Source of the DNA: Candidatus Nomurabacteria bacterium
Lineage (GTDB): Bacteria > Patescibacteriota > Minisyncoccia > Phycocordibacterales > UBA9973
DNA: 64,000 nucleotides
Assembly: GCA_026395955.1 (NCBI GenBank)
Contig: JAPLXR010000007.1
Location: 65,957 to 129,956, forward strand
Direction of reading: 5' to 3'
Shown here: positions 1 to 64,000 of the stretch, one piece after another
Position numbering within the stretch: position 1 is the stretch's first letter
Layout: every line of letters starts with the position of its first letter
Made by a program: the position numbers and the translations under genes
The notes under the pieces: model-generated
Database searches by the model: none
Seen by the model: the letters and a program-made list of their open reading frames with translations, nothing else
What the model was told of the DNA's origin: nothing

Positions 1-79
1 TAGATGCAGGAGCAGCAGCTCTAATATTACAAAGATATTTAGATAAAAATAATAAATTATTAGAAAAGAAATAAACAAT

Positions 80-415
80 ATGGAAAAAATTACTTTTGAA
101 GAATTTAAAAAAGTTGATATTGCTGTCGGAAAAATTTTATCAGTAGAAAAAGTTCCTGATACAGACAAGCTTCTAAAGCTAGAAGTCGATATGGGAGAAG
201 AAAAACCAAGACAAATTGTTTCTGGTATTTCTACTTATTTCCCTGAGCATTCTGTTTTGGTCGGGAAGAAGTGTATGTTTGTTGCCAATCTAGAACCTCG
301 TACTATTCGTGGACTTGAGAGTAATGGGATGATATTGGCTGTTTCTACAGAGGATGGAAAATTTTCTCTACTCGAACCAAATGATGAAATACCAGCAGGA
401 ACTCGTGCAAAATAA
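80..415 (+). CDS. tRNA-binding domain protein (CsaA/YgjH-like, EMAP/MetRS C-terminal-like OB fold)
   Basis: 111-aa ORF. The sequence pattern (KLLKLEVDMGEE...RQIVSGI...LEPR.IRG..S.GMIL) is typical of the standalone tRNA-binding OB domain also found at the C-termini of MetRS/PheRS-beta. Confidence 0.6.
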   Translation: MEKITFEEFKKVDIAVGKILSVEKVPDTDKLLKLEVDMGEEKPRQIVSGISTYFPEHSVLVGKKCMFVANLEPRTIRGLESNGMILAVSTEDGKFSLLEPNDEIPAGTRAK

Positions 416-423
416 ATTATAGA

Positions 424-1014
424 ATGCATTTTTTTGACATTATCCCTTTAATAAAAACTTTCGGATTAGCAGGAATATTCCTAGCTGTTTTTGCTGAGTC
501 AGGACTTTTTTTTGGTTTTTTCTTACCAGGAGACTCTTTGCTTTTTACTGCCGGAGTTTTTGCTTCTGCTGGATATTTAAATTTCTCCTTTTTGTTTTTA
601 GGAGCATTTATTTGTGCCTTTCTCGGTGACACTGTAGGGTATTGGACTGGCAAGAAATTTGGTCAAAAAATATTTTCACGACCAGATTCATTTTTCTTTA
701 ATAAAAAGAACTTAGATAAAACTCAAAAATTTTATGATAAATATGGAAAAAAGACTGTAACCATAGCACGTTTCGTACCTATTGTTCGTACTTTTGCTCC
801 TATTATGGCTGGTACAGCACAGATGAAGTATAAAGACTTTTTATCTTTTAATATCCTTGGAGGATTTTTTTGGACTAGTATTATGCTACTAACTGGATAC
901 TTTTTAGGTCATTCTATTAAAAACATCGACACTTACATTTTACCTATAACGGGTTTGATAATCTTCATTTCTATTGTTCCAATAATAGTTGGATTTTTAA
1001 ATTCTAAAAAGTAA
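424..1014 (+). CDS. DedA/SNARE-associated family membrane protein
   Basis: 196 aa, multi-TM. Carries the conserved DedA-like segment (VTIARFVPIVRTFAPIMAGTAQMKYKDF). Confidence 0.6.
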   Translation: MHFFDIIPLIKTFGLAGIFLAVFAESGLFFGFFLPGDSLLFTAGVFASAGYLNFSFLFLGAFICAFLGDTVGYWTGKKFGQKIFSRPDSFFFNKKNLDKTQKFYDKYGKKTVTIARFVPIVRTFAPIMAGTAQMKYKDFLSFNILGGFFWTSIMLLTGYFLGHSIKNIDTYILPITGLIIFISIVPIIVGFLNSKK

Positions 1015-1056
1015 TATTTTTTGTAATAAATTTTACTACAGGGTATAATATAATTA

Positions 1057-2130
1057 ATGTTTAAAGGAGCTTATAATAAATTTTTTCCTATACCTAGATT
1101 CATATCTCAACCTTCTTTTGGTTTAGATATTTCTGATGAATCAATAAAATATATTGAAATATTACAAACACATAATGGTTTGCATATTGGTCATTTTGGA
1201 GAAAAGAAAATACCACCAGGAGTTATTTCTTCAGGGAAAATTACCAACTCAACATTATTAAAAGAAGTTCTTCTGTCTATTAAAAAAGAGGAAGGCATGA
1301 AATCTGTTAGAGTCTCTCTTCCAGAAGAACAGGTATATCTTTTTAAGATAAATGTTCCAAAAGAGAAAAATACAAACATACGTGAAGTTATAGAACTTTC
1401 TTTAGAAGGATATGTTCCTATACCTCCATCTGAAATTATTTTTGACTATGAAATATATAACGAAGATGAAGATATTTTTGAGGTGCAAGTTTCAGCCGTG
1501 CCAAAACAAGTGGTTGAAAGTTACATTTCTGTTTTTAAAGATTGCAATTTAAATGTACCCTCTTTTGAATTAGAAGCACAAGCTGCAGCGAGAGCTTTGA
1601 TTAAAAAAGATGATATGGAAACTTATATGATTGTAGATTTTGGTAATGAACGTACAGGTCTATCTATTATCAGTAAAGGATTAGTTGTTTTTGCTTCAAC
1701 TTTGGACGTGGGTGGTGTAATGCTTACTAAACTTATTGAAAAAGATTTTAAAATAAGCTTCGCTGAAGCAGAACAAGTAAAATTAAAATATGGTTTGACT
1801 CGCAATGTAGATAAAAAAGATGTTTTTTCTGTGCTTTTAAATGGCGTTTCAATTTTACGTGACGAGATAGATAAGAATTTTATATATTGGCATACACATA
1901 AAGATGAAAATGGTAAAGATAGACCTGAAATAAAAAAAATTCTCCTTTGTGGTGGAGATTCAAATTTGATAGGCTTGGTAGAGTATCTATCTATTACAAT
2001 GCATCAAAAGGTCGAAATGGCAGATGTTTGGAGTAATATTGTTTCTCATGAAAAATACATACCAACTATGTCTTTTGAAGAGTCTCTTAGTTATTCTACT
2101 GCAATAGGTTTAGCGTTAGGTGATTTGTAA
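1057..2130 (+). CDS. pilM: type IV pilus assembly protein PilM (actin-like ATPase fold)
   Basis: 357 aa with the N-terminal FGLDISDESIKYIEIL motif. Immediately followed by overlapping PilN/PilO-like membrane proteins. Confidence 0.6.
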   Translation: MFKGAYNKFFPIPRFISQPSFGLDISDESIKYIEILQTHNGLHIGHFGEKKIPPGVISSGKITNSTLLKEVLLSIKKEEGMKSVRVSLPEEQVYLFKINVPKEKNTNIREVIELSLEGYVPIPPSEIIFDYEIYNEDEDIFEVQVSAVPKQVVESYISVFKDCNLNVPSFELEAQAAARALIKKDDMETYMIVDFGNERTGLSIISKGLVVFASTLDVGGVMLTKLIEKDFKISFAEAEQVKLKYGLTRNVDKKDVFSVLLNGVSILRDEIDKNFIYWHTHKDENGKDRPEIKKILLCGGDSNLIGLVEYLSITMHQKVEMADVWSNIVSHEKYIPTMSFEESLSYSTAIGLALGDL

Positions 2131-2680
2131 TATTATTATGATAAATTTACTTCCAACAGAAGAAAAGAAAAGAATATTAAATGAGTATCGTTTTCGTGTT
2201 TTAACTTTTTCCTTTTACATGATTGGAGTTTGTTTTTGTATAGCAGGAATAGCATTACTACCTTCTTATTTCCTTGTTTCTTTAAAAGAGAATATCGCAA
2301 ATCAAAAATTTATATATATTACTAGTTTGCCTGTATCACAGCCAGACAAAGAAACAATGGGTGTTATAAAAGATATAAATACTAAGATTTCTACTATTAA
2401 TGATATAGAAACTAAAAAATTCTTGGTTTTAGAAAATGCTTTTGATCAAGTTATATTACAAAAAATGCCAGATATAAAAATAATAGAACTTGGTTTTAAT
2501 ATTAATAAAGATGGTGCAAAAGAAATAAGTGTTAGAGGTTTTGCGCCAAATCGTGAAAGATTGTTGATCTTTAGACAAGCATTAGAGTCTGATTCTTCGT
2601 TTGTAAAGGTTGATTTGCCAATTTCAAATTTCGTAAAAGAGAAGAATATTAATTTTAATTTAACTCTTATTTCTGCTTAA
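2120..2680 (+). CDS. pilN: PilN-like pilus assembly protein
   Basis: 186 aa with a single N-terminal TM. Start overlaps pilM by 11 nt. Begins INLLP, like PilN. Confidence 0.5.
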   Translation: MICNIIMINLLPTEEKKRILNEYRFRVLTFSFYMIGVCFCIAGIALLPSYFLVSLKENIANQKFIYITSLPVSQPDKETMGVIKDINTKISTINDIETKKFLVLENAFDQVILQKMPDIKIIELGFNINKDGAKEISVRGFAPNRERLLIFRQALESDSSFVKVDLPISNFVKEKNINFNLTLISA

Positions 2681-2683
2681 CAT

Positions 2684-3229
2684 ATGAAAGATAAAAATAA
2701 AATTTTTATAAAGATATTCATGGCACTGATATTCAACGCTGTTTTTGTTGGTAGTTTCTTTTATATATACAATAATATAAATACTAAAAATCAAAATGCC
2801 ACAGATCTGACAGAGCAAGTAAAAACAGAATCAATTCGTCGTGGAAAAATAAGTTCACTTAATTCTGAAATAAAATCTATAACAAGAGAAAGAGAAAAAT
2901 TGCAAAGTCATTTTGCTAAATCTTCAGACATTGTTTCTTTTTTAGACAATTTACAGTCTATGGCTACTTCTGTCGGTGCTACAGCTGAGGTTTCTACTCT
3001 GGGCTTATCAAAAGAAGGTGTTGGTCTAGACGTAGAAATGAAAGCAACAGGATCTTTTATTTCCTTACATAAGCTCTTGGCCTTATTAGAAAATTCACAG
3101 TATCAGCTTAGTTTTTCATCGATAAGATTTGATACAACTGTTTCAAATAACGCGAGTGGTGCTATTGATACTGTCACAGGGAAATGGAGTGCTGTTTTTG
3201 ATTTAACATTGTTATCTTTTGAGAATTAA
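2684..3229 (+). CDS. pilO: PilO-like pilus assembly protein
   Basis: 181 aa with an N-terminal TM then a coiled-coil region. Position is directly after pilN. Confidence 0.4.
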   Translation: MKDKNKIFIKIFMALIFNAVFVGSFFYIYNNINTKNQNATDLTEQVKTESIRRGKISSLNSEIKSITREREKLQSHFAKSSDIVSFLDNLQSMATSVGATAEVSTLGLSKEGVGLDVEMKATGSFISLHKLLALLENSQYQLSFSSIRFDTTVSNNASGAIDTVTGKWSAVFDLTLLSFEN

Positions 3230-3234
3230 AATAT

Positions 3235-3561
3235 ATGGACTTAAAATCTTTAAAATTAAAATTAAAAAGTAAAACAAAATTTAGTAGTAAAAAAGAATTT
3301 ACTCTAAATTCTAGACTTCATTGGGATATAATACTTTATATTTCTGGTTTACTAGTAGTTGCAGCTTTAGTTTTTGGTTTTTATTTCTTTATGCAAGCAA
3401 ACAATGATTTAGACTCTTTGGATTCTGAAACAATTGCTTCAAAAATAGAAACTTTAAATAAAAATAAAATACAAAAAGTATTGGATATGTTCTCTGGAAG
3501 AGAACAGAAATCAATAGAAATATTAAATTCTGCTACTACAACACCAGATCCTTCTATATAG
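3235..3561 (+). CDS. small membrane protein of the pilus operon (hypothetical)
   Basis: 108 aa, Lys-rich N-terminus plus one TM. Tightly packed (5-nt spacer) after the pilO-like gene. Confidence 0.25.
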   Translation: MDLKSLKLKLKSKTKFSSKKEFTLNSRLHWDIILYISGLLVVAALVFGFYFFMQANNDLDSLDSETIASKIETLNKNKIQKVLDMFSGREQKSIEILNSATTTPDPSI

Positions 3562-3594
3562 ATTTATTGAAAATTATAGTCTATAATCATAGGC

Positions 3595-4281
3595 ATGGAG
3601 AATCCACCTAAAAAACAAACTTTCAAGTTAGAAAAAGTTCAAAAAATAGTTGAAAATAAAGCCACAGAAGATTTGTTGGCTTGTCTTGATGTGCTCGAGC
3701 TTCGAGCTGTTTCTATTGGAGAGGGTGGTAATGCTGAAGTTTTAATTGCTGAAGGAACGCCTTTTGAAAAAGTTTGTTTAAAAAGAATAAAAAATAAGCA
3801 ACAAATACTTTGTAATGAAATTGATGAAGAAAATAAATTTCAAATAAAAGCTCAAGAAGCTGGTGTTCGTACACCTTTGCCTTTAATGTCTTTAAAGACA
3901 GATAAAGGAGATTGTTTCCTTATGGAAAGAATTGAGGGTTATTCAATGAAAGATATAATTGAAAAACCAGAACGTTTACCGAAGAAATTTAAATATAATG
4001 TTTTTTTTAATTCTTTAAAAGAACAAATCGATTTGATGCATAAAACTGGAATCTATCACAGAGATCTGCATTGGGGTAATGTTATGGTAGATAAAAAGGG
4101 TTTGCCTGTAATTATTGATTTTGGAACTGCTATTTATGGTACAGGTAGTGATTCTACTTACGAGGAAAGTGCTACTGTCTACAATGAAAACCTAAAACGT
4201 TACGAGTTAAGATCTGGTATATTTATTGATGATTTAGTTAGTTTTAAAAATCTTAGTGAACAATTTAAAAGTTTTATGTAA
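3595..4281 (+). CDS. minimal eukaryotic-like (Hanks-type) protein kinase domain protein
   Basis: 228 aa. Gly-rich loop IGEGGNAEV, VCLKRIK lysine, catalytic loop HRDLHWGN and the DFG motif (IIDFGTA). Confidence 0.45.
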   Translation: MENPPKKQTFKLEKVQKIVENKATEDLLACLDVLELRAVSIGEGGNAEVLIAEGTPFEKVCLKRIKNKQQILCNEIDEENKFQIKAQEAGVRTPLPLMSLKTDKGDCFLMERIEGYSMKDIIEKPERLPKKFKYNVFFNSLKEQIDLMHKTGIYHRDLHWGNVMVDKKGLPVIIDFGTAIYGTGSDSTYEESATVYNENLKRYELRSGIFIDDLVSFKNLSEQFKSFM

Positions 4282-4502
4282 ATTTATGTTAATAAATCCA
4301 AAAATAAAAGAAATAGTTTTTGATAGATATCAGGAACTTAAAAAAGAAAATAAGATGGAAGACATTTTTAACGAAGAATCTTTTGGGGGTTTAAGAATTT
4401 TTATTAATAAAAAACCAAAATATTCATTAGCTTCTTTTGAAATAGAAGATAACGATGAAAAGGTAGAAGTTTTTCTCGGTTCAGACACAATATAACTTAA
4501 TG

Positions 4503-4574
4503 TGCCTTCGGTAGGAATCGAACCTACATCAAAGCCTTAGAAGAGCTCTGTTCTATCCATTGAACTACGAAGGC
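4503..4574 (-). tRNA. tRNA-Arg (anticodon TCT)
   Basis: The reverse complement folds as a cloverleaf: acceptor GCCTTCG/CGAAGGC, anticodon loop CTTCTAA, T-loop TTCGATT. Confidence 0.8.
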
Positions 4575-4589
4575 ATATGGACTTTCTAG

Positions 4590-4662
4590 TGCGCGATACA
4601 GGACTCGAACCTATGACCTTCCCGGTGTAAACGGGTTGCTCTACCAACTGAGCTAATCGCGC
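4590..4662 (-). tRNA. tRNA-Val (anticodon TAC)
   Basis: Reverse complement GCGCGATTAGCTCAGTTGGTAGAGC...TTTACAC...TTCGAGT...ATCGCGCA gives a canonical cloverleaf. Confidence 0.8.
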
Positions 4663-4757
4663 ATATGTATTAAATTTTTGATATTTACCAAAACAGCTAA
4701 TCACGCATATAAATACCTATGCTTGTCATTCTATAACATTTCTAATAAGATTTCAAT

Positions 4758-5570
4758 ATGCTTACAATTTTACACAAAGATAAAGACATTTTAGTCATAA
4801 ATAAACCAGCGGGTATTTCTGTGCATGGTGATGGTAGGAGCGATGTGGAAACTTTGGCAGATTTGATATTGGCGGAATATCCAGAAATGAAAGACGTCGG
4901 TGAACCGATGGAAATAGATATCGGTGGTGGTGAGAAAAAAATAATATATCGTCCTGGAATAGTACATAGACTAGATAAAGACACGAGTGGAGTTTTAATC
5001 TTGGCTCGCAATCAAAAAGCTTATGAATATTTAAAAGAGCAATTTCAAAATAGGGAAGTGAAGAAGACTTATAATACTCTCGTTTATGGAAATATGAAAA
5101 ATGATTTTGGAATTATCGATGCCGGTATCGGACGTAGTCCTAGTGACCCTAGAAAAAAAATTGCTTCACGAGGCAAGACTGGCAAGATTCGTGATGCAGT
5201 AACTGAATATAAAGTTTTGAAAAGAATAGAAGTTCCGTTGTCTCAAAATTTTTCCTCCTGCGCCCTTCCCGCAAAATCCGCGGGTGGGACCCTCGGAGAT
5301 AAAAATTTTGCGACAACTCCACAACAATACACTTGGCTCGAAGTTCATCCTAAAACAGGACGCACACACCAGATCCGTGTACATATGAAATTCTTGAATC
5401 ATCCTGTTGTAGTGGACCAATTATATGCCCCAAAAGACGCTACAGCACCTTTCGGTATTTCCCGCCTTGCACTCCACGCTTCGTCAGTAGAATTTAAAAA
5501 TCTCGCAGGGGAGAGTATCACCGTTTCTGCTCCATTACCTCCAGATTTGGCTAAAATACTAGAAAAATAA
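4758..5570 (+). CDS. RluA-family 23S rRNA pseudouridine synthase (RluC/RluD-like)
   Basis: Catalytic HRLDKDTSGVLILAR motif and C-terminal GRTHQIRVHM. A roughly 25-aa GC-rich segment (about 5238-5300) is inserted relative to canonical RluA proteins. Confidence 0.75.
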   Translation: MLTILHKDKDILVINKPAGISVHGDGRSDVETLADLILAEYPEMKDVGEPMEIDIGGGEKKIIYRPGIVHRLDKDTSGVLILARNQKAYEYLKEQFQNREVKKTYNTLVYGNMKNDFGIIDAGIGRSPSDPRKKIASRGKTGKIRDAVTEYKVLKRIEVPLSQNFSSCALPAKSAGGTLGDKNFATTPQQYTWLEVHPKTGRTHQIRVHMKFLNHPVVVDQLYAPKDATAPFGISRLALHASSVEFKNLAGESITVSAPLPPDLAKILEK

Positions 5571-5594
5571 GACCTGTTTTAGGTCTTATTTTTC
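5569..5594 (+). terminator. rho-independent terminator after rluA-family gene
   Basis: Hairpin aagacctgttttaggtctt followed by a T-run. Confidence 0.7.
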
Positions 5595-5777
5595 TAGTAA
5601 CATAGACTTGACTTTTATAGCAAGTGTGTGCTATACTTGTATTTGTATAAGGTTCATTGAAAATAGTTTTTAAAACTTATTTTAACTACGAGTTCGGCAT
5701 TTTGGACGGTATATTTTAGTTTCCAAAATACCGACCTCGTATAAAAACGTTGAAATTCGGTATAAAAACAAAATAAA

Positions 5778-6716
5778 ATGAAAAAAACAATTTTCTTAGC
5801 AATCGGCATTTTAATGCTGACAATGAATTCTTGTATGGGTCCGTACAAACAACAAAAATGGGTAAATGTAGGTACAAATGAAACAGCTTTTATGATTCCG
5901 CTTGAGCAGGGTACAAAAGATGGGCAGAAGATGCTTAAATCAGTTGATTACCTGGAACAAAAAAAAGTGGCAACGAAAAGAGTGTACATTGACCAGATAC
6001 AAATCAGTACTGGTCGTATGTGGGATGATTACAAATATATCCCTACTGACACTGTGGTTATTGTTCATCGTTCTCCGGTTACCAGAGAGTGGACAAAAGA
6101 AGCTGGAACTGGAACAACTCACGAAAATCAGGTTTTAAATGTTGAGTCAAAAGAATCAATTGGATTTGATGTTCCGGTTAACTGTACAGGATCTGTTTTA
6201 GAAGAAGATGCATCAACATTTTTATACCATTTTGGTGGTCAAACTATTGAATATGTTATGGATCACAATGTGAGACCATATATACTCGATGTTTTAACAA
6301 CTGAATTTGGTTCACGTAACCTGGATAAATGCCAATCTGACAGAAAAGCAGTGTATGATGCAATGAAAGAAAGAACTGTTAAGTTCTTTAAAGATTTTGG
6401 TCTTACAATTATTAATCTTGGTGCTGCTGGTCAATTTGTTTATACAGATCAGACAATCCAAACTTCAATTAATGGTAAGTTCATATCAGAAATGAAGATT
6501 GCTACTGCTGAAAATGAAGTTGAGTCGGCTCGTAAATTTGCTGCTGCAGCAGATGTTATTAAGAAACAAAAAGATCTTGATGCTGATATAGCAATTAAAC
6601 ACGCTTTGGCTAGTGCTTTGGAAAATGGCAAGCTTACATGGCCTAATACACTTGTTATGGGGAAAGAAGGTACTATTATGGATATATGGGCTGCTAAGAA
6701 CTTAAATACAAAATAA
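5778..6716 (+). CDS. lipoprotein (hypothetical; C-terminal half possibly SPFH/band-7-like)
   Basis: Signal peptide with lipobox (LTMNSC). 312 aa. Codon usage is slightly GC-richer than the neighbouring genes. Confidence 0.4.
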   Translation: MKKTIFLAIGILMLTMNSCMGPYKQQKWVNVGTNETAFMIPLEQGTKDGQKMLKSVDYLEQKKVATKRVYIDQIQISTGRMWDDYKYIPTDTVVIVHRSPVTREWTKEAGTGTTHENQVLNVESKESIGFDVPVNCTGSVLEEDASTFLYHFGGQTIEYVMDHNVRPYILDVLTTEFGSRNLDKCQSDRKAVYDAMKERTVKFFKDFGLTIINLGAAGQFVYTDQTIQTSINGKFISEMKIATAENEVESARKFAAAADVIKKQKDLDADIAIKHALASALENGKLTWPNTLVMGKEGTIMDIWAAKNLNTK

Positions 6717-6718
6717 CA

Positions 6719-7012
6719 ATGGAAGAAAAAAAAATTGTTAAAAGGCCCGGATTGAAAACGTTTTTTTATATCCTTTCTATGATTGTATGGACAGGATTGT
6801 ATGAATTAGCGCAGTACCTAATTGGTATGTACTATTCGGTACAAATTGCTCCAGAGCAATTTAGTGAAGATGGTTCATATCAGTGGTTGAAGGTTCGATC
6901 ACAGATTGATTCAGCTGTATGGTGGATTTACATTTTTGTTTTAATTTTTCTTATATTTCTTTTGCTAAGAATGTGGGTAAAAGTTGGAAAACAGAAAATG
7001 GACGAAGAATAA
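6719..7012 (+). CDS. small membrane protein (hypothetical)
   Basis: 97 aa, two TM segments, 2 nt after the lipoprotein gene. Confidence 0.3.
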   Translation: MEEKKIVKRPGLKTFFYILSMIVWTGLYELAQYLIGMYYSVQIAPEQFSEDGSYQWLKVRSQIDSAVWWIYIFVLIFLIFLLLRMWVKVGKQKMDEE

Positions 7013-7036
7013 AATTTGTAGGTTTTAAAAACCTTC

Positions 7037-7066
7037 AGACCTCTACTAGGTAGAGGTCTTTTTTAT
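7037..7066 (+). terminator. rho-independent terminator
   Basis: Hairpin agacctctactaggtagaggtct followed by TTTTTT. Confidence 0.75.
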
Positions 7067-7086
7067 TTTAAATTTTAAGTAAAATA

Positions 7087-7125
7087 AAATCCCCTTTCAT
7101 TTTTTTGAAAGGGGATTTTTGATTT
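7087..7125. terminator. bidirectional terminator hairpin between convergent genes
   Basis: Hairpin aaatcccctttc atttttt tgaaaggggattt, flanked by A/T runs on both sides. Confidence 0.65.
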
Positions 7126-7128
7126 TAA

Positions 7129-7584
7129 TTATCGTTTCCTGACAGGGGTTCCAACAAAGAATAGATTTGCAGCATTTCGCCGACCATCATCTGCGGATCC
7201 TTTGTCTTGAACCAAATTAATATAATGCCCTACAACTGCAACAATTTTTTGATTGTATAGTGATGTTTTTACTGTGTCTGATTCATATATACTCCATGAA
7301 CCAAAATTAGCAGCATCACCAGAAAGATATTCTACTAAGAATTTTGTTTGAGTATCTTTTTCAGGCAATGCGATAGGAGTAAGTCTTTGACCAAGCTGAT
7401 CTTCTAATTTTTCTAAGGAAAGATTCCAAAGAATAACTTCCGTGTTTAAGTACACATCTCGTGTACTGTCTTGAGCTGTTGGTTGTTTTACTGGAGCAGA
7501 TTCTTGTTTTTTTACTTCATCACAACTTGAAATTAAAATTAATGCTATTGCAGCGATAAGGAATTTATATGCTAGTTTTTTCAT
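7129..7584 (-). CDS. lipoprotein (hypothetical)
   Basis: 151 aa with signal peptide and lipobox (LISSC). Confidence 0.4.
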   Translation of the reverse strand: MKKLAYKFLIAAIALILISSCDEVKKQESAPVKQPTAQDSTRDVYLNTEVILWNLSLEKLEDQLGQRLTPIALPEKDTQTKFLVEYLSGDAANFGSWSIYESDTVKTSLYNQKIVAVVGHYINLVQDKGSADDGRRNAANLFFVGTPVRKR

Positions 7585-7721
7585 TTTTCTTACGATTTTT
7601 GTTTATGTTCAATTTATATTTCTGTTCATATATTATCATATTAAAAACTTTATGTCAAACAATCTAACTAATTTTATATTTAATTGCAAAATCTAATGCT
7701 TTGTGTTAGATTATATGAACT

Positions 7722-8147
7722 ATGACAGTAACAAATATAAAACTTAGTCCAGTAGATATGGATGCCCGAAAAAAGCTTGATTTTAAGGCTGGAGACACAG
7801 TTCGTGTGTGGTCAAAGATTCCAGACGAAAAAGCTACAAAAAAGGGTGAAGCTTTAAAATACCGTTCTCAGGCTTTCGAAGGAATCGTTCTTGCTCGTAA
7901 ACACGGCACAGAAATAGGGGGTACTTTTACAGTTCGTAAAGTAGCTAGTAGTGTCGGAGTAGAAAGAATCTTTCCAATCTTTTCTCCAATGATCGACAAA
8001 ATCGAAGTTGTGAAAAAAGCTCGTGCAGGACGCAGTAAACTTTACTACGTACGTACAAAAGCTGTAAAAGATGTTCGCCGTAAACTTCGTTCAGTAGCAA
8101 TGTCTGCAGAACACGAAATGGAACCAGAAGTTACAGAAGAAAAATAA
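7722..8147 (+). CDS. rplS: 50S ribosomal protein L19
   Basis: Conserved FKAGDTVRV...QAFEGIV...TFTVRK...GVERIFP...SP.I..IEV...RSKLYYVR pattern, characteristic of L19. Confidence 0.85.
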   Translation: MTVTNIKLSPVDMDARKKLDFKAGDTVRVWSKIPDEKATKKGEALKYRSQAFEGIVLARKHGTEIGGTFTVRKVASSVGVERIFPIFSPMIDKIEVVKKARAGRSKLYYVRTKAVKDVRRKLRSVAMSAEHEMEPEVTEEK

Positions 8148-8165
8148 TTTAAATATATAACAAAG

Positions 8166-8190
8166 AAGCCCCGAAAGGGGTTTTCTTTTT
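8166..8190 (+). terminator. rho-independent terminator after rplS
   Basis: Hairpin aagccccgaaaggggtt followed by a T-run. Confidence 0.7.
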
Positions 8191-8307
8191 ATCGAAATAT
8201 GATAGTATCAATCCATACCTCTCTGTCGATTTAAAAATCGACATCTCCCCTAAATTAGGGGAGAATTGATAGATAATTAAAATAATAATTTTAATTAAAC
8301 GGTATTT

Positions 8308-8391
8308 GCACGGGTGGCGAAATTGGTAGACGCACTACCTTGAGGTGGTAGCGCCCGCAAGGGCATGGAAGTTCAAATCTTCTCTCGTGCA
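8308..8391 (+). tRNA. tRNA-Leu (anticodon GAG), type II with long variable arm
   Basis: Acceptor GCACGGG/CTCGTGC, anticodon stem-loop CTACC-TTGAGGT-GGTAG, variable arm CGCCCGCAAGGGCAT, T-arm GGAAG-TTCAAAT-CTTCT. Confidence 0.8.
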
Positions 8392-8402
8392 CAAATTAAA
8401 AA

Positions 8403-8425
8403 AGACCCCGACGGGGTCTTTTTTG
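8403..8425 (+). terminator. rho-independent terminator after tRNA-Leu
   Basis: Hairpin agaccccgacggggtct followed by TTTTTT. Confidence 0.75.
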
Positions 8426-8438
8426 TGTCCTTTATAAT

Positions 8439-8915
8439 TTATTGATGCAATTTACTCAAGGACCAGAAAACTATTCCAGTCATTATAGAAACTAAACCGA
8501 AAAGGATTATAAGTCCTGAAAATGCATAAGTAATAATACCTAGATTTAATGCTGTAGTTAGGGAAGTAGCTGTAACCCAAATATCACGAGCAGTATTTGC
8601 TGTCATTATTGGTTGTCCTTTAGAATCAAACAAAGAGACACCGTTCTCATCTACCTTTTGAACTTCTCTAGGCATTTCGGCATATGTTTTTCCTCCTGTC
8701 ATTCCTAGAACATGGTGACGAATGATGTCGGCTTGAGCTTTTAGTGTCATCGGACCATCAACTAATTGATTTGGAAGTGCAGAATCAGGCGAAGTCATGA
8801 TCTTTTCTTGTGTTACATTCTTGTGAGTAAACGTTACACCCCAAACTCCACCGACTATCAAGACCATACCTGCAAACATTGCTAAAACAGAAGCTATTTT
8901 TAGAATTTTTTTCAT
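8439..8915 (-). CDS. membrane protein with N- and C-terminal TM anchors (hypothetical)
   Basis: 158 aa. Hydrophobic N-terminus (ASVLAMFAGMVLIVGGVWG) and C-terminus (IITYAFSGLIILFGLVSIM). Confidence 0.35.
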   Translation of the reverse strand: MKKILKIASVLAMFAGMVLIVGGVWGVTFTHKNVTQEKIMTSPDSALPNQLVDGPMTLKAQADIIRHHVLGMTGGKTYAEMPREVQKVDENGVSLFDSKGQPIMTANTARDIWVTATSLTTALNLGIITYAFSGLIILFGLVSIMTGIVFWSLSKLHQ

Positions 8916-9106
8916 AAAATTTTTTGTTAATTAATAATCTTTTTTTAAAATATAAATTTTTCTAAAAAACCTATATTTTTCGTCAGTTATACACATTGCT
9001 AGAGGTCAGTAATACGCGGTATACTGTCCTCATAGTTGCGAAATTTTGTGACTAATATTATTATATACCTCCATACAAAAATTAGAAAATAAAAAACAAA
9101 AAATAA

Positions 9107-9652
9107 ATGAAAAAAAATATAAAAAATTATTTTAAATATGTAACCGGATTTATTTTTTGTTTTTTGCTTCGTTTAATTCCATTTCGTCCTCCAAACGTAG
9201 AACCAATCCTAGCTACAGCTATGCCGTTTTCAAAAGAATACGGAAAGCTAGCAGGATTTTTTTTCGGCTTCTTCAGTATTATCCTTTATGATGTCGCTAC
9301 AGCTAGAGTCGGAATGTGGACATTGATTACAGGAGTCGCTTATGGAGTTTTAGGACTAGTCGCAGCAGTTTATTTTGAAAATAAAAATAATACTTCATGG
9401 AATTATGCGAAATTCGCAATTCTGGCCACTATCTTCTATGACGCTGTGACAGGTTTGACTGTCGGTCCGATATTTTTTCACCAAAGTTTCATGACAGCAT
9501 TAGCAGGACAGATACCTTTCACTCTTCTACATCTAGTAAGTAATGTCGGTTTTGCAATTGTATTCTCTCCACTCATATATAGATACGTAATTGAAAATAA
9601 AAAGTTTGAACTATCATTATCAAAATTAATTTTAAATCCAAAACAAATATGA
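9107..9652 (+). CDS. small polytopic membrane protein, possibly a vitamin/cobalamin uptake component
   Basis: 181 aa with 5-6 predicted TM segments. Its stop overlaps the nrdJ start by 4 nt. The functional call rests on context only. Confidence 0.3.
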   Translation: MKKNIKNYFKYVTGFIFCFLLRLIPFRPPNVEPILATAMPFSKEYGKLAGFFFGFFSIILYDVATARVGMWTLITGVAYGVLGLVAAVYFENKNNTSWNYAKFAILATIFYDAVTGLTVGPIFFHQSFMTALAGQIPFTLLHLVSNVGFAIVFSPLIYRYVIENKKFELSLSKLILNPKQI

Positions 9653-11934
9653 AAAACAATATAGCTAATTCAAAAAAATATTCACCGCTTCAAAAAATTC
9701 AAAAGAGAGATAGTTCAATAGTTCCATTTGATGCAAAACACATCACTCGTGCTATTTTCCGTGCAATGCAAAATGTAAAAGAAGGGGATGAACAACATGC
9801 AGAAAAAGTGATGGTTAAAGTTTTGGATAAACTTCTATTAGTTCAAAAAGAAAATAAAATTAAAAACTTTGTTCCGACAGTTGAAATGATCCAAGACGTC
9901 GTCGAGAATGAATTGATTAACTCTACATTTTTAAATACAGCAAAAGCATATATTCTCTATAGACAAGAACGCTCACTCGTTCGTGAAAAAGTCGGTACTG
10001 TTCCAGAAAAGATTCGTGAGCTTTTTGCAGAAAGTAAAAAATATTTCCGTAACTCTCTAGCTGAACTCGTATACTATCGTACGTATGCAAAATGGATTCC
10101 TGAACAAGATCGTCGTGAGACATGGATAGAGACCGTCGATAGATATTTAGATTTTATGCGTGACAATGTTAACGGTAGTTTGTCTGACGCTGAATACAAA
10201 GAAGTCCGCGAAACAATGCTAAAGCAAGAAGCCTTACCATCTATGCGTTTATTACAATTCGCAGGCAAAGCAGCTCGCCGTACAAATGTCTGTGCTTATA
10301 ACTGTTCATTTATTGCTCCTAGAACTTTCCAAGACTTTGCTGAGATAATGTACATCTCTATGTGTGGTACTGGTGTCGGATGGTCTGTAGAAAGTGAAAA
10401 TATTCAAGCCTTACCACAAATCCAAAGACAAACAGGAAAGAAAGCAACTACATATGTAATACCTGATAGTAAAGAAGGTTGGGCAGATGCTTTTTCTCTC
10501 GGAATGAAAACATGGTTCGAAGGTGGAGATATTAATTTTGATTATTCTCTTATTCGTCCTGCAGGAGCACGTTTGAAAACTATGGGAGGAAAAAGTTCTG
10601 GTCCTGCACCACTTCGTGATTTGATAGACTTCACACGTGAAAGAGTTTTACGTAGACAAGGACGCCATCTCTCAAACATGGATGCACACGATATCATTTG
10701 TAAGATCGGTGAATGTGTCGTCGCTGGTGGAGTTCGTCGTAGTGCGATGATTTCACTTTCTGATTTGGATGATGAAAATATTCGTGACTCAAAGAAAGGA
10801 CAATTTTATTTAACAGAAGGACAAAGAATGCTCGCAAACAATTCTGCTGTTTATCAAACAAAACCAACTTCAACAGAATTCCTAGATGAATGGATAGCTT
10901 TGATGAAATCTGGATCAGGAGAAAGAGGAATATTTAATCGTGGAGGACTCGCAAATACTTTACCAAAGAGAAGACTCGATCAATTCAAGGGTGGTATCTA
11001 CCCAGCATGGGGAACAAATCCTTGTGGAGAAATTATTCTTCAATCAAAACAATTCTGTAACCTTTCAGAAGTTGTCGCTCGTGCAGATGATACAGAAGAA
11101 AGTTTACTTAGAAAAATTCGTGTTGCGACAATACTCGGTACTTACCAATCAACACTTACATACTTCCCATATCTTTCAAAAGAATGGAAGAAGAATTGTG
11201 AGAAGGAGAGATTGCTCGGTGTTTCAATAACAGGACAATGGGATTGTGCACTCGTACGTGATCCGAAAATGTTAGAGAAATTAAAAAATGAAGCAATAAA
11301 AATAAATAAAAAGTATGCAGAGAAATTTGGTGTTAACCAATCAACATGTGTGACTTGTGTTAAACCATCAGGAAATACTTCACAAACCGTAGACTGTTCT
11401 TCTGGAATGCATACTCGCCACGCTCCATACTATATCCGTCGTGTTCGTATTTCTACTACAGATGCTCTTTTCAAAATGTTACGTGACCAAGGAGTACCTC
11501 ATTTCCCAGAAGTCGGACAAACTATCGAAGACGCTACTACATACGTCCTAGAATTCCCTATAAAGGCTCCAGACGGTGCTATCTGTAAAGATGATGTTGA
11601 TGCTATCGCTCAGCTTGAACACTGGAAAGTTGTGAAGAATCACTATACTGAACACAATCCTTCTGTAACTATTTCTGTTGGAGAAGATGAATGGCTCAAA
11701 GTCGCTCATTGGATTTATGAGAACTGGGAAATCGTCGGAGGACTTTCATTCCTTCCTCGTTCAAACCATGTATATCAACTCGCTCCATATGAAGCTATTA
11801 CAAAAGAGAAATATGAAGAAATGAAAGAAAGACTTGGTGAAATTGATTTCTCAAAGATCGTAACTTATGAAAGAGAAGATGAAACAGAAGTAAAGAAAGA
11901 ACTCGCTTGCGTAGGAGGACTTTGCGAAATATAA
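9649..11934 (+). CDS. nrdJ: class II (adenosylcobalamin-dependent) ribonucleotide reductase with N-terminal ATP-cone
   Basis: 761 aa. ATP-cone-like N-terminus (IQKRDSSIVPFDAKHITRAIFRAM) and the hallmark class II active-site motif TNPCGEI. Confidence 0.85.
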   Translation: MKNNIANSKKYSPLQKIQKRDSSIVPFDAKHITRAIFRAMQNVKEGDEQHAEKVMVKVLDKLLLVQKENKIKNFVPTVEMIQDVVENELINSTFLNTAKAYILYRQERSLVREKVGTVPEKIRELFAESKKYFRNSLAELVYYRTYAKWIPEQDRRETWIETVDRYLDFMRDNVNGSLSDAEYKEVRETMLKQEALPSMRLLQFAGKAARRTNVCAYNCSFIAPRTFQDFAEIMYISMCGTGVGWSVESENIQALPQIQRQTGKKATTYVIPDSKEGWADAFSLGMKTWFEGGDINFDYSLIRPAGARLKTMGGKSSGPAPLRDLIDFTRERVLRRQGRHLSNMDAHDIICKIGECVVAGGVRRSAMISLSDLDDENIRDSKKGQFYLTEGQRMLANNSAVYQTKPTSTEFLDEWIALMKSGSGERGIFNRGGLANTLPKRRLDQFKGGIYPAWGTNPCGEIILQSKQFCNLSEVVARADDTEESLLRKIRVATILGTYQSTLTYFPYLSKEWKKNCEKERLLGVSITGQWDCALVRDPKMLEKLKNEAIKINKKYAEKFGVNQSTCVTCVKPSGNTSQTVDCSSGMHTRHAPYYIRRVRISTTDALFKMLRDQGVPHFPEVGQTIEDATTYVLEFPIKAPDGAICKDDVDAIAQLEHWKVVKNHYTEHNPSVTISVGEDEWLKVAHWIYENWEIVGGLSFLPRSNHVYQLAPYEAITKEKYEEMKERLGEIDFSKIVTYEREDETEVKKELACVGGLCEI

Positions 11935-11941
11935 AAATAAA

Positions 11942-12559
11942 ATGCTATACACTAGAAAAGGAGACAATGGAACAACAAAAACTTTTGGATGCGATCAACG
12001 TATATCAAAAAGTAGTGCGATAGCCGAAGCTCTCGGTTCTATGGATGAAATAAATTCTTTTCTGGGTTTGGTAAAAGTAAAAGCCGCCATTTTAAAGGTG
12101 GCTTTTACTTTGCCTGCCTACGCAGGCAGGCCGGATCAAGAAATAAAACTAGCAGAGACTGTCGACAGAATTCAACAAGACCTTTTTATAATTCAGGCAG
12201 AACTCGCAGGTGCAGATAAAACAATTGTAGAAGAAAAAGTAAAATGGCTCGAAGAAATAATCGACGGCATTGAAAAAATGCTTCCACCGATTAAAACTTT
12301 TTTTGTGTCTGGTGGTACCGAACTCGCATCTCTTTGCGACATCGCTCGCACTATCGCTCGCCGTGCAGAACGCCGAGTAGTCGGCGTCGCAGAAGAGCAG
12401 AAATCTTTTGCAGAGATTTCTGCTCCTGAATCTGCACCCATAAAAACTCTAAGCGCCCAAACCCTCGCATACCTAAACCGTTTAAGTAGTGTCCTCTACG
12501 CCTTCGCCCGCGCCTCAAACCACGTCGCTGGTATTACCGAAGAAGCTCCGAGGTACTAA
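11942..12559 (+). CDS. PduO-type ATP:cob(I)alamin adenosyltransferase
   Basis: N-terminal YTRKGDNGTTKTFGCDQRISKSSAIAEALGSMDEINSFLG and the later DLFIIQAELAG match the PduO/MMAB family. The CDS contains an internal 18-nt perfect palindrome (12113-12130). Confidence 0.8.
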   Translation: MLYTRKGDNGTTKTFGCDQRISKSSAIAEALGSMDEINSFLGLVKVKAAILKVAFTLPAYAGRPDQEIKLAETVDRIQQDLFIIQAELAGADKTIVEEKVKWLEEIIDGIEKMLPPIKTFFVSGGTELASLCDIARTIARRAERRVVGVAEEQKSFAEISAPESAPIKTLSAQTLAYLNRLSSVLYAFARASNHVAGITEEAPRY

Positions 12560-12638
12560 TAAAACAGTTATGTAAGGGGAGTCCTTACACAACTGGAAAA
12601 TAAAGAAAGAACACCGCCAAAAAAAGGGGAATAAAAAT

Positions 12639-12668
12639 AGCATAATCAAAAATATTTTTGATTATGCT
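12639..12668. terminator. bidirectional terminator palindrome between convergent genes
   Basis: Perfect inverted repeat agcataatcaaaaa/tttttgattatgct. Confidence 0.6.
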
Positions 12669-12682
12669 ATTTAAGTTCTTGT

Positions 12683-12967
12683 TTAATAACTTCTTGCATA
12701 AAGATATACAACTTTACCACAGTATGGGCAAATATTGTTTTCTTCTAATTTTCCATTCATGTTCATAACATTACATTCTGGACAATTCCATGTATTGAAA
12801 CCTCTCATTGTTATTTTGTTTGCATTTTTAACCTCAGATACTTTGAGGTTTTTGTGTGAATTGCGGTATTTGTCGCAATCCTTTGTTTTCTCGTTTGTTT
12901 GTAGGCATTTAAACCAACCACGATTTAAAGGTTTAAATTTTAATAGCACCCTTATTGTTGTATTCAT
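12683..12967 (-). CDS. small zinc-ribbon protein (hypothetical)
   Basis: 94 aa with a CPEC...CPYC four-Cys pattern. Confidence 0.35.
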   Translation of the reverse strand: MNTTIRVLLKFKPLNRGWFKCLQTNEKTKDCDKYRNSHKNLKVSEVKNANKITMRGFNTWNCPECNVMNMNGKLEENNICPYCGKVVYLYARSY

Positions 12968-13094
12968 TTTTTATAGTTTTTAAAATTCAGTTGTCTTTTC
13001 TTAAAAGTATCATTCTGAACTAAACATGTCAAATGATATAAATTTGCATAAAATGATGTGGGTAGTATACTGGTAATGTGCTTAACAAATTAAT

Positions 13095-13262
13095 AGTTTT
13101 GTAATTGGGGAAGTGAGGTGAGAATCCTCCACAGTGCCGCTACGGTAATCTAAATTTAATTTAGAAAGTCCGAATGCCAATTATGAATTTTGATACCCGA
13201 GCAGGAATTCCATATTTCATTTTTGAAACATGGTACGGTAACTCCTCTCTGTGGGAGTTTTT
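13095..13262 (+). promoter_or_regulatory. cobalamin (AdoCbl) riboswitch with terminator/SD-sequestering expression platform
   Basis: Core GGGGAAGTGAGGTGAGAATCCTCCACAGTGCCGCTACGGTAAT matches the conserved cobalamin riboswitch core (AGGGAAG..GGTGAGAATCC..C.GCC..GCTAC.GT.A). Hairpin actcc-tctctgt-gggagt plus T-run lies immediately before the start codon at 13266. Confidence 0.7.
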
Positions 13263-13265
13263 TTA

Positions 13266-13769
13266 ATGAAAAATTTAAATAAAAAATATATAATCATTCT
13301 TTTAATTATTGCTTTATTGGCCTTAAGATTTTTTATTGTTTATTTTAAACACCAAGACAAAATTACTGAAGTACAAAATATTGAAATTCCAAAAGTTATA
13401 GAGAAATCTACTCCAGAAATTCTAAAACAAATTCCTGTTACAAAAAATATTCCCAAAAATGAAACAATACCTTTAAATACAAATATTGTAACTATAAAGG
13501 TAGGGGATACAAATATAAATTTACCAATACAAAGTAATGCTAGTCTTTATGATGTTTTACTTGCAGGGCAAAAATCAGGACAGATAAATTTTACAGGAAA
13601 GAATTATTCAGGAATGGGATTTTTTATTAGTAGTATTGGGAATTTGAAAGAAGGATATGGGAAGTATTTAATTTATTATGTTAATGGCACAGAAGCGTCT
13701 GTCGGGATTTCTTCTTATGTACCAAAAGTAGGAGATATTATCGAGTGGAAACTTAGTACATCATTATAA
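13266..13769 (+). CDS. DUF4430-like (transcobalamin beta-domain-like) membrane-anchored protein
   Basis: N-terminal TM anchor. C-terminal domain with LYDVLLAG...GMGFFISSIGNLKEG...YLIYYVNGTEASVGISSYVPKVGDIIEWKL, which resembles DUF4430 proteins that accompany B12 transporters. The ORF-track start (13251, GTG) was replaced by the ATG at 13266. Confidence 0.5.
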   Translation: MKNLNKKYIIILLIIALLALRFFIVYFKHQDKITEVQNIEIPKVIEKSTPEILKQIPVTKNIPKNETIPLNTNIVTIKVGDTNINLPIQSNASLYDVLLAGQKSGQINFTGKNYSGMGFFISSIGNLKEGYGKYLIYYVNGTEASVGISSYVPKVGDIIEWKLSTSL

Positions 13770-13772
13770 TTT

Positions 13773-15740
13773 ATGAAAACAAAATTTTTAATATTTATTT
13801 TTGCAATAGTTTTATTTACGCCAGTATTTTTTGCTCGAGCAGATGTTTTACCTTTACCAGATGCATCTACTACTCCAGATATTATTCCACCACCAGATGC
13901 TTCTTCTACACCTATTCTCACTGAAAATATTTTAATACGTAACGGAGATACTGTTATTTTTCAAGGGTCAGTAGATTTACCAACAGCAGGGAATATCGAC
14001 ATTATGGATAATGCTAGTACTACGCACTCAGTAAATACTGACAGTGTTCTCGGTGTTTTATATTCTTTAGATCAAAATAATGATTCTTTTTCAATTTCAA
14101 ATCTACAATATTATGATTCTTTTGGAGCATTTTATTTAAAATGCATTACGAGCGTTAGTGAATCTTGTGATAATTGGCAATACGTCGTCGGAGGTACAAC
14201 ACCTTGGCAAAGTATCGATCAAACTATTTTGACTGGTGGAGAAAGTATCGGTATTTATTTTGGTACACCGTATAAAGTAGTTTTAAATAGTAATAACATT
14301 CATACGACCGATACTTTAAATGTTACCGCTGAAAAATATGATTATGAAAATAATGTTTGGAATCCGAGAACTGGTGTAACTGTTGGTCTAACTCAACCTG
14401 ATCCAAACAACCCTTGGAGTCCGATAGAAGTGCAAACTATTCCTGTTGATGCTAGTGGTGTCGCAACTTTTACAAATATTGGAGCTGGGAATTATAATGT
14501 CGGAATTCAAGAAGATTATTATTTTCCGACAGAATCTTTGACTGTATCTGCTCCTTTTGTTGATTGTGGTTGTGGTGGAGGAAATCCCGCTCCTGTTTTT
14601 AGCATTCCAAATGCAATTTCATATTTAGAAAGTGTTCAAAGTTCTGACGGATCTTTTGGAGACAGTGATATGTATACAGATTGGGCTAGTATTGCATTAT
14701 CAGCAAATGGAATTTCAAATAATATTAAAAATAAAATTTTAAGTTATATGTCAGCAGATAATTCTGTATCTGATAATCTTACAGACAATGAACGTCGTGC
14801 AATGGCGCTTCTTGCTTTAAATAAAAATCCATATGATTTTGGCAATGTAGATTATATTACTCCAATTATAAATTCTTTTGATGGAACACAATTCGGTGAT
14901 ACTAATTTAATCAATGATGATATTTTTGCACTTATTCCGCTTGCAAATACTGGCTATGATAATAGTGACGATATTATCAAAAAAGATATAGCTTATGTAA
15001 TTTCAAAACAAAAAATAAATGGTTCATGGGAAGAAAGTGTTGATATGACTTCTGCTAGTATTCTAGCCCTTGAAAATTATTCTAGTGTGTCTGGTGTAAA
15101 TTCTGCAATCTCTCTAGCAGAAAATTATTTAGAGAGTTCTCAGAAAAATGATGGTGGATGGGGAAATGTTTCAGCGACGAGCTGGGTATTACAAGCTGAA
15201 TCAATTTTAGGTACTAATTGGAGTAATAATGGAAAAACAGGAATTGATTATTTAGCAGATAATCAAGATACTGATGGTGGTGCGATAAAAAATACAGAAA
15301 TTTTACAAAATAGAATCTGGGCGACGAGTTATGCAATTCCAGGAGCACTAAACGAAACTTGGAATCAGATTTTTCATTCATTTCCAAAACCTACTAATCC
15401 TACAAATTTAACACAAACTTGTGAGACAGATCCTTCTTTGTGTACACCACCGATACAACCGACTTGTGAAACAAATATAACTCTTTGTCCTCCAAAATCA
15501 GTTCTTGCAGAAGAAAAACTAACTATAGTTCCAGTAGAAAATATTACACCTAAAGTAGTGTCTGTTAAAAAGGTTGAAAAAAAAATTGAACCAAAAATTC
15601 TTACCAAAGAAATATCAAAAATAGAACCTATAAATATCACTGCTACAGCAGGGAATAGTGATAGTAAAATATCCATGATTGTGTCTATTTTTTCTCTATT
15701 GGGCTTAATAGGACTAATGATATTTCGTTTTGTTATTTAG
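13773..15740 (+). CDS. secreted/surface protein with alpha/alpha-toroid QW (prenyltransferase/terpene-cyclase-like) repeats and C-terminal TM anchor
   Basis: Signal peptide, Pro/Thr-rich linkers, at least six repeats carrying Q..DG(S/G)(W/F)G-type motifs (e.g. SQKNDGGWGN, SSDGSFGD, INGSWEE), a Cys-rich C-terminal segment and a terminal hydrophobic anchor. Confidence 0.5.
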   Translation: MKTKFLIFIFAIVLFTPVFFARADVLPLPDASTTPDIIPPPDASSTPILTENILIRNGDTVIFQGSVDLPTAGNIDIMDNASTTHSVNTDSVLGVLYSLDQNNDSFSISNLQYYDSFGAFYLKCITSVSESCDNWQYVVGGTTPWQSIDQTILTGGESIGIYFGTPYKVVLNSNNIHTTDTLNVTAEKYDYENNVWNPRTGVTVGLTQPDPNNPWSPIEVQTIPVDASGVATFTNIGAGNYNVGIQEDYYFPTESLTVSAPFVDCGCGGGNPAPVFSIPNAISYLESVQSSDGSFGDSDMYTDWASIALSANGISNNIKNKILSYMSADNSVSDNLTDNERRAMALLALNKNPYDFGNVDYITPIINSFDGTQFGDTNLINDDIFALIPLANTGYDNSDDIIKKDIAYVISKQKINGSWEESVDMTSASILALENYSSVSGVNSAISLAENYLESSQKNDGGWGNVSATSWVLQAESILGTNWSNNGKTGIDYLADNQDTDGGAIKNTEILQNRIWATSYAIPGALNETWNQIFHSFPKPTNPTNLTQTCETDPSLCTPPIQPTCETNITLCPPKSVLAEEKLTIVPVENITPKVVSVKKVEKKIEPKILTKEISKIEPINITATAGNSDSKISMIVSIFSLLGLIGLMIFRFVI

Positions 15741-15767
15741 GCTAAACTAAATGCTATAATTAAAAAT

Positions 15768-18395
15768 ATGAATTGGCATAAACATATTTTTAGAAAGAGT
15801 AAAGAAGCAGATCATACAGATTTATCAAAAAATGAACTTTTTGATAAATTGCGTATTTTTGCAAAAAATGAACCAGAATATTCTTTAAAAGAATTATCTT
15901 CTAGTAACATAGGTTTAAATGATCATGAGGCAAAAAATAGAATAAAGAAATACGGTTTAAATGACTTAGCAAATGATAAAAAAGAAGGTCCTTTGTTAAA
16001 ACTCTTTAATATTATTAAAAGCCCGATTAATTTATTGTTAATTGCTCTTTCTGTTATTTCTTTATTTGTCGGTGATATAAAGTCTTTTGTAGTTATTATT
16101 TTAATGGTTACTTTGAGTGCGTCTTTGAGTTTCTATCAAGAAACAAAATCTGCTATCGCTGTAGATAAACTAAAATCAATTATTCATACAAAAAGTACTG
16201 TAATTAGAAATAATAAAAAAATAGAAATTCTTTCAAAATATGTCGTACCAGGTGACATTGTATGTCTTTATTCCGGGACAATTATACCAGGAGATATAAG
16301 GCTTATAACTTCTAAAGATTTATTTATAAACCAAGCCATGCTGACAGGTGAATCTTTACCTGCAGAAAAACACGTCACTGATTCTAGTTTGAGCGAAAAA
16401 AATATTATTGAATTTTGTAACTTATGTTTTCTCGGTACTAGTGTCGAGAGTGGAGTAGCAACAGCAGTAGTATTGAGTACTGGTAGAAATACATATATCG
16501 GTAGTATTGCTTCTGATATTAATTCAGGAAATCATGTTTCAGATTTTACGAAAGAATTAAAGGGTTTTGTTTTTTTAACTTTGAAATTTATGGTTTTTAT
16601 GGTGCCGGCCGTTTTTCTTTTAAATGGAATTTTTAAAGGAAATTGGTTTGAAGCATTTTTATTTGCATTAGCTGTGGCTGTCGGTATGGCACCGGAAATG
16701 ATTTCTACAATCGTTGCTATGAATCTATATAAAGGTGCTCTTGCAATGGCAAAGAAAAAAGTTATAGTAAAACATTTAGATGCTATTGAAAATCTGGGAG
16801 TTATGGACGTGCTTTGTACTGACAAGACAGGCACTCTCACTGAAGGACGAGTGGTCTTAGAAAAGTATTTAGATATTTACGGAAAAGAAAATAATGATAT
16901 TTTGCATTATGGATTTCTGAATAGTTTTTTTCAGACAGGTGTGTCATCTATTATAGATGAAGCTGTTTTAAAACATGAAGAAGTAAAACAAAAATCGGAA
17001 ATAGAAAATTATAAAAAAATTGATGAAATACCTTTTGATTTTAGTCGACGTCGACTATCTGTGATCGTGTCTGATACTAGAACAAATAAACAAATATTGG
17101 TTTGTAAGGGTGCAGTAGAAGAAATTGTTAGTAAAAGTGTGAATGTTTTGGTTGATGGAAAAGTTCAAACATTATCTGGTATTACAGACAGTGTAAAATT
17201 TGAAATGGAAGAAGAACTTAATAAACAAGGTTTTCGTGTTGTGGCTGTCGGTTATAAAGAAGTTGATAGTGATAAAAAAGTTTTCTCTGTTGATGATGAG
17301 AGTGATTTAATCCTCGTAGGATTTTTAGCTTTTTTTGATCCACCAAAAGCTAGTGTAAAACAAACAATACAAGATTTGAAAGAACTCGGTGTAGATATAA
17401 AAATCTTAACAGGGGACAACGATATAGTAACGAGAAAAATTTGTATAGATGTAGGAATGCAAGTCGATAAAATACTTTTAGGTAAAGACATCGAAAAATT
17501 TACAGAAGAAGAATTAGACAAAGAAATACAAGGTGTGTCTGTTTTTGCAAAACTTTCTCCATATGACAAGGAAAGAATAATAAAGAATTTGAGGAATAAA
17601 GGCCACGTCGTTGGATTCCTAGGTGATGGGATAAATGATTCGCTTTCTTTGATTGCGGCAGACATAGGAATTTCTGTTGATACTGCAGCTGATATTGCAA
17701 AAGAATCTTCAGATATTATTTTGCTCGAAAAGAACTTAAATGTTTTGAAAGACGGAATAAAAGAGGGAAGAAGGATTTTTGAAAATATTATTAAATATAT
17801 AAAAATGGCTGCGAGTTCAAATTTCGGGAATATGTTTAGTGTTGTTGGAGCTAGTATTTTTCTACCATTTTTGCCGATGTTACCAATACAAATATTGGCC
17901 AACAATATGCTTTATGATTTTTCTCAGACGACGATACCGACAGATAATGTAGACGAAGACAGACTACTTCAACCAAAGAAATGGGATTTTAAAAATATAA
18001 AAAGATTTATTATTTTCTTTGGCCCGATAAGTTCTTTGTTTGATTATGCTACATTTTTTGTTTTGCTTTATGTTTTCCATGCTTGGAACAATCCTGCTCT
18101 TTTCCATACCGGATGGTTTGTCGAGTCACTATTAACTCAGACTTTAATCGTACATATTATTCGTACTAGTAAAATTCCATTCTTACAAAGTCGCGCCAGT
18201 ACACCTTTGATAATTTCTACTTTCTCTGTGATTGTCTTTGGAATATGGCTCGTAGCTTCACCTTTTGCTAGTGCCTTTCAGTTTATGGCCTTGCCGTTAC
18301 TCTATTATGGTTTTTTATTTGTAGGAGTAATTTTATATTTTATTTTGACTCAACTTATGAAAATGTATTTTATAAAAAAATACAACTGGATTTAA
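15768..18395 (+). CDS. P-type ATPase, MgtA-like Mg2+ importer family
   Basis: 875 aa with the DKTGTLT phosphorylation motif, a GDGINDS hinge, about 10 TM segments, and an N-terminal region similar to the MgtA/MgtB cation-ATPase N-terminus. Confidence 0.75.
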   Translation: MNWHKHIFRKSKEADHTDLSKNELFDKLRIFAKNEPEYSLKELSSSNIGLNDHEAKNRIKKYGLNDLANDKKEGPLLKLFNIIKSPINLLLIALSVISLFVGDIKSFVVIILMVTLSASLSFYQETKSAIAVDKLKSIIHTKSTVIRNNKKIEILSKYVVPGDIVCLYSGTIIPGDIRLITSKDLFINQAMLTGESLPAEKHVTDSSLSEKNIIEFCNLCFLGTSVESGVATAVVLSTGRNTYIGSIASDINSGNHVSDFTKELKGFVFLTLKFMVFMVPAVFLLNGIFKGNWFEAFLFALAVAVGMAPEMISTIVAMNLYKGALAMAKKKVIVKHLDAIENLGVMDVLCTDKTGTLTEGRVVLEKYLDIYGKENNDILHYGFLNSFFQTGVSSIIDEAVLKHEEVKQKSEIENYKKIDEIPFDFSRRRLSVIVSDTRTNKQILVCKGAVEEIVSKSVNVLVDGKVQTLSGITDSVKFEMEEELNKQGFRVVAVGYKEVDSDKKVFSVDDESDLILVGFLAFFDPPKASVKQTIQDLKELGVDIKILTGDNDIVTRKICIDVGMQVDKILLGKDIEKFTEEELDKEIQGVSVFAKLSPYDKERIIKNLRNKGHVVGFLGDGINDSLSLIAADIGISVDTAADIAKESSDIILLEKNLNVLKDGIKEGRRIFENIIKYIKMAASSNFGNMFSVVGASIFLPFLPMLPIQILANNMLYDFSQTTIPTDNVDEDRLLQPKKWDFKNIKRFIIFFGPISSLFDYATFFVLLYVFHAWNNPALFHTGWFVESLLTQTLIVHIIRTSKIPFLQSRASTPLIISTFSVIVFGIWLVASPFASAFQFMALPLLYYGFLFVGVILYFILTQLMKMYFIKKYNWI

Positions 18396-18443
18396 TTTTA
18401 TTAAAAACTTTAATTTTTCTATTAAATATGTTATAAAGATATT

Positions 18444-18465
18444 ACCGCTTTAATAGCGGTTTTAT
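18444..18465 (+). terminator. rho-independent terminator after P-type ATPase
   Basis: Hairpin accgctttaatagcggt followed by a T-run. Confidence 0.65.
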
Positions 18466-18487
18466 TCTGAATAATGAATAAAAACAT

Positions 18488-18560
18488 GGTGCCCATGGTG
18501 TAATGGTTAACACTAGAGTTTGTGGAACTCTCAATTCGGGTTCAACTCCCGATGGGCACC
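18488..18560 (+). tRNA. tRNA-His (anticodon GTG) with genomically encoded G-1
   Basis: G(-1)+GTGCCCA...anticodon loop TTGTGGA...TTCAACT...TGGGCAC+C. The G-1 pairs with discriminator C, as in bacterial tRNA-His. Confidence 0.8.
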
Positions 18561-18562
18561 CA

Positions 18563-19288
18563 ATGACTGCAATTTTATTATCAATAGCAACATTTATATC
18601 TACTTCTCTCGGAGGTTTGTTTTCTATTAAATATAAAGATAGATTACATTTGATAATGGGCTTCACTGCTGGGGTTTTGCTTGGTGTTGTTTCTTTTGAT
18701 ATTTTTCCAGAGATTATAGAACAAATTAAAATACATAATTTTGATTCTGTTTATCCGATGATTGCACTTGTCGCTGGTTTTTTACTTTTTCATATTTTAG
18801 AAAAATCTATGATGATTCATCATTCACACGAAGATGAATATGCTGACCATAAACATCCACACGTAGGAAAATTTTCTGCATTAGCCTTAGCAGGGCATAG
18901 TTTTATGGATGGGGTAGGTATAGGTCTCGGTTTTCAAGTTAATACTGCTGTCGGTATTGCTGTCGCATTGGCTGTTATAGCTCATGATTTTACTGACGGA
19001 ATGAACACTGTAACTCTCATGCTGACAAGTAAAAATACTGTTAAAAATGCAAAATGGTTTTTATTGCTCGATGCTGTTACTCCTACCCTCGGAGTCCTTT
19101 CGACTTTTCTATTTAAAGTATCAGATAATTTTCTAGTTTTATATCTCGGTTTCTTTGCTGGATTTTTGCTCTATATAGGTGCGAGTGATATTTTACCTGA
19201 AGCGCATAGTAAACATAGCTCTATGAAGACCGTAGCCCTCACTATTTTCGGAGCACTTTTAGTCTTTATTTTAACTCGCTTTATATAG
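18563..19288 (+). CDS. ZIP-family (ZupT-like) zinc/divalent metal transporter
   Basis: His-rich loop (HHSHEDEYADHKHPH) and conserved AHDFTDG / HSFMDGVGIG motifs. Start moved to M21 (18563) because the tracked ORF start overlaps tRNA-His. Confidence 0.7.
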   Translation: MTAILLSIATFISTSLGGLFSIKYKDRLHLIMGFTAGVLLGVVSFDIFPEIIEQIKIHNFDSVYPMIALVAGFLLFHILEKSMMIHHSHEDEYADHKHPHVGKFSALALAGHSFMDGVGIGLGFQVNTAVGIAVALAVIAHDFTDGMNTVTLMLTSKNTVKNAKWFLLLDAVTPTLGVLSTFLFKVSDNFLVLYLGFFAGFLLYIGASDILPEAHSKHSSMKTVALTIFGALLVFILTRFI

Positions 19289-19299
19289 TCTTCTCTATA

Positions 19300-19324
19300 A
19301 AAGCCTTATTTTATAAGGTTTTTA
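19300..19324 (+). terminator. rho-independent terminator after ZIP transporter
   Basis: Hairpin ccttattttataagg followed by a T-run. Confidence 0.6.
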
Positions 19325-19453
19325 TCTATTGACTTTTACATATAAATATGATATACTTGTATTATAGAAGGTTATTTGAAAAAAAGTTTTTAGGAGTTGC
19401 CAGATATTCTAATTATTTATTGGAATTTGTGATAACTCTTAAAAACAAAACAA

Positions 19454-20083
19454 ATGAAAAAAATCAGTTTACTTTTAGTCGTATTCGCTGTAATAAGCTG
19501 GAGTACAAAAATGAATGCACAAACTTCCTGGCATTTTACAGGATTTTCAATTAACACTGATACAACTTTTGTGAACAGTGGTGGATGGTTTATGGATGCA
19601 GATTCTCTAAAATTTATTGATCACTCGTATTGTACGAATGGCCAGATAGTTTTATGGAGATGGAAGTTTCAGGGTGCTGATAATAATGACACCTTAGCTC
19701 AATACACCTCGTATGTTCATGACATAACTAGGAAATGGAGTAATCCAGGATATTATAGAGTTGAGTTAGGAACACTCGATAGTTTCGGACAATGGAATAT
19801 CCTAAACGTAGGTGTTCATATTGCTTTTTCAATTGCTACTGGTATCAGTGAAAATTCTGAAGTTGCATTTTCACTTTATCCAAATCCTGCAAATGAAAAT
19901 ATTACAATTGATTTACCTTTAAATGGTAGAGAAAGTAATGTTGAAATTATAGACGTCACAGGTAGGCTAATTCTTTCATTAAAAGTTTCCGGTAAACAAA
20001 ATATAGATGTGTCGTCTTTTAAAGACGGTGTCTATTTTTTGAAAAATGGAAATACAACAAAGAAATTTATTGTTGCTCATTAA
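19454..20083 (+). CDS. secreted protein with type IX secretion system C-terminal sorting domain (Por_Secre_tail-like)
   Basis: Signal peptide MKKISLLLVVFAVISWSTKMNAQ. The C-terminal ~75 aa (SLYPNPANENITIDL...VEIIDVTGRLILSLKV...DVSSFKDGVYFLKNGNTTKKFIV) matches the T9SS CTD signature. Confidence 0.55.
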   Translation: MKKISLLLVVFAVISWSTKMNAQTSWHFTGFSINTDTTFVNSGGWFMDADSLKFIDHSYCTNGQIVLWRWKFQGADNNDTLAQYTSYVHDITRKWSNPGYYRVELGTLDSFGQWNILNVGVHIAFSIATGISENSEVAFSLYPNPANENITIDLPLNGRESNVEIIDVTGRLILSLKVSGKQNIDVSSFKDGVYFLKNGNTTKKFIVAH

Positions 20084-20162
20084 ATAGAGTAATACTAAAT
20101 AAAAGTCCTTGCAGAAATGTAAGGGCTTTTTTTATTGGTAAATTTTATGCGATAATAGAGGG

Positions 20163-21440
20163 ATGAGAAAAGAGATAGAGAAAAATATAAAACAATATTG
20201 GAAAAGCTTGGGTCCAGGACTCACGACAGGGGCCGCTGATGATGATCCATCTGGTATTGCGACTTATTCTCAAACAGGTGCGAAATACGGTTTCGGCTTT
20301 ACTTGGCTTGCTCTTTTTACTATTCCATTGATGTCTGTAGTACAAGAAATGTGTGCACGTATCGGTATGGTCACAGGTCAGGGTCTCGCTGCTAATATAA
20401 AAAAACATTATTCAAAAAAAGTTTTGTATTTTTGTACCGCACTTTTGCTTTTTGCTAATACTTTTAACATCGGGGCTGATCTAGGTGCTATGTCTCAGGG
20501 GACACAGCTGATTTTTCCTCATTTAAATTTTGCATTACTTGTTGTATTGTTCGCAATTTTATCTTTAGTTTTTCAGATTTTTATTCCATATAAAACTTAT
20601 GCGAAATATTTAAAGTATTTAACATTTGTTTTATTGGCTTATATTTTTTCTGCTTTGATGGTAGATATGGATTGGTATGAAGTTTTACGTCACACTTTTG
20701 TACCTAGTATGTCTTTTTCAAAAGACAGTATCATTTTACTTTCTGCTATTTTAGGAACAACTATTTCTCCTTATTTGTTTTTCTGGCAAACTTCTCAAGA
20801 AGTAGAAGAGCATATTCTCTCTGGAGAGGTAGACGAATTACAAAAAGATGAAAATGAAATAAATTCTGATATTAAAAAAATGCGCATCGATGTTTGGAGT
20901 GGAATGTTTTTTTCAAACCTCGTTATGTTTTTCATAATCATTGCTTGTGCCTCGACTTTATTCAAAGAAGGAATTACAAATATCGGTACAGCAGCTGATG
21001 CAGCGAAAGCCCTTGAACCTTTTGCAGGACATTTTGCTTCGTTGCTTTTTGCTATTGGAATTATCGGTACTGGATTTTTAGCTATCCCTGTTCTGGCTGG
21101 TGCGAATTCATATGCAGTATCTGAATGTTTTAATTGGAAAGAGGGACTTTATAGAAAATGGAATGAAGCAATAGCTTTTTATGGAGTTATTGTTGTAGCT
21201 GTTGGTTTAGGTATTCTTTTGAATTTTATTGGCCTTGATCCTATCAAAGCACTTATTTATTCAGCTGTTTTAAATGGCTTAGTTGCACCAGTAATTCTTT
21301 TCTTGATTGTACGACTTTCTTCTAACGAAGAAATAATGGGTAAATTTAAAAGTCGCCCTATTACAAAGATAGTAGGGTGGATAGCTGTTTCCTTGATGGC
21401 TATTGTTGGTGTGGCTACTATTATATCTCTCTGGCTTTGA
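20163..21440 (+). CDS. mntH: NRAMP-family divalent metal (Mn2+/Fe2+) transporter
   Basis: 425 aa. N-terminal GPGLTTGAADDDPSGIATYSQTGAKYGF is the NRAMP signature. About 11 TM segments. Confidence 0.8.
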   Translation: MRKEIEKNIKQYWKSLGPGLTTGAADDDPSGIATYSQTGAKYGFGFTWLALFTIPLMSVVQEMCARIGMVTGQGLAANIKKHYSKKVLYFCTALLLFANTFNIGADLGAMSQGTQLIFPHLNFALLVVLFAILSLVFQIFIPYKTYAKYLKYLTFVLLAYIFSALMVDMDWYEVLRHTFVPSMSFSKDSIILLSAILGTTISPYLFFWQTSQEVEEHILSGEVDELQKDENEINSDIKKMRIDVWSGMFFSNLVMFFIIIACASTLFKEGITNIGTAADAAKALEPFAGHFASLLFAIGIIGTGFLAIPVLAGANSYAVSECFNWKEGLYRKWNEAIAFYGVIVVAVGLGILLNFIGLDPIKALIYSAVLNGLVAPVILFLIVRLSSNEEIMGKFKSRPITKIVGWIAVSLMAIVGVATIISLWL

Positions 21441-21533
21441 TTATTTTAAGTGTGCTATAATTAAGATATTACAAATTAGCGCTAAAGCCAGTCAGCTTTA
21501 GTTGAAAATTATTAAATAAATTAAATATAAAAT

Positions 21534-21992
21534 ATGAGTAAAAATATGAGTTTAGGTTTGTCAGTTTTAGTTATGGCTATCGTAGTAGCCGGTGCAATCT
21601 TTTTTACAATTAATCACAAAGAAAATAAAATGCCAGCAGACAATCAAAATAATAATATAGTTTCAAATAATCAAAACACAGCTTCTCAAGACGGAAGACT
21701 TACACAAGCAGGAGATACAGTCGCTATGAATTACACAGGTTCACTTGAAAATGGAACTGTTTTTGATTCAAATGTTGATCCAAAATTCCAACACGTAGAA
21801 CCATTTGTATTTACTCTAGGTGCTGGTCAAGTTATCAAAGGTTGGGATAATGGTCTTGTAGGAATGAAAGTTGGTGAAAAGAGACATTTAGTTATCAAAC
21901 CTGAAGATGCTTATGGTAAGACAGGAGCAGGAAAAATAATTCCACCAAATTCAACTCTAATCTTTGACGTAGAACTCTTAGCTATTAAATAG
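21534..21992 (+). CDS. FKBP-type peptidyl-prolyl cis-trans isomerase, secreted/membrane-anchored
   Basis: N-terminal TM/signal. FKBP domain [21 protein letters not shown]...[25 protein letters not shown]...[14 protein letters not shown]. Confidence 0.75.
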
Positions 21993-22017
21993 TAATCCCG
22001 TTTACGGGGAATAAAAA

Positions 22018-22800
22018 ATGGAAACACTTTGGACAAATAAAAAGTTTATTAAGGTATCTGTAATCTTTGTTGTTTTGTTGTGCATATTTACCTTTATGGG
22101 TATATGTAAAGAAAATCATAATTCTTTTAAAGATATAAATAATCAAAATACTATCGTGTTCAATGGTCATGGAGAAGTTAAAGCAGTTCCTGATATTGCA
22201 AATGTATATTTTACAATTCACAAAGAAGCAAAAACTGTAAAAGAAGCTCAAGCAGGAGTCGCTAGTATTGAAAAAGCATCACTCGACTTTTTGAAGACAA
22301 AAAATATCTTGGATAAAGACATAAAGACCACAAATTCTTCATTTAATCCAAAATACGAAAACCAAGCATTGGTTCCTTGTACTCAATTTGGTTGTCCTCC
22401 TAGTAATAATGTTATTGTTGGTTACGAATCAAGTGAAAATATTACTGTAAAAGTTCGTAATACAGACGATGCTGGAGCTATTATGCAAGGATTGGGAACA
22501 TTAGGAGTAGAACAGCTTTCAGGCCCTGATTTTGCTATCGATGATACTGACGCACTACAAATACAAGCTCGTGAAAAGGCTATCTTAGATGCAAAGACAA
22601 AAGCAGCACTTTTAGCAAAAGATCTGGGTATACGTTTGGGTAAAATTACTTCCTTTTCAGAAGGAACAAATTATCCTGTACCTATGATGTATGCGAAGGC
22701 TGATATGGCTGTAGCAGGAGTGTCTTCTGCACCAGCCATAATACCAAAAGGTGAGAACACAATCACCTCAGATGTGACTATTACCTATGAAATAAGATAA
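22018..22800 (+). CDS. SIMPL/DUF541 domain protein (periplasmic immunogenic protein family)
   Basis: N-terminal TM. GEVKAVPDIANVYFTI and the overall pattern are typical of DUF541/SIMPL. Confidence 0.55.
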   Translation: METLWTNKKFIKVSVIFVVLLCIFTFMGICKENHNSFKDINNQNTIVFNGHGEVKAVPDIANVYFTIHKEAKTVKEAQAGVASIEKASLDFLKTKNILDKDIKTTNSSFNPKYENQALVPCTQFGCPPSNNVIVGYESSENITVKVRNTDDAGAIMQGLGTLGVEQLSGPDFAIDDTDALQIQAREKAILDAKTKAALLAKDLGIRLGKITSFSEGTNYPVPMMYAKADMAVAGVSSAPAIIPKGENTITSDVTITYEIR

Positions 22801-22836
22801 TTTGACTATTTTATAGAAAAAGAGTATATTTAAAAG

Positions 22837-22858
22837 AGCCCTTCGCGGGGCTTTTTTA
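22837..22858 (+). terminator. rho-independent terminator
   Basis: Hairpin gagcccttcgcggggctc followed by TTTTTT. Confidence 0.7.
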
Positions 22859-22885
22859 AGAGGATTTCTAATATTTTAAAATTAT

Positions 22886-23074
22886 ATGATGTCAAAAATT
22901 AAAGAATATTTCGCAGATACAAAAACAGAATTGAAACATGTAAATTGGCCTACAAAAATGCAAACTATTTACTATACATTGATAGTAGTAGTTCTTTCTG
23001 TTGGTTTGGCTTATATATTAGGATTGTTTGATTTTTTGTTTTCTAAAGGTCTAGAAAAAGTAATTGCTATATAA
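22886..23074 (+). CDS. secE: preprotein translocase subunit SecE
   Basis: 62 aa with a single C-terminal TM. Conserved position immediately upstream of nusG. Confidence 0.7.
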   Translation: MMSKIKEYFADTKTELKHVNWPTKMQTIYYTLIVVVLSVGLAYILGLFDFLFSKGLEKVIAI

Positions 23075-23093
23075 TAATTAATTTAAATAATTT

Positions 23094-23639
23094 ATGTCTA
23101 AACAAGAAACACAAGGAGAGAGAAATTGGTATGCTATCCATACTTATGCTGGATATGAAAATGCAGTTTTGCGTAACCTAAAACAACGTATCGAATCTCT
23201 AGGTATGCAAGAAAAGATTTTCAATGTCATTGTGCCTGTTGAGAAAAAAATAAAAATTAAAGCAGGGAAGAGAGTAGAATTAGAAGAAAAAATCTACCCT
23301 GGATACGTATTAGTAGATATGATTGTTACAGATGATTCATGGTACGTAGTTCGTAATACTCCTCGTGTTACAGGTTTCGTCGGAGCAGGAGTTAATCCAG
23401 TTCCATTGAAAAAAGACGAAGTTGATTACTTGTTCAAGAAAATGGATGCGGGTACTACAAAACATAACATTGACCTTGCGATAGATGAGACAGTTATGAT
23501 AGTAGACGGACCATTCAAGGAATTAGAAGGTAAAGTAAATGCAATTGATCAAGAAAGAGGTAAAGTAAAAGTCTTAGTTTCAATGTTCGGTCGTGAAACT
23601 CCAGTCGAATTAGACTTCTTGCAAGTAAAAAAGATTTAA
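23094..23639 (+). CDS. nusG: transcription termination/antitermination factor NusG
   Basis: NGN domain (WYAIHTYAGYENAV) and C-terminal KOW (GKVKVLVSMFGRETPVEL). Sits in the secE-nusG-rplK order. Confidence 0.85.
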   Translation: MSKQETQGERNWYAIHTYAGYENAVLRNLKQRIESLGMQEKIFNVIVPVEKKIKIKAGKRVELEEKIYPGYVLVDMIVTDDSWYVVRNTPRVTGFVGAGVNPVPLKKDEVDYLFKKMDAGTTKHNIDLAIDETVMIVDGPFKELEGKVNAIDQERGKVKVLVSMFGRETPVELDFLQVKKI

Positions 23640-23655
23640 TATAGTATAAAAATAT

Positions 23656-24081
23656 ATGGCAAAGAAAATAACAAAGAAAATTAAATTACAAATCATGGGT
23701 GGAAGAGCAACTCCTGCTCCTCCTCTTGGTCCCGCCCTCGGACAAGCTGGTATAAACATTAGTGATTTCGTTACTAAGTTTAATGCCGCAACATCATCTA
23801 TGATGGGTGAAAAGGTAGGATGTATCGTATCTGTTTACGAAGATCGTACATATGATTTCGTTATCAAAACTCCTCCTGCTACAGACCTTATCTTAAAGGC
23901 TGCTGGTGTAGAAAAAGGTTCAGGAAAGCCTAATACATCTAAAGTTGGAAAGATTACTCGTGCTCAAGCTTTAGAAATCGGAAAGAAAAAAGCTGTTGAT
24001 CTAAATGCTAAGGACGATGAAGGATTGATAGCTATTATTGCTGGTTCTGCTCGCAGTGCTGGTATTGAAGTAAAAGGTTAA
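23656..24081 (+). CDS. rplK: 50S ribosomal protein L11
   Basis: IKLQIMGGRATPAPPLGPALGQAGINISDFVTKFNA is the L11 N-terminal signature. Confidence 0.9.
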   Translation: MAKKITKKIKLQIMGGRATPAPPLGPALGQAGINISDFVTKFNAATSSMMGEKVGCIVSVYEDRTYDFVIKTPPATDLILKAAGVEKGSGKPNTSKVGKITRAQALEIGKKKAVDLNAKDDEGLIAIIAGSARSAGIEVKG

Positions 24082-24094
24082 TATTTAAAAACAA

Positions 24095-24124
24095 AAATCC
24101 GCCTTGTGCGGATTTTTGTTTTGT
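24095..24124 (+). terminator. rho-independent terminator after rplK
   Basis: Hairpin aaatccgccttgtgcggattt followed by a T-run. Confidence 0.7.
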
Positions 24125-24164
24125 GTTAATTTGAAAGTAAATCAATCTTTTAAAATAATACAAA

Positions 24165-24779
24165 ATGCAAGAATTAAGAAAAATTGGATTTGATGCAGAC
24201 GACACGATAATCCTTACATTAAAACTGTTGAATGAATTTTATAATTCTAAATACAATAAAAAAATTAGAATTAAAGACTATGAAATATATGATTTTTCTA
24301 AAGTATGGGGAGTAAGTCGTGGAAGGGTTGTAGAAATTGTTAATTTGTTTTACAAAAGTGAATTATATAAACAAGTAAAAATCGCTGATGGTGCCTATGA
24401 AGCTGTTGATTATTTATTTAAAGAATATGATCTTCCTATAATTACTTCACGAAGCGAAGATGCCGAAGAACACCTTAGGTTTACATTATTAAAATTATTT
24501 CATCCTGATCACTTTTCATCTGTTCATTCTGTTGGTTGGGGAATACATTCAAATATGGAAAAATGGGAAAAATGTAAACAATTAGAAATTTCTATTTTGA
24601 TCGATGATTATCATTCACATTTGATTTCTGCAGCAAAACAAGGAATATATGGAATATTAATTCCAGCACCTTGGAATAAAAATATTACAGATCTGCCAAA
24701 AGAGATTTTTCGTGTTAGAAATTTAAGTGAAGCTGTGGACGTTGTTGAAAAGAATAAAAAAATAATATGGACACAGTAA
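24165..24779 (+). CDS. HAD-superfamily phosphatase, probable 5'(3')-deoxyribonucleotidase-like
   Basis: HAD motif I DxDxT (IGFDADDTII). Size and context (next to dCMP deaminase) fit the NT5C-type nucleotidase family. Confidence 0.4.
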   Translation: MQELRKIGFDADDTIILTLKLLNEFYNSKYNKKIRIKDYEIYDFSKVWGVSRGRVVEIVNLFYKSELYKQVKIADGAYEAVDYLFKEYDLPIITSRSEDAEEHLRFTLLKLFHPDHFSSVHSVGWGIHSNMEKWEKCKQLEISILIDDYHSHLISAAKQGIYGILIPAPWNKNITDLPKEIFRVRNLSEAVDVVEKNKKIIWTQ

Positions 24780-24782
24780 TAA

Positions 24783-24812
24783 AGAGCCCTAGCATTGGGG
24801 CTCTTTTCTTTT
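24783..24812 (+). terminator. rho-independent terminator
   Basis: Hairpin agagccctagcattggggctct followed by a T-run. Confidence 0.6.
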
Positions 24813-24822
24813 ATATTTATTA

Positions 24823-25338
24823 TTGTATACTTTGCATATGTCAGACACAGATAAACTATCGCATAAAAGACCATCTTGGGACGAATACTTTTTAGAAATA
24901 ATGGACACAGTAGCCAAGAGAGCTAGCTGTGATAGGGGACGCTCTGGTTGTGTAATTGTCAAAGATAATAGAATCCTCGCTACTGGTTATGTCGGTGCTC
25001 CGGCTGGAGTAAAAAGCTGTGATGATGCAGGGCATGAAATGCATACAGTGATACATGCTGATGGTACACAATCACAGCATTGTATTCGTACAGCTCATGC
25101 TGAACAGAATGCTATCGTGCATGCTGCTCGTACTGGTGTAGCACTTTTAGGTGGAACATTGTACTGCAATATGACTCCTTGTTATGCTTGTGCGAAAATG
25201 ATTATTAATTCTGGAATTGTCAGAGTCGTTGCAAAGAAAGATTATCATGCAGGAGAAAGATCAAAAGAAATTTTCAAAGAAGCTGGAGTTAAATATGAAC
25301 TTATAAATAACGAAGTCGAAACATATACTAATCAATAA
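24823..25338 (+). CDS. dCMP deaminase (cytidine/deoxycytidylate deaminase family, ComEB-like)
   Basis: Zinc-binding HAEQNA and PCYACA motifs. N-terminal SWDEYFLEIMDTVAKRASC is typical of dCMP deaminases. Confidence 0.75.
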   Translation: MYTLHMSDTDKLSHKRPSWDEYFLEIMDTVAKRASCDRGRSGCVIVKDNRILATGYVGAPAGVKSCDDAGHEMHTVIHADGTQSQHCIRTAHAEQNAIVHAARTGVALLGGTLYCNMTPCYACAKMIINSGIVRVVAKKDYHAGERSKEIFKEAGVKYELINNEVETYTNQ

Positions 25339-25347
25339 ATAAATTTT

Positions 25348-25680
25348 ATGTCTGTTGATCTAAAAGAATTACAAAAAGAGGTGATGAGGAACAAGATTGA
25401 AAAAGGTTTCAACACTACTGATGTAGCATTGGAATTTTGTCGAGCTCACGAAGAACTCTCAGAAGCTTTTTCAAAGTTTAATAAAAATCAAGACGGCGTA
25501 GCAGAAGAATTCGCTGATGTTGCTGTATTTCTCCTCGGTATGTGTGAGATACTTGGTTTTGATTTGGAAAAAGAATTGGTTCGTAAAATTGAAATAAATA
25601 AAAATCGTAAATATAAAAAAGCTAAATCTCCAGACGGTAAAGATATTTTCATAAGAGAGAAAACAGACATAGATCCATAA
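25348..25680 (+). CDS. MazG-like nucleotide pyrophosphohydrolase domain protein
   Basis: 110 aa, all-alpha. EELSEAF....EEFADVAVFLLGMCEILGFDLE matches the MazG-type NTP-PPase core (E..E / E..D metal ligands). Confidence 0.55.
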   Translation: MSVDLKELQKEVMRNKIEKGFNTTDVALEFCRAHEELSEAFSKFNKNQDGVAEEFADVAVFLLGMCEILGFDLEKELVRKIEINKNRKYKKAKSPDGKDIFIREKTDIDP

Positions 25681-25686
25681 ATAATA

Positions 25687-25710
25687 AAAGGCCCCTTGTG
25701 GGGCCTTTTT
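25687..25710. terminator. bidirectional terminator between convergent genes
   Basis: Hairpin aaaggccccttgtggggccttttt. Confidence 0.7.
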
Positions 25711-25713
25711 AGA

Positions 25714-26211
25714 TTAAAATTTTTCGTATTCTACAAATGAATACGGTTTCTCATTCCTTTCGTCAGCATCGTATCGTTCACGATTTGTTTCTCCAAAAAC
25801 TATTGGAATAATTTCCGGGAAAAATGCATCAGCATCTTTGTCTATTGCTTCTACATGAGTGATATATAGCTTGTCAGCAATTTTCATCGCTTCTCTGTAT
25901 ATTTGTTCACCACCAGTAATAAAAGCTTCTGTTGCTGTTTCATCTTGTCTAACTAGAGCGAGAGCTTCTTCGAGTGAATGAACCACTTCGATGTCTGGAG
26001 CTGTATAGTCTGCATTACGAGTAATTACGATATTTCGTCTTTTTGGTAATGCTTTACCTAAAGATTCAAAAGTCTTGCGACCCATGATTATTGGATGCCC
26101 TGAAGTAGTTTCTTGGAAATGTTTCAGGTCGGTCTTTAAACGCCATAGCAATTTATTATTTTTGCCGAGTTCGTTATTTTCACCTATAACTGCAATGATA
26201 GATATTTTCAT
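25714..26211 (-). CDS. folA: dihydrofolate reductase
   Basis: ISIIAVIGENNELGKNNKLLWRLKTDLKHFQETTSGHPIIMGRKTFESLG is the DHFR signature. Confidence 0.8.
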   Translation of the reverse strand: MKISIIAVIGENNELGKNNKLLWRLKTDLKHFQETTSGHPIIMGRKTFESLGKALPKRRNIVITRNADYTAPDIEVVHSLEEALALVRQDETATEAFITGGEQIYREAMKIADKLYITHVEAIDKDADAFFPEIIPIVFGETNRERYDADERNEKPYSFVEYEKF

Positions 26212-26214
26212 AAT

Positions 26215-27168
26215 TTATACGGCTATTGGTGCTTTAATCATCGGATGAGGGTCATATCCAATAAGCTCAAAATCTTCAAAGACAAAATCTTCTATATTTT
26301 TTACTTCAGGATTTATTTTCATTGTCGGCATACTACGAATATCATTTTTACGTGAAATCTGAAGGTTCGCTTGTTCAAGGTGGTTTAAATATAAGTGTGT
26401 ATCTCCACCAGTCCAAATAAATTCTCCGAGTTCAAGTCCAGTGACTTGTGCCATCATCATAGTAAGCAATGCATACGAAGCAATGTTGTAGGGTACACCT
26501 AAAAAGGTGTCACAACTTCTTTGATATAACAGACAAGATAATTTATTGTCAGCTACATAAAACTGGAATATACAATGACATGGTGGAAGACCACTTACAG
26601 CCATTGCATCTAAGTCAGCAACATTCCATGCAGATACTATCATTCTTCGAGAATCAGGTTGTTTTTTTAATTGTTCAATGACAATTTTGATTTGATCGAT
26701 ATGTCCACCATTTGGTGTTGGCCAGTTCCTCCATTGGTAACCATAGATTGGTCCAAGGTCTCCATTTTCTTTTGCAAAAACTGGATCAGTTTTTATTTTT
26801 TCTACATATTCTTTCAATCCAGTTTTCCATTCATCACTTTCTGTCTTTGGTACAGGGATACCATTTTTCTTCAAATATGCTTTGTATGGCCATTCGTCCC
26901 AAATACCTACACCGTTATCAGCTAGATATTTTAAGTTTGTATCACCACGTAAGAACCAAATCAATTCATGAATGATTCCTTTCATGTGTACTTTTTTTGT
27001 TGTTAGGAGAGGGAAGCCATTTGCTAGATCGAATCGCATTTGATATCCGAAGACACTTTTTGTGCCTGTTCCTGTACGATCAGTTTTTGTCGCACCACTT
27101 TGTAAGATATGTTCCAATAATTTTAAATACTGGTTATCTACATGATTGTTGTTTTCCATATTTTCCAT
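26215..27168 (-). CDS. thyA: thymidylate synthase (ThyA, folate-dependent)
   Basis: [18 protein letters not shown], the [10 protein letters not shown] motif and the catalytic Cys region ([11 protein letters not shown]). 317 aa. Confidence 0.9.
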
Positions 27169-27364
27169 TGTACTATATTTATTATGTTAAGGTAATTATT
27201 TACTTTGAGTTTAGCATAATATAAATCTTTGTATATTTGACAAAATAAGCACAAAATGCTATTCTTTAATTATCAATCTCACTCTTAATTAACGAGACTG
27301 AAACCTGTGGAAATCAATTATGACTTTTGTGTCGTGCGATTGGTTACCATGACACAAAAATTAT

Positions 27365-28780
27365 ATGATAAAAACACGCAGTTTCGCGCGTCCGGCTTCG
27401 GCTCGACCGCATGCTCCTTCTGCTCGCCCTGCGAGAAGTGGAGCAGGTCACTCACATAGTGCACCACGTCACGCTAGTAGCGGGGCAGTTTCTCATCGTC
27501 CAGCAGCTAAACCAGCTTTTGGAACTCCTGTCCGCCACGTTACACATAGTGTTAGTAGCGGAAGACCTCATTCTGCTCCATCTGGAGGCAGAGCTTTTGG
27601 CAGTAACAGACCTAGTTTTAAAGGACGAGGTAATTTCGGACCAAAGAGAGGTGCTGGAGGAAAAAGATTTGGTGGAGAGAGAATAGATTATTCTCGCTTT
27701 ATTAAAAAAGCAGTAAAAGTAGAAGAGAAGCCATATGTTTCAAAACATACTTTTTCTGATTTTCCTTTTGATGCAGTTATTCAGAGAAATATCGCAAAGA
27801 AGGGTTACATTCATCCTCGCCCTATTCAAGACCAATCAATTCCTTCAGTTATTGCAGGTAAAGACGTTTTCGGTATGGCAAATACAGGACAAGGAAAAAC
27901 TGCAGCATTCTTACTTCCACTTATAAATAAAGTAATGAAAAACAAAGAAGAGAAAGTTCTGGTACTTGCTCCTACTCGTGAACTCGCAATGCAAATCGAA
28001 GAAGACCTTCGCTCTATGGCATCTGGTTCAAAACTTTTTGGAGTTTGTGTTGTTGGTGGTATGCCAATCGACAAACAAATTCGTGAAATAAAACACGGAG
28101 TATCTTTCGTTATCGGAACTCCAGGACGTGTAACTGATCTTATAAAAAGAAAAGTTCTCGACCTCGCTCCATACAAATCTATCGTTCTCGATGAAGCTGA
28201 CCGTATGTTAGATATGGGATTCCGCGACGATATGGTTTTCATTTTAGGAAAATGTGCAGAGCAAAGACAAACTCTTTTCTTCTCTGCTACTCTTTCTCCA
28301 GAAATTAAGAAACTTACAGAAAAATTCTTGAAAGATCCTATCTTTATATCTGTTATGACAGGGGAGACTTCAAAAAATATTGATCAAGATGTTGTTAAAT
28401 TTACTTCAAAAGAAGATCGTTTTGATAAGCTTGTAGAAGTTTTGAAAAAAGATGGTTCTGATAAAGTTCTAATCTTCCGCGAAATGAAACATGCTTGTGA
28501 TACTATTACAAAAGAACTTTCTGACGCTGGTTTCAAAGTTGGTTGTATTCACGGCGACAAACGTAGCCGTGATCGTATTCGTACTTTGGATTTATTCAAG
28601 ACTGATAAAATAAATATCCTTGTTGCGACAGACGTCGCAGCCCGTGGACTCGATATTCCAGATGTAACTCACGTTATCAACTATGATATCCCACAAACTT
28701 ACGACACCTACGTTCACCGTATCGGTCGTACAGGCCGTGCAGATAAAAAAGGAACTGCATTAACTTTTGTTCCTCAATAA
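27365..28780 (+). CDS. DEAD-box ATP-dependent RNA helicase with GC-rich, Arg/Ser/Pro/Ala/His-rich N-terminal low-complexity extension
   Basis: Q-motif region, Walker A (ANTGQGKT), DEAD (LDEAD), SAT and HRIGRTGR motifs. The first ~110 aa are low-complexity and encoded by conspicuously GC-rich DNA. Confidence 0.85.
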   Translation: MIKTRSFARPASARPHAPSARPARSGAGHSHSAPRHASSGAVSHRPAAKPAFGTPVRHVTHSVSSGRPHSAPSGGRAFGSNRPSFKGRGNFGPKRGAGGKRFGGERIDYSRFIKKAVKVEEKPYVSKHTFSDFPFDAVIQRNIAKKGYIHPRPIQDQSIPSVIAGKDVFGMANTGQGKTAAFLLPLINKVMKNKEEKVLVLAPTRELAMQIEEDLRSMASGSKLFGVCVVGGMPIDKQIREIKHGVSFVIGTPGRVTDLIKRKVLDLAPYKSIVLDEADRMLDMGFRDDMVFILGKCAEQRQTLFFSATLSPEIKKLTEKFLKDPIFISVMTGETSKNIDQDVVKFTSKEDRFDKLVEVLKKDGSDKVLIFREMKHACDTITKELSDAGFKVGCIHGDKRSRDRIRTLDLFKTDKINILVATDVAARGLDIPDVTHVINYDIPQTYDTYVHRIGRTGRADKKGTALTFVPQ

Positions 28781-28793
28781 AGAATTTTTAAAA

Positions 28794-28825
28794 ACACCCT
28801 ACTTTACAAAGTAGGGTGTTTTTGT
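28794..28825 (+). terminator. rho-independent terminator after helicase
   Basis: Hairpin acaccctactttacaaagtagggtgt followed by a T-run. Confidence 0.7.
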
Positions 28826-28866
28826 TATAATATATTCAGAAATAATTCTTTAAATATAAATTAATT

Positions 28867-29586
28867 ATGGTAGTAACAACTAAAAAAGTATCCACTGTTG
28901 TGGATGAATTCTATACAGAAATTGAAAACATGATGAAACGTACAAGTGAATTCTGTAAAGATGGTATCGGACATGTAACTGTCGATCAAGCTGTATTATT
29001 TAGTGAGAGATATGGTATATGTACTCATCCGCAGTATTACATACTTATTCTTGATTTGAGTTTTCATCTTGATAGAAAGTACCAACGCACTCATTATATT
29101 CTTAATGCAATTATTAATGATAAGGAGTTTCAAAAAGCGGGGATTTATTGGGCAAATGTATTGCGACATGTTGCGTACCGGTATCAAAAAGATTTAACTG
29201 ATAATTTTTTTGAACTACATCCGGTAATAAAGAAATCTCTAGAAATGCGTTTGACTGAAAGTGAAAACAAAAAAAAGTTATTATTTTTATCTATTGGTTG
29301 GATGTTGTGGATACAGCATGCGATACCTTCTACTAAAAGGATTGGAGGAAGCACTGGTCACAAATATTATAGTTACTGGGATCAAGCAGAATACTTCATT
29401 ACTTTTTTGCCGGTAATAAAGAGACATGTACAAATGTTTAAAGAAGCCTTGTTTGCTGATTTAGCAGAAGACACAATGGATTCTGAAGATTGGGAATATG
29501 CTGCAAAAAAAGCCTTCGCTGATTTGAGTGAATACAATGATTTAATGTTCGAACCACTAATTAAAGATATAAAAAAAAGAAAGTAA
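28867..29586 (+). CDS. hypothetical protein
   Basis: 239-aa ORF between two terminators. No recognisable motifs. Confidence 0.3.
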   Translation: MVVTTKKVSTVVDEFYTEIENMMKRTSEFCKDGIGHVTVDQAVLFSERYGICTHPQYYILILDLSFHLDRKYQRTHYILNAIINDKEFQKAGIYWANVLRHVAYRYQKDLTDNFFELHPVIKKSLEMRLTESENKKKLLFLSIGWMLWIQHAIPSTKRIGGSTGHKYYSYWDQAEYFITFLPVIKRHVQMFKEALFADLAEDTMDSEDWEYAAKKAFADLSEYNDLMFEPLIKDIKKRK

Positions 29587-29588
29587 TA

Positions 29589-29616
29589 AAAGCCCCAAAT
29601 GGGGCTTTTTTGTTTT
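29589..29616 (+). terminator. rho-independent terminator
   Basis: Hairpin aaagccccaaatggggcttt followed by a T-run. Confidence 0.7.
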
Positions 29617-29642
29617 ATAAAAATATAGGGTATACTTTAGTC

Positions 29643-30815
29643 ATGAAAGATAAACAAATTGAGAAACTTATAAAATTAGAAGGTAAAAGACAAAAAAGTG
29701 TTATTAATTTAATCGCCTCAGAAAATTATGTTTCCAAAGATGTTTTGGAGGCTCTCGGTTCTGTACTTACAAATAAATATGCCGAAGGGTATCCAGGACG
29801 AAGATACTATGGAGGAAATGAAATTATAGATAAAGTAGAAACTCTCGCTATTACTCGCGCACTCAAACTTTTCAAATTAAAATCAGACGCATGGCATGTG
29901 AATGTTCAGCTTCTTTCTGGAAGTCCTGCGAACTTCGCATTGTACTCTGCTCTCGTACCGATCGGTGGAAAAATAATGGGAATGAAATTAACTTCTGGTG
30001 GACATCTCACACACGGACATCCACTTTCTATGACAGGTAAACTTTGGAAACCAATTCAATTCGAACTCGATCCAAAAACAGAAGTCATCGATTATGATGC
30101 AATTAAAAAATTAGCAATACAAGAAAAGCCAGATATTATCGTCGCTGGTTTTACCGCATATCCACGCGTTGTTGATTTTAAAAAGTTTCGAAATATTGCT
30201 GATAAATGCGGAGCATTATTACATATCGACATGTCACATTTTGCAGGACTCGTAGCAGGGGGAGCGTACCCATCTCCATTTCCATATGCAGACAGTGTTA
30301 TGACTACTACTCACAAATCTCTCCGTGGTCCGAGACAAGCAATTCTTTTTGTAAAAAAAGATGAACGTAGTTTTGATAAAAAATTAGACAAGATGGTAAT
30401 ACCTGGACTCTTTGGTGGTCCACATGAAAATAATATTGCCGGAGTTGCGATCGCACTAAAAGAAGCCGACACTCCAGCTTTTAAAAAATACGCAAAACAA
30501 GTTGTAAAAAATGCACAAACACTAGCAAAAGAATTACAACGCCTAGGATGGAAAATAGTTTCTGGTGGTACTGATTCACACTTGATATTGATGGATACTT
30601 TTTCTTCAAATGGTGTGACAGGTAGTGATGCTAGTAAAAAGCTTGAAAAAGCAGGGATAATAGTAAATATGAATACTGTACCAGGAGACACACGTTCTGT
30701 TATGGATCCTTCTGGTATTCGACTCGGCACTTGTGCAGAAACGACGATTGGGAAAAAGGAAAAAGATATGATTAAAATAGCACAGAAGATGAATAAAGTT
30801 TTGAGAGGGAAATAA
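29643..30815 (+). CDS. glyA: serine hydroxymethyltransferase
   Basis: NLIASENYVS, the PLP-lysine region TTTHKSLRGPR and the overall SHMT pattern. Start set at MKDKQ (29643) because the tracked start overlaps the upstream terminator. Confidence 0.85.
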   Translation: MKDKQIEKLIKLEGKRQKSVINLIASENYVSKDVLEALGSVLTNKYAEGYPGRRYYGGNEIIDKVETLAITRALKLFKLKSDAWHVNVQLLSGSPANFALYSALVPIGGKIMGMKLTSGGHLTHGHPLSMTGKLWKPIQFELDPKTEVIDYDAIKKLAIQEKPDIIVAGFTAYPRVVDFKKFRNIADKCGALLHIDMSHFAGLVAGGAYPSPFPYADSVMTTTHKSLRGPRQAILFVKKDERSFDKKLDKMVIPGLFGGPHENNIAGVAIALKEADTPAFKKYAKQVVKNAQTLAKELQRLGWKIVSGGTDSHLILMDTFSSNGVTGSDASKKLEKAGIIVNMNTVPGDTRSVMDPSGIRLGTCAETTIGKKEKDMIKIAQKMNKVLRGK

Positions 30816-30818
30816 TTT

Positions 30819-31688
30819 ATGAAAATTCCAACAAAAAAATTAAATACTGGATTTGAAATGCCTGTATATGGGCTTGGTACTTGGCAAATGGGTGGAAGAG
30901 AAAATCATGATCTTGCAAATGATGATGACAAAGATATTCAAGGGATCAAAGATTCTATTGCTAATGGTATAACCCATATAGATACAGCAGAAAAGTATGC
31001 AGATGGATATACAGAAATTATAGTTGGTAAAGCAATAAAAGAATTTGATCGTTCTAAGATATTTTTAGTTTCAAAAGTAAGAAAAGAAAATTTAAAATAT
31101 AATGATGTTATTAACGCTTGCAAGAAAAGTTTAGAAAGATTGCAAACTGATTATTTGGATCTTTATTTAATTCATTTTCGTAACCTTGGAATTTCTTTAA
31201 AAGAAACAATGCATGCTATGGATTCTTTAAAAGAAAGTGGTTTGATAAAAAATATTGGGGTTTGTAATTTTACCAAAGAAAGTTTAGCTGAAGCACAAAG
31301 TTATACAAAAAATAAAATTGTTTGTAATCAGGTTCATTACAATTTAATATTTCGAGAACCTGAAAGGAAAGGGCTTGTTGAATATTGTCAAAATAATGAT
31401 GTATTTCTAAGTGCTTGGCGACCAATTCAGAAAGGAGACTTATTAGAAAATATTCCCCCGATTCTTTCTGATATGTGTGATAAGTATAAGAAAACTCCAG
31501 CACAGATTGCTATTAATTGGCTTATTTCTCAACCCTATGTAATCACAATATCAAAGACTAATAATCATGAACACCTTGAAGATAATTTAGGTACATTAGG
31601 TTGGGAAATGCAAAAAGAAGATATAGAAAAACTGAGAAATGAATTTCCAAATCAAAAAGATATTTCAGATGCTGTTCCATTGGGGTAA
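30819..31688 (+). CDS. aldo/keto reductase family oxidoreductase
   Basis: GLGTWQMGG...HIDTAEKY...LDLYLIHF AKR signature motifs. Confidence 0.75.
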   Translation: MKIPTKKLNTGFEMPVYGLGTWQMGGRENHDLANDDDKDIQGIKDSIANGITHIDTAEKYADGYTEIIVGKAIKEFDRSKIFLVSKVRKENLKYNDVINACKKSLERLQTDYLDLYLIHFRNLGISLKETMHAMDSLKESGLIKNIGVCNFTKESLAEAQSYTKNKIVCNQVHYNLIFREPERKGLVEYCQNNDVFLSAWRPIQKGDLLENIPPILSDMCDKYKKTPAQIAINWLISQPYVITISKTNNHEHLEDNLGTLGWEMQKEDIEKLRNEFPNQKDISDAVPLG

Positions 31689-31697
31689 AAATATTTT

Positions 31698-32108
31698 ATG
31701 ACTAAAGATAGGAAAGAACAAAAAACTCATCTCGCTATCTGTACTGAACCATTTTTGTCACTGATGTTGAATGGTAAGAAAAAGGTTGAATCAAGATTTT
31801 CAAAAAATAAAATAGCACCGTATGAAAAAGTTTCAAAAGGCGATTCAGTTTTACTGAAACGTTCAGGTGGTGGAATAGAAGGTTTTTTCGTTGTACAGAA
31901 AGTTTTATTTACTGAAATTAAAAATAAAAAAGATTTAGATAGATTGAAAAAGGAGTACTCTAAGCTTATTTGCTCAGATATAGATTCAAAATTTTGGCAA
32001 AAGAGAATTATCGCAAAATATGCTACATTTATATGGATAGGGAAAGTTTCTATTAAAAAACAAATTATAAAAACAACAGGACGTAGTGGTTGGAGAATTT
32101 TAAAATAA
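31698..32108 (+). CDS. ASCH/PUA-like domain protein (hypothetical)
   Basis: 136 aa. A small beta-barrel-like pattern resembling ASCH domains. Weak call. Confidence 0.3.
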   Translation: MTKDRKEQKTHLAICTEPFLSLMLNGKKKVESRFSKNKIAPYEKVSKGDSVLLKRSGGGIEGFFVVQKVLFTEIKNKKDLDRLKKEYSKLICSDIDSKFWQKRIIAKYATFIWIGKVSIKKQIIKTTGRSGWRILK

Positions 32109-32112
32109 ATTT

Positions 32113-32523
32113 ATGAAGATATTTATCTGCACAAGTAAACATTTATATAGTCAGATTCCTCCTATAAAAGAATCTCTTAAAAAAAGTGGTCACATCATAA
32201 CTCTACCAAATAGTTATGATAACCCTTTGAAAGAGCAAGAAATGAAAAATGTAGGAATTGCAGAACATTCAAAATGGAAAGGAGAGATGCTTCGACTTCA
32301 AAAAGAAAAAGTTAATATGAATGATGCAATTTTAGTTTTAAATTTTGAAAAGAATGGACAGGCGAATTATATTGGAGGAGCTACATTTTTAGAAATTTAC
32401 ATGGCTTTTGAATTAGGTAAAAAGATATTTTTGTATAATCCAATTCCAGAAAGCTTTTTAAAAGATGAATTATTAGGAATGAATCCTCTTATTATTAATG
32501 GTGATTTAGGATTGATTGTTTGA
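32113..32523 (+). CDS. hypothetical protein, possibly nucleoside 2-deoxyribosyltransferase-like (flavodoxin-like) fold
   Basis: 136 aa. GGATFLEIYMAFELGKKIFLYNP loosely resembles the NDT/DNPH1 superfamily. Context within the deoxynucleotide gene block. Confidence 0.25.
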   Translation: MKIFICTSKHLYSQIPPIKESLKKSGHIITLPNSYDNPLKEQEMKNVGIAEHSKWKGEMLRLQKEKVNMNDAILVLNFEKNGQANYIGGATFLEIYMAFELGKKIFLYNPIPESFLKDELLGMNPLIINGDLGLIV

Positions 32524-32569
32524 TGTTATTATGGTATTTTAATAAAAACAATCTTTAAAATAAATAGTT

Positions 32570-33574
32570 ATGAAAAAAGGAATATTAGTTACAATAATGG
32601 GTATTAATAATGTGGGTAAGACGACTCAAATGAATCTTCTTGAAAAGATGTTTATTGAAAAAGGTTTGAAATTTCAACCTTTAAAATACCCAATCTATAA
32701 ACTAGAACCAACCGGTCCAAGAATTTTTGCTTGTTTAAAAGAAGGAAATCCTGAAGGATTAACTCCAATAGTTTTACAAACTTTATGTGCTGAAAATAGA
32801 AAAGATTTTGAACAACAAATGCAGGAACTACTGTTAGAAAATGATGTTGTTGTCGCTGAAATGTATACTGGTACAGGTATTGCTTACGGTATGTGTGAAG
32901 GTGTGTCAAAAGAATATCTGCTTGAAGCAAATGAAGGAATTTTAGTGCCAGATGTTTCGATTTTACTTGATGGTAAACGTTTTTTAGAAAGTGTAGAAGC
33001 AGGACATCGTTTTGAAAATGATGATGTAAAGTCAGAATTTGCTCGTCAGGTACACTTAGAACTTGCGAAAGATTTGAATTGGAAAGTTATAGATGCAAAC
33101 CAAACTATTGAAGAAGTTCACCAGCAAATATGGAATGAGATTTCTAAACACTTATTTCCTCATCCCAAAATATATTTTGCAGGATCAATACGCGGTGGAA
33201 GAGATGATAAAGATATTTATGCTGAAATTATTTCTTTACTAAAAAAATACGGTCCAGTACTAAGTGAACATATTGGTGATAAAAATCTTTCAAGTCAGGG
33301 TCAAACGTCAATGACGAATAAAGAGATTTATCAAAAAGATGTTAATTGGATTAATGAATCTGATATTATCATTGCTGAAGTTACTAATCCATCACTTGGT
33401 GTTGGATATGAATTAGGACTTGCTGAATCTCTTAAAAAGAAAATTATTGCCTTATACAGAGTAGTAGACGGTAAAAGACTTTCTGCAATGGTGGCAGGAA
33501 ACAGTAATATTACTTGCATAGAATACACCGAAGTTTCTGAATTAGATAAAATATTTGAAGAAATGTTTAAATAA
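32570..33574 (+). CDS. fusion protein: N-terminal dTMP-kinase-like P-loop kinase + C-terminal DNPH1/Rcl-like (2'-deoxynucleoside 5'-phosphate N-hydrolase / nucleoside 2-deoxyribosyltransferase superfamily) domain
   Basis: N-terminal part: P-loop IMGINNVGKTTQ, YTGTGIAYG and PDVSILLDGKRF, as in thymidylate kinase. C-terminal part (from about 33150): KIYFAGSIRGGRDD...DIIIAEVTNPSLGVGYELGLAES matches the DNPH1/Rcl motif. Confidence 0.55.
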   Translation: MKKGILVTIMGINNVGKTTQMNLLEKMFIEKGLKFQPLKYPIYKLEPTGPRIFACLKEGNPEGLTPIVLQTLCAENRKDFEQQMQELLLENDVVVAEMYTGTGIAYGMCEGVSKEYLLEANEGILVPDVSILLDGKRFLESVEAGHRFENDDVKSEFARQVHLELAKDLNWKVIDANQTIEEVHQQIWNEISKHLFPHPKIYFAGSIRGGRDDKDIYAEIISLLKKYGPVLSEHIGDKNLSSQGQTSMTNKEIYQKDVNWINESDIIIAEVTNPSLGVGYELGLAESLKKKIIALYRVVDGKRLSAMVAGNSNITCIEYTEVSELDKIFEEMFK

Positions 33575-33594
33575 TTTTTTGTTACGTAACAAAA

Positions 33595-33624
33595 AACCCG
33601 AGCTATCTCGGGTTTTTATTTTTC
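33595..33624 (+). terminator. rho-independent terminator
   Basis: Hairpin aaacccgagctatctcgggttt followed by a T-run. Preceded by the 22-nt palindrome ttttttgttacgtaacaaaaaa. Confidence 0.7.
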
Positions 33625-33647
33625 CTATAATTATGTACAATGAAAAC

Positions 33648-34070
33648 ATGCAGTTTAAGATTAAAAAATTGAAAGAAGGTGCGAAATTACCTAGTTATGC
33701 AAACCCGGGGGATGTTGGTATGGATTTGTATTCTATGGAAAATGTTACTTTGGCTCCTATGGAACATGCTATTTTAAATCATGGTTTTGCTTTAGAATTC
33801 CCTGAAGGATACGGAGGTTTTGTTATGGACAAGGGAAGTATTTCAAAAGCAGGGCTCAAAGTCATGGGTGGGGTATATGATGCAGGATATAGAGGCGAAT
33901 ACAATACACATCTGGTTAATTTGTCTGATAAATCATATACTATCGAAGTAGAAGATAAAGTTTCTCAACTAGTTATCACTCCTGTCGTGATAGGCGAGAT
34001 AGAGGAGGTGAATGAACTTTCAGAGTCTGTTCGCGGAGAGGGTAGATATGGTTCAACTGGTAGAAAATAA
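33648..34070 (+). CDS. dut: dUTP diphosphatase
   Basis: MQFKIKKLKEGAKLPSYANPGDVGMDLYS and GYRGEYNTHLVNLSDK dUTPase motifs. Start moved downstream of the terminator. Confidence 0.8.
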   Translation: MQFKIKKLKEGAKLPSYANPGDVGMDLYSMENVTLAPMEHAILNHGFALEFPEGYGGFVMDKGSISKAGLKVMGGVYDAGYRGEYNTHLVNLSDKSYTIEVEDKVSQLVITPVVIGEIEEVNELSESVRGEGRYGSTGRK

Positions 34071-34133
34071 GATCTCACCCCCAACCCCTCTCCTTATAAA
34101 GGAGAGGGGCGCCGGGATGGAATACACAATATA

Positions 34134-35839
34134 ATGAAACAAAAAATAATAAATTTAATAAAAGATGCTTTGAATAAACTCGAAATAGGTGAGGTGAATT
34201 TTGTCGTGGAACATCCAGAAGATTTCAAGAATGGAGACTATTCTACGAACGTAGCGATGGTTTGTGCGAAGCAATTGAAAATGAATCCACGTGAACTTGC
34301 AGAAAAAATTTCTGCAGAAATTATGAAGCACCCCCTCCGGCTTTCAGTCACCTCCCCCTTAGCTAAGGGGGAGGGCTGGGGTGGGGGTGTTGAAAAAATA
34401 GAAGTCGCCGGCGCAGGGTTTATAAATTTCTATATTTCAAAAGAATATTTTCAAAAAGAATTAGCAAATATAATAACTTTAGCTGATAAATACGGATCCT
34501 CAGATTTAAATAAAGGAAAGAAAATTTTAGTTGAACATTCTAGTCCGAATTTATTTAAGCCATTTCACGTCGGGCATATGATGAATAATGCTATCGGTGA
34601 ATCTATTACTCGACTCGCACATTTTTCTGGTGCGGAAGTAAAAGCTATTTCTTTCCCGTCTGATATTTCTCTCGGAGTAGCTAAAGCAATTTTTATAATT
34701 TTAGAAAAACAAATTGATGGTCAAGTTTTTAAACCAGTAGACATCGTTGTATTAGGTGATGCTTATGTAGAAGGAACGAAGAGATACGATGACGATGAAT
34801 CTAAAAAGACTCTCCAGAATTCAGCGCTTTTGTCGCTTGTAAAGAATTCAATATGGAATATTTTAAAAATATTACAAAACGTCTCGGTTCAGAATTTGAT
34901 GGATATATTTACGAGAGTGAGGCTGGTATCATAGGTAAAAAAATGGTTTTAGAAAATACTCCTGCTATTTTTACCGAGAGTGAAGGCGCCGTCGTTTATA
35001 TTCCAGAAGAAACAAAAAAATACATAAATACTGCAGTGTTTATAAATAGCCAAGGCAACCCAACCTATGAAGCTAAAGATTTAGGTTTACTCGATTTGAA
35101 ATTTGAAAAATATAATCCTGACCTTTCTATTTTTATTACAGACCATCAACAGATCTCTCATTTCGCTGTCGTTCTCGATGCCGTAGAAAAAATAAATAAA
35201 AGCTGGGTAGAGAGAAGTATTCACCGAACACATGGACGTATGACATTCAAGGGACAAAAGATGTCTTCACGTCTCGGGGGAGTTCCACTCGTTGCTGATA
35301 TTTTAGAGACAGTCCTTGCTGAAGTTTTTGAACGCACAAAAAATAGAGATACTGTCGATACACGTGAGAATCCAGAAGCTATCGCCGTCGGCGCTCTCAA
35401 GTTCGCTATCCTCCGTGCTCAAGCAGGAAAAAATATCGACTTTGATCCAGAGACTTCACTTTCTTTCGAAGGGGATTCAGGTCCATATTTACAATACACT
35501 GGTGTCCGTGCAAATTCTGTTTTGGAAAAAGCTGGAAAAATTTCTGCAGAAATTTTTCCAGCAACAACTTTCTCAGACACACCAACCACTGATGTAGAAA
35601 AAATACTTGCTCGTTTCCCAGAAGTCGTTGAAAATTCTATCAATAACTGGGCTCCACATTATGTAACGACATATCTATGTGAATTGGCTCAATCATTCAA
35701 TAGCTGGTATGCACATACTCAAATTATCGATGAAGCTAATCCAAATATGAATTACAATTTAGCTATCACTAAATCAGTTGCCCAAGTAATGCAAAACGGC
35801 TTGTACCTCCTCGGTATTACTCTCCCAGAACGTATGTAA
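34134..35839 (+). pseudogene. argS: arginyl-tRNA synthetase, interrupted by an apparent frameshift near 34840-34856 (ORFs 34134..34934 and 34853..35839)
   Basis: ORF1 has the ArgRS N-terminal domain and HIGH region (PNLFKPFHVGH). ORF2 continues in the +2 frame with the ArgRS catalytic and DALR anticodon-binding parts. Alignment with the E. coli ArgRS segment KRYDEDEE...ITYDRLNV places the frame switch in an A-rich tract (gtaaagaattcaatatgg). ORF1 also carries an in-frame insertion of a GC-rich palindromic element (34328-34376). Confidence 0.6.
34328..34376. repeat. GC-rich palindromic mini-element copy 1 (inside argS CDS, in frame)
   Basis: gcaccccctccggctttcagtcacctcccccttagctaagggggagggc. 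Contains the perfect 24-nt palindrome cctcccccttagc/gctaagggggagg. A related copy lies at 46395-46434. Confidence 0.6.
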
Positions 35840-35903
35840 AACTTGCTAGGCAAGACCTAGCAAGTAAATAGTTTTCCACAGAACATCTTGAAAAAATAGG
35901 GTA

Positions 35904-38900
35904 GTGTTTTATAATTTATATATGGGGTATGCAATAAAACGATTTCGTTTGTTGTTTATTTTTTTAACTATTTTTGTTTGCAGTTTTTATTTTTCACATC
36001 CAGTTTTTGCTTCTACAAATGTGACTGATGATATTAGTGAAAACATTACATGGAATATAGTAGGTAGCCCCTATGTCGTGCAGAACGACATTTTTATTTT
36101 TTCTGGAGCGACACTCACTATCGAGCCAGGGGTTATTGTAAAATTTGCGAATCACTCTTCATTGAATGTCGCTGGAAATATTATCGCGAATGGTACAGTT
36201 AATAATCAAATAATATTTACTTCTATTAACGACGATTCTGTCGGAGGTGATACTAATGAAGACTTAGACATGACTATTCCACAGGCTAGTGATTGGAGTG
36301 GTTTTTATTTTATTGATTCACAGAACTCTTCTTTTACTAATGTTGATTTCAGGTATGCAGCAAATATTTTCACGACTGATAATTCAGCTATTACTTTTCA
36401 GGATATAGATATGTTTATGAGTGATGCAGGAATTGTTGCTTTTGATAGTAGTCATATTACTGTCGACAATATGACAGCGCAAAATATCCGGACTGATGTA
36501 CTAGTAGCAGGGGAGCAAAGTACTATTAATGCAAATCATGTAGAAATGCAAAATATTACTCAGTATACTGTTACAGCTTTGAATGGTAGTACTATTTCTC
36601 TAGATAATTCTAGTATTAAAGATATTTCACAATTGAATGCTATCTCTATTTTGAATGACAGTATTTTTACTGCAGATCATTTAGATGTAGAGAATTTTGA
36701 AGATTATAATTCTGATATGGTGGACGTTTTTAATCATAGTAATGTGTTGTTGGACCATTCAACTTTTAAAAATTGTCCTGGTGGAGCTTGTATCACTTTT
36801 TATGATGTTGGGAATTATATTAATACTCCTTCGAGTATCACTGTCTCGCATACATTATTTGACGGAGGTATGGGTTCTGCCTTTATGAGTTTCGGTACGA
36901 GTGCAATCGTTACGAACATTTCAAATAATACGATAAAGAATTTCGACTATTTAGGAATAGAGGATTACAATACGACGACGATACATGCGGAAAATAATTA
37001 CTGGGGTGATGCGTCGGGTCCGTACAATGAGACTCAAAATCCAAATGGACTCGGCAGTGGCGTGACGGACAATGTCGATTTCATACCTTTCCTTACGACA
37101 GACCCGCTCATCGTCCGCACACCGGTTATACTCATCCCGGGGATTATGGGCTCGTATTTGGATAGGAATTTCGGTGATGATGGCGAAGTGTGGATCAATA
37201 TCAATCACATGATCACTTCTATCTCGGATGATTTTTTAAATGATTTAGCACTCCGACCAGACGGCACCGAGGACCCAGCCAAGCCTATACAAGTGGGCGA
37301 CATTATTCGCACGATTACGGCAAATGTTTTGGGCACGACACATGTGACGCATAGTTTCGATGGACTCATCGACGAGCTGGAAAGTGGTGGCTATACTGAA
37401 GGCACGGACCTTTTTGTGTTTCCATATGATTGGAGAAAAAATGACAAAGATGCAACGATTTTGCTCGACAGCAAAATCGTTGCCGTCCTCGCCCAGACCG
37501 GCGCCTCCAAAGTCGACATCGTCGCGCACAGCATGGGCGGACTCGTGGCCAAAGAATACATCGCCCAAAACGGTGCCGAGAAAATCGACAAGCTCATCTT
37601 CCTCGGCACGCCACACCTTGGCGCACCGAAAGCTTATAAAGTTTTAACTTACGGAGATGATATGGGAATAAATATTTTGTTTCATAGTATTCCTTTGTTA
37701 AACGCGAATAGAGTAAAATTTATTTCACAAAATATGCCAGGGGTTTTTGAGCTTTTACCGAGCCAGAAATATATTACAGACTTTGGACCCTATGTGACAA
37801 ATGCAAAAATTAATCATGTACAAGATTTGGATTATACGAGTACGAAAGACTTTATGAATACACAAGGTCGCAATACTGCTATTTTTACACCAGCTGAGAG
37901 TGTGCATAATGATATAGATAATTTAAATTTGTTAGGAACAGATGTGTATAATTTTGCTGGTTGTGGCAAGACGAAAACAATAGGAAAAATACGAGTGGGG
38001 AAGAAGAGAGATTGGACACACCTCGGCCTCACTTGGAAAGACGATGTGAGTATTACTTATACAAATGGGGATGAGACAGTGCCACTATCTTCGGCTACTA
38101 GTGTCGATGCTTTCAATACATACTTTGTAAAAAATATTTCCCATATGGATCTGCCTTCTGCTGATGGGTTGAAGCAAGACGTCCTCGCTATTTTATCTGG
38201 CTCTGCATTACCTAGCTCACCAGTTATTTTGTCGGATGAAGCTGACTGTACGACTTCAGGGCACACTGTGTCTGTGCATAGTCCGGCAACTCTCGATATT
38301 TATGATAGCTTAGGGAATCACACAGGATTGAATGCTGATGGTGATATTGAATACGGTATCCCTGCAGTGAGTTACGATATTTTTGATGATGTGAAATATG
38401 CATTCCTACCAGATGGCCAAGATTATAAAATAGTGAATCATGCTACTGACACAGGAGGATATAGTTTAGCCATAGATGATGTAGCGAGTAATGACGAAGT
38501 CACAAATACTTTTTCTTGGAACCTCGTACCATTTCAGACTTTGAATACAAGTGCAGAGATAAATATCGGTCCTAGTTTTCCTGAAAATGAATATGTATTA
38601 AAAGCCGATGAAAATGGTGATGGAACTTTCGAGAAAAATTTCCCTGTGAATTTCGATGGTACGAGCCTAGCCGAAAAGGCAGAAGAAAAACCGCATCATT
38701 CTAGCGGTGGCAGTATTCTGGTAATTCTCGACAGGAAAGATGATAATAAAAAAGAAGAAACAGAAGTTAAAAATATTCCTGAATTAGAAATGTCGGACCT
38801 TGAGAATTTGGATATTAAAGGTCCAACCTTGAAGAGTTCTGTATTTAAAAGGTCGTTCCTTAAAGGTACCCAAGGTGCGACCTTAAAGCATTTGAGTCCT

Positions 38901-39017
38901 GATCCTGTATCTCAAACAGCTTCCGCTATAAATTCAGACTTCAATATCAAGAATATACTCACAATCCTTTCTGTTTGCATTTTAGCTTTTATTATAGGAA
39001 GAAAATTGTTAAAATAG
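35904..39017 (+). CDS. large secreted, C-terminally membrane-anchored protein: N-terminal right-handed parallel beta-helix repeats + central GC-rich alpha/beta-hydrolase (lipase/PGAP1/LCAT-like, AHSMGG nucleophile elbow) domain
   Basis: 1037 aa. Signal/TM at the N-terminus, repeated beta-helix-like segments (NxxGxI/V pattern). The lipase-like serine motif IVAHSMGGLVAKEY is encoded in a markedly GC-rich stretch (about 36950-37650). C-terminal TM (ILTILSVCILAFIIG). Confidence 0.55.
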   Translation: MFYNLYMGYAIKRFRLLFIFLTIFVCSFYFSHPVFASTNVTDDISENITWNIVGSPYVVQNDIFIFSGATLTIEPGVIVKFANHSSLNVAGNIIANGTVNNQIIFTSINDDSVGGDTNEDLDMTIPQASDWSGFYFIDSQNSSFTNVDFRYAANIFTTDNSAITFQDIDMFMSDAGIVAFDSSHITVDNMTAQNIRTDVLVAGEQSTINANHVEMQNITQYTVTALNGSTISLDNSSIKDISQLNAISILNDSIFTADHLDVENFEDYNSDMVDVFNHSNVLLDHSTFKNCPGGACITFYDVGNYINTPSSITVSHTLFDGGMGSAFMSFGTSAIVTNISNNTIKNFDYLGIEDYNTTTIHAENNYWGDASGPYNETQNPNGLGSGVTDNVDFIPFLTTDPLIVRTPVILIPGIMGSYLDRNFGDDGEVWININHMITSISDDFLNDLALRPDGTEDPAKPIQVGDIIRTITANVLGTTHVTHSFDGLIDELESGGYTEGTDLFVFPYDWRKNDKDATILLDSKIVAVLAQTGASKVDIVAHSMGGLVAKEYIAQNGAEKIDKLIFLGTPHLGAPKAYKVLTYGDDMGINILFHSIPLLNANRVKFISQNMPGVFELLPSQKYITDFGPYVTNAKINHVQDLDYTSTKDFMNTQGRNTAIFTPAESVHNDIDNLNLLGTDVYNFAGCGKTKTIGKIRVGKKRDWTHLGLTWKDDVSITYTNGDETVPLSSATSVDAFNTYFVKNISHMDLPSADGLKQDVLAILSGSALPSSPVILSDEADCTTSGHTVSVHSPATLDIYDSLGNHTGLNADGDIEYGIPAVSYDIFDDVKYAFLPDGQDYKIVNHATDTGGYSLAIDDVASNDEVTNTFSWNLVPFQTLNTSAEINIGPSFPENEYVLKADENGDGTFEKNFPVNFDGTSLAEKAEEKPHHSSGGSILVILDRKDDNKKEETEVKNIPELEMSDLENLDIKGPTLKSSVFKRSFLKGTQGATLKHLSPDPVSQTASAINSDFNIKNILTILSVCILAFIIGRKLLK

Positions 39018-39093
39018 ATATAACTTGTCCCGTTAGAAAATCAGCGGGCATAAGTAAATCACTGAAGTTTTATTAATTAAATTTTCTAACGGG

Positions 39094-39429
39094 ATGATTA
39101 ATTGGATTCAAAAAACTTTTCATACAGATAAATGGTGGGGGAAGGCTATTTTTATGCTTTTAACTTACACTATTTATTGGTGTGTGTTTTATGGAAGTTT
39201 GTCTTTAATTTCTGAAGACGCATTTGTAGGCAATGATTATGCTGGTATTATTTTGATTTCCTACGTATTTATTTTTGTTCCAGTTGTTAGTTTTTTATTA
39301 ATGAATTCTATAAAAAAATTTATAAATATTAGACACCCATATTTATTAAATATAGTATTTTTAATACTCTCTTTAGTTTTGTTTTTTTACATTGATTTAA
39401 TAAAATCAATGCCTCACTGGCTTAGTTAA
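39094..39429 (+). CDS. small membrane protein (hypothetical)
   Basis: 111 aa with three predicted TM segments. Confidence 0.3.
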   Translation: MINWIQKTFHTDKWWGKAIFMLLTYTIYWCVFYGSLSLISEDAFVGNDYAGIILISYVFIFVPVVSFLLMNSIKKFINIRHPYLLNIVFLILSLVLFFYIDLIKSMPHWLS

Positions 39430-39432
39430 ACA

Positions 39433-39714
39433 ATGAAAAAGAATTTTAATATACAGGCGAAGGTGTGGCGATGGCCAGGGGATGGGGGCTGGCATTTTGT
39501 GAATCTCGATCAAAAAGTCTCTAAATAAATTCGAGATGTGTATACTCGTGGTTTTGTAAAAGTATCTGCCATTATCGGACGCACGTCTTGGGATGCGTCA
39601 CTCTTGCCGAGTAAAAGGGACGCCAGCTATCTGCTCTGTGTCAAAAAACTCGTCCGCCAAAAAGAAGGAATTTTTGACGGCGATATGGTTAAAATTAAAT
39701 TTAAGATAAAGTAG
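39433..39714 (+). pseudogene. GC-rich DUF1905-like small protein gene interrupted by a single in-frame TAA (39526-39528)
   Basis: Not in the ORF track. Same-frame translation MKKNFNIQAKVWRWPGDGGWHFVNLDQKVSK*IRDVYTRGFVKVSAIIGRTSWDASLLPSKRDASYLLCVKKLVRQKEGIFDGDMVKIKFKIK. The W.WPG.GGW.FV.L...TSW..SL.P...G.YLLP.K motifs resemble the DUF1905 family. Composition is much more GC-rich than its flanks. Confidence 0.4.
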
Positions 39715-39819
39715 TTTTCCACACTTGCTTGTGAACGATTGTTCACTTATAATATGGTTGTGAGTGAAAGGTTTAAATTGTTAGGAAAATGATTTAAAAT
39801 AAGGTAAAATTTAAAGGAT

Positions 39820-40983
39820 ATGAAATTAAAAGATACAGTTGATACAATTAAAATTTTTCCAAGTCATCCATTTCAAGACAAACTTTTTGAAGTTCTTGAA
39901 AGTGAAAGATTTAATTATGATATTGTTGCAGAAAAAATAAAAGAAACTTATTTATATACTCCACAACTAAAAGAAAATCGTTTTCAATTACAAAATAGAA
40001 GATATATAGGTTCAAAACATAAACTTATAGAATGGATCTTTTCTGTTATTAATAAAGAATGTAGAGGGACTTCTTTTGCTGATATTTTTGCTGGTACTGG
40101 AATTGTTTCTGCTATTGCAGCTAAGCATTTTGAAAAAATAACTATTAATGATTTTTTATACTCAAACTACGTAACTTATCAAGCCTTTTTTAGTAATAAT
40201 GATTGGGATTCTAATAAGATAGAAGGACTGATTAATTATTACAATAATATTGATGTTTTAAATTTGAAAGAAAATTACTTTTCTAAAAATTTTGGTGGAA
40301 AGTATTTTAGTCAAAAATCAGCAAAAATAATAGGATTTATAAGAGATAATATTGAAGAAATTAAGAAAACTCTTACAGATAGAGAATATTATATTTTACT
40401 TTCATCCTTACTTTATTCAATAGATAAGATTGCTAATACAGTTGGGCACTATGATGCATACTTTAAAAAAGATTCGTTGGAAGATAGGTTTATTTTAAAA
40501 TTAATAGACCCAATTAAGGTTGCTGATATTTCTATCTTTAAAGAAGATGCTAATATTCTAGTAAAGAAAATTAAAACAGATATTGCTTATATAGATCCAC
40601 CATATAATTCTAGACAATATAGTAGATTTTATCATGTTTTAGAAACTTTGATTAAATGGGATAAACCACTTTTGCATGGTGTTGCATTAAAACCTGAACC
40701 AGAAAATATGAGTGATTACTGTCGTGTGAGTGCAAGAGAAAAATTTGCAGAATTAATAAAAGACATAGATGCAAAGTATTTAGTTGTTTCCTATAATAAT
40801 ACTTATGATTCAAAAAGTCATTCTTCTCAAAATAAGATTAATTTACAAGAAATAAAAGATATTTTAAACCAAAAAGGTAAGACTAAAGTTTTTGAAAAAG
40901 ATTATAGACATTTTAATGCTGGTAATACAGATTTTAATAATCACAAAGAATATCTTTTTGTTACTGAAGTAAATCATGTCTAA
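39820..40983 (+). CDS. N6-adenine DNA methyltransferase, D12 (Dam) class
   Basis: YIGSKHKL (Dam YxGxK motif), FADIFAGTG (FxGxG SAM-binding) and DPPY catalytic motif. Confidence 0.7.
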   Translation: MKLKDTVDTIKIFPSHPFQDKLFEVLESERFNYDIVAEKIKETYLYTPQLKENRFQLQNRRYIGSKHKLIEWIFSVINKECRGTSFADIFAGTGIVSAIAAKHFEKITINDFLYSNYVTYQAFFSNNDWDSNKIEGLINYYNNIDVLNLKENYFSKNFGGKYFSQKSAKIIGFIRDNIEEIKKTLTDREYYILLSSLLYSIDKIANTVGHYDAYFKKDSLEDRFILKLIDPIKVADISIFKEDANILVKKIKTDIAYIDPPYNSRQYSRFYHVLETLIKWDKPLLHGVALKPEPENMSDYCRVSAREKFAELIKDIDAKYLVVSYNNTYDSKSHSSQNKINLQEIKDILNQKGKTKVFEKDYRHFNAGNTDFNNHKEYLFVTEVNHV

Positions 40984-41887
40984 AAAAATTAAAAGATCAC
41001 CTTTATTTTATGTTGGTGATAAATATAAGTTAATGAGTCAAATATCTGAGCTTTTTCCTATAAAAATTAATAATTTTTATGAGCCATTTACTGGTGGAGG
41101 AACAGTTTTTTTGAATATAGAAGCAAATAACTATTATTTAAATGATATTGATAAAAATTTAATTGATATTCATAATTTTTTAATGAAAAGTTCAAGTAAT
41201 TCAAAAAAGTTTTTCAGAAATGTTGGAAACATAATAAAACAATTTAATTTATCAAAATCTTATGAAAAAGACATTATCTCTGTTTCTTTAAGAAAAACTT
41301 GGTTAAAAACATACTTTGCAAAATTTAATAAAGTTGGGTATGAAAAAATAAAAAAAATAGTAAATTTAAGTAAAAAAAAAGACCCCTTAATGCTATACAT
41401 ATTACTTATATATGGTTTTAACAGAATGCTACGTTTTAATAGTAGCGGTGACTTTAACTTACCTGTTGGGAATGTTGATTTTAATAAAAATGTTTTTAAG
41501 GCATTAAATGAATATTTTGACTTTGTGAAAAATAAAAAGATATATTTTACCTCTTTAGATTTTAAGGAGTTTTTTATGAAGAAAAATTATAAAAAAGATG
41601 ATTTTGTTTATTTAGATCCTCCTTATCTAATAACATCAAGTGAATATAATAAATTATGGAACAGTAAATCAGAATCTGATTTACTTGAAACTATTGATCA
41701 ATTAGATAAAAAAGGAGTTAAATTTGCACTATCTAATGTAACTCATTATAATGGCCGCAAAAATAATTTTTTGATAAAATGGATGAAAAAGTATAAAGTA
41801 CATAAAGTAACTAGCAATTATATTAGTTATCATAATAATTCAACTAAAAATATTAAAGAAGTTTTAATAACAAATTATGACAAATAA
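40976..41887 (+). CDS. second N6-adenine DNA methyltransferase, D12 (Dam) class
   Basis: FYVGDKYKL, FYEPFTGGGTVFL and YLDPPY motifs. Overlaps the upstream MTase gene by 8 nt. Confidence 0.7.
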   Translation: MSKKIKRSPLFYVGDKYKLMSQISELFPIKINNFYEPFTGGGTVFLNIEANNYYLNDIDKNLIDIHNFLMKSSSNSKKFFRNVGNIIKQFNLSKSYEKDIISVSLRKTWLKTYFAKFNKVGYEKIKKIVNLSKKKDPLMLYILLIYGFNRMLRFNSSGDFNLPVGNVDFNKNVFKALNEYFDFVKNKKIYFTSLDFKEFFMKKNYKKDDFVYLDPPYLITSSEYNKLWNSKSESDLLETIDQLDKKGVKFALSNVTHYNGRKNNFLIKWMKKYKVHKVTSNYISYHNNSTKNIKEVLITNYDK

Positions 41888-43454
41888 AGGCAAAAAAAGA
41901 AGATCAGAATATAAGCAAGTACAGTTTGAAACTGCTGTAAGAAATCCAGACAGGTATATATCTATACTTCGTTCGATAAAGAATTATGATGGTTGCATTT
42001 TAAATGATGATATCCTGTTGGAAATTGTATCTAATTTATATTTATTGGGTGAATTTTCTAGTGACGAGATAAATATTTCTGAAAATACAAATTTAAAAGA
42101 CATTACTGATTTAGTTATCAAAGTAAACTCCACAAGAAATGGTGATGGAGGTTTTCCTAAAGGGTATGCTTCTCGTTTTTGGACTTATATGAGAACACCT
42201 TCAGAGCTTGGAATGATTTACGCTCGTTATAATGAACCACTTTTATTTTCTGAAGTATCTAAAATGCTTTTAGCTGGTGTTATTGATGAACAAGAGGCTT
42301 TTTCTGTTCAAGAAATGAAATGTAACAGAAGATCACCATATAAAAATGTTAGTAATGATTTTAATTTTTTTAAATTAGTTTTAAATACATTATCATATTT
42401 ACATGATAAAGGTAAGCAGCTTAGTTTTGAACAATTTATTGTTCTAATGTTCAACCAAAGTGGAAATATAAATGAAACAATTGAACTGCTTTTAGAGAAT
42501 AAATTCCCAACTGAAGAAAGTGTCTATAATTTTGTAAACGAACACTACTCAAATACTCTTAAACCTAGTACTGTATTAAGAGACTACCCTGATGTCACAA
42601 GAAGACTAATGATAATTTCTGGTTTTATAACTATAAAATATAAAGGTATCAAATTTATAGAAATAAATGAAGATAAGTTAGATTACATAAAAGAATTATT
42701 ATCTGTTGAGTTTTCTTTAACAGAAGATGAAAAGATAGATGCTAAAAAGTACTTTTTAAAATTAGGGACATTTGACGATAAATATTTTAATATCGTAAAG
42801 AAATATAGAGTAATTGATAAAATAGACGGAAAAGGATATACAAATAAACTTGTTTCTTTAATTAAAGAGTATAGAATAACTGAAAATAATATTATAGAAG
42901 GAATACATAAAATTTATGAAAGAAATAATCCAATACACCCTGAATTTGATATAATACCTCCACCTCTTAGGCTAGAATTTTTCCTGTCTATTTTAATAGT
43001 ACTAAAATATGAAAAAGAATTTAATATAAGGCCAAATTATAAGGCTGATCATTTAGGTAAGCCATATTCTCATGCACCAGGTAATAACGGAGACATTGAT
43101 ATATATTCTAATGAAATATATTGGTTACTTGAGGTTACCCTTATCCGTACAAAACAACAGTTGCTTAATAATGAAACAAGCACTCTTATAAGACATCTAA
43201 ATGAAACTGAAGAATTTAAAAATTACCAAAAGAAATATTTATCATTAGTAGCACCAATAATACATCAAGATACAGAAAATTATTTTCGTATTTCTTTAAT
43301 TGATAATCAAATGTTAGATAAAAAACTTAGCATAAAGCCATATAATATAATCAATTTTATTGATGTTACTTTAAAAAAGAACAATTTTTTTGATATGGAA
43401 AGCCATTCAAGTAGAATCTTTGAAGATTTTAAATCCAAAATTAATTTAAATTAG
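41877..43454 (+). CDS. candidate restriction endonuclease of the two-methyltransferase (Type IIS-like) R-M cassette
   Basis: 525 aa. Overlaps the second MTase gene by 11 nt. The C-terminal region has a possible PD-(D/E)xK-like arrangement (GDIDIY...LLEVTLIRTK). The assignment rests mainly on context. Confidence 0.3.
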   Translation: MTNKGKKRRSEYKQVQFETAVRNPDRYISILRSIKNYDGCILNDDILLEIVSNLYLLGEFSSDEINISENTNLKDITDLVIKVNSTRNGDGGFPKGYASRFWTYMRTPSELGMIYARYNEPLLFSEVSKMLLAGVIDEQEAFSVQEMKCNRRSPYKNVSNDFNFFKLVLNTLSYLHDKGKQLSFEQFIVLMFNQSGNINETIELLLENKFPTEESVYNFVNEHYSNTLKPSTVLRDYPDVTRRLMIISGFITIKYKGIKFIEINEDKLDYIKELLSVEFSLTEDEKIDAKKYFLKLGTFDDKYFNIVKKYRVIDKIDGKGYTNKLVSLIKEYRITENNIIEGIHKIYERNNPIHPEFDIIPPPLRLEFFLSILIVLKYEKEFNIRPNYKADHLGKPYSHAPGNNGDIDIYSNEIYWLLEVTLIRTKQQLLNNETSTLIRHLNETEEFKNYQKKYLSLVAPIIHQDTENYFRISLIDNQMLDKKLSIKPYNIINFIDVTLKKNNFFDMESHSSRIFEDFKSKINLN

Positions 43455-43497
43455 TTTTGATAGTTTTTCTTTTTAGTTAGGAGTATTATTAATAAAT

Positions 43498-44235
43498 ATG
43501 AATACATTTAAACAAGCAGCAGTTGAAATATTAAAAAAATCAAAAGAACCATTACATTATAGTGAAATAACTAGATTGGCCTTAGAATCAGGTATTTTAG
43601 AAACCGAAGGTGCTACACCTGAGGCTTCAATGATTGCTCAGATTACAGTTGATATTAAAAATAAAAAAAGTGGTTCAGATTTTGTTAAAACTGCTCCTGG
43701 TGTTTTTGCTTTAAATAAAAATAAAAAAGAAATAAAACAAACAGTTAAAATAATCGAAGCAGAAAAAGAAGAAGAAGAAAAGATAATAGTAGAAGGAGGG
43801 TATACAGGAAAGGCAGGCGAACATTTGGTTTGTAGTGAATTAATCTTTCGTGGTTTCAATGCAAGTATAATGAGTGTAGATGTAGGGATGGATATTGTTG
43901 CTGTAAAAGAAAATCAGTTATATGGAATTCAAGTTAAGACATCAAATCTTAATAAATTTGACACATATATTTTTGATGTAAGAAAGGTCTCTTTTGAGAG
44001 ACATAGTACAAGTAATATTTATTATATATTTGTTTTACATAGTCTTACAAAAAATAATTATTTAATTCTACCATTTCACGAAATGGAGAAAAAAATGCAC
44101 GATGGTGCAATATTAGAAATATTAAATGGTAAAAAATATAGAGTAAATATTAAGTTTAGAAATGACAAAGTTTATTTAGGAACTATGAATCATGAAATGG
44201 GTTATTTTTTAAATAATTGGAGTATTATAAAATAA
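43498..44235 (+). CDS. HARE-HTH domain protein fused to a restriction-endonuclease-like (PD-(D/E)xK) domain
   Basis: The N-terminus (FKQAAVEILKKSKEPLHYSEITRLALESGILETEGATPEASMIAQITVDIKN...FVKTAPGVFAL) matches the HARE-HTH pattern found in RNAP delta and restriction enzymes. The C-terminus has D...VD.GMDIVAV...GIQVKT, an acidic/lysine arrangement consistent with a PD-(D/E)xK core. Confidence 0.4.
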   Translation: MNTFKQAAVEILKKSKEPLHYSEITRLALESGILETEGATPEASMIAQITVDIKNKKSGSDFVKTAPGVFALNKNKKEIKQTVKIIEAEKEEEEKIIVEGGYTGKAGEHLVCSELIFRGFNASIMSVDVGMDIVAVKENQLYGIQVKTSNLNKFDTYIFDVRKVSFERHSTSNIYYIFVLHSLTKNNYLILPFHEMEKKMHDGAILEILNGKKYRVNIKFRNDKVYLGTMNHEMGYFLNNWSIIK

Positions 44236-44242
44236 ATTATTA

Positions 44243-44506
44243 ATGACAAACAAATACGAACAAAAAGCCGAAATAGAAATAGATTTACATGGATATACAA
44301 TGCTTGAAGCAGGGGAGGTTTTGGATGCTTTGTTTAGAGAGATGAAATACAAACATGTCCGCATCATCACTGGTAAAGGCAAGAATAGTGAGAATGGTCC
44401 CGTCTTGCCGAACTTTGTGCGAAACTATTTGAATTCCCGCGGGGTACATTACAATCAATCCAAACTTCAATCCGGCGGCTCCGGCGCCCTCGAAGTTTTC
44501 CTTTAG
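44243..44506 (+). CDS. standalone Smr (small MutS-related) domain protein
   Basis: 87 aa. IDLHGYTMLEA...VRIITGKGKNSENGPVL is the Smr nuclease-domain signature. The 3' half is GC-rich. Confidence 0.6.
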   Translation: MTNKYEQKAEIEIDLHGYTMLEAGEVLDALFREMKYKHVRIITGKGKNSENGPVLPNFVRNYLNSRGVHYNQSKLQSGGSGALEVFL

Positions 44507-44507
44507 T

Positions 44508-44533
44508 TAACATCCTTACATACTGGAGTTTGT
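44508..44533. repeat. 26-nt direct repeat copy A (taacatccttacatactggagtttgt), upstream of the ArsR-family gene
   Basis: An identical 26-mer recurs at 44856-44881. Each copy continues into its own hairpin. Confidence 0.7.
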
Positions 44534-44558
44534 CAGTATGTCGTAATATAATATAAAT

Positions 44559-44849
44559 ATGACAAAATTAAAAACTGCAAAACAAATGGAGCGACACTTG
44601 AAAGGCATGTCAAACCATCATCGTATTGAGATTTTATTATTAATAGGAAAACAAAATGGTATCACTCTCGATCAGATTATTAATTCACTCGATGCTAACC
44701 CAAAGACAATAGGTGAGCATACTCGTCGTCTATGTGTCGCTGGTTTGGTAAATAAAAAGTACAAAGGCCGATTTGTAGAGCATTCATTGTCTCCATATGG
44801 AAAGACTTTTTATAATTTTCTCAAAGCATTTCAAAACCTCGCTCAATAA
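44559..44849 (+). CDS. ArsR/SmtB-family winged-HTH transcriptional regulator
   Basis: 96 aa. HHRIEILLLIGKQNGITLDQIINSLDANPKTIGEHTRRLCVAGLV follows the ArsR HTH pattern. Confidence 0.6.
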   Translation: MTKLKTAKQMERHLKGMSNHHRIEILLLIGKQNGITLDQIINSLDANPKTIGEHTRRLCVAGLVNKKYKGRFVEHSLSPYGKTFYNFLKAFQNLAQ

Positions 44850-44855
44850 CTTTAA

Positions 44856-44881
44856 TAACATCCTTACATACTGGAGTTTGT
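44856..44881. repeat. 26-nt direct repeat copy B, downstream of the ArsR-family gene; extends into the 11-bp-arm hairpin aacatccttac...gtaaggatgtt (44857-44890)
   Basis: Exact repeat of 44508-44533. Confidence 0.7.
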
Positions 44882-44901
44882 AAGGATGTTGAAATTACAT
44901 A

Positions 44902-45153
44902 ATGTATTATTTATATATTTTAAAATGTGCGGATCAGAGTTTGTATACTGGTATCACGACGGATCTGAAACGTCGGGTAGCGGAGCATAATGGTGAGAAG
45001 GGAAATAAACTCGGTGCGAAGTATACGAGCAGTCGCCGTCCGGTGGAGGTGGTGTATTCGAGGAGGTTTAAGAATCGGTCGAATGCGAGTAAAGAAGAAT
45101 CTAGAATTAAAAGTTTGAATAGGGAAGAGAAACTGAAACTTATCAAAGCATGA
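44902..45153 (+). CDS. GIY-YIG nuclease domain protein (UPF0213/YhbQ-like)
   Basis: 83 aa. YYLYILKCADQSLYTGITTDLKRRVAEHN is the GIY-YIG signature. Confidence 0.6.
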   Translation: MYYLYILKCADQSLYTGITTDLKRRVAEHNGEKGNKLGAKYTSSRRPVEVVYSRRFKNRSNASKEESRIKSLNREEKLKLIKA

Positions 45154-45165
45154 TAAAATACGTAA

Positions 45166-45693
45166 ATGGATTTTAGTTATACTTTAAAAATGAATAGGCG
45201 GACGCGCGGAGTGCGGATCAGTGTCGACGCGGGTGGAGAGGTGGTGGTGACTAGGTCACCTAGGATTTCCGTCGCACAAGTGGAAAGCCTCGTCGCAAAA
45301 AGGGCAGACTGGATACGAGAGAAGATAACAGAGATGGAAAAACGGCCAAAGAAAATACTCGCTCATTTTAGCGTAAAAGAATATAAAGAATTTAAAGAAA
45401 AAGCTCGAGAGCAGGTGGCAGAGAGGATACAAGTATTGAATCAAAAATATAAATTTGAAATAGGGAACATAGCTATACGAAATCAAAAGACGAGGTGGGG
45501 AAGTTGTAGTGGGAAAAAGAATTTGAATTTTAATTACAAAATATTTTTCTTGCCACCAGAACTCACCGACTATATCATCGTGCACGAGCTATGTCATTTG
45601 CGAGAGATGAATCATTCCAAAAGGTTTTGGGACTTGGTAGCTATACAAGTGCCGAATCATAAAGAATGTCGAAAGCAAATACAATTATATTAA
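45166..45693 (+). CDS. YgjP-like (DUF45/M48-related) metal-dependent hydrolase
   Basis: HELCHLREMNHSKRFW zinc-binding HExxH...H motif at the C-terminus, as in the YgjP family that often accompanies restriction systems. Confidence 0.65.
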   Translation: MDFSYTLKMNRRTRGVRISVDAGGEVVVTRSPRISVAQVESLVAKRADWIREKITEMEKRPKKILAHFSVKEYKEFKEKAREQVAERIQVLNQKYKFEIGNIAIRNQKTRWGSCSGKKNLNFNYKIFFLPPELTDYIIVHELCHLREMNHSKRFWDLVAIQVPNHKECRKQIQLY

Positions 45694-45710
45694 TATGATA
45701 AAATAAAATT

Positions 45711-46190
45711 ATGAATACACATACACATCCGATAGTGGGGCATATACATCTAACAGTTTCTGACCTTGATCGAGCACTTTTGTTTTATAGAGACTTGCTC
45801 GGTTTTGAAGTTTCTGCGCGTTATGGAGATAGTGCAGTTTTTCTCTCTAGTGGTGGGTATCATCACCATATCGGATTAAATACTTGGGCAGGCAAGGGTG
45901 CAACGCCAGCACCTATGGGACACACTGGTATGTATCATGTCGCATTTTTGTATCCGACGAGGAAAGCTCTCGCTATTGTTTTGAAAAAATTAATCGACGC
46001 AGGATATCCACTCGAAGGTTCTGCTGATCATGGAGTCTCCGAAGCAATATATTTACGTGACCCAGACAACAACGGAGTCGAGATTTATGTCGATCGTCCG
46101 AAAGAAACTTGGAAAGTTTCAAATGATGGGATGGTAGAAATGGTAACAGAAGTTTTAAACATCGAAGACTTGCTAAAAGAGCTTGCATAA
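45711..46190 (+). CDS. VOC (glyoxalase/bleomycin-resistance/dioxygenase) family protein
   Basis: GHIHLTVSDLDRALLFYRDLLGFEV, two beta-alpha-beta-beta-beta modules. Confidence 0.65.
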   Translation: MNTHTHPIVGHIHLTVSDLDRALLFYRDLLGFEVSARYGDSAVFLSSGGYHHHIGLNTWAGKGATPAPMGHTGMYHVAFLYPTRKALAIVLKKLIDAGYPLEGSADHGVSEAIYLRDPDNNGVEIYVDRPKETWKVSNDGMVEMVTEVLNIEDLLKELA

Positions 46191-46278
46191 ATTTTTTTTG
46201 TGATATAATAAATATATTATAAGTAATTAGATATCGTTATACTTTCTTTCGACACTGTATAATAATATCAAGAACCAG

Positions 46279-46344
46279 ATGGCAAAAGGAGATACGCATC
46301 AGCACAGAGAAAAAAAGAAACCAAAAAAAGTGAAAGCTAAATAG
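46279..46344 (+). CDS. 21-aa highly basic small ORF (MAKGDTHQHREKKKPKKVKAK) with its own terminator
   Basis: Not in the ORF track (<60 aa). A -10-like tgtataata lies upstream. Followed immediately by a strong terminator (46358-46390). Confidence 0.3.
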   Translation: MAKGDTHQHREKKKPKKVKAK

Positions 46345-46357
46345 TTTCTTTTGAAAA

Positions 46358-46390
46358 CAATCCTAGTGAAGAACTAGGATTGTTTTTTTT
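46358..46390 (+). terminator. rho-independent terminator
   Basis: Hairpin caatcctagtgaagaactaggattg followed by TTTTTTTT. Confidence 0.75.
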
Positions 46391-46394
46391 GTAA

Positions 46395-46434
46395 GCACCC
46401 CCTCTGAATCTCCCACCTTAGCAAGGGGGAGAAC
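46395..46434. repeat. GC-rich palindromic mini-element copy 2 (intergenic)
   Basis: gcaccccctctgaatctcccaccttagcaagggggagaac aligns with 34328-34376 (shared gcaccccctc...tcccc.ccttagc.aagggggag). Confidence 0.6.
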
Positions 46435-46511
46435 TTTCTTCCTTTTGACAAATCTCTTTATTTTTGCTATAGTATTTACAGAATAAATATGTAAATTAAA
46501 ATAAATATAAA

Positions 46512-47252
46512 ATGAGTAAACAGTCAAAAGCAAACAGAAAGTTTGAAAGATTTTTAATGGGGCCTCGGGCATCTGAATCTGAACAAATGAGCTCAGAACA
46601 ATCACTAGCTTTAACAAAGGCCTTTGTGTTTGAAAAAATAGCTTCAAAATTATTGTATGAAGGGTTTGATTATGTTAATGAAAAAATAATCAAGAAAAAT
46701 TATGAACGATTTGGTTTGGTACCGCCAAAAGTAAAGAGAATAGAAGAGAGCTTGCAACAAGTTTCTTTTCAAAAATGGTTTGATGGAGATATTTGTCTAA
46801 CTATTCACACTTCTTTTAATCCAACTCTTGGCACTTATGGGTATGGTGAGTTCACTAAACGTGGTACTGCCTGGGTAGTTATTTCAAAAGGAGTTACTGA
46901 AGGTATTTACTTTCAACAAGTAAAGCGTCATGTACTTACTAAACAGTTTGCAGATCGATTGATCAAAGCAACATTATTTATGCAAAACAGATTGAATTAT
47001 CGACCTGTTGTACCTGGGACTAGTGTACTTTTTGAAATTCAGCAAACATTTACTGAAACAAAATATGTGTCCCCGTTAGATAAAAAAGTAACCCATTATT
47101 TTTTAAATGGAGAAATTCCTGATGAATTAAGAAGTTATGCTGCAACTTTATCATATCGGATTAAATACTATCAAAAAAATCGTAAGAAAAATGGCATAAA
47201 AAAACGTGCTAAAGATTTACGTAAAAAATGGTTAATTAAAAATGCTGCTTAG
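46512..47252 (+). CDS. hypothetical protein
   Basis: 246-aa ORF with a Lys-rich C-terminus. No recognisable motifs. Confidence 0.3.
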   Translation: MSKQSKANRKFERFLMGPRASESEQMSSEQSLALTKAFVFEKIASKLLYEGFDYVNEKIIKKNYERFGLVPPKVKRIEESLQQVSFQKWFDGDICLTIHTSFNPTLGTYGYGEFTKRGTAWVVISKGVTEGIYFQQVKRHVLTKQFADRLIKATLFMQNRLNYRPVVPGTSVLFEIQQTFTETKYVSPLDKKVTHYFLNGEIPDELRSYAATLSYRIKYYQKNRKKNGIKKRAKDLRKKWLIKNAA

Positions 47253-47260
47253 GCAGTACA

Positions 47261-47288
47261 CGCATGGAGAAATCCATGCGTTTTTTAT
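47261..47288 (+). terminator. rho-independent terminator
   Basis: Hairpin gcatggagaaatccatgc followed by a T-run. Confidence 0.65.
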
Positions 47289-47404
47289 TTGTCTTTTTTG
47301 TTATTTTTGTGTATAGTATTCATATAAGTGTTGAAGGGGATATCACCCTGGAGCTTTGGGAAGAAACCTATAAAAAGGAAGTAGAACCCATTAAATGAGA
47401 AGTA

Positions 47405-47476
47405 AACAAGGTGGTACCACGAGAAACTCGTCCTTGTATAGTAACTATATGTTGCTGTACGCGGACGAGTTTTTTA
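47405..47476 (+). promoter_or_regulatory. candidate T-box leader element (T-box-like sequence + intrinsic terminator) upstream of ileS
   Basis: aacaaggtggtaccacgag resembles the conserved T-box sequence (AGGGTGGNACCGCG). It is followed by a terminator hairpin ctcgtcc...ggacgag plus T-run (47427-47476), about 130 nt before the ileS start. Confidence 0.35.
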
Positions 47477-47606
47477 TTTTTTAACAGCCGCTGAATGTTT
47501 CATTTTCCGGGTACGAAAATTTCTTGACTTGAAATTTTCTGAAGTTTGCGAGCCGTCGCTCGCAAAACCCCCTACAAATTAAAACATTCAGCTAATATAT
47601 ATAATT

Positions 47607-50600
47607 ATGGAAGAAAAAAATAACACAAATAAATCAGAAGTAGCACTTCGCGAAGAAATAGTTTTAGAATTTTGGAAAGAAAACAAAATTTTTGAACAAA
47701 CAATAAATAAAAAAGAAAATCCAAAAGGCGATTATATATTTTTTGATGGTCCACCGACTGCAAATGGTATGCCTGGACTTCATCATATGGAAGCTCAATC
47801 TTTCAAAGATGTTATGCCTCGCTATAAAACGATGCAAGGTTTTCGTGTTCCTAGAAAAGCCGGATGGGACACACATGGTCTTCCTGTAGAATTACAAGTT
47901 GAAAAAGCACTCGGCTTAAAATCAAAAAAAGAAATTGAACAATACGGAGTAGAAGCTTTTAATCAAAAGTGTAAAGAAAGTGTTTGGAAATACAGAGATG
48001 AATGGATAAAACTACGTCAACGTATGGGTTATTGGGTTGATATGGATAATGCTTATGTAACATATAAAAATGATTATATCGAAGCGTTGTGGTCAGTTGT
48101 ATCAAAAGCAAATGATCGCGGACATTTATATAAAGATTTTAAAGTCCTTCCATGGTGTACACGTTGCGGAACCGCACTTTCAAGTCATGAACTTTCTCAG
48201 CCTGGTGCATATAAAGATGTGAAAGATCTTTCCGTGTATGTGAAATTTAAAATAAAAGGTTTTGAAAATGGATACTTTTTAGCTTGGACGACGACACCTT
48301 GGACTTTGCCTGGGAACGTCGGACTCGCTGTCGGTAATGATTTTATATACGTTGAGGCAAAAGTCGGTAATGATATTTTAGTTGTTGCAAAAGAAAGATT
48401 AGAAATAATTACTGAACCATATGAAATAATAGCAGAACATAAAGGTAGTGAAATGATCGGTATGGAATACGAACCGCTCTTTCCATATTTGAAAAATAAT
48501 ATCGAAAGTGAAGTGCCGACACAAATAGAAAATCTAAAAAATGCATTTAAAATTTACGGTGCAGATTTCGTGACAACGATAGATGGTACAGGGATAGTGC
48601 ATACAGCGGTAATGTATGGAGCGGACGACTTTGACCTCGGTACAAAAGTTAATTTACCTAAATATCATACAGTAAACGAAGAGGGAAGATTTGTCGCAGG
48701 AACCGATTTCCTCGAAGGACGATATGTGAAAGAAGTAGATGAGAATGGTAAGCCCACACTCGCTGTAGATATAATAGATAATCTAACTAGTCGTGGACTT
48801 TTGTTTAAAAAAGAAAATCACATGCACAGTTATCCGCATTGTTGGCGTTGTGATACACCTCTCATTTATTATGCGAGAACTTCTTGGTATTTCCGTATGA
48901 GTGCACTTCGTGATCAACTCCTAGCAGGAAATGAAAATATAAATTGGGAACCAAAACATATAAAAGAAGGACGTTTTGGCGAATGGCTCGATGGTATCAA
49001 GGACTGGGCTATTTCTCGTGATCGTTATTGGGGAACGCCGTTACCTATCTGGCAGAAAGCTGATGGAAGTTATAAAACTATTTCATCTCTTTCAGATTTG
49101 AAAAAATATACAAAGAAATCTGGAAATAAATATTTCATAATGCGTCACGGCGAGACAGAAGCAAATAAAAAAGGAATCATTTGTTCACTGCCTTCTGGTA
49201 AATGGCATCTAGATGAAGATGGAAAGAGACAAGTAAATGAAACAGCTGAAAAATATAAAGATCAAAAAATTGATTTGATTTTCACTTCAGATTTTACTCG
49301 TACACAAGAAACCGCAGAAATAATGGCTGACAAACTCGGATTGAAATCTGAACAAGTTATCATAGATCAGAGGCTTCGTGAAATAGGTGCTTATTCTTTT
49401 GATGGAAAAGGTTGGGACGAATATCATGCATTTCATACAAAGACAGTTGAGAATTTCAACAGACGTGTGAATGATGATGAATCATATGAAGATGTAAAAA
49501 TTCGCATCACTTCTTTCCTTTATGAAATAGAAGAAAAATACCAAGGTAAAAATATTTTATTTGTAACTCATGGTGGACCTGCATGGTTGCTCTTTGCTGG
49601 GGCAGAAGGAAAGTCTCCGAAAGAAACACTAGATATGATAATAGATAAAAAAGATTATCATTATTTCCAAAATGCAGAAATAAAAGAATTAAACTTTACT
49701 CCATTACCACATAATAAAAATTATGAATTAGATTTTCATAAACCATATATCGATGAAGTTGCATTAGAAGATAATGGCGAAACGCTTACTCGTACATCAG
49801 AGGTGATGGATGTGTGGTTCGATTCTGGTGCGATGCCTTATGCCCAAGACCATATACTAGGAGAAGAAGTGGACTTTACTCCAGCAAGGGCTGACTTTAT
49901 TTCTGAAGGGCTCGACCAGACTCGTGGTTGGTTTTATACTTTGCACGCAGTTTCAAATTTACTTTCAGATAAACCAAGTAATGCGTACAACAATGTCATC
50001 TGCCTCGGACTTATCCTCGATGCAAATGGTCAAAAAATGTCAAAGTCTCGTGGTAACGTCGTTGATCCATGGATGATGTTTGAAAAATATGGAGCAGACA
50101 CTATTCGTCTCTGGATGTATTCTGTGAATCAGCCAGGGGAGTCAAAGAATTTCGATGAGCGAACAGTGATGGAACTTCATAGGCAAGTTTTCGGACTTCT
50201 ATATAACGTAGTTTCTTTTTATGAATTGTATAGAGATAAAAATTTAGAAAATGAAACACCAGAAGAGAGTCAAAATGTACTAGATATTTGGATTCTTGCA
50301 AGACTAAATGAATTAACAAAAAATGTTACAGAAAATTTGAATGGCTATAAAACACTCGAACCAGTGCGTGCTATTCGTGATTTCATCGATGATTTATCTA
50401 CATGGTATCTACGTCGTTCACGTGAGAGAATCAAAGAAGGATCTTTCATTTCAAAGATTACTTTGTATTATGTTTTAAAAAACCTAACGAAGCTTATGGC
50501 GCCATTTGCACCATTTGCTAGTGAAGATATTTATCGAAAATTAAGAAATGAAAATGAGCCAGAATCTGTGCACCTTTGTGATTGGCCTAAATATACTGAA

Positions 50601-51089
50601 ATAAATAATAAAGTTATAGAAGAAATGCAAAGTGTTAGAAATAATGTTTCTCTAGGCTTGAAAGATCGTCAGAAAGCAGGTCTCCCTGTGCGTCAGCCAT
50701 TGTCTGAGTTAAAAATAAAAGGAGCAAAACTTGGCGAGGAATACATTGAACTTATTAAAGATGAAGTAAATATAAAATCAGTAATTTTCGATGAAAGTAT
50801 TGAAATGGAAACAATCTTGAATACAGAAATAACTCCAGAATTAAAAGAAGAAGGGAACTATCGTGAACTCGTTCGTGCTATTCAAGACATGCGTAAAAAA
50901 GCAGGACTTACTCCTTCAGATATTATTTCTCTTTCTATAGAAACTGATGAAATAGGAAAATCTCTAGTTCAAAAATTCGAAGCTGATTTCAAGAAAACTA
51001 TTCTAATAAATGAAGTAAAATTTGAAAATAATTCAGGTGAGGAAATAAAAGTAGATGCTTTAAACTTTAAAGTTAGCATCATTAAGTAA
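47607..51089 (+). CDS. ileS: isoleucyl-tRNA synthetase with an internal ~200-aa histidine-phosphatase (PGAM-like) domain insertion
   Basis: HIGH-region PPTANGMPGLHHM, editing domain, KMSKS (KMSKSRGN). Between PLPIWQ and HKPYIDEV lies an inserted segment (aa ~501-710; nt ~49107-49736) with an RHGETEAN motif, TSDFTRTQETAE and a second His in FVTHGGP. These are the histidine phosphatase superfamily signatures. Confidence 0.9.
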   Translation: MEEKNNTNKSEVALREEIVLEFWKENKIFEQTINKKENPKGDYIFFDGPPTANGMPGLHHMEAQSFKDVMPRYKTMQGFRVPRKAGWDTHGLPVELQVEKALGLKSKKEIEQYGVEAFNQKCKESVWKYRDEWIKLRQRMGYWVDMDNAYVTYKNDYIEALWSVVSKANDRGHLYKDFKVLPWCTRCGTALSSHELSQPGAYKDVKDLSVYVKFKIKGFENGYFLAWTTTPWTLPGNVGLAVGNDFIYVEAKVGNDILVVAKERLEIITEPYEIIAEHKGSEMIGMEYEPLFPYLKNNIESEVPTQIENLKNAFKIYGADFVTTIDGTGIVHTAVMYGADDFDLGTKVNLPKYHTVNEEGRFVAGTDFLEGRYVKEVDENGKPTLAVDIIDNLTSRGLLFKKENHMHSYPHCWRCDTPLIYYARTSWYFRMSALRDQLLAGNENINWEPKHIKEGRFGEWLDGIKDWAISRDRYWGTPLPIWQKADGSYKTISSLSDLKKYTKKSGNKYFIMRHGETEANKKGIICSLPSGKWHLDEDGKRQVNETAEKYKDQKIDLIFTSDFTRTQETAEIMADKLGLKSEQVIIDQRLREIGAYSFDGKGWDEYHAFHTKTVENFNRRVNDDESYEDVKIRITSFLYEIEEKYQGKNILFVTHGGPAWLLFAGAEGKSPKETLDMIIDKKDYHYFQNAEIKELNFTPLPHNKNYELDFHKPYIDEVALEDNGETLTRTSEVMDVWFDSGAMPYAQDHILGEEVDFTPARADFISEGLDQTRGWFYTLHAVSNLLSDKPSNAYNNVICLGLILDANGQKMSKSRGNVVDPWMMFEKYGADTIRLWMYSVNQPGESKNFDERTVMELHRQVFGLLYNVVSFYELYRDKNLENETPEESQNVLDIWILARLNELTKNVTENLNGYKTLEPVRAIRDFIDDLSTWYLRRSRERIKEGSFISKITLYYVLKNLTKLMAPFAPFASEDIYRKLRNENEPESVHLCDWPKYTEINNKVIEEMQSVRNNVSLGLKDRQKAGLPVRQPLSELKIKGAKLGEEYIELIKDEVNIKSVIFDESIEMETILNTEITPELKEEGNYRELVRAIQDMRKKAGLTPSDIISLSIETDEIGKSLVQKFEADFKKTILINEVKFENNSGEEIKVDALNFKVSIIK

Positions 51090-51193
51090 TTGACTTTTTA
51101 CTTAAAACTGTTATATTTTATATTAATTAAATAATTCACTCAATATAAACCGAAATGAGTGGATTTTCCGCTCTTTCATAAAAAATAAATATA

Positions 51194-51862
51194 ATGGAAA
51201 AAGAAAAAATAGACATAAGAAAATTTTTAGCAGATTTAGATTCTAAATCAGAAATGTCAAAGACTGATTACACGGCAAGTGAAATTTGGGTAAAAACTTT
51301 CCAACTACATATGCCTTACTTTGAAGCTATTTCGGAAGGTATTTCTAACTTAGATTCATTTGATTATTCGCAAACTTATTCGCTCTTGAGTTTTATTAAA
51401 GAATTGAACTATCAGTATGATATAGGCTTTCAAAAAAAGTTAGTTAAGTTTATTGAAACATGTGTTGAAACTGAAGAGAATTGGAAAAAACGATTAATAA
51501 TTATCAATTTCATTTTATCTGATAGTAAAAAACATTTGAAATGGGATTATATAAAAACATCGAGCCCGATTCTTTCTAAAAAAATCCCAATAAGGATGCT
51601 TGAACTCAAATTTATGTATAAGCAGGATGAAGCACTGGAAGATGTGTCATCTATGTTTCGTTCATTTGTTGATAAAAAATCTGAAGAGTCTGTGGTAGAT
51701 GACTTTTGCATGATTGTTGGTAAAGTAAGTGATGTTATGGATAAAAGCAATCTAGATAGATTTATATCTATATGGATTTCTTTATTGAAGTCACAAGAAT
51801 TAAAGGAAAGGCTAAAAAGAGTTTATGATAAGGCTTACGAAACACAATGGCCTTTTGATTAA
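51194..51862 (+). CDS. hypothetical protein
   Basis: 222-aa ORF. No recognisable motifs. Confidence 0.3.
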   Translation: MEKEKIDIRKFLADLDSKSEMSKTDYTASEIWVKTFQLHMPYFEAISEGISNLDSFDYSQTYSLLSFIKELNYQYDIGFQKKLVKFIETCVETEENWKKRLIIINFILSDSKKHLKWDYIKTSSPILSKKIPIRMLELKFMYKQDEALEDVSSMFRSFVDKKSEESVVDDFCMIVGKVSDVMDKSNLDRFISIWISLLKSQELKERLKRVYDKAYETQWPFD

Positions 51863-51881
51863 ATGTATTTAAATTTTTAGA

Positions 51882-51915
51882 AAACTCATTATGTTTTACA
51901 TAATGAGTTTTTTTA
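51882..51915. terminator. bidirectional terminator between convergent genes
   Basis: Hairpin aaactcattatgttttacataatgagttt followed by a T-run. Confidence 0.7.
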
Positions 51916-51925
51916 TTTTAACTTT

Positions 51926-54100
51926 TTATTCAAAATGCAATTCTAAATGCTTTTTAGAGAGCATGGTTTTTAGGAGAGGGTGGTGGATTAGGTCGGGATC
52001 GGTGGTTATGAGATTTGTTGCTTCTAGGCGGGCGGCTTCAACCATTTTAATGTTTTTTATTGCTTCCATACCGAGATCAGTGATGCCCCATTGTTTCGCA
52101 CCACCTAGTTCACCTGCACCACGGAGTGTGAGGTCGAGTTCGGAAAGTTCAAAACCATTTTTAGCAGTTTTGAGGGCGTTGAGTCTATGCATAGTTTTTT
52201 CAGATTTTGCTTCAGCGAAAACATAGCAAAAGGCTTGGTGATTACTACGGATCACACGTCCACGGAGCTGGTGTAATTGGGCTAGTCCAAATCTCTCTGC
52301 CCCTTCGATGATTATTATAGTAGCATTAGGTACATTCACACCGACTTCGATTACAGAAGTAGCTACGAGTATATCGACAGCACCGAGAGTGAATCGCTCC
52401 ATAACTTTTTCCTTTTTTTCTTTTGTCATTTTACTGTGGAGGACATCTATTTCACAGTCTTGGAAAACTTCTTTTTTAAGTCTCTTTGCTTCAGCGACTG
52501 CGGACTTCATTGTGAGAGCGAGTTCTTTTTCAGGATCTGGTTCATCGATACGAGGGCAGATGACATAGAGCTGTCTGCCTTTCACCATTTCTTCTTTTAT
52601 TTTTTTATATGTATCTTCTCTTTTGTCGGGAGTAATTATTTCTGTAATAACTGGTTTTCTACCGGCTGGCATTTCATCGAGCAAACTCAAATCAAGGTCG
52701 CCATAGATAGTGAGAGCGAGTGTGCGGGGAATCGGTGTTGCTGTCATTGAGAGCAGGTGAGGAGCGAAGCCATCTTTACGAACGAGGTTCCTTCTTTGTG
52801 CTGTACCGAAACGGTGTTGCTCATCAATGATAGTGAGAGCGAGATTTTTAAATTTTACAGATTTTTGTATAAGTGCGTGAGTTCCGATAAGTATTGAAAT
52901 TTCACCATTTGCAGTCCATTTCAAAAGTTGAGCTCTGGAAATATTTGTCCATCCGTCAGGGCTGACTTTGGATGGGAATTTCCTGCAACCACTACCAGTA
53001 ATGAGCCCGATGTTAATAGGTAAATGTCTAAAATATTTTATAAATGATTCGAAATGTTGAGTCGCTAAAATTTCTGTCGGTGCCATATAGGCGACTTGGA
53101 GATTACCAAAATTTTGTTTTACGCCGTCCTTGTCTGGCCTTTGAGTAACTGTCGCATATGTCGCAGTCGCAGCTACAGCTGTTTTTCCAGAGCCGACATC
53201 ACCCTCGAGTAAACGAGACATTGGTTGGTCTTTTTTAATGTCTTCTAATATTGTATTGATAGCATCGACTTGGCCTTGAGTAGCTTGGAAAGGGAATCTT
53301 TCTAAGAATTCCTGCACTTTATCTTCGTCAGGAATAACTTTGAAAGATTTATTATTTTTGTATTCTCTTTTGTCTTTTTGTCTTTCGAGCTGGATAAAAA
53401 ATACTTCTTCAAAAGCGAAACGCTTCCTAGCGGAAAGGGAATCGTGTTCATTTTGTGGCGTGTGAATCCAGATGAGTGCAGTTTTTAAGCTAGGTAAATG
53501 ATATTTGTCTAAAATGTCTTTTGGTATGTAGTCGAAAAAACTATCGAGCACACCGCTGTTAAATATTTTTTGTATTGTATGATAAATCCATTTGGAAGTT
53601 ATGCCGCGAGTCTCACGATATACAGGATAAGAAAAACCACTTTGTTCTTTTGTGTCTTTTTTAAATAAAGTATCGTGAGAGTCTATCGGTAGATTTCCAA
53701 TCTTTTCAAATTCTGGATTAGTAAGATATAAACCACTTTTACTTTCTGTGACTTTTCCTGTGAGTTTTATATTTTCACCTTCATGAATCATTTTCGCAAG
53801 GTAAGCTTGGTGAAACCAAATTATTTTTATTCTTCCTGAAAGGTCTTCGATGTATGCTTCACCCATAGGTATCTTTGAACGGAAACCTTTTTTAGTTTTT
53901 AAATTTGTTACTTTTCCATACACTGTAGCTGTTTCACCAGCAGAAAGGTCGTTAATCTGTTTTATTTGAGAGATGTCTGAATAACGAACAGGGAAGTAAA
54001 AGAGTAAGTCAGCAACAGAAAAAAGCCCGAGCTTGTGAAGGGCTTTTTTCTGATTAATATCAAGGCGTGAAATATCCTCTAACTTATCGCCTATATTCAT
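51926..54100 (-). CDS. recG: ATP-dependent DNA helicase RecG
   Basis: Wedge/OB N-terminal domain, Walker A GDVGSGKT, DEQH box and helicase motifs (QLRGRVIRS). Confidence 0.85.
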   Translation of the reverse strand: MNIGDKLEDISRLDINQKKALHKLGLFSVADLLFYFPVRYSDISQIKQINDLSAGETATVYGKVTNLKTKKGFRSKIPMGEAYIEDLSGRIKIIWFHQAYLAKMIHEGENIKLTGKVTESKSGLYLTNPEFEKIGNLPIDSHDTLFKKDTKEQSGFSYPVYRETRGITSKWIYHTIQKIFNSGVLDSFFDYIPKDILDKYHLPSLKTALIWIHTPQNEHDSLSARKRFAFEEVFFIQLERQKDKREYKNNKSFKVIPDEDKVQEFLERFPFQATQGQVDAINTILEDIKKDQPMSRLLEGDVGSGKTAVAATATYATVTQRPDKDGVKQNFGNLQVAYMAPTEILATQHFESFIKYFRHLPINIGLITGSGCRKFPSKVSPDGWTNISRAQLLKWTANGEISILIGTHALIQKSVKFKNLALTIIDEQHRFGTAQRRNLVRKDGFAPHLLSMTATPIPRTLALTIYGDLDLSLLDEMPAGRKPVITEIITPDKREDTYKKIKEEMVKGRQLYVICPRIDEPDPEKELALTMKSAVAEAKRLKKEVFQDCEIDVLHSKMTKEKKEKVMERFTLGAVDILVATSVIEVGVNVPNATIIIIEGAERFGLAQLHQLRGRVIRSNHQAFCYVFAEAKSEKTMHRLNALKTAKNGFELSELDLTLRGAGELGGAKQWGITDLGMEAIKNIKMVEAARLEATNLITTDPDLIHHPLLKTMLSKKHLELHFE

Positions 54101-54104
54101 AGAT

Positions 54105-54479
54105 TTAGTTGCCGATTAAGTCTTTGACCTTTTTAGTTAGTTCGTCGAGAGTGAAATTAGACTTTACCATGAATTCACTAATACCGAGTTTTTGTGCACG
54201 AGCAATGTCTTTTTCTTCTGAAAGGTTTGAGAAAACTATTACAGGTACTGTAAGCATTGCTTTGTTTTCACGAATTTTTTCTAGAATCATAAAACCATCA
54301 ACATCAGGGAGCAATAAGTCTAGTAAAATCAAATCAATTTTTTCTCCAGAATCGATAAGTTTGAAAGCTTCTACACTGTTAACTGCTGTTACTATTTCAT
54401 AACCGTCTTTTTTAAGCTTAGTTGCTTCTAAACCTTGGAGGAATAAATCGTCTTCTATTATAAGTATTTTTTTAGCCAT
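54105..54479 (-). CDS. single-domain response regulator (CheY-like receiver)
   Basis: ILIIEDD...LILLDLLLPDVDGF...VIVFSN receiver motifs with a phospho-acceptor Asp. 124 aa, no output domain. Confidence 0.7.
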   Translation of the reverse strand: MAKKILIIEDDLFLQGLEATKLKKDGYEIVTAVNSVEAFKLIDSGEKIDLILLDLLLPDVDGFMILEKIRENKAMLTVPVIVFSNLSEEKDIARAQKLGISEFMVKSNFTLDELTKKVKDLIGN

Positions 54480-54517
54480 AAGTATATTTTACTCCCACTA
54501 GGATTCTTTTGCAAATA

Positions 54518-55276
54518 TTATTTTTCCCATACAGGAACGGTGAATAAAAAGGTGGTTCCATGACCTTCGATACTATCAAACCAAACTTTTCCCCCATGAT
54601 TTTCTACTATTTTCTTTGTGGTATATAGACCAATGCCAGAACCCATAGCTTCTTTCTTTTGAGCTTTTTCTGTGCGATAGAATTTTTCAAATATTTGTCT
54701 CTTGCTGTCTTCAGATATCCCTATACCTGAGTCTTTTACTGAAACTTGTACAAAATCATCATCATTAAGTTTGATAGAAATAAAAATTTTCCCGTGATAA
54801 TTACTGTACTTGATAGCATTCTCTATTAGATTTTGAAATACTACACGAATTTTTTCTTTGTCTGCTTTTACATGAGGTATTCCGTTTGTGCTTGGTTTCA
54901 AGAAAATTATTTCAATACCACGAGCTGTAGACTCTCCAGAAAAATCGAAAATAGTACCTTCAATAATATCTACCAAATTAATTTCTTCAAAGACATATTC
55001 TTTTTCTACTACTTGCTCGGATTTGTTTATTAATAATATTTCACTAACTAATCCTATAGCTCTCTCGTTACCATCGTATGCTTTTCTCAATAATGTTTCT
55101 TGTTCAGTGTTTAATTTTCCTAGATCTCCATCGAGAAACATTTTAATAATCCATTTGAGTGCAGCTAGAGATGTGCGTATTTGATGAGCACCAATAGAAA
55201 CTATTTCTGATTTTACAGAATTTATTTTTGTGAGACGTTCATTTTCCTCTTTAAGTTTTTGAATATCTTCTGACAT
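54518..55276 (-). CDS. cytoplasmic sensor histidine kinase (HisKA + HATPase_c, no TM/sensor domain)
   Basis: H-box GAHQIRTSL, then N, G1 (DSGIGI) and G2 (GSGIGL) boxes. Confidence 0.7.
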   Translation of the reverse strand: MSEDIQKLKEENERLTKINSVKSEIVSIGAHQIRTSLAALKWIIKMFLDGDLGKLNTEQETLLRKAYDGNERAIGLVSEILLINKSEQVVEKEYVFEEINLVDIIEGTIFDFSGESTARGIEIIFLKPSTNGIPHVKADKEKIRVVFQNLIENAIKYSNYHGKIFISIKLNDDDFVQVSVKDSGIGISEDSKRQIFEKFYRTEKAQKKEAMGSGIGLYTTKKIVENHGGKVWFDSIEGHGTTFLFTVPVWEK

Positions 55277-55340
55277 ACATATATTTTACCACAAGACTTT
55301 CGTATTAGATATATTAGAAGAGAAGTATTATAATGAGTTC

Positions 55341-56315
55341 ATGAATAAAAAAATATTTATAACAAGGAAAATACCAGACCTCGGAATTACTTTGTTAAAA
55401 AATAAGGGCTATGAGGTCGATGTATACTCGAAGAACAGAATAATGCCTCAAAAAGAGCTTATTTCTATACTTAAAAAGAAAGATTATGATGCGGTTTTGT
55501 GTTTATTGACTGACAAAATAGACGCAAAAGTCTACGATGCAGCGCCTAATACTAAACTCTATGCTAACTACGCGACAGGTTTTGATAACTTGGATTTAGT
55601 CGAAGCTAAAAAAAGAGGAATAACTATTACCAATGCTCCTGCGGATTTATCTTCTGAAGCAGTAGCTGAACACGCTCTCGCAATGATACTCGCTCTCGCA
55701 GCACGCATAGTCGAAGCCGATGACTTTGTTCGTCGTGGAAAATACAAAGGTTGGGATCCGATGAATTTTATCGGTACTGATACTGTCGGAAAAACTCTCG
55801 GGCTCGTCGGTGCAGGACGTATCGGGGAGAGAGTAGCAATTTTCGTAAAAGGCTTAGGAATGAAAGTAATATATACTGATGTAAATAAAAATCCTAGAAT
55901 AGAAGAATCAGCTGGGGCAGAGTATTGTAAAACTTTGGAAGAACTTTTACCACGGGCAGATATTGTGAGTTTGCATGTACCACTACTTGATTCAACAAAA
56001 CATTTGATGAATGAAAAAACTTTCAAATTAATGAAAAAAAGTGCGTACCTGGTGAATACTTCTCGCGGTCCTATTGTAGATGAAAAAGCCCTCGTAAAAG
56101 CTTTGAAAGAAAAAGTTATTGCAGGTGCGGGACTTGATGTTTTTGAATTTGAACCGAAATTAATGAGTGGTTTAGCAAAATTAGAAAATGTAATTCTGAC
56201 ACCGCACATAGGTTCTGCAAGTATTGAAGCTCGTAATCAAATGGCCGAGGTCGCAGTAAATAATATTATAGATTTTTTTGAAGGAAAACTTCCAAAAAAT
56301 GTTGTAAATAAATAA
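55341..56315 (+). CDS. D-isomer-specific 2-hydroxyacid dehydrogenase (D-lactate/glycerate/hydroxypyruvate dehydrogenase family)
   Basis: NAD-binding GLVGAGRIGERVA, catalytic His region (LTPHIGS) and the family pattern. Confidence 0.75.
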   Translation: MNKKIFITRKIPDLGITLLKNKGYEVDVYSKNRIMPQKELISILKKKDYDAVLCLLTDKIDAKVYDAAPNTKLYANYATGFDNLDLVEAKKRGITITNAPADLSSEAVAEHALAMILALAARIVEADDFVRRGKYKGWDPMNFIGTDTVGKTLGLVGAGRIGERVAIFVKGLGMKVIYTDVNKNPRIEESAGAEYCKTLEELLPRADIVSLHVPLLDSTKHLMNEKTFKLMKKSAYLVNTSRGPIVDEKALVKALKEKVIAGAGLDVFEFEPKLMSGLAKLENVILTPHIGSASIEARNQMAEVAVNNIIDFFEGKLPKNVVNK

Positions 56316-56316
56316 A

Positions 56317-57744
56317 ATGATTGGAAAATTAATTATAGCCAGGCATGAAGAATCAGAATGGAATAAATTAGATAAATGGACTGGTTCTGTGAATATTGGT
56401 TTGTCTGAGAAAGGTTTTGATAATTCTCGCAAAATGGGGGAGCTTGTTCGTGGTATTCCCATGGATCAAGCTTTTGCTTCGACACAAATTCGCTCACTTG
56501 AAACACTTCTATGTATGGAAGATGATATTTGTATTGATTTACCAATAACCCGCTCAGATGCACTAAACGAAAGGGATTATGGAGACTATACTGGAAAAAA
56601 TAAATGGGAAATGAAAAAAATATTAGGAGAAGAAGAATTCGATAAACTTCGTCGGGCTTGGGATTATCCGGTACCAAATGGTGAAACATTAAAAGTCGTT
56701 TATGAAAGAGTAGTCCCATATTATTTAAATAATATTTTGCCTCTTTTAAAAGAGGGGAAGACTGTACTTTTAGTTGCTCATGGAAATTCACTTCGTGCTT
56801 TGATGAAATATTTAGAAAATATTTCTGATGAAAATATTGCGCATTTGGAAATGCTTTTTGATACTGTAGTTATTTATGAAATAAATGAAGAGGGTAGAAT
56901 GATTAGTAAAGAAGAGAGACATATGCCAGTCGTAAAGGATGATACAAAAAAAGTTGCACAGATCGTGGCGACTATTGGAATTAATTCTGGAAACAAAGAA
57001 ACACTTTTAGAATTAATGAATCACAATATGAATTTGGCGAGATTAAACTTTTCTTGGTCAGACCTTGCTTGGCATGAAGAACATATTAAAATGATTCGTG
57101 ATGTGGCGAAAGAAGCTGGAAAAAATATTTTAATCATTCAAGATTTACCAGGGCCGAGAATTCAAGAAGAACATGGTCATACTTATGATAAGACAATGGC
57201 TTTCGATATGACTGAGCAAGATAAAAACTTTGTGAAGTTCGGTGTAGAACAGGGGGTAGACTACATAGCTCTTTCATTTGTTGGCAGTAAAAAAGAAATT
57301 CTAGAATGCCGAGAACTTATAAAAAGTCTCAATGGAACACAAAAAATAATTGCAAAAGTAGAGAGAAAAGTCGCCGTCGATAACCTCGAAGAAATTATTT
57401 CTTCTGCTGATGCTGTGATGGTAGCTAGGGGAGACCTCGGTAATGAATTTCCACTAGAAGAAATTCCTTTCATTCAAGAAAAGATAATTAAAGCTTGTAA
57501 CAAAGCCGGCAAGCCTGTAATCACCGCGACACAAATGATGCTATCTATGGTAAATAGCCCGACGCCGACACGAGCAGAAGTGACTGATGTCGATACTGCA
57601 ATACTACAGGGAAGTGATGCTGTAATGCTTTCTGAAGAAACAGCCACAGGAAAATATCCAGTCGAAGCAGTGATGATGATGGAGAAAATTATTCTCGAAG
57701 CCGAGAGTCATATGACCGGTGATAAAAAATTAAATCTTCTATAA
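56317..57744 (+). CDS. fusion: 2,3-BPG-dependent phosphoglycerate mutase (histidine phosphatase) + pyruvate kinase A-domain only (B lid and C regulatory domains absent)
   Basis: N-terminus IIARHEESEWNKLDKWTG...AHGNSLRAL is the dPGM signature. From about aa 205: QIVATIGINS, NLARLNFSWS, LPGPRIQ, DYIALSFV, MVARGDLG and ATQMMLSM PK A-domain motifs. Only ~25 residues lie where the ~100-aa B domain normally sits. The protein ends right after domain A. Confidence 0.7.
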   Translation: MIGKLIIARHEESEWNKLDKWTGSVNIGLSEKGFDNSRKMGELVRGIPMDQAFASTQIRSLETLLCMEDDICIDLPITRSDALNERDYGDYTGKNKWEMKKILGEEEFDKLRRAWDYPVPNGETLKVVYERVVPYYLNNILPLLKEGKTVLLVAHGNSLRALMKYLENISDENIAHLEMLFDTVVIYEINEEGRMISKEERHMPVVKDDTKKVAQIVATIGINSGNKETLLELMNHNMNLARLNFSWSDLAWHEEHIKMIRDVAKEAGKNILIIQDLPGPRIQEEHGHTYDKTMAFDMTEQDKNFVKFGVEQGVDYIALSFVGSKKEILECRELIKSLNGTQKIIAKVERKVAVDNLEEIISSADAVMVARGDLGNEFPLEEIPFIQEKIIKACNKAGKPVITATQMMLSMVNSPTPTRAEVTDVDTAILQGSDAVMLSEETATGKYPVEAVMMMEKIILEAESHMTGDKKLNLL

Positions 57745-57783
57745 AACCATTTAGTTTTCTTACTAAAATGTTATAATATCACA

Positions 57784-58527
57784 ATGGAATATATAATTAT
57801 TTTTGCAATAACATTCTTTGCCACACTACTCAGTTCTATGTCTGGTGGGGGTGCAGGAATTATCGTTTACCCAGCTCTATTATCTATGGGTTTACCTTTT
57901 CCTTTAGTCGGTGCTGTATCAGCAGTGAATTCTACTGTATGGGTTTTGCCTGCTGGAAGAAATTATTTAAAAGGAAGAAAAGTTGATTGGAAATTCCTTA
58001 TTATATTTTCATTGATAGGACTTATCGGTTGTTATTTTGGGGTTTTATTAATGATAAATATAAATCAGAGAATATTGGAAATTTCTGTAGGTGCTATTAT
58101 TTTATTTTTAGTTTCGTATACATATTTTAAAAAAGATATGGGATTAAATCAAAATAAAGTTCAATCTTTGGCTCGTCAGATGATTGCTTACCCCTTTGCT
58201 TTATTACTAGGATTTTATGAAACTATTTTCGGATCAGGTAACGGAATTCTTTTTACAATGATTACTCTATACACTAGAGGTTTTGATTTTATTGATGGAC
58301 TTGGTCACTATTATTATATTTCTTTTTCATGGGCACTTTTTGCCGCTGTGTTGTTAATACAAAAAGGATATTACGATGTTAATATTATGGCTGTTGCTGC
58401 TATTGGTTCAATATTGGGAGGATTTTTAGGTTCTAAATATGCAAAAAACAAAGGAAATAAATTTATAAAAACTTTATTTGTAATAATTGGAGGTATTCTT
58501 GGTATTAAATTACTTTTAGGTTTATAA
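57784..58527 (+). CDS. TauE/SafE (TSUP, DUF81) family membrane transporter
   Basis: 247 aa, about 8 TM segments, with the N-terminal SSMSGGGAGIIVYPALL motif. Confidence 0.6.
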   Translation: MEYIIIFAITFFATLLSSMSGGGAGIIVYPALLSMGLPFPLVGAVSAVNSTVWVLPAGRNYLKGRKVDWKFLIIFSLIGLIGCYFGVLLMININQRILEISVGAIILFLVSYTYFKKDMGLNQNKVQSLARQMIAYPFALLLGFYETIFGSGNGILFTMITLYTRGFDFIDGLGHYYYISFSWALFAAVLLIQKGYYDVNIMAVAAIGSILGGFLGSKYAKNKGNKFIKTLFVIIGGILGIKLLLGL

Positions 58528-58532
58528 AATTT

Positions 58533-59783
58533 ATGACAAAAATAAAAAAAGTTACAGGGAGGGAAATAATAGATTCACGGGGAAATCCGACTGTCGAAGT
58601 GGAGTGCGAACTTGAGAGTGGGGTAGTTGCTGTGGCGGGTGTACCGTCGGGAGCGAGTACGGGAATTCACGAAGCTTTGGAATTACGGGACGGGGATAAA
58701 ACACGATACAACGGCCTCGGAGTTTTGAATGCAGTAAATAATGTAAATACTATAATCAATGAAAATATTTCAGGAAAAGAATTTGATCAAAAATCTTTAG
58801 ATGAAACTTTGATAAATCTCGATGGCACAAAAAATAAATCTAAACTCGGAGCGAATGCAATACTCGGTGTTTCACTAGCTTTTGCCCGCGCCGTGTCAGT
58901 AGAAAAGAAAATAAATTTGTATGAATACTTAGGGTCTTTAGTCGGCAATACACAGTACTCTTTACCCGAGCCTATGTTCAATGTGATCAATGGTGGCAAG
59001 CATGCAGATAATGGACTCGATATTCAAGAGTTTATGATTATCCCTGTCGGCATAAAAACTTTTAAAGAAAAAGTGCGAGTCGTTTCAGAAGTTATTTCAG
59101 CTTTGAAAAAAGTTTTAGTGGAAAAAGGATTTGGTGTCGGTGTGGGGGATGAAGGTGGCTTTGCGCCGAAACTCGCTTCCAATGAAGAGGCTTTTGATAT
59201 TTTAATTATGGCGATACAAAATGCTGGCTATACTACAGAGCAAATAAAGATCGGTATTGATGCGGCGGCATCTAGCTTCTTCATTGATGGAGTTTATAAA
59301 TTAAAAATAGCAGGGGAGGAGAAGATTTTGAATACTGAGGAAATGATAGCTTGGTATGAAAAACTCGTCGCTACTTATCCGATAATTTCTATCGAGGACG
59401 GACTCGATGAAGAAGACTGGGCAGGATTTGTATTATTAAATAAAAAACTTGGAGACAAGATAAAAATAATAGGAGATGACCTACTCGTGACGAATGTAGA
59501 AAAAATTCAAAAAGCTATTTCAGAAAATGCTGTGAATTCTGTTTTGATAAAATTGAATCAAATCGGAACTTTGTCTGAGACTATCGACGCTATACAAATG
59601 ACTAAAAAACAAAATTGGAATGCTATCGTTTCACACCGTTCAGGGGAGACAAATGATACATTTATCGCCGACCTCGCTGTGGGACTATCATGTGGTTATA
59701 TAAAATCCGGTTCACTTACTCGCGAAGAAAGAGTCTGTAAATATAATCGTTTGATGGAGATAGAAGAGAATCTGTCTAAATAA
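58533..59783 (+). CDS. eno: enolase (phosphopyruvate hydratase)
   Basis: IIDSRGNPTVEVE, SGASTGIHEA, and the ILIKLNQIGTLSET and SHRSGETED-like motifs. Confidence 0.9.
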   Translation: MTKIKKVTGREIIDSRGNPTVEVECELESGVVAVAGVPSGASTGIHEALELRDGDKTRYNGLGVLNAVNNVNTIINENISGKEFDQKSLDETLINLDGTKNKSKLGANAILGVSLAFARAVSVEKKINLYEYLGSLVGNTQYSLPEPMFNVINGGKHADNGLDIQEFMIIPVGIKTFKEKVRVVSEVISALKKVLVEKGFGVGVGDEGGFAPKLASNEEAFDILIMAIQNAGYTTEQIKIGIDAAASSFFIDGVYKLKIAGEEKILNTEEMIAWYEKLVATYPIISIEDGLDEEDWAGFVLLNKKLGDKIKIIGDDLLVTNVEKIQKAISENAVNSVLIKLNQIGTLSETIDAIQMTKKQNWNAIVSHRSGETNDTFIADLAVGLSCGYIKSGSLTREERVCKYNRLMEIEENLSK

Positions 59784-59790
59784 AATTTGC

Positions 59791-59878
59791 GGAGCCGGAC
59801 GGATTCGAACCGTCGAGGGGTTTTGAAGCCCCTGCCTCTTTAGCAAAGAGGTACGTTAGACCACTCTGACACGGCTCC
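59791..59878 (-). tRNA. tRNA-Ser (anticodon GCT), type II
   Basis: Reverse complement GGAGCCG...anticodon stem-loop CCTCT-TTGCTAA-AGAGG...long variable arm...GACGG-TTCGAATC-CGTC-CGGCTCC-G. Confidence 0.75.
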
Positions 59879-59962
59879 ATATATATCAATAACACAATGA
59901 CCTTTATATATCTTTTATGTTGTGCTAGTATAGCATTAAAGCTAATTTAATACAGCTTTAAT

Positions 59963-60052
59963 GGAGGCGTGGATGAGTGGTTTAAATCAACGGTTTACTA
60001 AACCGTCGTCCTTTAATCGGGACCGTGAGTTCGAATCTCACCGCCTCCGCCA
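59963..60052 (+). tRNA. type II tRNA (Ser-like architecture) with anticodon loop TTACTAA (anticodon ACT), encoded CCA
   Basis: Acceptor GGAGGCG/CGCCTCC, 3-bp D-stem GAT/ATC with GAGTGGTTTAA loop, anticodon stem ACGGT/ACCGT, long variable arm, T-arm GTGAG-TTCGAAT-CTCAC, discriminator G + CCA. The loop differs from the Ser-GCT loop TTGCTAA by G34->A. Confidence 0.5.
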
Positions 60053-60125
60053 AGACATTTTAGTATCGGAGTCAACCTACTTGCCTGAGCAAGTGATGCG
60101 ACCCAGATGCCTAAAGTTGTAAATA

Positions 60126-60153
60126 AAAACACGAGAAATCGTGTTTTTATTTT
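60126..60153. terminator. terminator hairpin downstream of minus-strand gene 60147..61130
   Basis: Hairpin aaaacacgagaaatcgtgtttt flanked by T/A runs. Confidence 0.55.
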
Positions 60154-61130
60154 GTCCAAAGAATCTGATATTCGAAACCGACATGCTTTGCAGATTCTTC
60201 TCGTTTGTCTTCTGGGACTGACACTACAACCCTTTTGTCACCCGCAAATGGTTCAGCATGTAGATTGCATAAGTAAGCCATTAATAATTCAAATATATTA
60301 ACCAAATTGGTTATTGTCGATTCCATAAAAGCAGATATCTTAATCTTTGGAAGATTGTATACATCACTCTTGTAGATAATCGATGGTGGTGAAATCGTAT
60401 TTTCAGGAGTCAATTTATAGTTTTCTATGTTAAGTAGATCATCCTTCAGTTCACCATGTGGGTGTTCGATTTTATTCCTCATTCTACGTATACCAACGGT
60501 GTACGCCTCAAAACTTTTGATGAAATTAATAAAATCGTCTTGGGATGTTGCGTCTAACTTACCAATGAGTTTTGATTCCCACCCTTTACCTTTAACATCA
60601 GGGTAAAAAAGATTAGCCATCTCCATGATATGAGCGCAGGCATGATCTGCGTTTAAAACAAACCCTTTCACTTTTTGCTCCAAATTAGGAAGTGAGGGTA
60701 TTTGTGGATTTTTTGAGAGGTTTGTTTTAATACCATTTTCTTCTAAAACATAGTCATTCTTTGTTTTATCTAGTGATGTAATTTCTTTTAAAAAAGAGAA
60801 AGCGGTACTAATACCTTTGTTGTGGTTTATTGTCTGTGCTAATGAATGATCTGCAAATAAAATATTTGCTTGTTGCAAAGTTTTTCCAACAAGTTCGCTA
60901 TCAGAACCGTAAGGCAATATGTGTTGAATATTATGATTTATATTTGGATTTGTCCTTTCAGGATCAACATCATCAGCCATCACCATACAACGAGTATTTT
61001 TTCTCGTAACACAAAACAGGTTTTCATCTACCTTAATTAGAGCAGATACGTTATCACCCTCTTCTAGACCAATATTAAAAGCTCCTCCTTGGGAACGGTA
61101 TGCAAATGGATCATTATCACTTTGGTTCAT
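60147..61130 (-). CDS. hypothetical protein (island cargo)
   Basis: 327-aa ORF in GC-richer DNA, co-oriented with the recombinase 22 nt downstream. No recognisable motifs. Confidence 0.3.
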   Translation of the reverse strand: MNQSDNDPFAYRSQGGAFNIGLEEGDNVSALIKVDENLFCVTRKNTRCMVMADDVDPERTNPNINHNIQHILPYGSDSELVGKTLQQANILFADHSLAQTINHNKGISTAFSFLKEITSLDKTKNDYVLEENGIKTNLSKNPQIPSLPNLEQKVKGFVLNADHACAHIMEMANLFYPDVKGKGWESKLIGKLDATSQDDFINFIKSFEAYTVGIRRMRNKIEHPHGELKDDLLNIENYKLTPENTISPPSIIYKSDVYNLPKIKISAFMESTITNLVNIFELLMAYLCNLHAEPFAGDKRVVVSVPEDKREESAKHVGFEYQILWTK

Positions 61131-61152
61131 AAGCCCATTATAACAATTTTCA

Positions 61153-62478
61153 CTAATCGATGAGCGTCAGCACCTTATCCTTGTACACAATCTTGCTCCG
61201 CAGGTTCGCCAGTAATTCTCGCTTCTCCGTAACTGCACCCTCTTTTAGTATGTACTTCGCATAGTTTCGTATGTCGGTATCCTTTCTGTTTCCAACCTTG
61301 TCTGTGCTTCCAAAAACCGATCTTTGGAAGATGTTGAATCTCGCTATTTCTTCCTCAAGCTTCTGCCTCATACCAAGCTCGTTAATGTTCACCTTGTCGA
61401 GTATCTTCAGTATCTCGATGATCAGATCTTCTTCTCGGATGTATTGATTCTTGCAGTTCCTGTCCCTCGATCTCGCACATGAGTAGTAGATGTACTTTGC
61501 ATGCGTGCCGTCTTTCAGTTGCTTCCATTTTTCCTCGGCAGATATTCCAGAGCCACAGTATCCGCAGGTGAATAGTTTTGTGAATGCGAATTCTTTGTTT
61601 TCTCTTTGTATATTGTCTCGCTTCAGTTGTGATTGTGCCTGATCGTGCAGTTCCTTTGTTATGAGCGGTTCATGCTTTCCCTGATACCAGTTACCGCTGT
61701 CTTTAGGATACTCGAACATGCCGTAGTAGAAGGGGCTTTCCAATATTCTGTACACACCGCCGAGCGTGAGTGGTTTGTTTCCTCGGGTATAAAAATTGGC
61801 TTCGAATCGAAGCCAATTGTATATCTTTCTTCCGCTCAGTTTCTCGTACGCCACCCGCTCGAACATTTTCTTCACCAGCGGTGCTCTGAGTTCATCCACC
61901 ACAAGCTGACATTTCTTGTCGATATCTCTCTGATTCAGATATCCGAGAGGTGCGACTCCTGGCCATAGTCCCATCTCCACTCTCGTTCGCAGTCCTCGCT
62001 TTACGTTAATTCCTCGATTGTCGTTCTCAAGCTTTGCTTGTGATCCGAGAATCATCAGCAAGAATTTCTCGTTCGGATTGTTACCGAACTTCTGTCCGAA
62101 GGTTCTTATTTCCTGAAGCTTACCTGCATCCATCAGGTCCACAATTCTTCCAAGATCTCCTGCATTTCTTGAAATACGGTCTGGTGCCCATGTCAGGATG
62201 CCGTTGAATTTTCCATCCCTCAGTTCCTCGATGATCTCGTTGAAGACTGGTCGCTGTCCCGTTTCCTTTGCCGAATGGCTTTCTCGCTTCATCGTGACCA
62301 CCTCAAGACCCTCACGGTCTGCTAGTTGGAGCATTTCCTTGATCTGGCTATCAATACTCAATACTTGCCGTTCTTCGCTTTCGGTCGACTTTCTGGCATA
62401 CAGGCAATACTTCACCTTTACCTCAGCTATTGTCCCTCTGGCCGTCATGGCCCCTGGCATTTGATCTGTTGTCTTCAT
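61153..62478 (-). CDS. large serine recombinase (resolvase/invertase catalytic domain + recombinase domain + zinc-ribbon)
   Basis: N-terminal YARKSTESEERQVLSIDSQ serine-recombinase catalytic motif, a central recombinase domain and a Cys-rich segment (CGYCGSG...C..C). 441 aa. Confidence 0.75.
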   Translation of the reverse strand: MKTTDQMPGAMTARGTIAEVKVKYCLYARKSTESEERQVLSIDSQIKEMLQLADREGLEVVTMKRESHSAKETGQRPVFNEIIEELRDGKFNGILTWAPDRISRNAGDLGRIVDLMDAGKLQEIRTFGQKFGNNPNEKFLLMILGSQAKLENDNRGINVKRGLRTRVEMGLWPGVAPLGYLNQRDIDKKCQLVVDELRAPLVKKMFERVAYEKLSGRKIYNWLRFEANFYTRGNKPLTLGGVYRILESPFYYGMFEYPKDSGNWYQGKHEPLITKELHDQAQSQLKRDNIQRENKEFAFTKLFTCGYCGSGISAEEKWKQLKDGTHAKYIYYSCARSRDRNCKNQYIREEDLIIEILKILDKVNINELGMRQKLEEEIARFNIFQRSVFGSTDKVGNRKDTDIRNYAKYILKEGAVTEKRELLANLRSKIVYKDKVLTLID

Positions 62479-62565
62479 ACATCAATCAATGACGCAGACC
62501 CCTCCAAGAGTCTAGGACGACCCCAGTAGGTAACTAAATACCTCAAAGTTGCTTTTTATTTCAAA

Positions 62566-63051
62566 GTGCAGTATACTCTTTACATGCACAAGGAATTGAG
62601 CGAAATAGCAGACATGGTTTCAGGGTACACATTCCGTGGATCCATTGAAAATGACCCAAAAGGCCAGATTTTTGTGCTACAGGCTAAGAATATCTCAGCA
62701 AATCAGGATATTTTGAATACTGTGGATCTCACCACTGTTTCAGACAAATCCATCAGAAACCCCTACTTTTTGGAACATAACGACATTTTGCTCGTTTCCA
62801 GAGGTTCAGGTGCTGGATCGTTCCGTTCCGCTGTCTTTGCTTCAGACGACACAAACGTGATGCCATCATCATCAGTTCATGTCATCCGCATCAAAGATGT
62901 CACAGTACTCCCCAAATATGTATGTCTCTACCTCAATTCTCTGGACGGACAAAAGGCTCTCGCTCAAATTGTCACAGGTGCTTCATACATACAAAGCATC
63001 CTCGTGAAAAATCTGACAGACTTCCCGAGCACTCCACGAAAACATCATTAA
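62566..63051 (+). CDS. truncated type I restriction-modification specificity subunit (HsdS) fragment, single target-recognition domain
   Basis: LSEIADMVSGYTFRG... is typical of an HsdS TRD start. Only 161 aa (intact HsdS has two TRDs and conserved repeats). Lies immediately upstream of hsdM. Confidence 0.45.
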   Translation: MQYTLYMHKELSEIADMVSGYTFRGSIENDPKGQIFVLQAKNISANQDILNTVDLTTVSDKSIRNPYFLEHNDILLVSRGSGAGSFRSAVFASDDTNVMPSSSVHVIRIKDVTVLPKYVCLYLNSLDGQKALAQIVTGASYIQSILVKNLTDFPSTPRKHH

Positions 63052-63134
63052 CCAAGAACGGATATTTAAAAGAAAACAAGAGATTCAAAAAACCATTATC
63101 AACGCAAGCTTTACCAACTTAACCAAGAACTAAT

Positions 63135-64000
63135 ATGACTAACAAAAAATACACACAAGAAGACCTCAACAAAATCCTCTGGGAAGCAGCGGATTCTTCT
63201 CGTACACAAGTAGACGCGGGAATCTATAAAGACTACGTGCTTGCGATTCTTTTCTTTAAGTACTTGAGTGACCTCTCAAAGAAAAAACGAAACGAGTACA
63301 AGGAACGTTTTGGTAACGACGAAAAGCGTACCGAAGAAAAAATGAAGCTCGACCGCTTCTATCTCCCTCCGAAGTCATCATTCGATTATATCTACTCAAT
63401 TATTGAACAGGACAATCTCGGTGAAGAAATAAACAAATCTCTCCATCGCATTGAGGATGCCAACAAGGAAAAGCTTGATGGCGTATTTTCTGTGGACTTC
63501 AACTCCGAATCAACACTTGGAAAACTTACAGAGCGAAACAAGATGCTCCGCCACCTCATACAGGACTTTGCGAAGATGGATCTTGCTGATGTGAACGATG
63601 ACATCATCGGAAACTCCTACATGTACATGATCGAACGCTTTGGAGCTGATGCAGGTAAAAAAGCTGGCGAGTTCTTCACTGTTCGCAATGTTGCAAAGCT
63701 TGTCGCTAAACTCGCAGAACCAAAGCCAGGTGCTCGTATCTGCGATCCTTGTACGGGGTCTGGTGGACTTCTTCTCCTTGCTGGTGAAGAAGTGGAAAAA
63801 CAAGGTTCAAAAAACTACGCTCTCTACGGTCAGGAATCAACAGGTTCAACCTATCAGCTCGCTCGTATGAACATGTTTCTCCACGGAAAAGATTCAGCAC
63901 GAATCGAATGGGGCGACACACTCAACAACCCACTTCTTGTAGAAAATGATCATTTGATGAAATTCGACACGATCGTTGCCAACCCGCCATTCTCTCTCAA
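63135..64000 (+). CDS. hsdM: type I restriction-modification N6-adenine methyltransferase subunit HsdM (partial, runs off window end)
   Basis: Not in the ORF track (no stop within the window). Translation from the ATG at 63135 gives the HsdM N-domain (KILWEAADSSRTQVDAGIYKDYVLAILFFKYLSD), motif I DPCTGSGGLL and motif IV NPPF. Confidence 0.8.
   Translation, partial: MTNKKYTQEDLNKILWEAADSSRTQVDAGIYKDYVLAILFFKYLSDLSKKKRNEYKERFGNDEKRTEEKMKLDRFYLPPKSSFDYIYSIIEQDNLGEEINKSLHRIEDANKEKLDGVFSVDFNSESTLGKLTERNKMLRHLIQDFAKMDLADVNDDIIGNSYMYMIERFGADAGKKAGEFFTVRNVAKLVAKLAEPKPGARICDPCTGSGGLLLLAGEEVEKQGSKNYALYGQESTGSTYQLARMNMFLHGKDSARIEWGDTLNNPLLVENDHLMKFDTIVANPPFSL

Follow-up and report, generated by a model that had tools for sequence, protein, structure and literature searches.

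Is the leader that precedes a pair of surface-protein genes at this locus a cobalamin riboswitch and, if so, to which class does it belong, how would it act, and how far downstream would its control reach? The locus lies in a 64,000-nucleotide stretch of DNA, referred to here as the window. The host is an ultrasmall Candidatus Nomurabacteria bacterium, and the element is conserved across a poorly studied group.

Identity and class of the aptamer

The window contains a genuine cobalamin riboswitch of class II. An Rfam scan of the whole window (cmscan) returned a single match to the cobalamin clan (CL00101), at 13090-13187 on the forward strand, where RF01689 (AdoCbl-II) is the best model: it scores 45.4 bits, above its gathering threshold of 36.5, with E 1e-07 when both strands of the 64 kb are searched and E 6.3e-10 on a 401-nt region. 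Two further models of the clan overlap the aptamer at E<=10; under clan competition, only the RF01689 score is given. An initial annotation had placed a cobalamin riboswitch at 13095-13262 on the strength of its conserved core, GGGGAAGTGAGGTGAGAATCCTCCACAGTGCCGCTACGGTAAT (13107-13149), and the match above the gathering score bears this out. It had also named RF00174 as the covariance model to search with. A significant match within the clan was indeed obtained, but from the short class II model and not from the long RF00174 type, and RF00174 was dropped as the family because RF01689 is the best clan model for the window. The riboswitch is thus a new member of an already known family and ordinary in kind.

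Our own covariance model, R1, which covers the aptamer and P13, scores 115 bits at the aptamer and has no second copy in the window; neither R1 nor Rfam places a second riboswitch before the window's ECF-S, NrdJ and PduO genes. The minimum free energy of the whole leader is unremarkable (z-score -0.91), so its identity is supported by covariance models and covariation, and folding energy was left aside as evidence.

The aptamer (13090-13187, forward strand) covaries in every helix. P1 and P3 form one contiguous helix of 11 pairs (13098-13108 with 13177-13187, the pair list having been checked on the sequence); 10/11 of these pairs are changed on both sides among the relatives (helix 1), so the stretch drawn by RF01689 as the J1/3 “bulge” is paired in these leaders. 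The remaining elements are J3/4 (GGAAG), P4/L4 (13115-13129), P5 (13133-13134 with 13140-13141) with its loop L5, UGCCG (13135-13139), P6 (13143-13145 with 13170-13172), a 15-nt hairpin that extends P6, CUAAAU-UUA-AUUUAG (13150-13164), and a B12-box-like segment, AAGUCCGAAUGCCAA (13166-13180), all on the forward strand. Compared with the consensus of RF01689, 20 nt are inserted in the P6 loop; this insertion is itself a hairpin and covaries (helix 5). Conserved blocks corresponding to J3/4 (GGGAA), the T-loop of L4 and the B12 box are visible in both the Rfam alignment and our alignment A2, and compensatory changes back the four-way junction P3-P6 by which the clan is recognized. The expectation that P1-P6 helices would form held in that all six modelled helices covary, but the classic AdoCbl P1-P6 model applies only in part.

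Comparison with relatives shows how widely this arrangement is shared. We collected 2 genome and 80 metagenome loci encoding relatives of the two downstream proteins. Among the first 20 loci scanned with Rfam, 15 have a cobalamin-clan aptamer on the gene's strand (RF01689 in nine, RF00174 in five, RF01482 in one), both genome loci also have one, and close and distant relatives alike pass the RF01689, RF01482 or RF00174 gathering score at the same position. R1 has exactly one match in 59/61 loci. By core-motif search, the aptamer core is found on the gene's strand in 72/84 sources, and 10 of the 12 remaining sources have no upstream sequence. The same aptamer stands before the same gene pair in 72/84 sources, in agreement with the original suggestion that it controls the surface-protein pair. 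The DNA of this locus recurs on Logan contig L083, and the 655-aa product of the second gene has a 100% identical counterpart in a Candidatus Nomurabacteria MAG.

Covariation was scored on an alignment made with the covariance model; a MAFFT alignment (A2) was out of register beside indels and was set aside for this purpose. Standard pairs fill 90.5% of cells, against 70.3% in column shuffles, and 0/500 shuffles reach the observed value. Both-side changes occur in 24/29 pairs, and the covariation score is 0.479; sliding the partners by 1-3 columns brings it down to 0.137 or less. An alignment fitted to a given structure favours that structure, but the slid controls collapse and G-C/C-G and A-U/U-A swaps are many in P1/P3, P4 and the P6 extension, so we regard the aptamer helices as secure. 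The riboswitch and its capture genes are conserved widely in Patescibacteria; a literature search for cobalamin riboswitches in Patescibacteria found nothing.

In the published scheme, Cbl-IIa aptamers have a bulged J1/3 and a simple loop on P6, with MeCbl or HyCbl as ligand, and Cbl-IIb aptamers have a paired or mismatched J1/3 and a short P6 hairpin and bind AdoCbl (PMC7367189). The hallmarks of class I (RF00174) are missing here: there is no P2 arm, and the P6 extension is a single hairpin without P7-P11. The window aptamer also lacks the bulged J1/3 and simple P6 loop of Cbl-IIa. What it has is a paired J1/3 and a short P6 hairpin extension, which by that scheme leads to a Cbl-IIb-like assignment; as judged from these features, its architecture resembles Cbl-IIb. 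Against RF01482, for which the gathering score is 50, L002 scores 53.3 bits and L031 scores 55.7 bits, so both of these relatives exceed it. With RF01689 and its Cbl-IIa representative env8HyCbl (PDB 4FRN), the window aptamer shares the compact four-way junction P3-P6 and the absence of a P2 arm; unlike them, it has a covarying paired helix at J1/3 instead of a bulge, and its P6 has a hairpin extension. With RF01482, the Cbl-IIb model of Enterococcus and Listeria eut-type switches, it shares the paired or mismatched J1/3, the short P6 hairpin extension, a 3' hairpin loop (CGAGGc in that family, CGAGCA in the window) and a context in which AdoCbl is made and used. The eut-type element controls an sRNA in the eut system, whereas the window element would control uptake proteins in cis.

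P13, the terminal hairpin and the promoter

P1 is followed by an 8-nt linker, UUUUGAUA (13188-13195, forward strand), read from the sequence as J1/13, and by CCCGAGCAGGA (13196-13206, same strand), which we read as P13/L13, with a stem of CC/GG and the loop CGAGCA (13198-13203). Its position 8 nt after P1 is that seen in characterised switches; the env8 linker is 7 nt long, and linkers of 0-4 nt abolish env8 regulation (PMC5028336). CCCGAGCAGGA is exact in 66/72 leaders, and CGAGCA is invariant in 45/45 aligned leaders. Of the three positions flanking the loop, the first two are paired in every one of the 60 leaders and the third in 52/60, and C-G is seen to switch to U-A; divergent leaders have the compensatory P13 variants CUUC-CGAGCA-GAAG and UUCUU-CGAGCA-AAGAA. 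In the window, the third stem position is either mismatched (A.A) or has a bulged A, and the P13 hairpin is weak, at -1.4 kcal/mol on its own. The segment would also supply the 5' strand of an antiterminator, discussed below.

The loop CGAGCA may be viewed as the kissing partner of L5. UGCCG could pair with it through U-A, G-C, C-G, a bulged A, C-G and G-C, and because L5 and L13 are both invariant within the 59 leaders of the data set, this contact is one that we infer. Kissing loops of this kind always have at least one unpaired L13 nucleotide (PMC5028336), and the single unpaired nucleotide of the proposed pairing fits that rule. The published L5 consensus is UCCCG (PMC10327014), and RF01482 combines an L5 of uCcCg with a loop of CGAGGc; by comparison, UGCCG and CGAGCA together amount to a compensatory C-G to G-C flip, in which the window element differs from that family. 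It would differ from Cbl-IIa as well, where two unpaired purines and an A.G pair are strictly conserved in the kissing loop (PMC5028336): the most parsimonious pairing here would have five Watson-Crick pairs, one bulged A and no A.G pair. The resemblance to env8 otherwise extends to linker length, to the proposed L5-L13 kissing-loop logic and to an RBS in the final hairpin, but here P13 and the RBS hairpin would be distinct elements, and the platform would include an additional antiterminator/terminator pair.

Two hairpins lie between P13 and the first gene. The middle one, CCAUAUUUC...GAAACAUGG (13210-13233, forward strand, -7.2 kcal/mol), varies in sequence and length among relatives. The terminal one, AACTCC-TCTCTGT-GGGAGTT (13240-13259), has a short stem of 7 pairs (13240-13246 with 13253-13259, -7.6 kcal/mol) and is followed by a T-run to 13264, so that the segment 13240-13264 on the forward strand has the appearance of both a terminator and an RBS-sequestering hairpin. 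The Shine-Dalgarno sequence GGGAG (13253-13257) lies in its 3' arm, 8 nt before the ATG at 13266-13268. A terminator-like hairpin holding GGGAG just before this ATG was part of the initial annotation and is retained; P13/L13, the antiterminator strand and the middle hairpin had been overlooked.

Complementarity also links CCCGAGCAGGA to the terminal hairpin, covering the 5' arm and the loop of the latter, and comes in two co-varying flavours, the ACUCCUCUCGG-type and the AAUUCUGCUC-type. The mean energy of the antiterminator duplexes is -11.4 kcal/mol, whereas shuffled arms give -4.8 kcal/mol, and 40/53 leaders are matched by at most 5/200 shuffles; the window's duplex, taken on the terminator 5' arm alone, falls below the family norm (-8.7 kcal/mol, matched by 28/200 shuffles). 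In the window, 13196-13201 and 13203-13206 can pair with 13243-13249 and 13253-13255, and this antiterminator is the minimum-energy fold of the platform. When the fold was modelled with and without the terminator, as had been suggested, explicit evaluation gave -30.2 kcal/mol for the antiterminator (ON) and -30.3 kcal/mol for the terminator (OFF). Because the two states are isoenergetic, a contact stabilised by ligand could decide the outcome. The antiterminator takes up the GGG of the Shine-Dalgarno sequence, so the RBS may still be partly occluded in the ON state.

Based on these features, we propose that cobalamin bound by the aptamer (13098-13187) would stabilise the kissing contact between L5 (13135-13139) and the P13 loop CGAGCA (13198-13203). 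With P13 held in this way, the hairpin at 13240-13259 and its U-run would form, transcription would be terminated and the GGGAG RBS would be buried. Without ligand, P13 would melt and CCCGAG.AGGA would pair with UCCUCUC...GGG of the terminator, forming an antiterminator that allows the operon to be expressed. The ligand dependence, the termination and the sign of regulation are elements that we infer. A precedent is the metE corrinoid riboswitch of Priestia megaterium, an OFF switch with a weak P13 stabilised by a kissing loop, in which mutagenesis showed the antiterminator strand, acting against the terminator 5' arm, to be supplied by the 3' side of P13 (PMC10327014). That switch has a class I aptamer, an L5 of UCCCG and a contiguous five-pair kissing loop, and its mechanism is backed by mutagenesis, whereas the mechanism proposed for the window is drawn from comparison only.

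A purely translational switch would use the same aptamer with a terminal hairpin that only sequesters the RBS, the U-run being incidental in an AT-rich genome. Both env8 and E. coli btuB are examples of RBS sequestration. The window has GGGAG in the 3' arm of a stem that, at -7.6 kcal/mol, is weak for a terminator, but 59/60 leaders end in a hairpin followed immediately by 4-8 U. The class II switches studied so far are mostly translational (PMC5028336), yet in many of the relatives considered here the RBS lies outside the hairpin and the start codon 10-40 nt past the U-run. A scan of the region also found 11 terminator-like sites where 2.2 were expected, about five times chance, and intrinsic terminators thus appear to be in use. 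We consider purely translational control unlikely and favour termination combined with burial of the RBS.

Nor does the terminal loop seem a good candidate for the partner of L5. Under such an arrangement P13 would be the terminator/RBS hairpin itself, as in env8, where the RBS is located in L13 (PMC5028336), and CCCGAGCAGGA would serve as an antiterminator strand only. The loops of L010, L022, L023, L005 and L077 do contain CGGC or CGG, complementary to GCCG of L5, but the CUCGG of the relatives is accounted for by pairing with CCGAG of P13/L13; the window's own loop, UCUCUGU, has no complement to L5, and the loops of the large AAUUCUGCUC-type subgroup are variable and lack CGG. Moreover, a bare antiterminator strand need not stay invariant as its partner changes, whereas a loop touching the invariant L5 would, and RF01482 itself models a hairpin, with the loop CGAGGc, at the position of CCCGAGCAGGA. 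We therefore judge pairing of L5 with the terminal loop to be quite improbable and retain CGAGCA of P13 as the proposed partner.

The leader appears to have its own promoter. A consensus scan places one at 13043-13071 on the forward strand, with a -35 element TTTGCA (13043-13048), a 17-nt spacer and a -10 element TATACT (13066-13071), which would put the transcription start near 13078. The window, L001, L003 and L004 all have the block TTTGCATAAAA...AGTATACTGG without a change, and the sequence upstream of the block is unalignable; this island of invariance amid unalignable flanks suggests that the riboswitch unit is transcribed on its own and not from the RNR and PduO genes. Taking these features together, we think it likely that the element is a functional class II OFF switch, with its own promoter, for a two-gene operon of transcobalamin-like surface B12-capture proteins.

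The regulated genes and the reach of the switch

The first gene (13266-13769, forward strand) encodes a 167-aa protein that is membrane-anchored at its N terminus and contains DUF4430 (PF14478, E 4e-12; score 46.9 bits, cut-off 23.8), and the product called independently on L083 is likewise this 167-aa protein. In TCN proteins DUF4430 forms the C-terminal domain, the transcobalamin beta-domain, which is of the beta-grasp SLBB type (PMC4350170; PMC1796856). The best PDB sequence matches of this product are to transcobalamin residues 333-411, at a weak E of 0.22.

The second gene (13773-15740, forward strand) encodes a 655-aa protein that matches PF13243 (E 1.4e-09) and is read as a signal peptide, a DUF4430-like domain, an Ig-like domain, an alpha/alpha toroid and a C-terminal membrane anchor; hydrophobic N-terminal segments are present in both translations. 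Its AF2 model (pLDDT 79) has three confident domains, of which the N-domain is beta-rich, the next Ig-like and the last an alpha/alpha toroid. The N-domain is read as a second DUF4430 by way of the family member P0054, which is built in the same way and whose residues 89-163 match DUF4430 above the cut-off; a BLASTP comparison of the stand-alone DUF4430 with the N-domain of the 655-aa protein was not significant (E 0.15). Among 30 members of the gene 2 family, 15 match Cobalamin_bind (PF01122) and eight match DUF4430; the window's own product has no PF01122 match at E<=0.1. A sequence/profile search of the PDB with the toroid family returned squalene-hopene cyclases and not transcobalamin. Foldseek searches with the toroid ranked alpha2-macroglobulin/complement TED domains and terpene cyclases above transcobalamin (ranks 40 and 47), and Foldseek was set aside as a discriminator, as it did not distinguish transcobalamin from other toroid folds.

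Both regulated proteins are predicted to be transcobalamin-like surface B12 binders. A search of the literature for a link between DUF4430 and cobalamin turned up no more than one paper on vertebrates and one, on proteomics, that was unrelated. Such a B12 role was predicted by Burroughs et al. 2007 for bacterial surface proteins in which the transcobalamin-like SLBB domain is flanked by a toroid on one side or the other, frequently together with Ig domains; these proteins were proposed to bind extracellular B12 (PMC1796856). The proteins described here are like them in combining DUF4430/SLBB, a toroid and an Ig-like domain with signal or anchor sequences, and in the predicted sandwiching of extracellular B12. 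They are unlike them in being encoded by two genes with three relevant domains, an anchored stand-alone DUF4430 and a DUF4430-Ig-toroid protein, in their occurrence in Patescibacteria, and in having transmembrane-helix anchors rather than LPXTG; for them, too, B12 binding is a prediction. Because the regulated genes are predicted B12 binders, their repression by B12 would fit the classic logic of cobalamin switches.

The upstream neighbours, all on the forward strand, are genes for an ECF-S-like membrane protein (9107-9652, a weak match below the Pfam cut-off), an AdoCbl-dependent ribonucleotide reductase (9649-11934) and a PduO-type adenosyltransferase (11942-12559; TIGR00636, 138.8 bits against a cut-off of 108.45). 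A Pfam/NCBIfam survey found no cob/cbi genes within the 64-kb window, and the gene content of these 64 kb, as distinct from the whole genome, is consistent with B12 salvage only.

The product of the next gene downstream, at 15768-18395 on the forward strand, is an Mg2+ ATPase of the MgtA type (TIGR01524; score 1045 bits, cut-off 611), and the initial annotation had raised the possibility that the riboswitch governs this P-type ATPase too. Such control would work by read-through across a spacer of only 27 nt; since there is no terminator-like site between 15740 and 15768, some read-through into the ATPase gene is possible. Such control finds no backing in the comparison: among 83 loci, a same-strand ATPase occurs downstream only in the identical L083 and in L005 (29% identity, about 900 nt away), and in the close relative L004 the toroid gene is followed directly by a tRNA. 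The gene also has what may be its own extended -10 box (TGcTATAAT), TGCTATAAT, at 15752-15760, ending 7 nt before the ATG; the motif TGnTATAAT is not enriched in the window (8 found against 5.5 expected), so this promoter is only suggestive. It further sits in a run of metal transporters (ZIP, Nramp), and we know of no link between Mg2+ import and B12. Control of the ATPase by the riboswitch is accordingly an improbable extension of the operon, and on this comparison the regulon does not include the ATPase as a conserved member.

Ligand and significance in Patescibacteria

The ligand is probably AdoCbl, the least secure of our readings, as judged from the Cbl-IIb-like architecture and from the neighbouring genes for PduO and the AdoCbl-dependent ribonucleotide reductase. 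The best model for the window, RF01689, is the family of the HyCbl/MeCbl-selective env8 (PMC7367189), which argues against AdoCbl selectivity, and corrinoid riboswitches are described as often responding broadly (PMC9600662). The switch could accordingly sense methyl- or hydroxocobalamin, as Cbl-IIa aptamers do, or be promiscuous, which we hold to be possible but somewhat doubtful. The features that define Cbl-IIa are absent, J1/3 being paired and covarying and P6 having a covarying hairpin; the proposed kissing loop has one bulge and not two conserved purines with an A.G pair; relatives pass the RF01482 gathering score; and AdoCbl is made and used by the products of neighbouring genes. AdoCbl is therefore the ligand that we favour.

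For riboswitch biology the gain in principle is small, as this is a standard OFF switch on B12-acquisition genes, detectable by Rfam at the curated threshold. The 59 diverse leaders nevertheless form a natural data set on the coupling of P13, antiterminator and terminator in class II, with an invariant L5 and L13 and two co-varying terminator types. The element is also compact (about 190 nt), native and ligand-responsive, and could become a repressible expression tool; riboswitches were named in a 2024 perspective as promising candidates for an inducible expression system that has yet to be developed for Patescibacteria (PMC11665869).

For the organisms themselves, the switch provides independent regulatory evidence that surface proteins combining DUF4430 and a toroid handle B12. 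It belongs to a cassette conserved in many Patescibacteria, made up of an AdoCbl-dependent RNR, a PduO adenosyltransferase or ECF-S-like protein, the riboswitch and the capture proteins, which ties the DNA-precursor synthesis of these reduced cells to scavenged B12. A broader picture, plausible though tentative, is that a Patescibacteria-wide Cbl-IIb-like lineage with a frozen UGCCG/CGAGCA pair would sense AdoCbl and gate a two-protein, transcobalamin-like surface trap. It may then be both the first native small-molecule-responsive regulator usable as a genetic tool in this group and the gatekeeper of the main B12 route to the AdoCbl-dependent ribonucleotide reductase of biosynthetically minimal cells.

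Gene order and aptamer architecture in related loci

Among related loci, which encode relatives of the two predicted B12-capture surface proteins, the riboswitch sits in a cassette of conserved order: the ribonucleotide reductase (RNR) gene, PduO or an ECF-S-like gene, the riboswitch, the DUF4430 gene and the toroid gene. The ECF-S-like gene lies immediately 5' of the riboswitch in 12 loci (L031, L039, L040, L042, L044-L048 and L061-L063; about 900-1700), where it is a homolog of the window gene at 9107-9652 (identity 52-61%); in 13 other loci PduO directly precedes the riboswitch instead. The presumed membrane transporter, the ECF-S-like protein, is outside riboswitch control. Two related loci, L028 (region 1-2500) and L030, contain the DUF4430 and toroid pair and lack the riboswitch, and neither the aptamer core motif nor a match to R1, our covariance model of the aptamer and P13, was found in them. 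In L028 the DUF4430 start directly abuts the end of the RNR gene, and the capture genes therefore appear to be co-transcribed with it.

We also observed structural additions to the aptamer. The L4 loop, in the P4 region, holds an inserted hairpin of 25-35 nt in L020, L037, L052, L055, L065 and L082, and an additional hairpin lies between P1 and P13 in L025, L054, L064, L068 and L078. These are peripheral elaborations of a shared core, and because of them the best Rfam model alternates among RF01689, RF01482 and RF00174 from one relative to another.

Sequences flanking the riboswitch operon

Between PduO and the riboswitch promoter lies a 94-aa open reading frame (12683-12967, - strand) without any family match, which the gene call on L083, identical to the window, includes. 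Three terminator-like hairpins on the + strand (12635-12672, 12830-12850 and 12860-12879) fall within or beside this frame. This frame may not be a real gene, and the stretch may serve merely to end transcription of the operon 5' of it.

Downstream (3') of the riboswitch operon is a metal transporter run (15768-21440, + strand) comprising an MgtA-type ATPase, a tRNA (18489-18560), a ZIP gene, a Por_Secre_tail protein gene and an Nramp gene. The ZIP reading frame starts at 18503, overlapping the tRNA, so its true start is probably further downstream. In the spacer before the ATPase, an extended -10 box ends 7 nt short of the ATG and a Shine-Dalgarno sequence is not evident; the ATPase mRNA could thus be leaderless or near-leaderless.

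Other genes of the window

Several further features were noted. An IleRS-like class I aminoacyl-tRNA synthetase (1160 aa; 47607-51089, + strand) carries at residues 510-680 an inserted histidine-phosphatase domain (His_Phos_1, PGM-like; E 9e-35), which is unusual. The product of 56317-57744 (+ strand) combines a His_Phos_1 domain at its N terminus (residues 5-195, E 6e-30) with a pyruvate kinase barrel (residues 298-452) and may be a phosphoglycerate-mutase/pyruvate-kinase fusion; enolase (58533-59783) is two genes downstream, beyond a TauE/SafE-family membrane protein (57784-58527). Arginyl-tRNA synthetase (34134-35839, + strand) is represented by two overlapping frames, 34134-34934 and 34853-35839, which could reflect a frameshift or a misassembly, or the gene could truly be split. 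An AlwI-type restriction-modification cluster (39820-44235, + strand) encodes two D12-class N6-adenine methyltransferases, an RE_AlwI endonuclease and a HARE-HTH/PD-(D/E)XK protein. A CcrB/XisF-like large serine recombinase on the - strand adjoins a type I restriction-modification specificity subunit fragment (61153-63051), possibly marking a mobile element edge.

Deoxynucleotide metabolism

A cluster at 24823-34070 encodes dCMP deaminase, a MazG-like protein, DHFR, ThyA, SHMT and dUTPase, together with a thymidylate kinase fused to a nucleoside 2-deoxyribosyltransferase (32570-33574). This gene content is in keeping with an organism that relies on a B12-dependent RNR for its dNTPs.

Follow-up and report, generated by a model that had tools for sequence, protein, structure and literature searches.

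What would a bacterium do with a single polypeptide that joins a kinase of the thymidylate kinase (Tmk) family to a domain predicted to cleave deoxynucleoside monophosphates (dNMPs)? This question is raised by an open reading frame (ORF) at positions 32570..33574 of the forward strand in a 64,000-nucleotide stretch of Candidatus Nomurabacteria DNA, the whole of which is referred to here as the window. The ORF opens with an ATG and encodes 334 amino acids followed by a stop, exactly as an earlier reading of the letters alone (the sequence-only reading) had placed it, with the kinase as its N-terminal half and a DNPH1-like domain as its C-terminal half. The motifs quoted in that reading (GINNVGKTTQ, YTGTGIAYG, PDVSILLDGKRF, YFAGSIRGGR and DIIIAEV...GVGYELG) are all found in the translation. 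Its domain assignments and gene context were borne out by profile, structure-database and fold searches, with PF02223 matching the N-terminal half and PF05014 the C-terminal half, both above the Pfam gathering scores. An AF2 model of the whole protein, for which an alignment of fusions and kinase-only sequences (A4) served as the folding input, has a pLDDT of 90.8 and a pTM of 0.78. The protein is identical to the NCBI entry P0001, 'MAG: nucleoside 2-deoxyribosyltransferase [Candidatus Nomurabacteria bacterium]'; this public annotation omits the kinase half entirely.

A short-type kinase joined to a DNPH1-type domain

The kinase domain spans residues 1-195 (about 1-197; 32570..33154, forward strand), as delineated by matches to PF02223 and to Tmk structures in PDB and Foldseek searches. 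The Pfam model Thymidylate_kin aligns with residues 11-187 over profile positions 3-185 of 185 (68.3 bits against a cut-off of 27, E 9e-19), the PDB sequence matches include the human, Plasmodium and yeast thymidylate kinases (E 6e-12 to 1e-10), and the top 26 Foldseek hits in the PDB are thymidylate kinases throughout, with TM-scores of 0.79-0.86 (target) and an rmsd of ~2 A. With the Tmk proteins of human (1e2d), P. falciparum (2wwf) and yeast (3tmk) it shares the fold, the P-loop, the length and the counterparts of the human residues R76 (R77) and Y98 (Y99). The P-loop, G11-I-N-N-V-G16-K17-T18-T19 (32600..32626, forward strand), aligns to G13...G18-K19-S20 of human TMPK, and the family alignment A4 has no variation at its G11, G16 and K17 and hardly any at T19. 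However, relative to the human enzyme, the P-loop residues D15 and R16 are replaced by N13 and N14, R45 is replaced by Y43, and in place of the canonical D-R-Y motif (human D96-R97-Y98) there is E97-M98-Y99 (32858..32866, forward strand), in which the arginine is missing. The arginine of the Tmk D-R-[YHF] motif bridges the phosphates of the donor and the acceptor.

We noted that short-type kinases are typified by E-[M/D]-Y at this site, whereas the long-type Tmk proteins of relatives carry (D/N)-R-Y. The short kinases of Patescibacteria form a group with conserved motifs of their own, namely K39-Y-P-x-Y43, T-G-P, D-G-x-R137-F and H146-x-x-E149, and the close relatives of the kinase half are stand-alone proteins of 196-200 amino acids, with 75-79% nucleotide identity to the stand-alone genes at four related loci (L001, L099, L100 and L101). 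Judged by these sequence features, the N-terminal half is a divergent short subtype of the thymidylate kinase family, and the locus flags this subtype as one without the canonical DRY arginine. Given that it misses the cut-off of the NCBIfam dTMP-kinase equivalog TIGR00041 (56.2 bits against 83.25), and has neither the DRY arginine nor the P-loop aspartate (N13 in its place), the substrate of the kinase could differ from dTMP.

The C-terminal half, residues 200-334 (33167..33571, forward strand), is delineated by PF05014 and PDB matches as a predicted 2'-deoxynucleoside 5'-phosphate N-glycosidase domain of the DNPH1/Rcl type. PF05014 (Nuc_deoxyrib_tr) matches residues 201-297 with 68.7 bits (cut-off 28.8, E 6e-19), all 12 of the 12 PDB sequence matches are DNPH1/Rcl chains (rat Rcl and human DNPH1, E 6e-33 to 1.5e-30), and Foldseek comparison of this half of the AF2 model with DNPH1 structures gave TM-scores of 0.81-0.87 at 38-41% identity. 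It aligns end to end with mammalian DNPH1/Rcl (PDB 8qhq, 4fyh and 2khz), from which the same chemistry would be expected. It differs from the mammalian protein in its position C-terminal to a kinase, to which it is fused through a five-residue linker, and in having no counterpart of the disordered N- and C-terminal tails. The residue roles were taken from work on human DNPH1, in which Tyr24, Asp80 and Glu104 form the catalytic triad, Glu55 is proposed to activate water for hydrolysis, His56 contacts the pyrimidine O2, Ser98 and, from the partner subunit, Ser128' bind the 5'-phosphate, and D73 positions R30 for base recognition (PMC10603095).

Eleven of 12 functional positions are identical between the window domain and human DNPH1. 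The catalytic glutamate, which the sequence-only reading had singled out for inspection, is present as E281 (33410-33412; human E104), and with it are found the two other predicted catalytic residues, Y202 (33173-33175; human Y24) and D257 (33338-33340; human D80), all encoded on the forward strand. The further identical pairs, window residue first, are E233/E55, H234/H56, S275/S98, S305/S128, R208/R30, I207/I29 and I253/I76. Human D73 is replaced by N250, with R208, the equivalent of its partner in the R30-D73 salt bridge of base recognition, being kept. The catalytic positions do not vary among 30 Patescibacteria homologues, of which at least 90% also conserve S305 and R208; the lid-helix pair E233-H234 is invariant in the DNPH1 family alignment, and both phosphate-binding serines, S275 within NPSLG and S305 within RLSAM, are conserved. 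The domain shares 97% amino acid identity with the stand-alone 136-residue protein P0269. Close orthologues of DNPH1 that retain the full set of catalytic residues thus occur in prokaryotes.

The nucleoside 2-deoxyribosyltransferases (NDTs), which act on nucleosides, and the CMP and hmCMP N-glycosidases MilB and BcmB share their superfamily fold and Glu nucleophile with the DNPH1 domain of the window. The substrates of MilB and BcmB are ribonucleotides, and the counterparts of Y24 and H56 in these two enzymes are Phe and Glu, respectively (PMC10603095). We rejected the deoxyribosyltransferase name given at NCBI, as NDT chains are absent from the PDB sequence matches of the C-terminal half, which also carries the phosphate-binding serines that set nucleotide hydrolases apart from nucleoside transferases; given that NDT, MilB and BcmB are all missing from its sequence matches, that name is imprecise for the DNPH1 half.

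The kinship with transferases nevertheless raises the possibility that the domain would act mainly as a phosphodeoxyribosyltransferase, moving deoxyribose-5-phosphate from any dNMP to thymine (or another base) and supplying the fused kinase with the dTMP so formed. Such channelling of a product would be favoured by fusion, and a precedent is offered by the phage enzyme DmtZ, which hydrolyses dAMP and also transfers its deoxyribose-5-phosphate to another base, and whose gene adjoins, or is fused with, that of a dUTPase-like enzyme (PMC12884076); furthermore, the hydrolases and transferases of the superfamily share the covalent Glu intermediate (PMC10603095, PMC12884076). If this were true, the protein would provide a ThyA-independent route within a single polypeptide, by which a scavenger could rebalance its dNTP pools from foreign DNA. 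However, we regard it as unlikely. The C-terminal half is far nearer to the mammalian DNPH1 hydrolase than to any transferase (E 1e-32, with DNPH1/Rcl chains as its only matches) and retains the equivalent of E55, the residue proposed for water activation (PMC10603095), and the gene cluster already has a full route to dTMP through ThyA, DHFR and SHMT. The DmtZ-DutZ pair likewise places a DNPH1-fold dNMP glycosidase beside, or in fusion with, an enzyme acting on the same pool (PMC12884076), but its partner is dUTPase-like and not a kinase, its substrate is dAMP, it is viral and not cellular, and it has no close sequence relationship to the window protein.

Origin and integrity of the junction

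In the assembled sequence the two halves share one frame, as the sequence-only reading had them, and the junction contains neither a stop nor a leftover start codon. A hidden frameshift separating the halves was ruled out: stops interrupt the other two frames, and the DNPH1 half lacks a separate ATG. The linker, F196-P-H-P-K200 (33155..33169, forward strand), consists of five residues and falls between the last kinase helix, which ends at residue 195 in the AF2 model, and the first strand of the DNPH1 domain, which starts at 201. Its bases 33157-33166 align to neither parental arrangement. Homology to the four stand-alone short tmk genes mentioned above ends at 33147-33156, and that to the stand-alone DNPH1 gene of a related locus (L009) begins at 33167, which corresponds to codon 2 of that gene, with its ATG replaced by CCC; the gap between the two homology limits is 10-20 nt.

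In close relatives the layout is tmk, a stop, one base, the ATG of a 136-residue DNPH1 and then dut, with TAA-T-ATG between tmk and DNPH1 in L009 and L010. The window is colinear with L009 at 82-94% nucleotide identity, except that the kinase half stands in place of a 229-residue tmk product. The kinase half occupies the slot of the long-type tmk of L009 and L010, so that it sits where relatives have their tmk, and no other Tmk is encoded within the 64-kb window. Stand-alone short tmk genes have dut next downstream. The origin of the fusion follows from these comparisons. In related genomes tmk and DNPH1 are adjacent and translationally coupled. In the lineage of the window a short-type tmk took the place of the resident long-type gene; the ~6 terminal codons and the stop of this incoming gene were lost, and 10 nt of junction DNA now connect it, in frame, with codon 2 of DNPH1.

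Given that the protein comes from a single population, the join might be a chimeric assembly of co-occurring strains, or a recent lesion that inactivates one or both of the genes. On the same contig the essential argS gene carries a frameshifting deletion of 43 nt, and the contig is strongly mosaic with respect to relatives, its identity to L009 ranging from <70% to 100% in 100-nt windows; on account of both features the quality of the contig sequence is not beyond doubt. An identical ORF, with its junction reproduced exactly by a second assembler, is found on a Logan contig from SRR20698640, which possibly derives from the same reads. A chimera of the de Bruijn type requires a k-mer common to both sources at the join, but the bases 33157-33166 are in neither parental arrangement. 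Strong purifying selection acts on the DNPH1 half: in comparison with L009 this half has a dN/dS of 0.038 at a dS of 0.33, and those of its changes that can be polarised to the branch of the window comprise 8 synonymous and 0 non-synonymous ones. A dN/dS of 0.04, an in-frame join, 334 codons free of stops and a full set of intact catalytic residues are not what a dying gene would display, and other fusions (see below) show that the architecture is viable. We therefore consider an artefact or a decaying gene to be very unlikely.

Genomic context and recurrence of the pairing

The fused gene sits in a canonical thymidylate cluster, and the dCMP deaminase, MazG-like, DHFR, ThyA, SHMT and dUTPase neighbours named in the sequence-only reading were all confirmed. 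The upstream part of the cluster comprises genes for an NT5C-like HAD protein (24165-24779), the dCMP deaminase (24823-25338) and the MazG-like protein (25348-25680) on the forward strand, followed on the reverse strand by those for DHFR (25714-26211) and ThyA (26215-27168; TIGR03284, 451 bits against a 108-bit cut-off). The serine hydroxymethyltransferase (SHMT) gene (29610..30815, forward strand) forms the left edge of a variable SHMT-to-dut cassette and lies in a region colinear with L009, L001 and L101. Downstream, an intrinsic-terminator-like hairpin with an 11-bp stem that includes 5 G-C pairs, followed by a T-run (33592..33617, forward strand), is found 18 nt past the stop of the fusion, and beyond it lies the conserved neighbour dUTPase (33648..34070, forward strand; PF00692, 80.9 bits; TIGR00576 and NF001862 above cut-off).

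Directly upstream of the fusion is a gene for a conserved protein of 136 residues (32113..32523, forward strand), which had been described as a second NDT-like small protein. This description holds for its fold: the AF2 model (pLDDT 96.9) has NDTs, YtoQ, BcmB/MilB and DNPH1 as its best PDB fold matches, with TM-scores of 0.5-0.66. It does not extend to the sequence, as the protein has no Pfam or NCBIfam match, and hhalign profile-profile comparison of its family with the DNPH1 family revealed no significant similarity (probability 1.3%). The protein has more than 2000 homologues at 65-81% identity and an invariant E94, and its gene shares 94% nucleotide identity with the L009 gene found upstream of tmk.

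The presence of certain of these genes could also suggest a phage-like DNA hypermodification system or an anti-phage system acting by nucleotide depletion. The zinc-binding core of the dCMP deaminase has a weak similarity to anti-phage dCTP deaminases, phages often carry MazG-like genes, and the DNPH1-like DmtZ operates in Z-genome phages (PMC12884076). However, the locus lies between NusG/L11 and argS, a conserved chromosomal context, and is not a phage or hypermodification locus; ThyA and Dut pass canonical equivalog cut-offs, with DHFR adjacent. A role in hydroxymethylation or hypermodification was rejected on the grounds that ThyA scores above three thymidylate-synthase equivalog cut-offs and adjoins DHFR. 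The link to phage hypermodification clusters raised by the sequence-only reading did not materialise: a tblastn search of 50,697 phage records (E 1e-5) returned no match to the DNPH1 half or to the fusion, the only match in these records being a distant Tmk in the Planktothrix phage PaV-LD, and just 2 of 2.9 million IMG/VR contigs encode a DNPH1-like relative, neither of them next to a Tmk. PADLOC returned nothing for the fusion, the small ORF, an ASCH-like ORF or the MazG-like ORF, with only the zinc-binding core of the deaminase matching a dCTP deaminase model, and a defence system was rejected on this outcome. This reading is largely refuted, and we hold it to be extremely improbable.

Only one population is known to carry the exact fusion. 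Searches of JGI metagenomes yielded 0 matches to the junction peptide FPHPKIYFAG and 0 confirmed full-length relatives of the fusion, no kinase fusion was found among the best 80 species-representative GTDB DNPH1 loci, and literature searches combining DNPH1 or NDT with thymidylate kinase, fusion or CPR returned no description of it. As neighbouring genes, Tmk and DNPH1 are common in Patescibacteria. At 21 of the same 80 best loci a tmk lies no more than 4 kb away; at 9 of these the two genes directly adjoin, with one or the other first, and 3 more have the arrangement Tmk-dut-DNPH1. Both short and long kinase types occur beside DNPH1, and the adjacency is kept despite shuffled gene order. The pairing, which had been called unusual, is thus so as a fusion and not as a pair of neighbouring genes.

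As to related genomes, where a look for the fusion had been suggested, other Tmk/DNPH1-like fusions do occur in metagenomes, and there are at least 3 such architectures: a long (DRY) Tmk followed by DNPH1 (P0047 and P0058), the reverse order, DNPH1 followed by Tmk (P0095 and P0127), and a short Tmk followed by a diverged DNPH1-like domain (P0124, P0129, P0132 and P0145), the P0124 group being devoid of the GSIRGG and LSAM phosphate motifs. P0047 and P0095 are found in clusters of the type L11...deaminase/ThyX...dUTPase/SHMT. These proteins join the same two families in one polypeptide and, where the context is known, in the same type of cluster, but the window protein is set apart from them by its combination of a short kinase with a bona fide DNPH1 domain. 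Their overall identity to it of 30-41% suggests that they arose as independent events. Other fusion partners are dUTPase, DHFR and MazG for the short kinase, and NUDIX for DNPH1-like domains.

Given its restriction to one population, the lack of matches in JGI metagenomes and of kinase fusions among the best 80 GTDB loci, the fusion itself may be selectively neutral. One could accordingly picture both domains as active, with DNPH1 in a broad scavenging role in which surplus, mainly purine, dNMPs of degraded foreign DNA would yield bases to be salvaged and deoxyribose-5-phosphate as an energy source, and with the physical link being a functionally inconsequential accident of recombination between co-transcribed genes. 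The fusion is rare and the genes are separate in most genomes, the junction, with its 10 nt of filler, resembles an illegitimate join, the cassette from SHMT to dut is variable and mosaic, and the DNPH1-like genes of Bacteroidota, Marinimicrobia, Dehalococcoidia and archaea showed no Tmk linkage. Moreover, DNPH1 takes other dNMPs as slow substrates (PMC10483697), and Patescibacteria rely on scavenged nucleotides (PMC12455944). However, if no functional link existed, one would hardly expect fusions to have arisen independently in either order and with two kinase types. The adjacency persists while gene order shuffles, and the residues with which human DNPH1 recognises the pyrimidine base and the hydroxymethyl/phosphate geometry (H56, S98 and S128') are conserved. 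We view a neutral fusion as possible, if somewhat doubtful.

A candidate sanitising enzyme of thymidylate metabolism

The reading that we favour, with moderate confidence, is that the fused ORF is a genuine gene of this member of Candidatus Nomurabacteria (Patescibacteria), described as a tiny groundwater-type bacterium, and that it encodes a bifunctional enzyme of thymidylate metabolism whose DNPH1 domain, by analogy with human DNPH1, would clear dNMPs resembling 5-hydroxymethyl-dUMP (hmdUMP) ahead of the kinase. The N-terminal domain is predicted to be the thymidylate kinase of the organism, converting dTMP and ATP to dTDP. As a DNPH1 orthologue, the C-terminal domain would break the N-glycosidic bond in aberrant dNMPs by way of a covalent Glu281-deoxyribose-5-phosphate intermediate, its main substrates probably being hmdUMP, the source of which is hypothetical, and similar look-alikes of thymidylate. 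Both activities would compete for one class of substrates, and hydrolysis would remove the look-alikes as monophosphates, before the kinase could send them to the triphosphate pool and DNA. We infer both enzymatic activities, their substrates and any benefit of the physical fusion.

The human enzymes DNPH1 and DTYMK combine the same two activities as those predicted here; the human proteins are separate and unlinked, whereas in the window they form one polypeptide, and in its relatives they are products of neighbouring genes. In human cells the step from hydroxymethyl-deoxycytidine to hmdUMP is catalysed by DCTD, a dCMP deaminase, and the window cluster likewise has a dCMP deaminase. Human hmdUMP derives from hydroxymethyl-deoxycytidine, and its destruction by DNPH1 stops its phosphorylation via thymidylate kinase, so that the kinase-dependent cascade cannot deliver hmdUTP to DNA (PMC10603095). 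The sequence-only reading had proposed a sanitising step for modified deoxynucleotides, and this removal of hmdUMP by human DNPH1 (PMC10603095) lends support to such a step, which, as predicted here, is our best explanation of the locus.

DNPH1 has recently been recognised as the human enzyme that keeps hmdUMP from thymidylate kinase, and is now a cancer drug target; to our knowledge its role outside animals is essentially unexplored. The repeated placement of Tmk beside DNPH1 in Patescibacteria, together with several independent fusions, provides evidence of the 'Rosetta stone' kind for an ancient and general partnership, and suggests that the one between kinase and sanitiser in human cells is itself ancient. 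As a compact natural protein with two predicted functions, the fusion would allow phosphorylation and destruction of thymidylate look-alikes to be measured directly against each other. Patescibacteria are devoid of known nucleotide biosynthesis pathways and may take nucleotides from exogenous DNA, including that of viruses (PMC12455944). The locus hints at a means by which bacteria subsisting on scavenged DNA, perhaps including phage DNA with modified bases, may keep their dNTP pools clean.

Domain architecture and active sites of the fused protein

The fusion gene (32570..33574, forward strand) is a single reading frame of 334 codons with an ATG start, and its translation contains every motif listed in the sequence-only reading. 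The proposal there of a kinase joined to an NDT-superfamily domain was borne out by Pfam searches, in which both halves exceeded the cut-offs: Thymidylate_kin (PF02223) at residues 11-187 with 68.3 bits (cut-off 27) and Nuc_deoxyrib_tr (PF05014) at residues 201-297 with 68.7 bits (cut-off 28.8). In a sequence search against every solved structure, the C-terminal half matched solely DNPH1/Rcl chains (E 6e-33 to 1.5e-30), while the matches of the N-terminal half were thymidylate kinases (Tmk) from human, Plasmodium, yeast, Thermotoga and others (E 6e-12 and weaker). An AlphaFold2 model computed from an input alignment of 39 sequences had a mean pLDDT of 90.8 and a pTM of 0.78. Its N domain resembled Tmk structures (TM 0.79-0.86, rmsd ~2 Å) and its C domain DNPH1 structures (TM 0.81-0.87), and no single PDB chain covered both domains in a fold search with this model. 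Between the final kinase helix, which stops at residue 195, and the opening DNPH1 strand, which starts at 201, the linker consists of F-P-H-P-K only. The exact protein is present at NCBI, from a Candidatus Nomurabacteria MAG (159-kb contig), under the name nucleoside deoxyribosyltransferase.

The active site of the DNPH1 half is intact when compared with the functional residues of the human enzyme (PMC10603095). The human catalytic triad Y24/D80/E104 corresponds to Y202/D257/E281, the last being the catalytic glutamate whose presence the sequence-only reading had wished to see established; the lid pair E55-H56 to E233-H234; the phosphate ligands S98 and S128' to S275 and S305; the base-recognition arginine R30 to R208; and the base-sandwiching I29 and I76 to I207 and I253. 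All testable defining features of DNPH1 are thus present, with the exception of the salt-bridge partner of R30 (human D73), which is N250 here. Across 30 aligned Patescibacteria homologues no catalytic position varies, and S305 and R208 hardly do. Given this conservation, the C-terminal half is predicted to be a bona fide DNPH1-type nucleotide N-glycosidase, for which the NCBI label would be wrong.

Alignment of the kinase half with human Tmk revealed the P-loop G11...G16-K17-T18 as well as R77 and Y99 (human R76 and Y98). The canonical D-R-Y of Tmk is replaced by E97-M98-Y99, D15-R16 by N13-N14, and R45 by Y43. Patescibacteria proteins of 196-200 aa form a coherent family (the short type) that includes this domain and is typified in our alignment by K-Y-P-x-Y, T-G-P, A-E-[M/D]-Y-x-G-T-G, D-G-x-R-F and H-x-x-E. 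By Pfam and fold it is a Tmk family member, but on two stricter measures it departs from Tmk: the DRY arginine is absent, and its score of 56 bits lies under the NCBIfam dTMP-kinase equivalog cut-off of 83. Hence we term it a divergent Tmk-family kinase in the tmk slot, as distinct from a proven dTMP kinase. Throughout the short family (window 32570-33154; P0002-P0120) the P-loop Asp is N or T, yet these genes occupy the tmk slot, and their products would have to bind the acceptor phosphate without the DRY arginine. Elsewhere, short kinases are fused to dUTPase in both orders (P0102, P0136, P0137, P0173), to DHFR (P0153) and to MazG (P0130).

Origin and integrity of the junction

The C-terminal half has its nearest relative in P0269, a free-standing protein of 136 aa (97% identical) from another Nomurabacteria MAG (locus L009). 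In L009 and the related locus L010, tmk is followed by its stop, one base, the DNPH1 ATG, dUTPase and an intact ArgRS gene; their tmk encodes a 229-aa long-type kinase with N/D-R-Y, and the TAA-T-ATG arrangement predicts translational coupling of the two genes. The window is colinear with L009 at 82-94% nucleotide identity except for 32517-33166, comprising the kinase half and its upstream spacer, where L009 has no counterpart and carries its long tmk. Homology restarts at 33167, codon 2 of DNPH1, with CCC in place of the ATG. Identity to L009 is strongly mosaic (DNPH1 92-96%, dut 97-99%, 5' part of argS 100%). The kinase half is closest to stand-alone genes lying between SHMT and dUTPase without DNPH1 (L001, L099, L100), and likewise L101, which has one extra ORF in that interval; identity to these relatives (P0002, P0003 and P0005) is 69-76% for protein and 75-79% for DNA. 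Homology to the stand-alone short tmk genes ends at 33147-33156, 13-22 nt before their stop codons, and homology to their loci restarts 3' of the fusion's stop. These two sets of breakpoints show that a short-type tmk shed its last ~6 codons and stop and was joined to a DNPH1 gene without its start codon, the 10 nt in between (33157-33166) being unalignable. The fusion is a recombination product of one lineage.

It is very improbable that the fusion is an artefact of assembly or a decaying gene. Such a reading draws on the exact fusion being known from one population only, on the absence of matches to the junction peptide or full-length relatives in JGI metagenome scans, and on the state of argS (34134-35839) on the same contig. 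The latter is broken near 34803 into two overlapping ORFs (266 and 328 aa): compared with L001 and L009, whose argS is intact (583-593 aa), it carries a frameshifting deletion of 43 nt, and at the break itself identity to L009 leaps from 93% to 100%. The break, which bears on contig quality, reflects either misassembly or genuine damage to an essential gene. Against the artefact reading, a 1873-bp contig of the Logan assembly of SRA run SRR20698640, which may share its reads with the MAG, matches the window at 99.9% identity and has an identical fused ORF, both mismatches falling within the dut-argS spacer. The halves, whose placement in different frames would have undone the original proposal, join in frame in both assemblies; the remaining frames contain stops, and the DNPH1 half lacks an ATG of its own. 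Since neither parental arrangement contains the junction bases, the join is unlikely to stem from a chimera in the k-mer graph. Purifying selection is also evident: between the DNPH1 half and L009 there are 23 synonymous and 4 non-synonymous changes (dS 0.33, dN/dS 0.038), of which 8 synonymous and 0 non-synonymous were polarised to the window branch, and the kinase half has a dN/dS of 0.22 against L001.

Recurrence of the pairing and its gene neighbourhood

At least 567 species-representative genomes carry a DNPH1-like gene that is at least 49% identical to the query, among them genomes of Patescibacteria, Bacteroidota (including cultured Labilibaculum), Marinimicrobia, Dehalococcoidia, DPANN archaea and methanogens. 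A Tmk gene lies within 4 kb in 21 of the best 80 loci, all in a Patescibacteria-type SHMT...dut...argS cluster; among these 21, Tmk abuts DNPH1 upstream in 5, follows it abutting or overlapping in 4, and is separated from it by dut (Tmk-dut-DNPH1) in 3. The kinases typed were 18 long and 2 short, one short gene directly abutting DNPH1 (L071). Thus, of the earlier description of the pairing as unusual, the rarity of this particular fusion stands, whereas the pairing itself recurs. A search of a 1.8-billion-representative library and a 5.8-billion-cluster database recovered further fusions: long Tmk with DNPH1 (P0047, P0058), DNPH1 with Tmk (P0095, P0127), and short Tmk with a diverged DNPH1-like domain (P0124, P0129, P0132, P0145, possibly P0123) that keeps the Y/D/E triad and has lost GSIRGG and LSAM. 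Apart from P0123, the last group retains a similar layout; P0047 and P0095 lie in a cluster of the window's kind, comprising L11, dCTP or dCMP deaminase, MazG, ThyX, the fusion, dUTPase, SHMT and FolD. NUDIX, too, occurs joined to DNPH1-like domains in both orders, and the partners of short kinases and DNPH1-like domains are all thymidylate-supply or nucleotide-pool-cleaning enzymes (dUTPase, DHFR, MazG, NUDIX).

A further representative-library set of DNPH1-like proteins (P0223, P0229, P0265, P0122, P0149, P0171, P0205, P0209) shows varied fusions, with NUDIX, a second DNPH1-like domain in tandem, GNAT acetyltransferase, DUF4269 or DUF1801. A NUDIX-DNPH1 protein would be a putative two-step disposal enzyme ((d)NTP to dNMP to base plus dR5P). 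In other genomes, an apparent frameshift divides one DNPH1-like gene into two ORFs (L073 3998-4417), and one locus has two copies within 4 kb (L040 384-788 and 3998-4417). The 184-aa call P0116 (L007 6001-6555) apparently starts inside translated tRNA-like sequence (GSNPALSA), its true start probably being the Met preceding KIYFAGS.

The window represents cellular chromosome of low GC, with tRNA genes scattered along it. The block runs NusG, L11, an NT5C-like HAD, dCMP deaminase, MazG-like, DHFR(-), ThyA(-), DEAD helicase, an unknown ORF, SHMT, aldo-keto reductase, an ASCH-like ORF, a small 136-aa ORF, the fusion, dUTPase and ArgRS, with a strong terminator-like hairpin (33592-33617) 3' of the fusion. 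A phage-like hypermodification or defence function is scarcely credible here, as ThyA and dUTPase score above curated equivalog cut-offs and defence-system models matched nothing in the block beyond a generic deaminase core. In addition, the DNPH1 half and the fusion matched no GenBank phage record, and relatives are encoded on just 2 of 2.9 million IMG/VR contigs, neither of them beside a Tmk gene.

The small ORF (32113-32523) had been taken for a second NDT-like protein. NDTs, YtoQ, BcmB/MilB and DNPH1 are the structures closest to its very confident model (pLDDT 96.9), but the ORF matched no sequence family and its profile similarity to DNPH1 was not significant, so that it is NDT-like in fold only. 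It has more than 2000 homologues (65-81% identity) in Paceibacteria-type genomes, without a Pfam/NCBIfam family, with E94 invariant at the NDT nucleophile position; in other genomes it adjoins a nucleoside diphosphate kinase gene (L094-L096) or unrelated genes (L097). One possibility is a glycosidase, so far uncharacterised, that acts on nucleotides or nucleosides. Relative to L009, the aldo-keto reductase (289 aa) and ASCH-like 136-aa ORF (30819-32108) are an insertion between SHMT and the small ORF; L010 has the same reductase (87% nucleotide identity) between SHMT and dut, among six other genes, and this interval is a variable cassette in the fusion's relatives.

Farther out, a 1037-aa protein (35904-39017) with a right-handed beta-helix region and an LCAT/lipase-type alpha/beta hydrolase domain is kept 3' of argS in L001 and L009. 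Two adjacent D12-class N6-adenine DNA methyltransferases, followed by an AlwI-family restriction endonuclease (39820-43454; GC 0.24-0.27 versus ~0.33), probably form a type IIS-like restriction-modification island gained by horizontal transfer, just upstream of which colinearity with L009 is interrupted (39203-39438). The window also holds an AdoCbl-II (cobalamin) riboswitch aptamer (13090-13187; 45.4 bits versus the Rfam gathering score of 36.5) and a divergent tRNA-Ser pair (59789-60052), one of them assigned the unusual anticodon ACT by ARAGORN and lying 85 nt from tRNA-Ser(GCT).

Predicted function

On balance we favor a bifunctional thymidylate kinase/DNPH1 enzyme, in which the glycosidase would clear modified dNMPs before phosphorylation; both activities, their substrate range and any benefit of covalent linkage are putative. 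Human DNPH1 clears 5-hydroxymethyl-dUMP from the nucleotide pool (PMC10603095); there, it and thymidylate kinase are separate proteins with opposing action on this nucleotide, whereas here they are halves of one polypeptide. Patescibacteria are without known pathways of nucleotide biosynthesis and probably feed on foreign, including viral, DNA (PMC12455944), so modified pyrimidines would likely be present in their dNMP pools, and a kinase-attached glycosidase could clear these at the monophosphate stage. A smaller but appreciable chance attaches to a selectively neutral fusion of neighbors, with DNPH1 as a general dNMP-scavenging hydrolase. Phosphodeoxyribosyl transfer supplying dTMP to the kinase, for which phage DmtZ offers a precedent (PMC12884076), is improbable.

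Neither a Tmk-DNPH1 fusion nor a bacterial Tmk/DNPH1 gene pairing is described in the searchable literature, the nearest precedent being the DmtZ-DutZ pair or fusion (DNPH1-like and dUTPase-like) of Z-genome phages (PMC12884076). The novelty lies in the domain architecture and gene association; the kinds of enzyme are already known, and no new kind of system is involved. Bacterial DNPH1 orthologues, conserved and repeatedly coupled to Tmk, are a useful lead, open to direct testing, on what a current drug target did ancestrally.

What the first reader, a model, noticed from the sequence alone, without database searches (positions are those of the whole stretch)
34328..34376. Family of short GC-rich palindromic elements, one copy inserted in-frame in argS (RPE-like)
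A ~40-49-nt element recurs: gcaccccctc-(spacer)-tc.cc.ccttagc.aagggggag. One copy lies inside the argS ORF (34328-34376), where it encodes an extra LRLSVTSPLAKGEGWGGG peptide without breaking the frame. Another is intergenic at 46395-46434. Related CTCCCC-TAAATTA-GGGGAG and CCCCTCTCC-TTATAAA-GGAGAGGGG hairpins occur at 8245-8263 and 34085-34109. In this AT-rich genome these GC-rich palindromes stand out. In-frame insertion of palindromic mini-elements into protein genes is best known from Rickettsia palindromic elements.
Basis: seen in the sequence. Interest (0 to 1): 0.6.

Follow-up and report, generated by a model that had tools for sequence, protein, structure and literature searches.

The report
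GC-rich triplex-motif repeat inside argS
A 61-base GC-rich nested palindrome sits in frame inside the arginyl-tRNA synthetase gene of a tiny AT-rich Nomurabacteria (CPR) genome; it belongs to a widespread bacterial repeat class so far reported in the papers I read only between genes, and in these bacteria it is also found in frame in about ten other Pfam-identified housekeeping genes.

Summary
A GC-rich nested palindrome lies in frame in argS. Its true extent is 34329-34389, not 34328-34376. A second copy is intergenic at 46396-46432 and a sister element lies at 34072-34109. All three fit an intrastrand triplex-motif layout: pyrimidine arm, loop, purine arm, loop, mirror-repeat G arm. Shuffled windows gave 0 to 0.03 such motifs. 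Against 119 ArgRS homologues the argS copy is about 14 extra residues, in a loop AlphaFold2 models at pLDDT below 50.

One exact pattern found 52 loci in Patescibacteria, cyanobacteria, Cellvibrio, Binatia, Poribacteria and others. In Patescibacteria-type loci 11 of 22 copies are in frame in Pfam-identified genes. The hosts are ArgRS, IleRS, LeuRS, LepA, TGT, RecA, RecG, RNase HI, AtpG and MnmA. An Fmt-like gene, judged from its peptide only, adds one more. All use the only stop-free frame (..SPLAKGE..). Two sites are filled in one close relative and empty in another, without target-site duplication.

The closest known kind is the E. coli BoxC/PIT/TMECO repeat (Holder 2015), described there as always intergenic. 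The outcome resembles Rickettsia palindromic elements, but this is not a member of that family. I found no report of this in CPR. How the elements spread is unknown. The window's argS is also broken by an unrelated 43-nt deletion.

The parts
34329..34389 (+). Copy A, the full class-I element inside argS (61 nt). It is read in frame as HPLRLSVTSPLAKGEGWGGG.
   Evidence: The same 61-mer sits at the same site in the relative L034. A 96.9% identical copy lies in mnmA of another Nomurabacteria MAG (L052).
34329..34338 (+). 5' arm CACCCCCTCC. Its complement GGAGGGGGTG is a mirror repeat of the purine arm, so it is a third-strand candidate on the bottom strand.
   Evidence: 9 of 10 allowed triads. 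Also found by the triplex-motif finder on the minus strand.
34339..34350 (+). Spacer GGCTTTCAGTCA, a degenerate mini-hairpin.
   Evidence: Other copies have GGCTTTCAGCC, GGCTTTGCC, GCCTTCGGC, GCCTTTGGC, GCTTTCAGC or GTCCTCAGCCAAACTGAGTCC at this position. Pairing is kept through changes on both sides. This was read by eye and not scored formally.
34351..34374 (+). Core perfect hairpin: Y arm CCTCCCCCTT, loop AGCT, R arm AAGGGGGAGG.
34375..34389 (+). Loop GCTGG plus 3' arm GGTGGGGGTG. The arm is a mirror repeat of the R arm with A replaced by T. With the R arm, the stretch GGGGGAGGGCTGGGGTGGGGG also fits a G-quadruplex pattern.
   Evidence: 9 of 10 allowed G.G-C / T.A-T triads. The G-quadruplex pattern is read directly from the sequence.
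46396..46432 (+). Copy B, an intergenic 5'-armed class-I element: CACCCCCTC-TGAA-TCTCCCACCTT-agc-AAGGGGGAGA. It lies between a terminator-like hairpin (46360-46392) and a promoter-like site (46445-46473).
   Evidence: It qualifies as a triplex motif on the minus strand with relaxed loop sizes. The terminator-like hairpin is my reading of the sequence; the scan did not flag it.
34072..34109 (-). Class-II element in the dut-argS spacer: CCCCTCTCCT-ttata-AGGAGAGGGG-ttg-GGGGTGAGAT (minus strand). It is close to the TMECO type.
   Evidence: L015 holds a near-identical copy with the same loop.
8244..8264 (.). Hairpin TCTCCCCT-aaatt-AGGGGAGA. A possible degenerate relative, with no clear arms.
   Evidence: Not found by the triplex-motif finder.
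34134..35839 (+). argS, the host gene. In the window it is split into two ORFs (34134-34934 and 34853-35839) by a 43-nt deletion at 34802/34803.
   Evidence: The relative L034 has an intact 583-aa ArgRS that carries the same element.
34306..34323 (.). AT-rich palindrome AAATTTCTGCAGAAATT, 6 nt upstream of copy A.
   Evidence: it occurs at only two places in the window, against 0.23 matches expected by chance.
35538..35555 (.). Second copy of the AT-rich palindrome, in the DALR part of argS. At this site the relative L034 carries a triplex-motif-like element instead.

Best explanation
The argS segment is one copy of a dispersed, non-autonomous GC-rich repeat of the intrastrand triplex-motif kind (BoxC/PIT/TMECO-like). 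It has a pyrimidine arm and a purine arm forming a hairpin, flanked by one or two G-rich arms (or their C-rich complements). These arms are mirror repeats of the purine arm.

Shown:
- The element is foreign to ArgRS.
- The same 45-68-nt sequence occurs in unrelated genes and spacers of many genomes.
- Close relatives differ in having it or not at given sites.
- It occupies a loop between a helix and a strand of the ArgRS N-terminal domain.
- Only one reading frame per strand through the TTAGCTAA core is free of stops, and every intragenic copy uses that frame.

Inferred:
- New copies arise by a structure-promoted repair or recombination event that overwrites a short patch of DNA with sequence copied from another element. 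I infer this rather than cut-and-paste transposition because filled and empty alleles differ by replacement of about 30-60 nt, with no target-site duplication.
- Selection then keeps only events that land in tolerant surface loops, in the stop-free frame, with a net length divisible by three.
- The insert is translated as a disordered Gly/Pro-rich loop that is neutral or nearly so for the enzyme.
- In gene-dense Patescibacteria genomes there is little spacer to land in, so a large share of surviving copies are intragenic.
For: Insertion. 119 homologues mostly have a 7-residue loop where the window has 21. The segment is GC-rich in a 34% GC genome. AlphaFold2 gives pLDDT 93-98 on both sides and below 50 for residues 70-83, which are coil.

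Family. The pattern occurs twice in the window and 0 times in shuffles. It hit 52 loci in the genome collection, against roughly 4 by my back-of-envelope estimate for uniform base composition. Positions the pattern did not specify are also conserved.

Triplex layout. A finder using ITxF-like rules finds copy A, copy B and the 34072-34109 element. It found 0.03 and 0 per shuffled window. In 15 distinct two-armed copies both arms give 8-10 of 10 allowed triads. The published description matches this layout.

In-frame copies. Pfam identifies the hosts as RecG, LeuRS, RNase HI (twice), AtpG, TGT, LepA, RecA, MnmA and IleRS. An Fmt-like ORF, recognised from its peptide only, adds one more. Only one frame per strand is stop-free.

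Polymorphism. IleRS in L054 has the element where the window has 28 unrelated AT-rich nt, a net gain of 30 nt, within a stretch 88.6% identical overall. ArgRS-DALR in L034 has an element where the window has an AT-rich palindrome, a net gain of 3 nt.

Intact host gene. L034 ArgRS is 583 aa, uninterrupted, and carries the element.

Spacer copies. The Patescibacteria copies outside long ORFs sit in short spacers at gene ends. None of them interrupts a gene with stops.
Against: - No mechanism of spread is shown. The patch-replacement idea rests on two allele pairs, and in both the 'empty' allele could itself be derived.
- Triplex formation is not shown. Plain Watson-Crick pairing of the two outer arms fits almost as well (6-9 of 10). 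Holder et al. saw no stable triplex in double-stranded DNA or in vivo.
- Different hairpins occupy the same ArgRS loop in other lineages (L001, L002, P0013). RNase HI carries elements at one site in two lineages. This could mean targeting, common descent or selection, rather than random landing plus filtering.
- The strict window-type core is rare. Only 9 of the JGI metagenome records searched hold it.
- Translation of the insert is inferred from intact frames, not observed.
Confidence: 0.8

Rival explanations
1. It is a true miniature transposon (MITE, REP/REPIN or RPE type). A dedicated enzyme encoded elsewhere in the genome moves it, for example an IS200/IS605-like or RAYT HUH transposase that recognises the hairpin plus the CACCCC/GGGGTG tag.
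For: The layout is a hairpin plus a conserved asymmetric tag, occurring in both orientations, as in GTAG/CGTC-tagged REPs (abstract of PMC3733652, listed). HUH elements also insert without target-site duplication. 33-mers identical between Nostoc and Poribacteria loci (L005, L056) suggest horizontal movement. Presence/absence polymorphisms exist.
Against: No transposase was looked for or seen, and whole genomes were not available. The tag is neither GTAG nor CGTC. Both filled/empty pairs look like segment replacement rather than clean insertion. Holder et al. found no association of TMECO with transposons, phages or plasmids.
Confidence: 0.12
2. The hairpin at this position of argS is selected for a function of its own. 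It could be an mRNA or DNA structure that pauses translation or replication or sets mRNA stability. Or the extra loop could do something in ArgRS. On this view it is maintained rather than merely tolerated.
For: The same loop carries a GC-rich hairpin of different sequence in several lineages (window, L001, L002; peptides in P0009, P0013, P0036, P0038, P0045, P0074). The structure is very stable. The element and 700 nt around it are identical between the window and L034.
Against: About 110 of 119 homologues have no insert. The same element occurs in unrelated genes and in spacers. The loop is modelled as disordered. The identity with L034 extends equally to the flanks, so it says nothing about selection on the element.
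Confidence: 0.06
3. It is an assembly or binning artefact, a chimeric GC-rich fragment in an AT-rich MAG.
For: The window comes from a metagenome-assembled genome. Its argS also carries a frameshifting 43-nt deletion, which could be an assembly error.
Against: The same insertion at the same site is in an independently assembled relative (L034). In-frame copies occur in many independent assemblies from different studies.
Confidence: 0.01

Closest known systems
BoxC / PIT (potential intrastrand triplex) / TMECO triplex-motif repeats of E. coli and other bacteria (Holder et al. 2015, PMC4666352, which cites Hoyne & Maher 2000 and 2002 and the 1990s BoxC reports)
   Same: Three-block layout: pyrimidine stem, 3-6 nt loop, complementary purine stem, short loop, second G-rich stem mirroring the first. 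Both are G/C-rich, multi-copy, dispersed and found in both orientations, sometimes as 'palindromic' two-armed versions. Both are abundant in cyanobacteria and proteobacteria, are linked to local sequence variability between strains, and have no known transposase. Strict TMECO copies lie in the same Cellvibrio and Binatia loci that hold the window-type element.
   Different: The stems differ: CCTCCCCCTT/AAGGGGGAGG/GGTGGGGGTG here against CCCTCNCCC/GGGNGAGGG/GGGNGAGGG, so the strict TMECO pattern does not match any window copy. Loop 2 can be long and can hold a mini-hairpin. TMECO is reported as always intergenic in E. coli. Here half of the Patescibacteria copies are translated parts of housekeeping genes.
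Rickettsia palindromic elements (RPE; Ogata et al. 2000, as summarised in PMC10969869)
   Same: Palindromic repeats in a small AT-rich genome, inserted in frame into many unrelated housekeeping genes, encoding a conserved peptide and thought compatible with the protein fold.
   Different: RPEs are about 150 bp, in ten Rickettsia families. These elements are 45-68 nt, GC-rich, have a triplex-motif layout and are shared across phyla. No sequence relationship was seen or expected.
REP/REPIN elements with RAYT transposases (PMC3116915 and PMC3733652; titles and abstracts only)
   Same: Short (20-40 bp) palindromes with a conserved tag at one end, found singly or in inverted pairs, high in copy number.
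   Different: The REP tags are GTAG or CGTC. REPs are extragenic and species-specific. No RAYT was identified here.
GC clusters of yeast mitochondrial DNA (own knowledge; PMC8811140 was listed but not read)
   Same: Short GC-rich palindromic elements standing out in a very AT-rich genome.
   Different: A different domain of life and different sequences. This is a recalled resemblance only and was not tested.

Membership tests
Intrastrand triplex-motif repeats (ITxF class II; BoxC/PIT/TMECO kind) | Three consecutive blocks: pyrimidine stem, loop, Watson-Crick complementary purine stem, loop, third stem giving G.G-C, A.A-T or T.A-T triads. Stems are 6-15 nt with at most 1 mismatch, and loops are 1-6 nt. 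| tested here: met
   Copy A (plus strand; stems 10-11, loops 4 and 3-5) and the 34072-34109 element (minus strand; stems 10, loops 5 and 3) pass with loops of 6 nt or less. Copy B and the minus strand of copy A pass only with longer loops. Shuffled windows gave 0.03 and 0.
Intrastrand triplex-motif repeats (BoxC/PIT/TMECO kind) | Strict TMECO consensus CCCTCNCCC N3-6 GGGNGAGGG N3 GGGNGAGGG. | tested here: not met
   No window copy matches. Strict matches occur only in the Cellvibrio and Binatia loci. Patescibacteria class-II copies match a one-off relaxed version, and the window's class-II copy misses even that by one base.
Intrastrand triplex-motif repeats (BoxC/PIT/TMECO kind) | Many dispersed, highly similar copies in a genome and across genomes. 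| tested here: met
   52 loci across several phyla. One Nomurabacteria MAG, one Minisyncoccia MAG and one Binatia MAG each hold 4 strict-pattern copies. The window holds 3 triplex-motif elements in 64 kb. No whole-genome count was possible for the window's own genome.
Intrastrand triplex-motif repeats (BoxC/PIT/TMECO kind) | Intergenic location (always, in E. coli). | tested here: not met
   Copy A and 10 other Patescibacteria copies lie in frame in Pfam-identified genes.
Intrastrand triplex-motif repeats (BoxC/PIT/TMECO kind) | The single strand forms a triplex in vitro (CD, NMR). | not testable with these tools
   Only triad counting was possible. Watson-Crick pairing of the outer arms fits nearly as well.
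Rickettsia palindromic elements (RPE) | Membership of one of the ten RPE sequence families, about 100-150 bp, in Rickettsia. | tested here: not met
   The elements are 45-68 nt, the host is Patescibacteria, and the layout is different. No alignment against RPE consensus sequences was run.
Rickettsia palindromic elements (RPE) | In-frame insertion into unrelated housekeeping ORFs, encoding a conserved peptide. | tested here: met
   ..[HY]P.P.SPLAKGE.. appears in 11 copies across 10 protein families.
Rickettsia palindromic elements (RPE) | Insert lies where it is compatible with the fold (surface loop). | tested here: met
   In the AlphaFold2 model the insert is coil with pLDDT below 50, between helix 52-64 and strand 86-92 of a domain otherwise at pLDDT 93-98. 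This is a prediction only.
REP/REPIN-RAYT | GTAG or CGTC tag at one end of the palindrome. | tested here: not met
   The ends are CACCCC... and ...GGGGTG. GTAG occurs only inside the 3' arm variant GGTAGGGGTG.
REP/REPIN-RAYT | A cognate RAYT (Y1/HUH) gene in the genome. | not tested
   Only 64 kb of the genome and 8-kb pieces of others were available. No systematic domain scan was run.
MITE | Terminal inverted repeats with a target-site duplication. | tested here: not met
   No duplication at the two filled/empty site pairs or in the flanks of the 54 copies.

The most novel reading that the evidence does not exclude
In Patescibacteria, triplex-motif repeats act as a recurrent, structure-directed editor of protein loops. 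They overwrite short palindromic or loop-coding patches of essential genes by a repair-type copying mechanism with no transposase. They return to the same loops repeatedly, as in the ArgRS N-domain loop, the RNase HI hairpin loop and the AT-rich palindrome sites in argS. On this reading they are a main source of the lineage-specific insertions seen in CPR proteins.
Probability: 0.2. Interest if true: 0.8.

Novelty: new variant of a known kind. Interest (0 to 1): 0.62.

Why it matters
G/C-rich triplex-motif repeats (BoxC/PIT/TMECO) have been known since the 1990s, but their function and means of spread are unknown. In E. coli they are described as always intergenic. Here the same kind of element is found translated inside core housekeeping genes: several tRNA synthetases, LepA, RecA, RecG, RNase HI, the ATP synthase gamma subunit, TGT and MnmA. 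The hosts are among the smallest and most streamlined bacterial genomes known.

[quoted passage not shown] It also offers a concrete source for lineage-specific loops in CPR proteins. The filled and empty alleles between close relatives can be used to work out how these repeats move.

There is a practical point too. Such inserts produce odd low-complexity peptides (..SPLAKGEGWGGG..) and GC spikes, which can mislead gene calling, alignment and horizontal-transfer screens in MAGs.

Tried and rejected
- Looking up the window's own ArgRS ORF (and P0001) in the contig index found nothing on record. P0013 also failed. I therefore could not extend beyond the window or fetch DNA for most insert-bearing homologues.
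- Rfam at a permissive E-value found only chance microRNA-like hits around the elements.
- Literature searches by exact element sequence or peptide found nothing for the class-I core. Searches combining CPR names with repeat terms found only CRISPR mentions. The class-II-like string led to Holder 2015 and Kaplan 2016.
- A protein-database census with the element-encoded peptide failed. The alignment query was too short, and a 45-aa concatenated query shared too few indexed words with any candidate.
- The metagenome scan with the 24-nt core gave only 9 records. The exact core is rare, and the scan added only one new host gene, an Fmt-like ORF.
- Intrinsic terminator: rejected for copy A, which is inside a gene, and for copy B, which has no T-run and follows a separate terminator-like hairpin.
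- Simple Watson-Crick nested palindrome: it could not be separated cleanly from the triplex reading.
- A wider repeat unit including the AT-rich palindrome upstream of copy A: the similarity between the two argS sites is significant, but it rests mostly on the roughly 20-nt palindrome. Left unexplained.
- RAYT or other transposase search: not attempted, because only 64 kb of the genome was in hand.
Full report
**Context.** The window is 34% GC. The 266-aa ORF at 34134-34934 is identical to an NCBI protein named arginine--tRNA ligase from a Candidatus Nomurabacteria MAG, on a contig of 159,190 bp. Pfam puts Arg_tRNA_synt_N and the start of tRNA-synt_1d on this ORF. The rest of tRNA-synt_1d and the DALR_1 domain fall on the overlapping ORF 34853-35839. 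So argS is real but split. The upstream genes tmk and dut are in the same order as in related loci.

**The observation.** The blocks GCACCCCCTC and TTAGC(N)AAGGGGGAG co-occur at 34328 and 46395 only. The joint pattern matches twice in the window and never in 100 shuffles.

The argS copy is longer than reported. After the perfect hairpin CCTCCCCCTT-agct-AAGGGGGAGG (34351-34374) come GCTGG and GGTGGGGGTG, ending at 34389. The 5' arm is CACCCCCTCC (34329-34338). The 61-mer folds at -43.7 kcal/mol as RNA, z = -4.2. A hairpin scan of the whole window finds only four pyrimidine-arm/purine-arm GC-rich hairpins, at 8244, 34085, 34351 and 46409.

**It is an insertion.** I aligned the ORF with 119 homologues. 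Most have about seven residues between the helix ending ..AEKI...K and the strand (I/V)EK(I/V)EVAGAGFINF. The window has 21. An AlphaFold2 model built on 75 sequences has pLDDT 93-98 on both sides. The insert is coil, with pLDDT below 50 for residues 70-83.

The same alignment shows that a minority of other Parcubacteria ArgRS have different GC-rich-looking inserts at this same loop. Examples are VLPLAKGEAGGGL, SPSPRVGEGWSE, LLTLSKGEAGRWS and LPKQGFGNLGKGGF. At the DNA level one of these is CCCTCTCCTAgggTAGGAGAGGG-TTGGAGTGAGG (L001). Another is TTACCGAAGCaagGCTTCGGTAA (L002).

**It is a family, and a broad one.** A scan of one genome per GTDB species with CACCCCCTC-N4-30-TAGC-N0-1-AAGGGGGAG returned 52 loci. 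My back-of-envelope estimate of chance hits at uniform base composition is about 4. The hits come from Patescibacteria (Nomurabacteria, Minisyncoccia, Paceibacterota), Nostoc, Cyanothece, Nodosilinea, Cellvibrio, Binatia, Poribacteria, Nitrospirota, Fibrobacterota, Bacteroidota and others.

Positions the pattern did not fix are conserved too. Nostoc and Poribacteria loci share identical 33-mers. Many copies carry a 3' arm (C/T)TGGGT(G/A)GGGGTG. The TTAGCTAA core occurred only in loci titled Patescibacteria-lineage, plus two titled 'uncultured bacterium' (L012, L021). A metagenome scan with the 24-nt core gave nine more records.

The loci also hold sister hairpins. One is the class-II type CCCTCTCCT-N5-AGGAGAGGG with an arm CACCTCACCCCAA or, in the other orientation, GGGGTGAGGTG. 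The window's 34085-34109 hairpin, with arm TCACCCCCAA, is one of these.

**What kind of element.** A literature search with a class-II-like string found Holder et al. 2015 (PMC4666352) and Kaplan et al. 2016 (PMC5100583). Holder et al. describe the E. coli BoxC or PIT element, which they rename TMECO. Its pattern is CCCTCNCCC N3-6 GGGNGAGGG N3 GGGNGAGGG. It is a hairpin followed by a G-rich third strand that mirrors the purine arm and forms a purine-motif intrastrand triplex in vitro.

They count 3610 copies in 262 proteobacterial genomes and many G/C-rich motifs in cyanobacteria. In E. coli they find it always intergenic and not associated with transposons, phages or plasmids. They link it to local variability between strains.

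The window elements have this layout. In copy A the 3' arm GGTGGGGGTG is the mirror image of AAGGGGGAGG with A replaced by T, giving 9 of 10 allowed triads. The complement of the 5' arm does the same on the other strand.

A finder I wrote with ITxF-like rules picks out copy A and the 34072-34109 element. With longer loops allowed it also picks out copy B and the other strand of copy A. Shuffled windows gave 0.03 and 0 hits.

The strict TMECO consensus is not met by any window copy. It is met by elements in the Cellvibrio and Binatia loci that also hold the window-type element. I therefore file this as a sequence variant of the triplex-motif kind, not as TMECO itself. Watson-Crick pairing between the two outer arms fits almost as well as the triad rule, so the triplex itself remains an inference. 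The G-rich half also fits a G-quadruplex pattern, the reading Kaplan et al. favour for the E. coli motif.

**In-frame copies in other genes.** Twenty-two of the 52 loci are titled Patescibacteria-lineage or (two of them) 'uncultured bacterium'. Eleven of these have the element inside a long open frame that Pfam identifies:
- RecG (L012)
- LeuRS (L013)
- RNase HI (L015, L030)
- ATP synthase gamma (L025)
- TGT (L026)
- LepA (L032)
- ArgRS (L034)
- RecA (L042)
- MnmA (L052)
- IleRS (L054)

Two metagenome contigs add an ORF whose peptide looks like methionyl-tRNA formyltransferase (not checked with Pfam). All are read as ..[HY]P.P.SPLAKGE.. whichever way round the element lies. Translation of the element in six frames shows why: through the TTAGCTAA core only one frame per strand has no stop.

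The other Patescibacteria copies lie in short spacers at gene ends, and none interrupts a gene with stops. That argues against splicing or bypass. In the other phyla the copies lie mostly in short open frames, which suggests spacers. I did not check those with annotation.

**Evidence of turnover.** L034 (JAPLXQ010000010.1, Nomurabacteria LacPavin_0818_WC45_MAG_33_35) is a close relative, 83-94% identical over 8 kb and identical for about 700 nt around copy A. It has the same argS insertion in an intact 583-aa gene.

In the DALR part of the same gene, L034 has a 5'-armed element GCACCCCTCCTCAATCCTCCCCTTGGCAAATGGGAGGAAGG. The window instead has unrelated AT-rich sequence, a net difference of 3 nt.

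L054, from another Nomurabacteria MAG, is 88.6% identical to the window's ileS. It has a 58-nt element where the window has 28 unrelated nt, a net difference of 30 nt (ileS named).

Neither pair shows a target-site duplication. Both look like replacement of a patch rather than clean insertion. This is the basis for my inference of a repair or recombination type of copying. It is thin, and a transposase-based route is not excluded.

**An unexplained detail.** The AT-rich palindrome AAATTTCTGCAGAAATT occurs at only two places in the window, against 0.23 matches expected. One is 6 nt upstream of copy A. The other is exactly at the DALR site where L034 has its extra element. It may be a preferred target, part of a larger unit, or a trace of conversion between the two sites.

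**The frameshift.** The window's argS is split because 43 nt present in L034 are missing at 34802/34803. This has nothing to do with the element. It may be a real pseudogene or an assembly error.

**Verdict.** The family is better named: it is a triplex-motif (BoxC/PIT/TMECO-like) repeat that behaves in Patescibacteria the way RPEs behave in Rickettsia. I found no report of this in the searchable literature. How the elements spread is not known.

Noticed in passing
window 34802/34803 (argS): The window's argS lacks 43 nt that the close relative L034 has (ATCCATGCTCGTGTAAAAGAAATTGCTGATAATCTATACTCTG). This splits the gene into two overlapping ORFs. It is either a pseudogene or an assembly error.
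   Followed up: partly
window 47607-51089 (ileS), residues about 503-680: The 1160-aa IleRS matches the ileS model in two stretches. Between them lies a histidine-phosphatase domain (alpha-ribazole phosphatase / phosphoglycerate mutase family), embedded in the synthetase.
   Followed up: no
window 34306-34323 and 35538-35555: The AT-rich palindrome AAATTTCTGCAGAAATT occurs only at these two places, both in argS. One is next to copy A. The other is where the relative L034 carries a second triplex-motif-like element.
   Followed up: partly
L001 206-1924; L002 1049-2778; L004 3607-4878: argS is also interrupted or truncated in other Parcubacteria contigs. L001 has an in-frame TAA at about 1043. 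L002 is split into ORFs of 225 and 340 aa. L004 has a 423-aa ArgRS with no DALR domain, overlapped by a gene on the other strand.
   Followed up: no
window 5253-5299 (rluA-family gene 4758-5570) and 12112-12135 (PduO-type adenosyltransferase 11942-12559): Two further GC-rich in-frame islands with hairpin potential: SSCALPAKSAGGTLGD, and PAYAGRPD from GCCTGCCTacgcAGGCAGGC. The rluA island falls in the gap between the two stretches that match the rluA-family model, and the PduO ORF spans about 31 more residues than its model, so both may be other in-frame palindromic inserts of different sequence.
   Followed up: partly
L012 4319-6712 (recG); L015 1116-1676 (rnhA); L052 3991-4989 (mnmA); L025 and L026: Several host genes carry more than one GC-rich insert. 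RecG has ..FDKKLRVAPSASSRGEGE.. and ..SHSEGEGRRGE.. as well as the class-I element. RNase HI in L015 has a second one (YPYPTSPYVGGGEKG). TGT and AtpG have a tandem partner (..RQGEDRGGV..) just upstream.
   Followed up: no
L003 about 5185-5215 and L004 about 3790-3820 (argS loop): Some ArgRS genes have ..LRQAQGE.. at the same loop, encoded by CCTTCGACA(A/G)GCTCAGGGT. By my recollection this is one arm of another GC-rich repeat often seen translated as FDKLRV/LRQAQG in metagenome ORFs. That identification was not tested.
   Followed up: no
window 59963-60052: ARAGORN calls a tRNA-Ser with anticodon ACT, divergent from a tRNA-Ser(GCT) at 59789-59878. Rfam also scores it as a tRNA (57 bits). By my recollection an A at position 34 is unusual for tRNA-Ser.
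   Followed up: no
window 13090-13187: An AdoCbl-II (cobalamin) riboswitch lies upstream of ORFs starting at 13251, close to the PduO-type adenosyltransferase gene.
   Followed up: no
window 39430-39820: A 390-nt spacer with a GC-rich stretch (GGTGTGGCGATGGCCAGGGGATGGGGGCTGGCA) and a hairpin at 39595-39623. No Rfam match at gathering threshold. Possibly an unannotated RNA.
   Followed up: no
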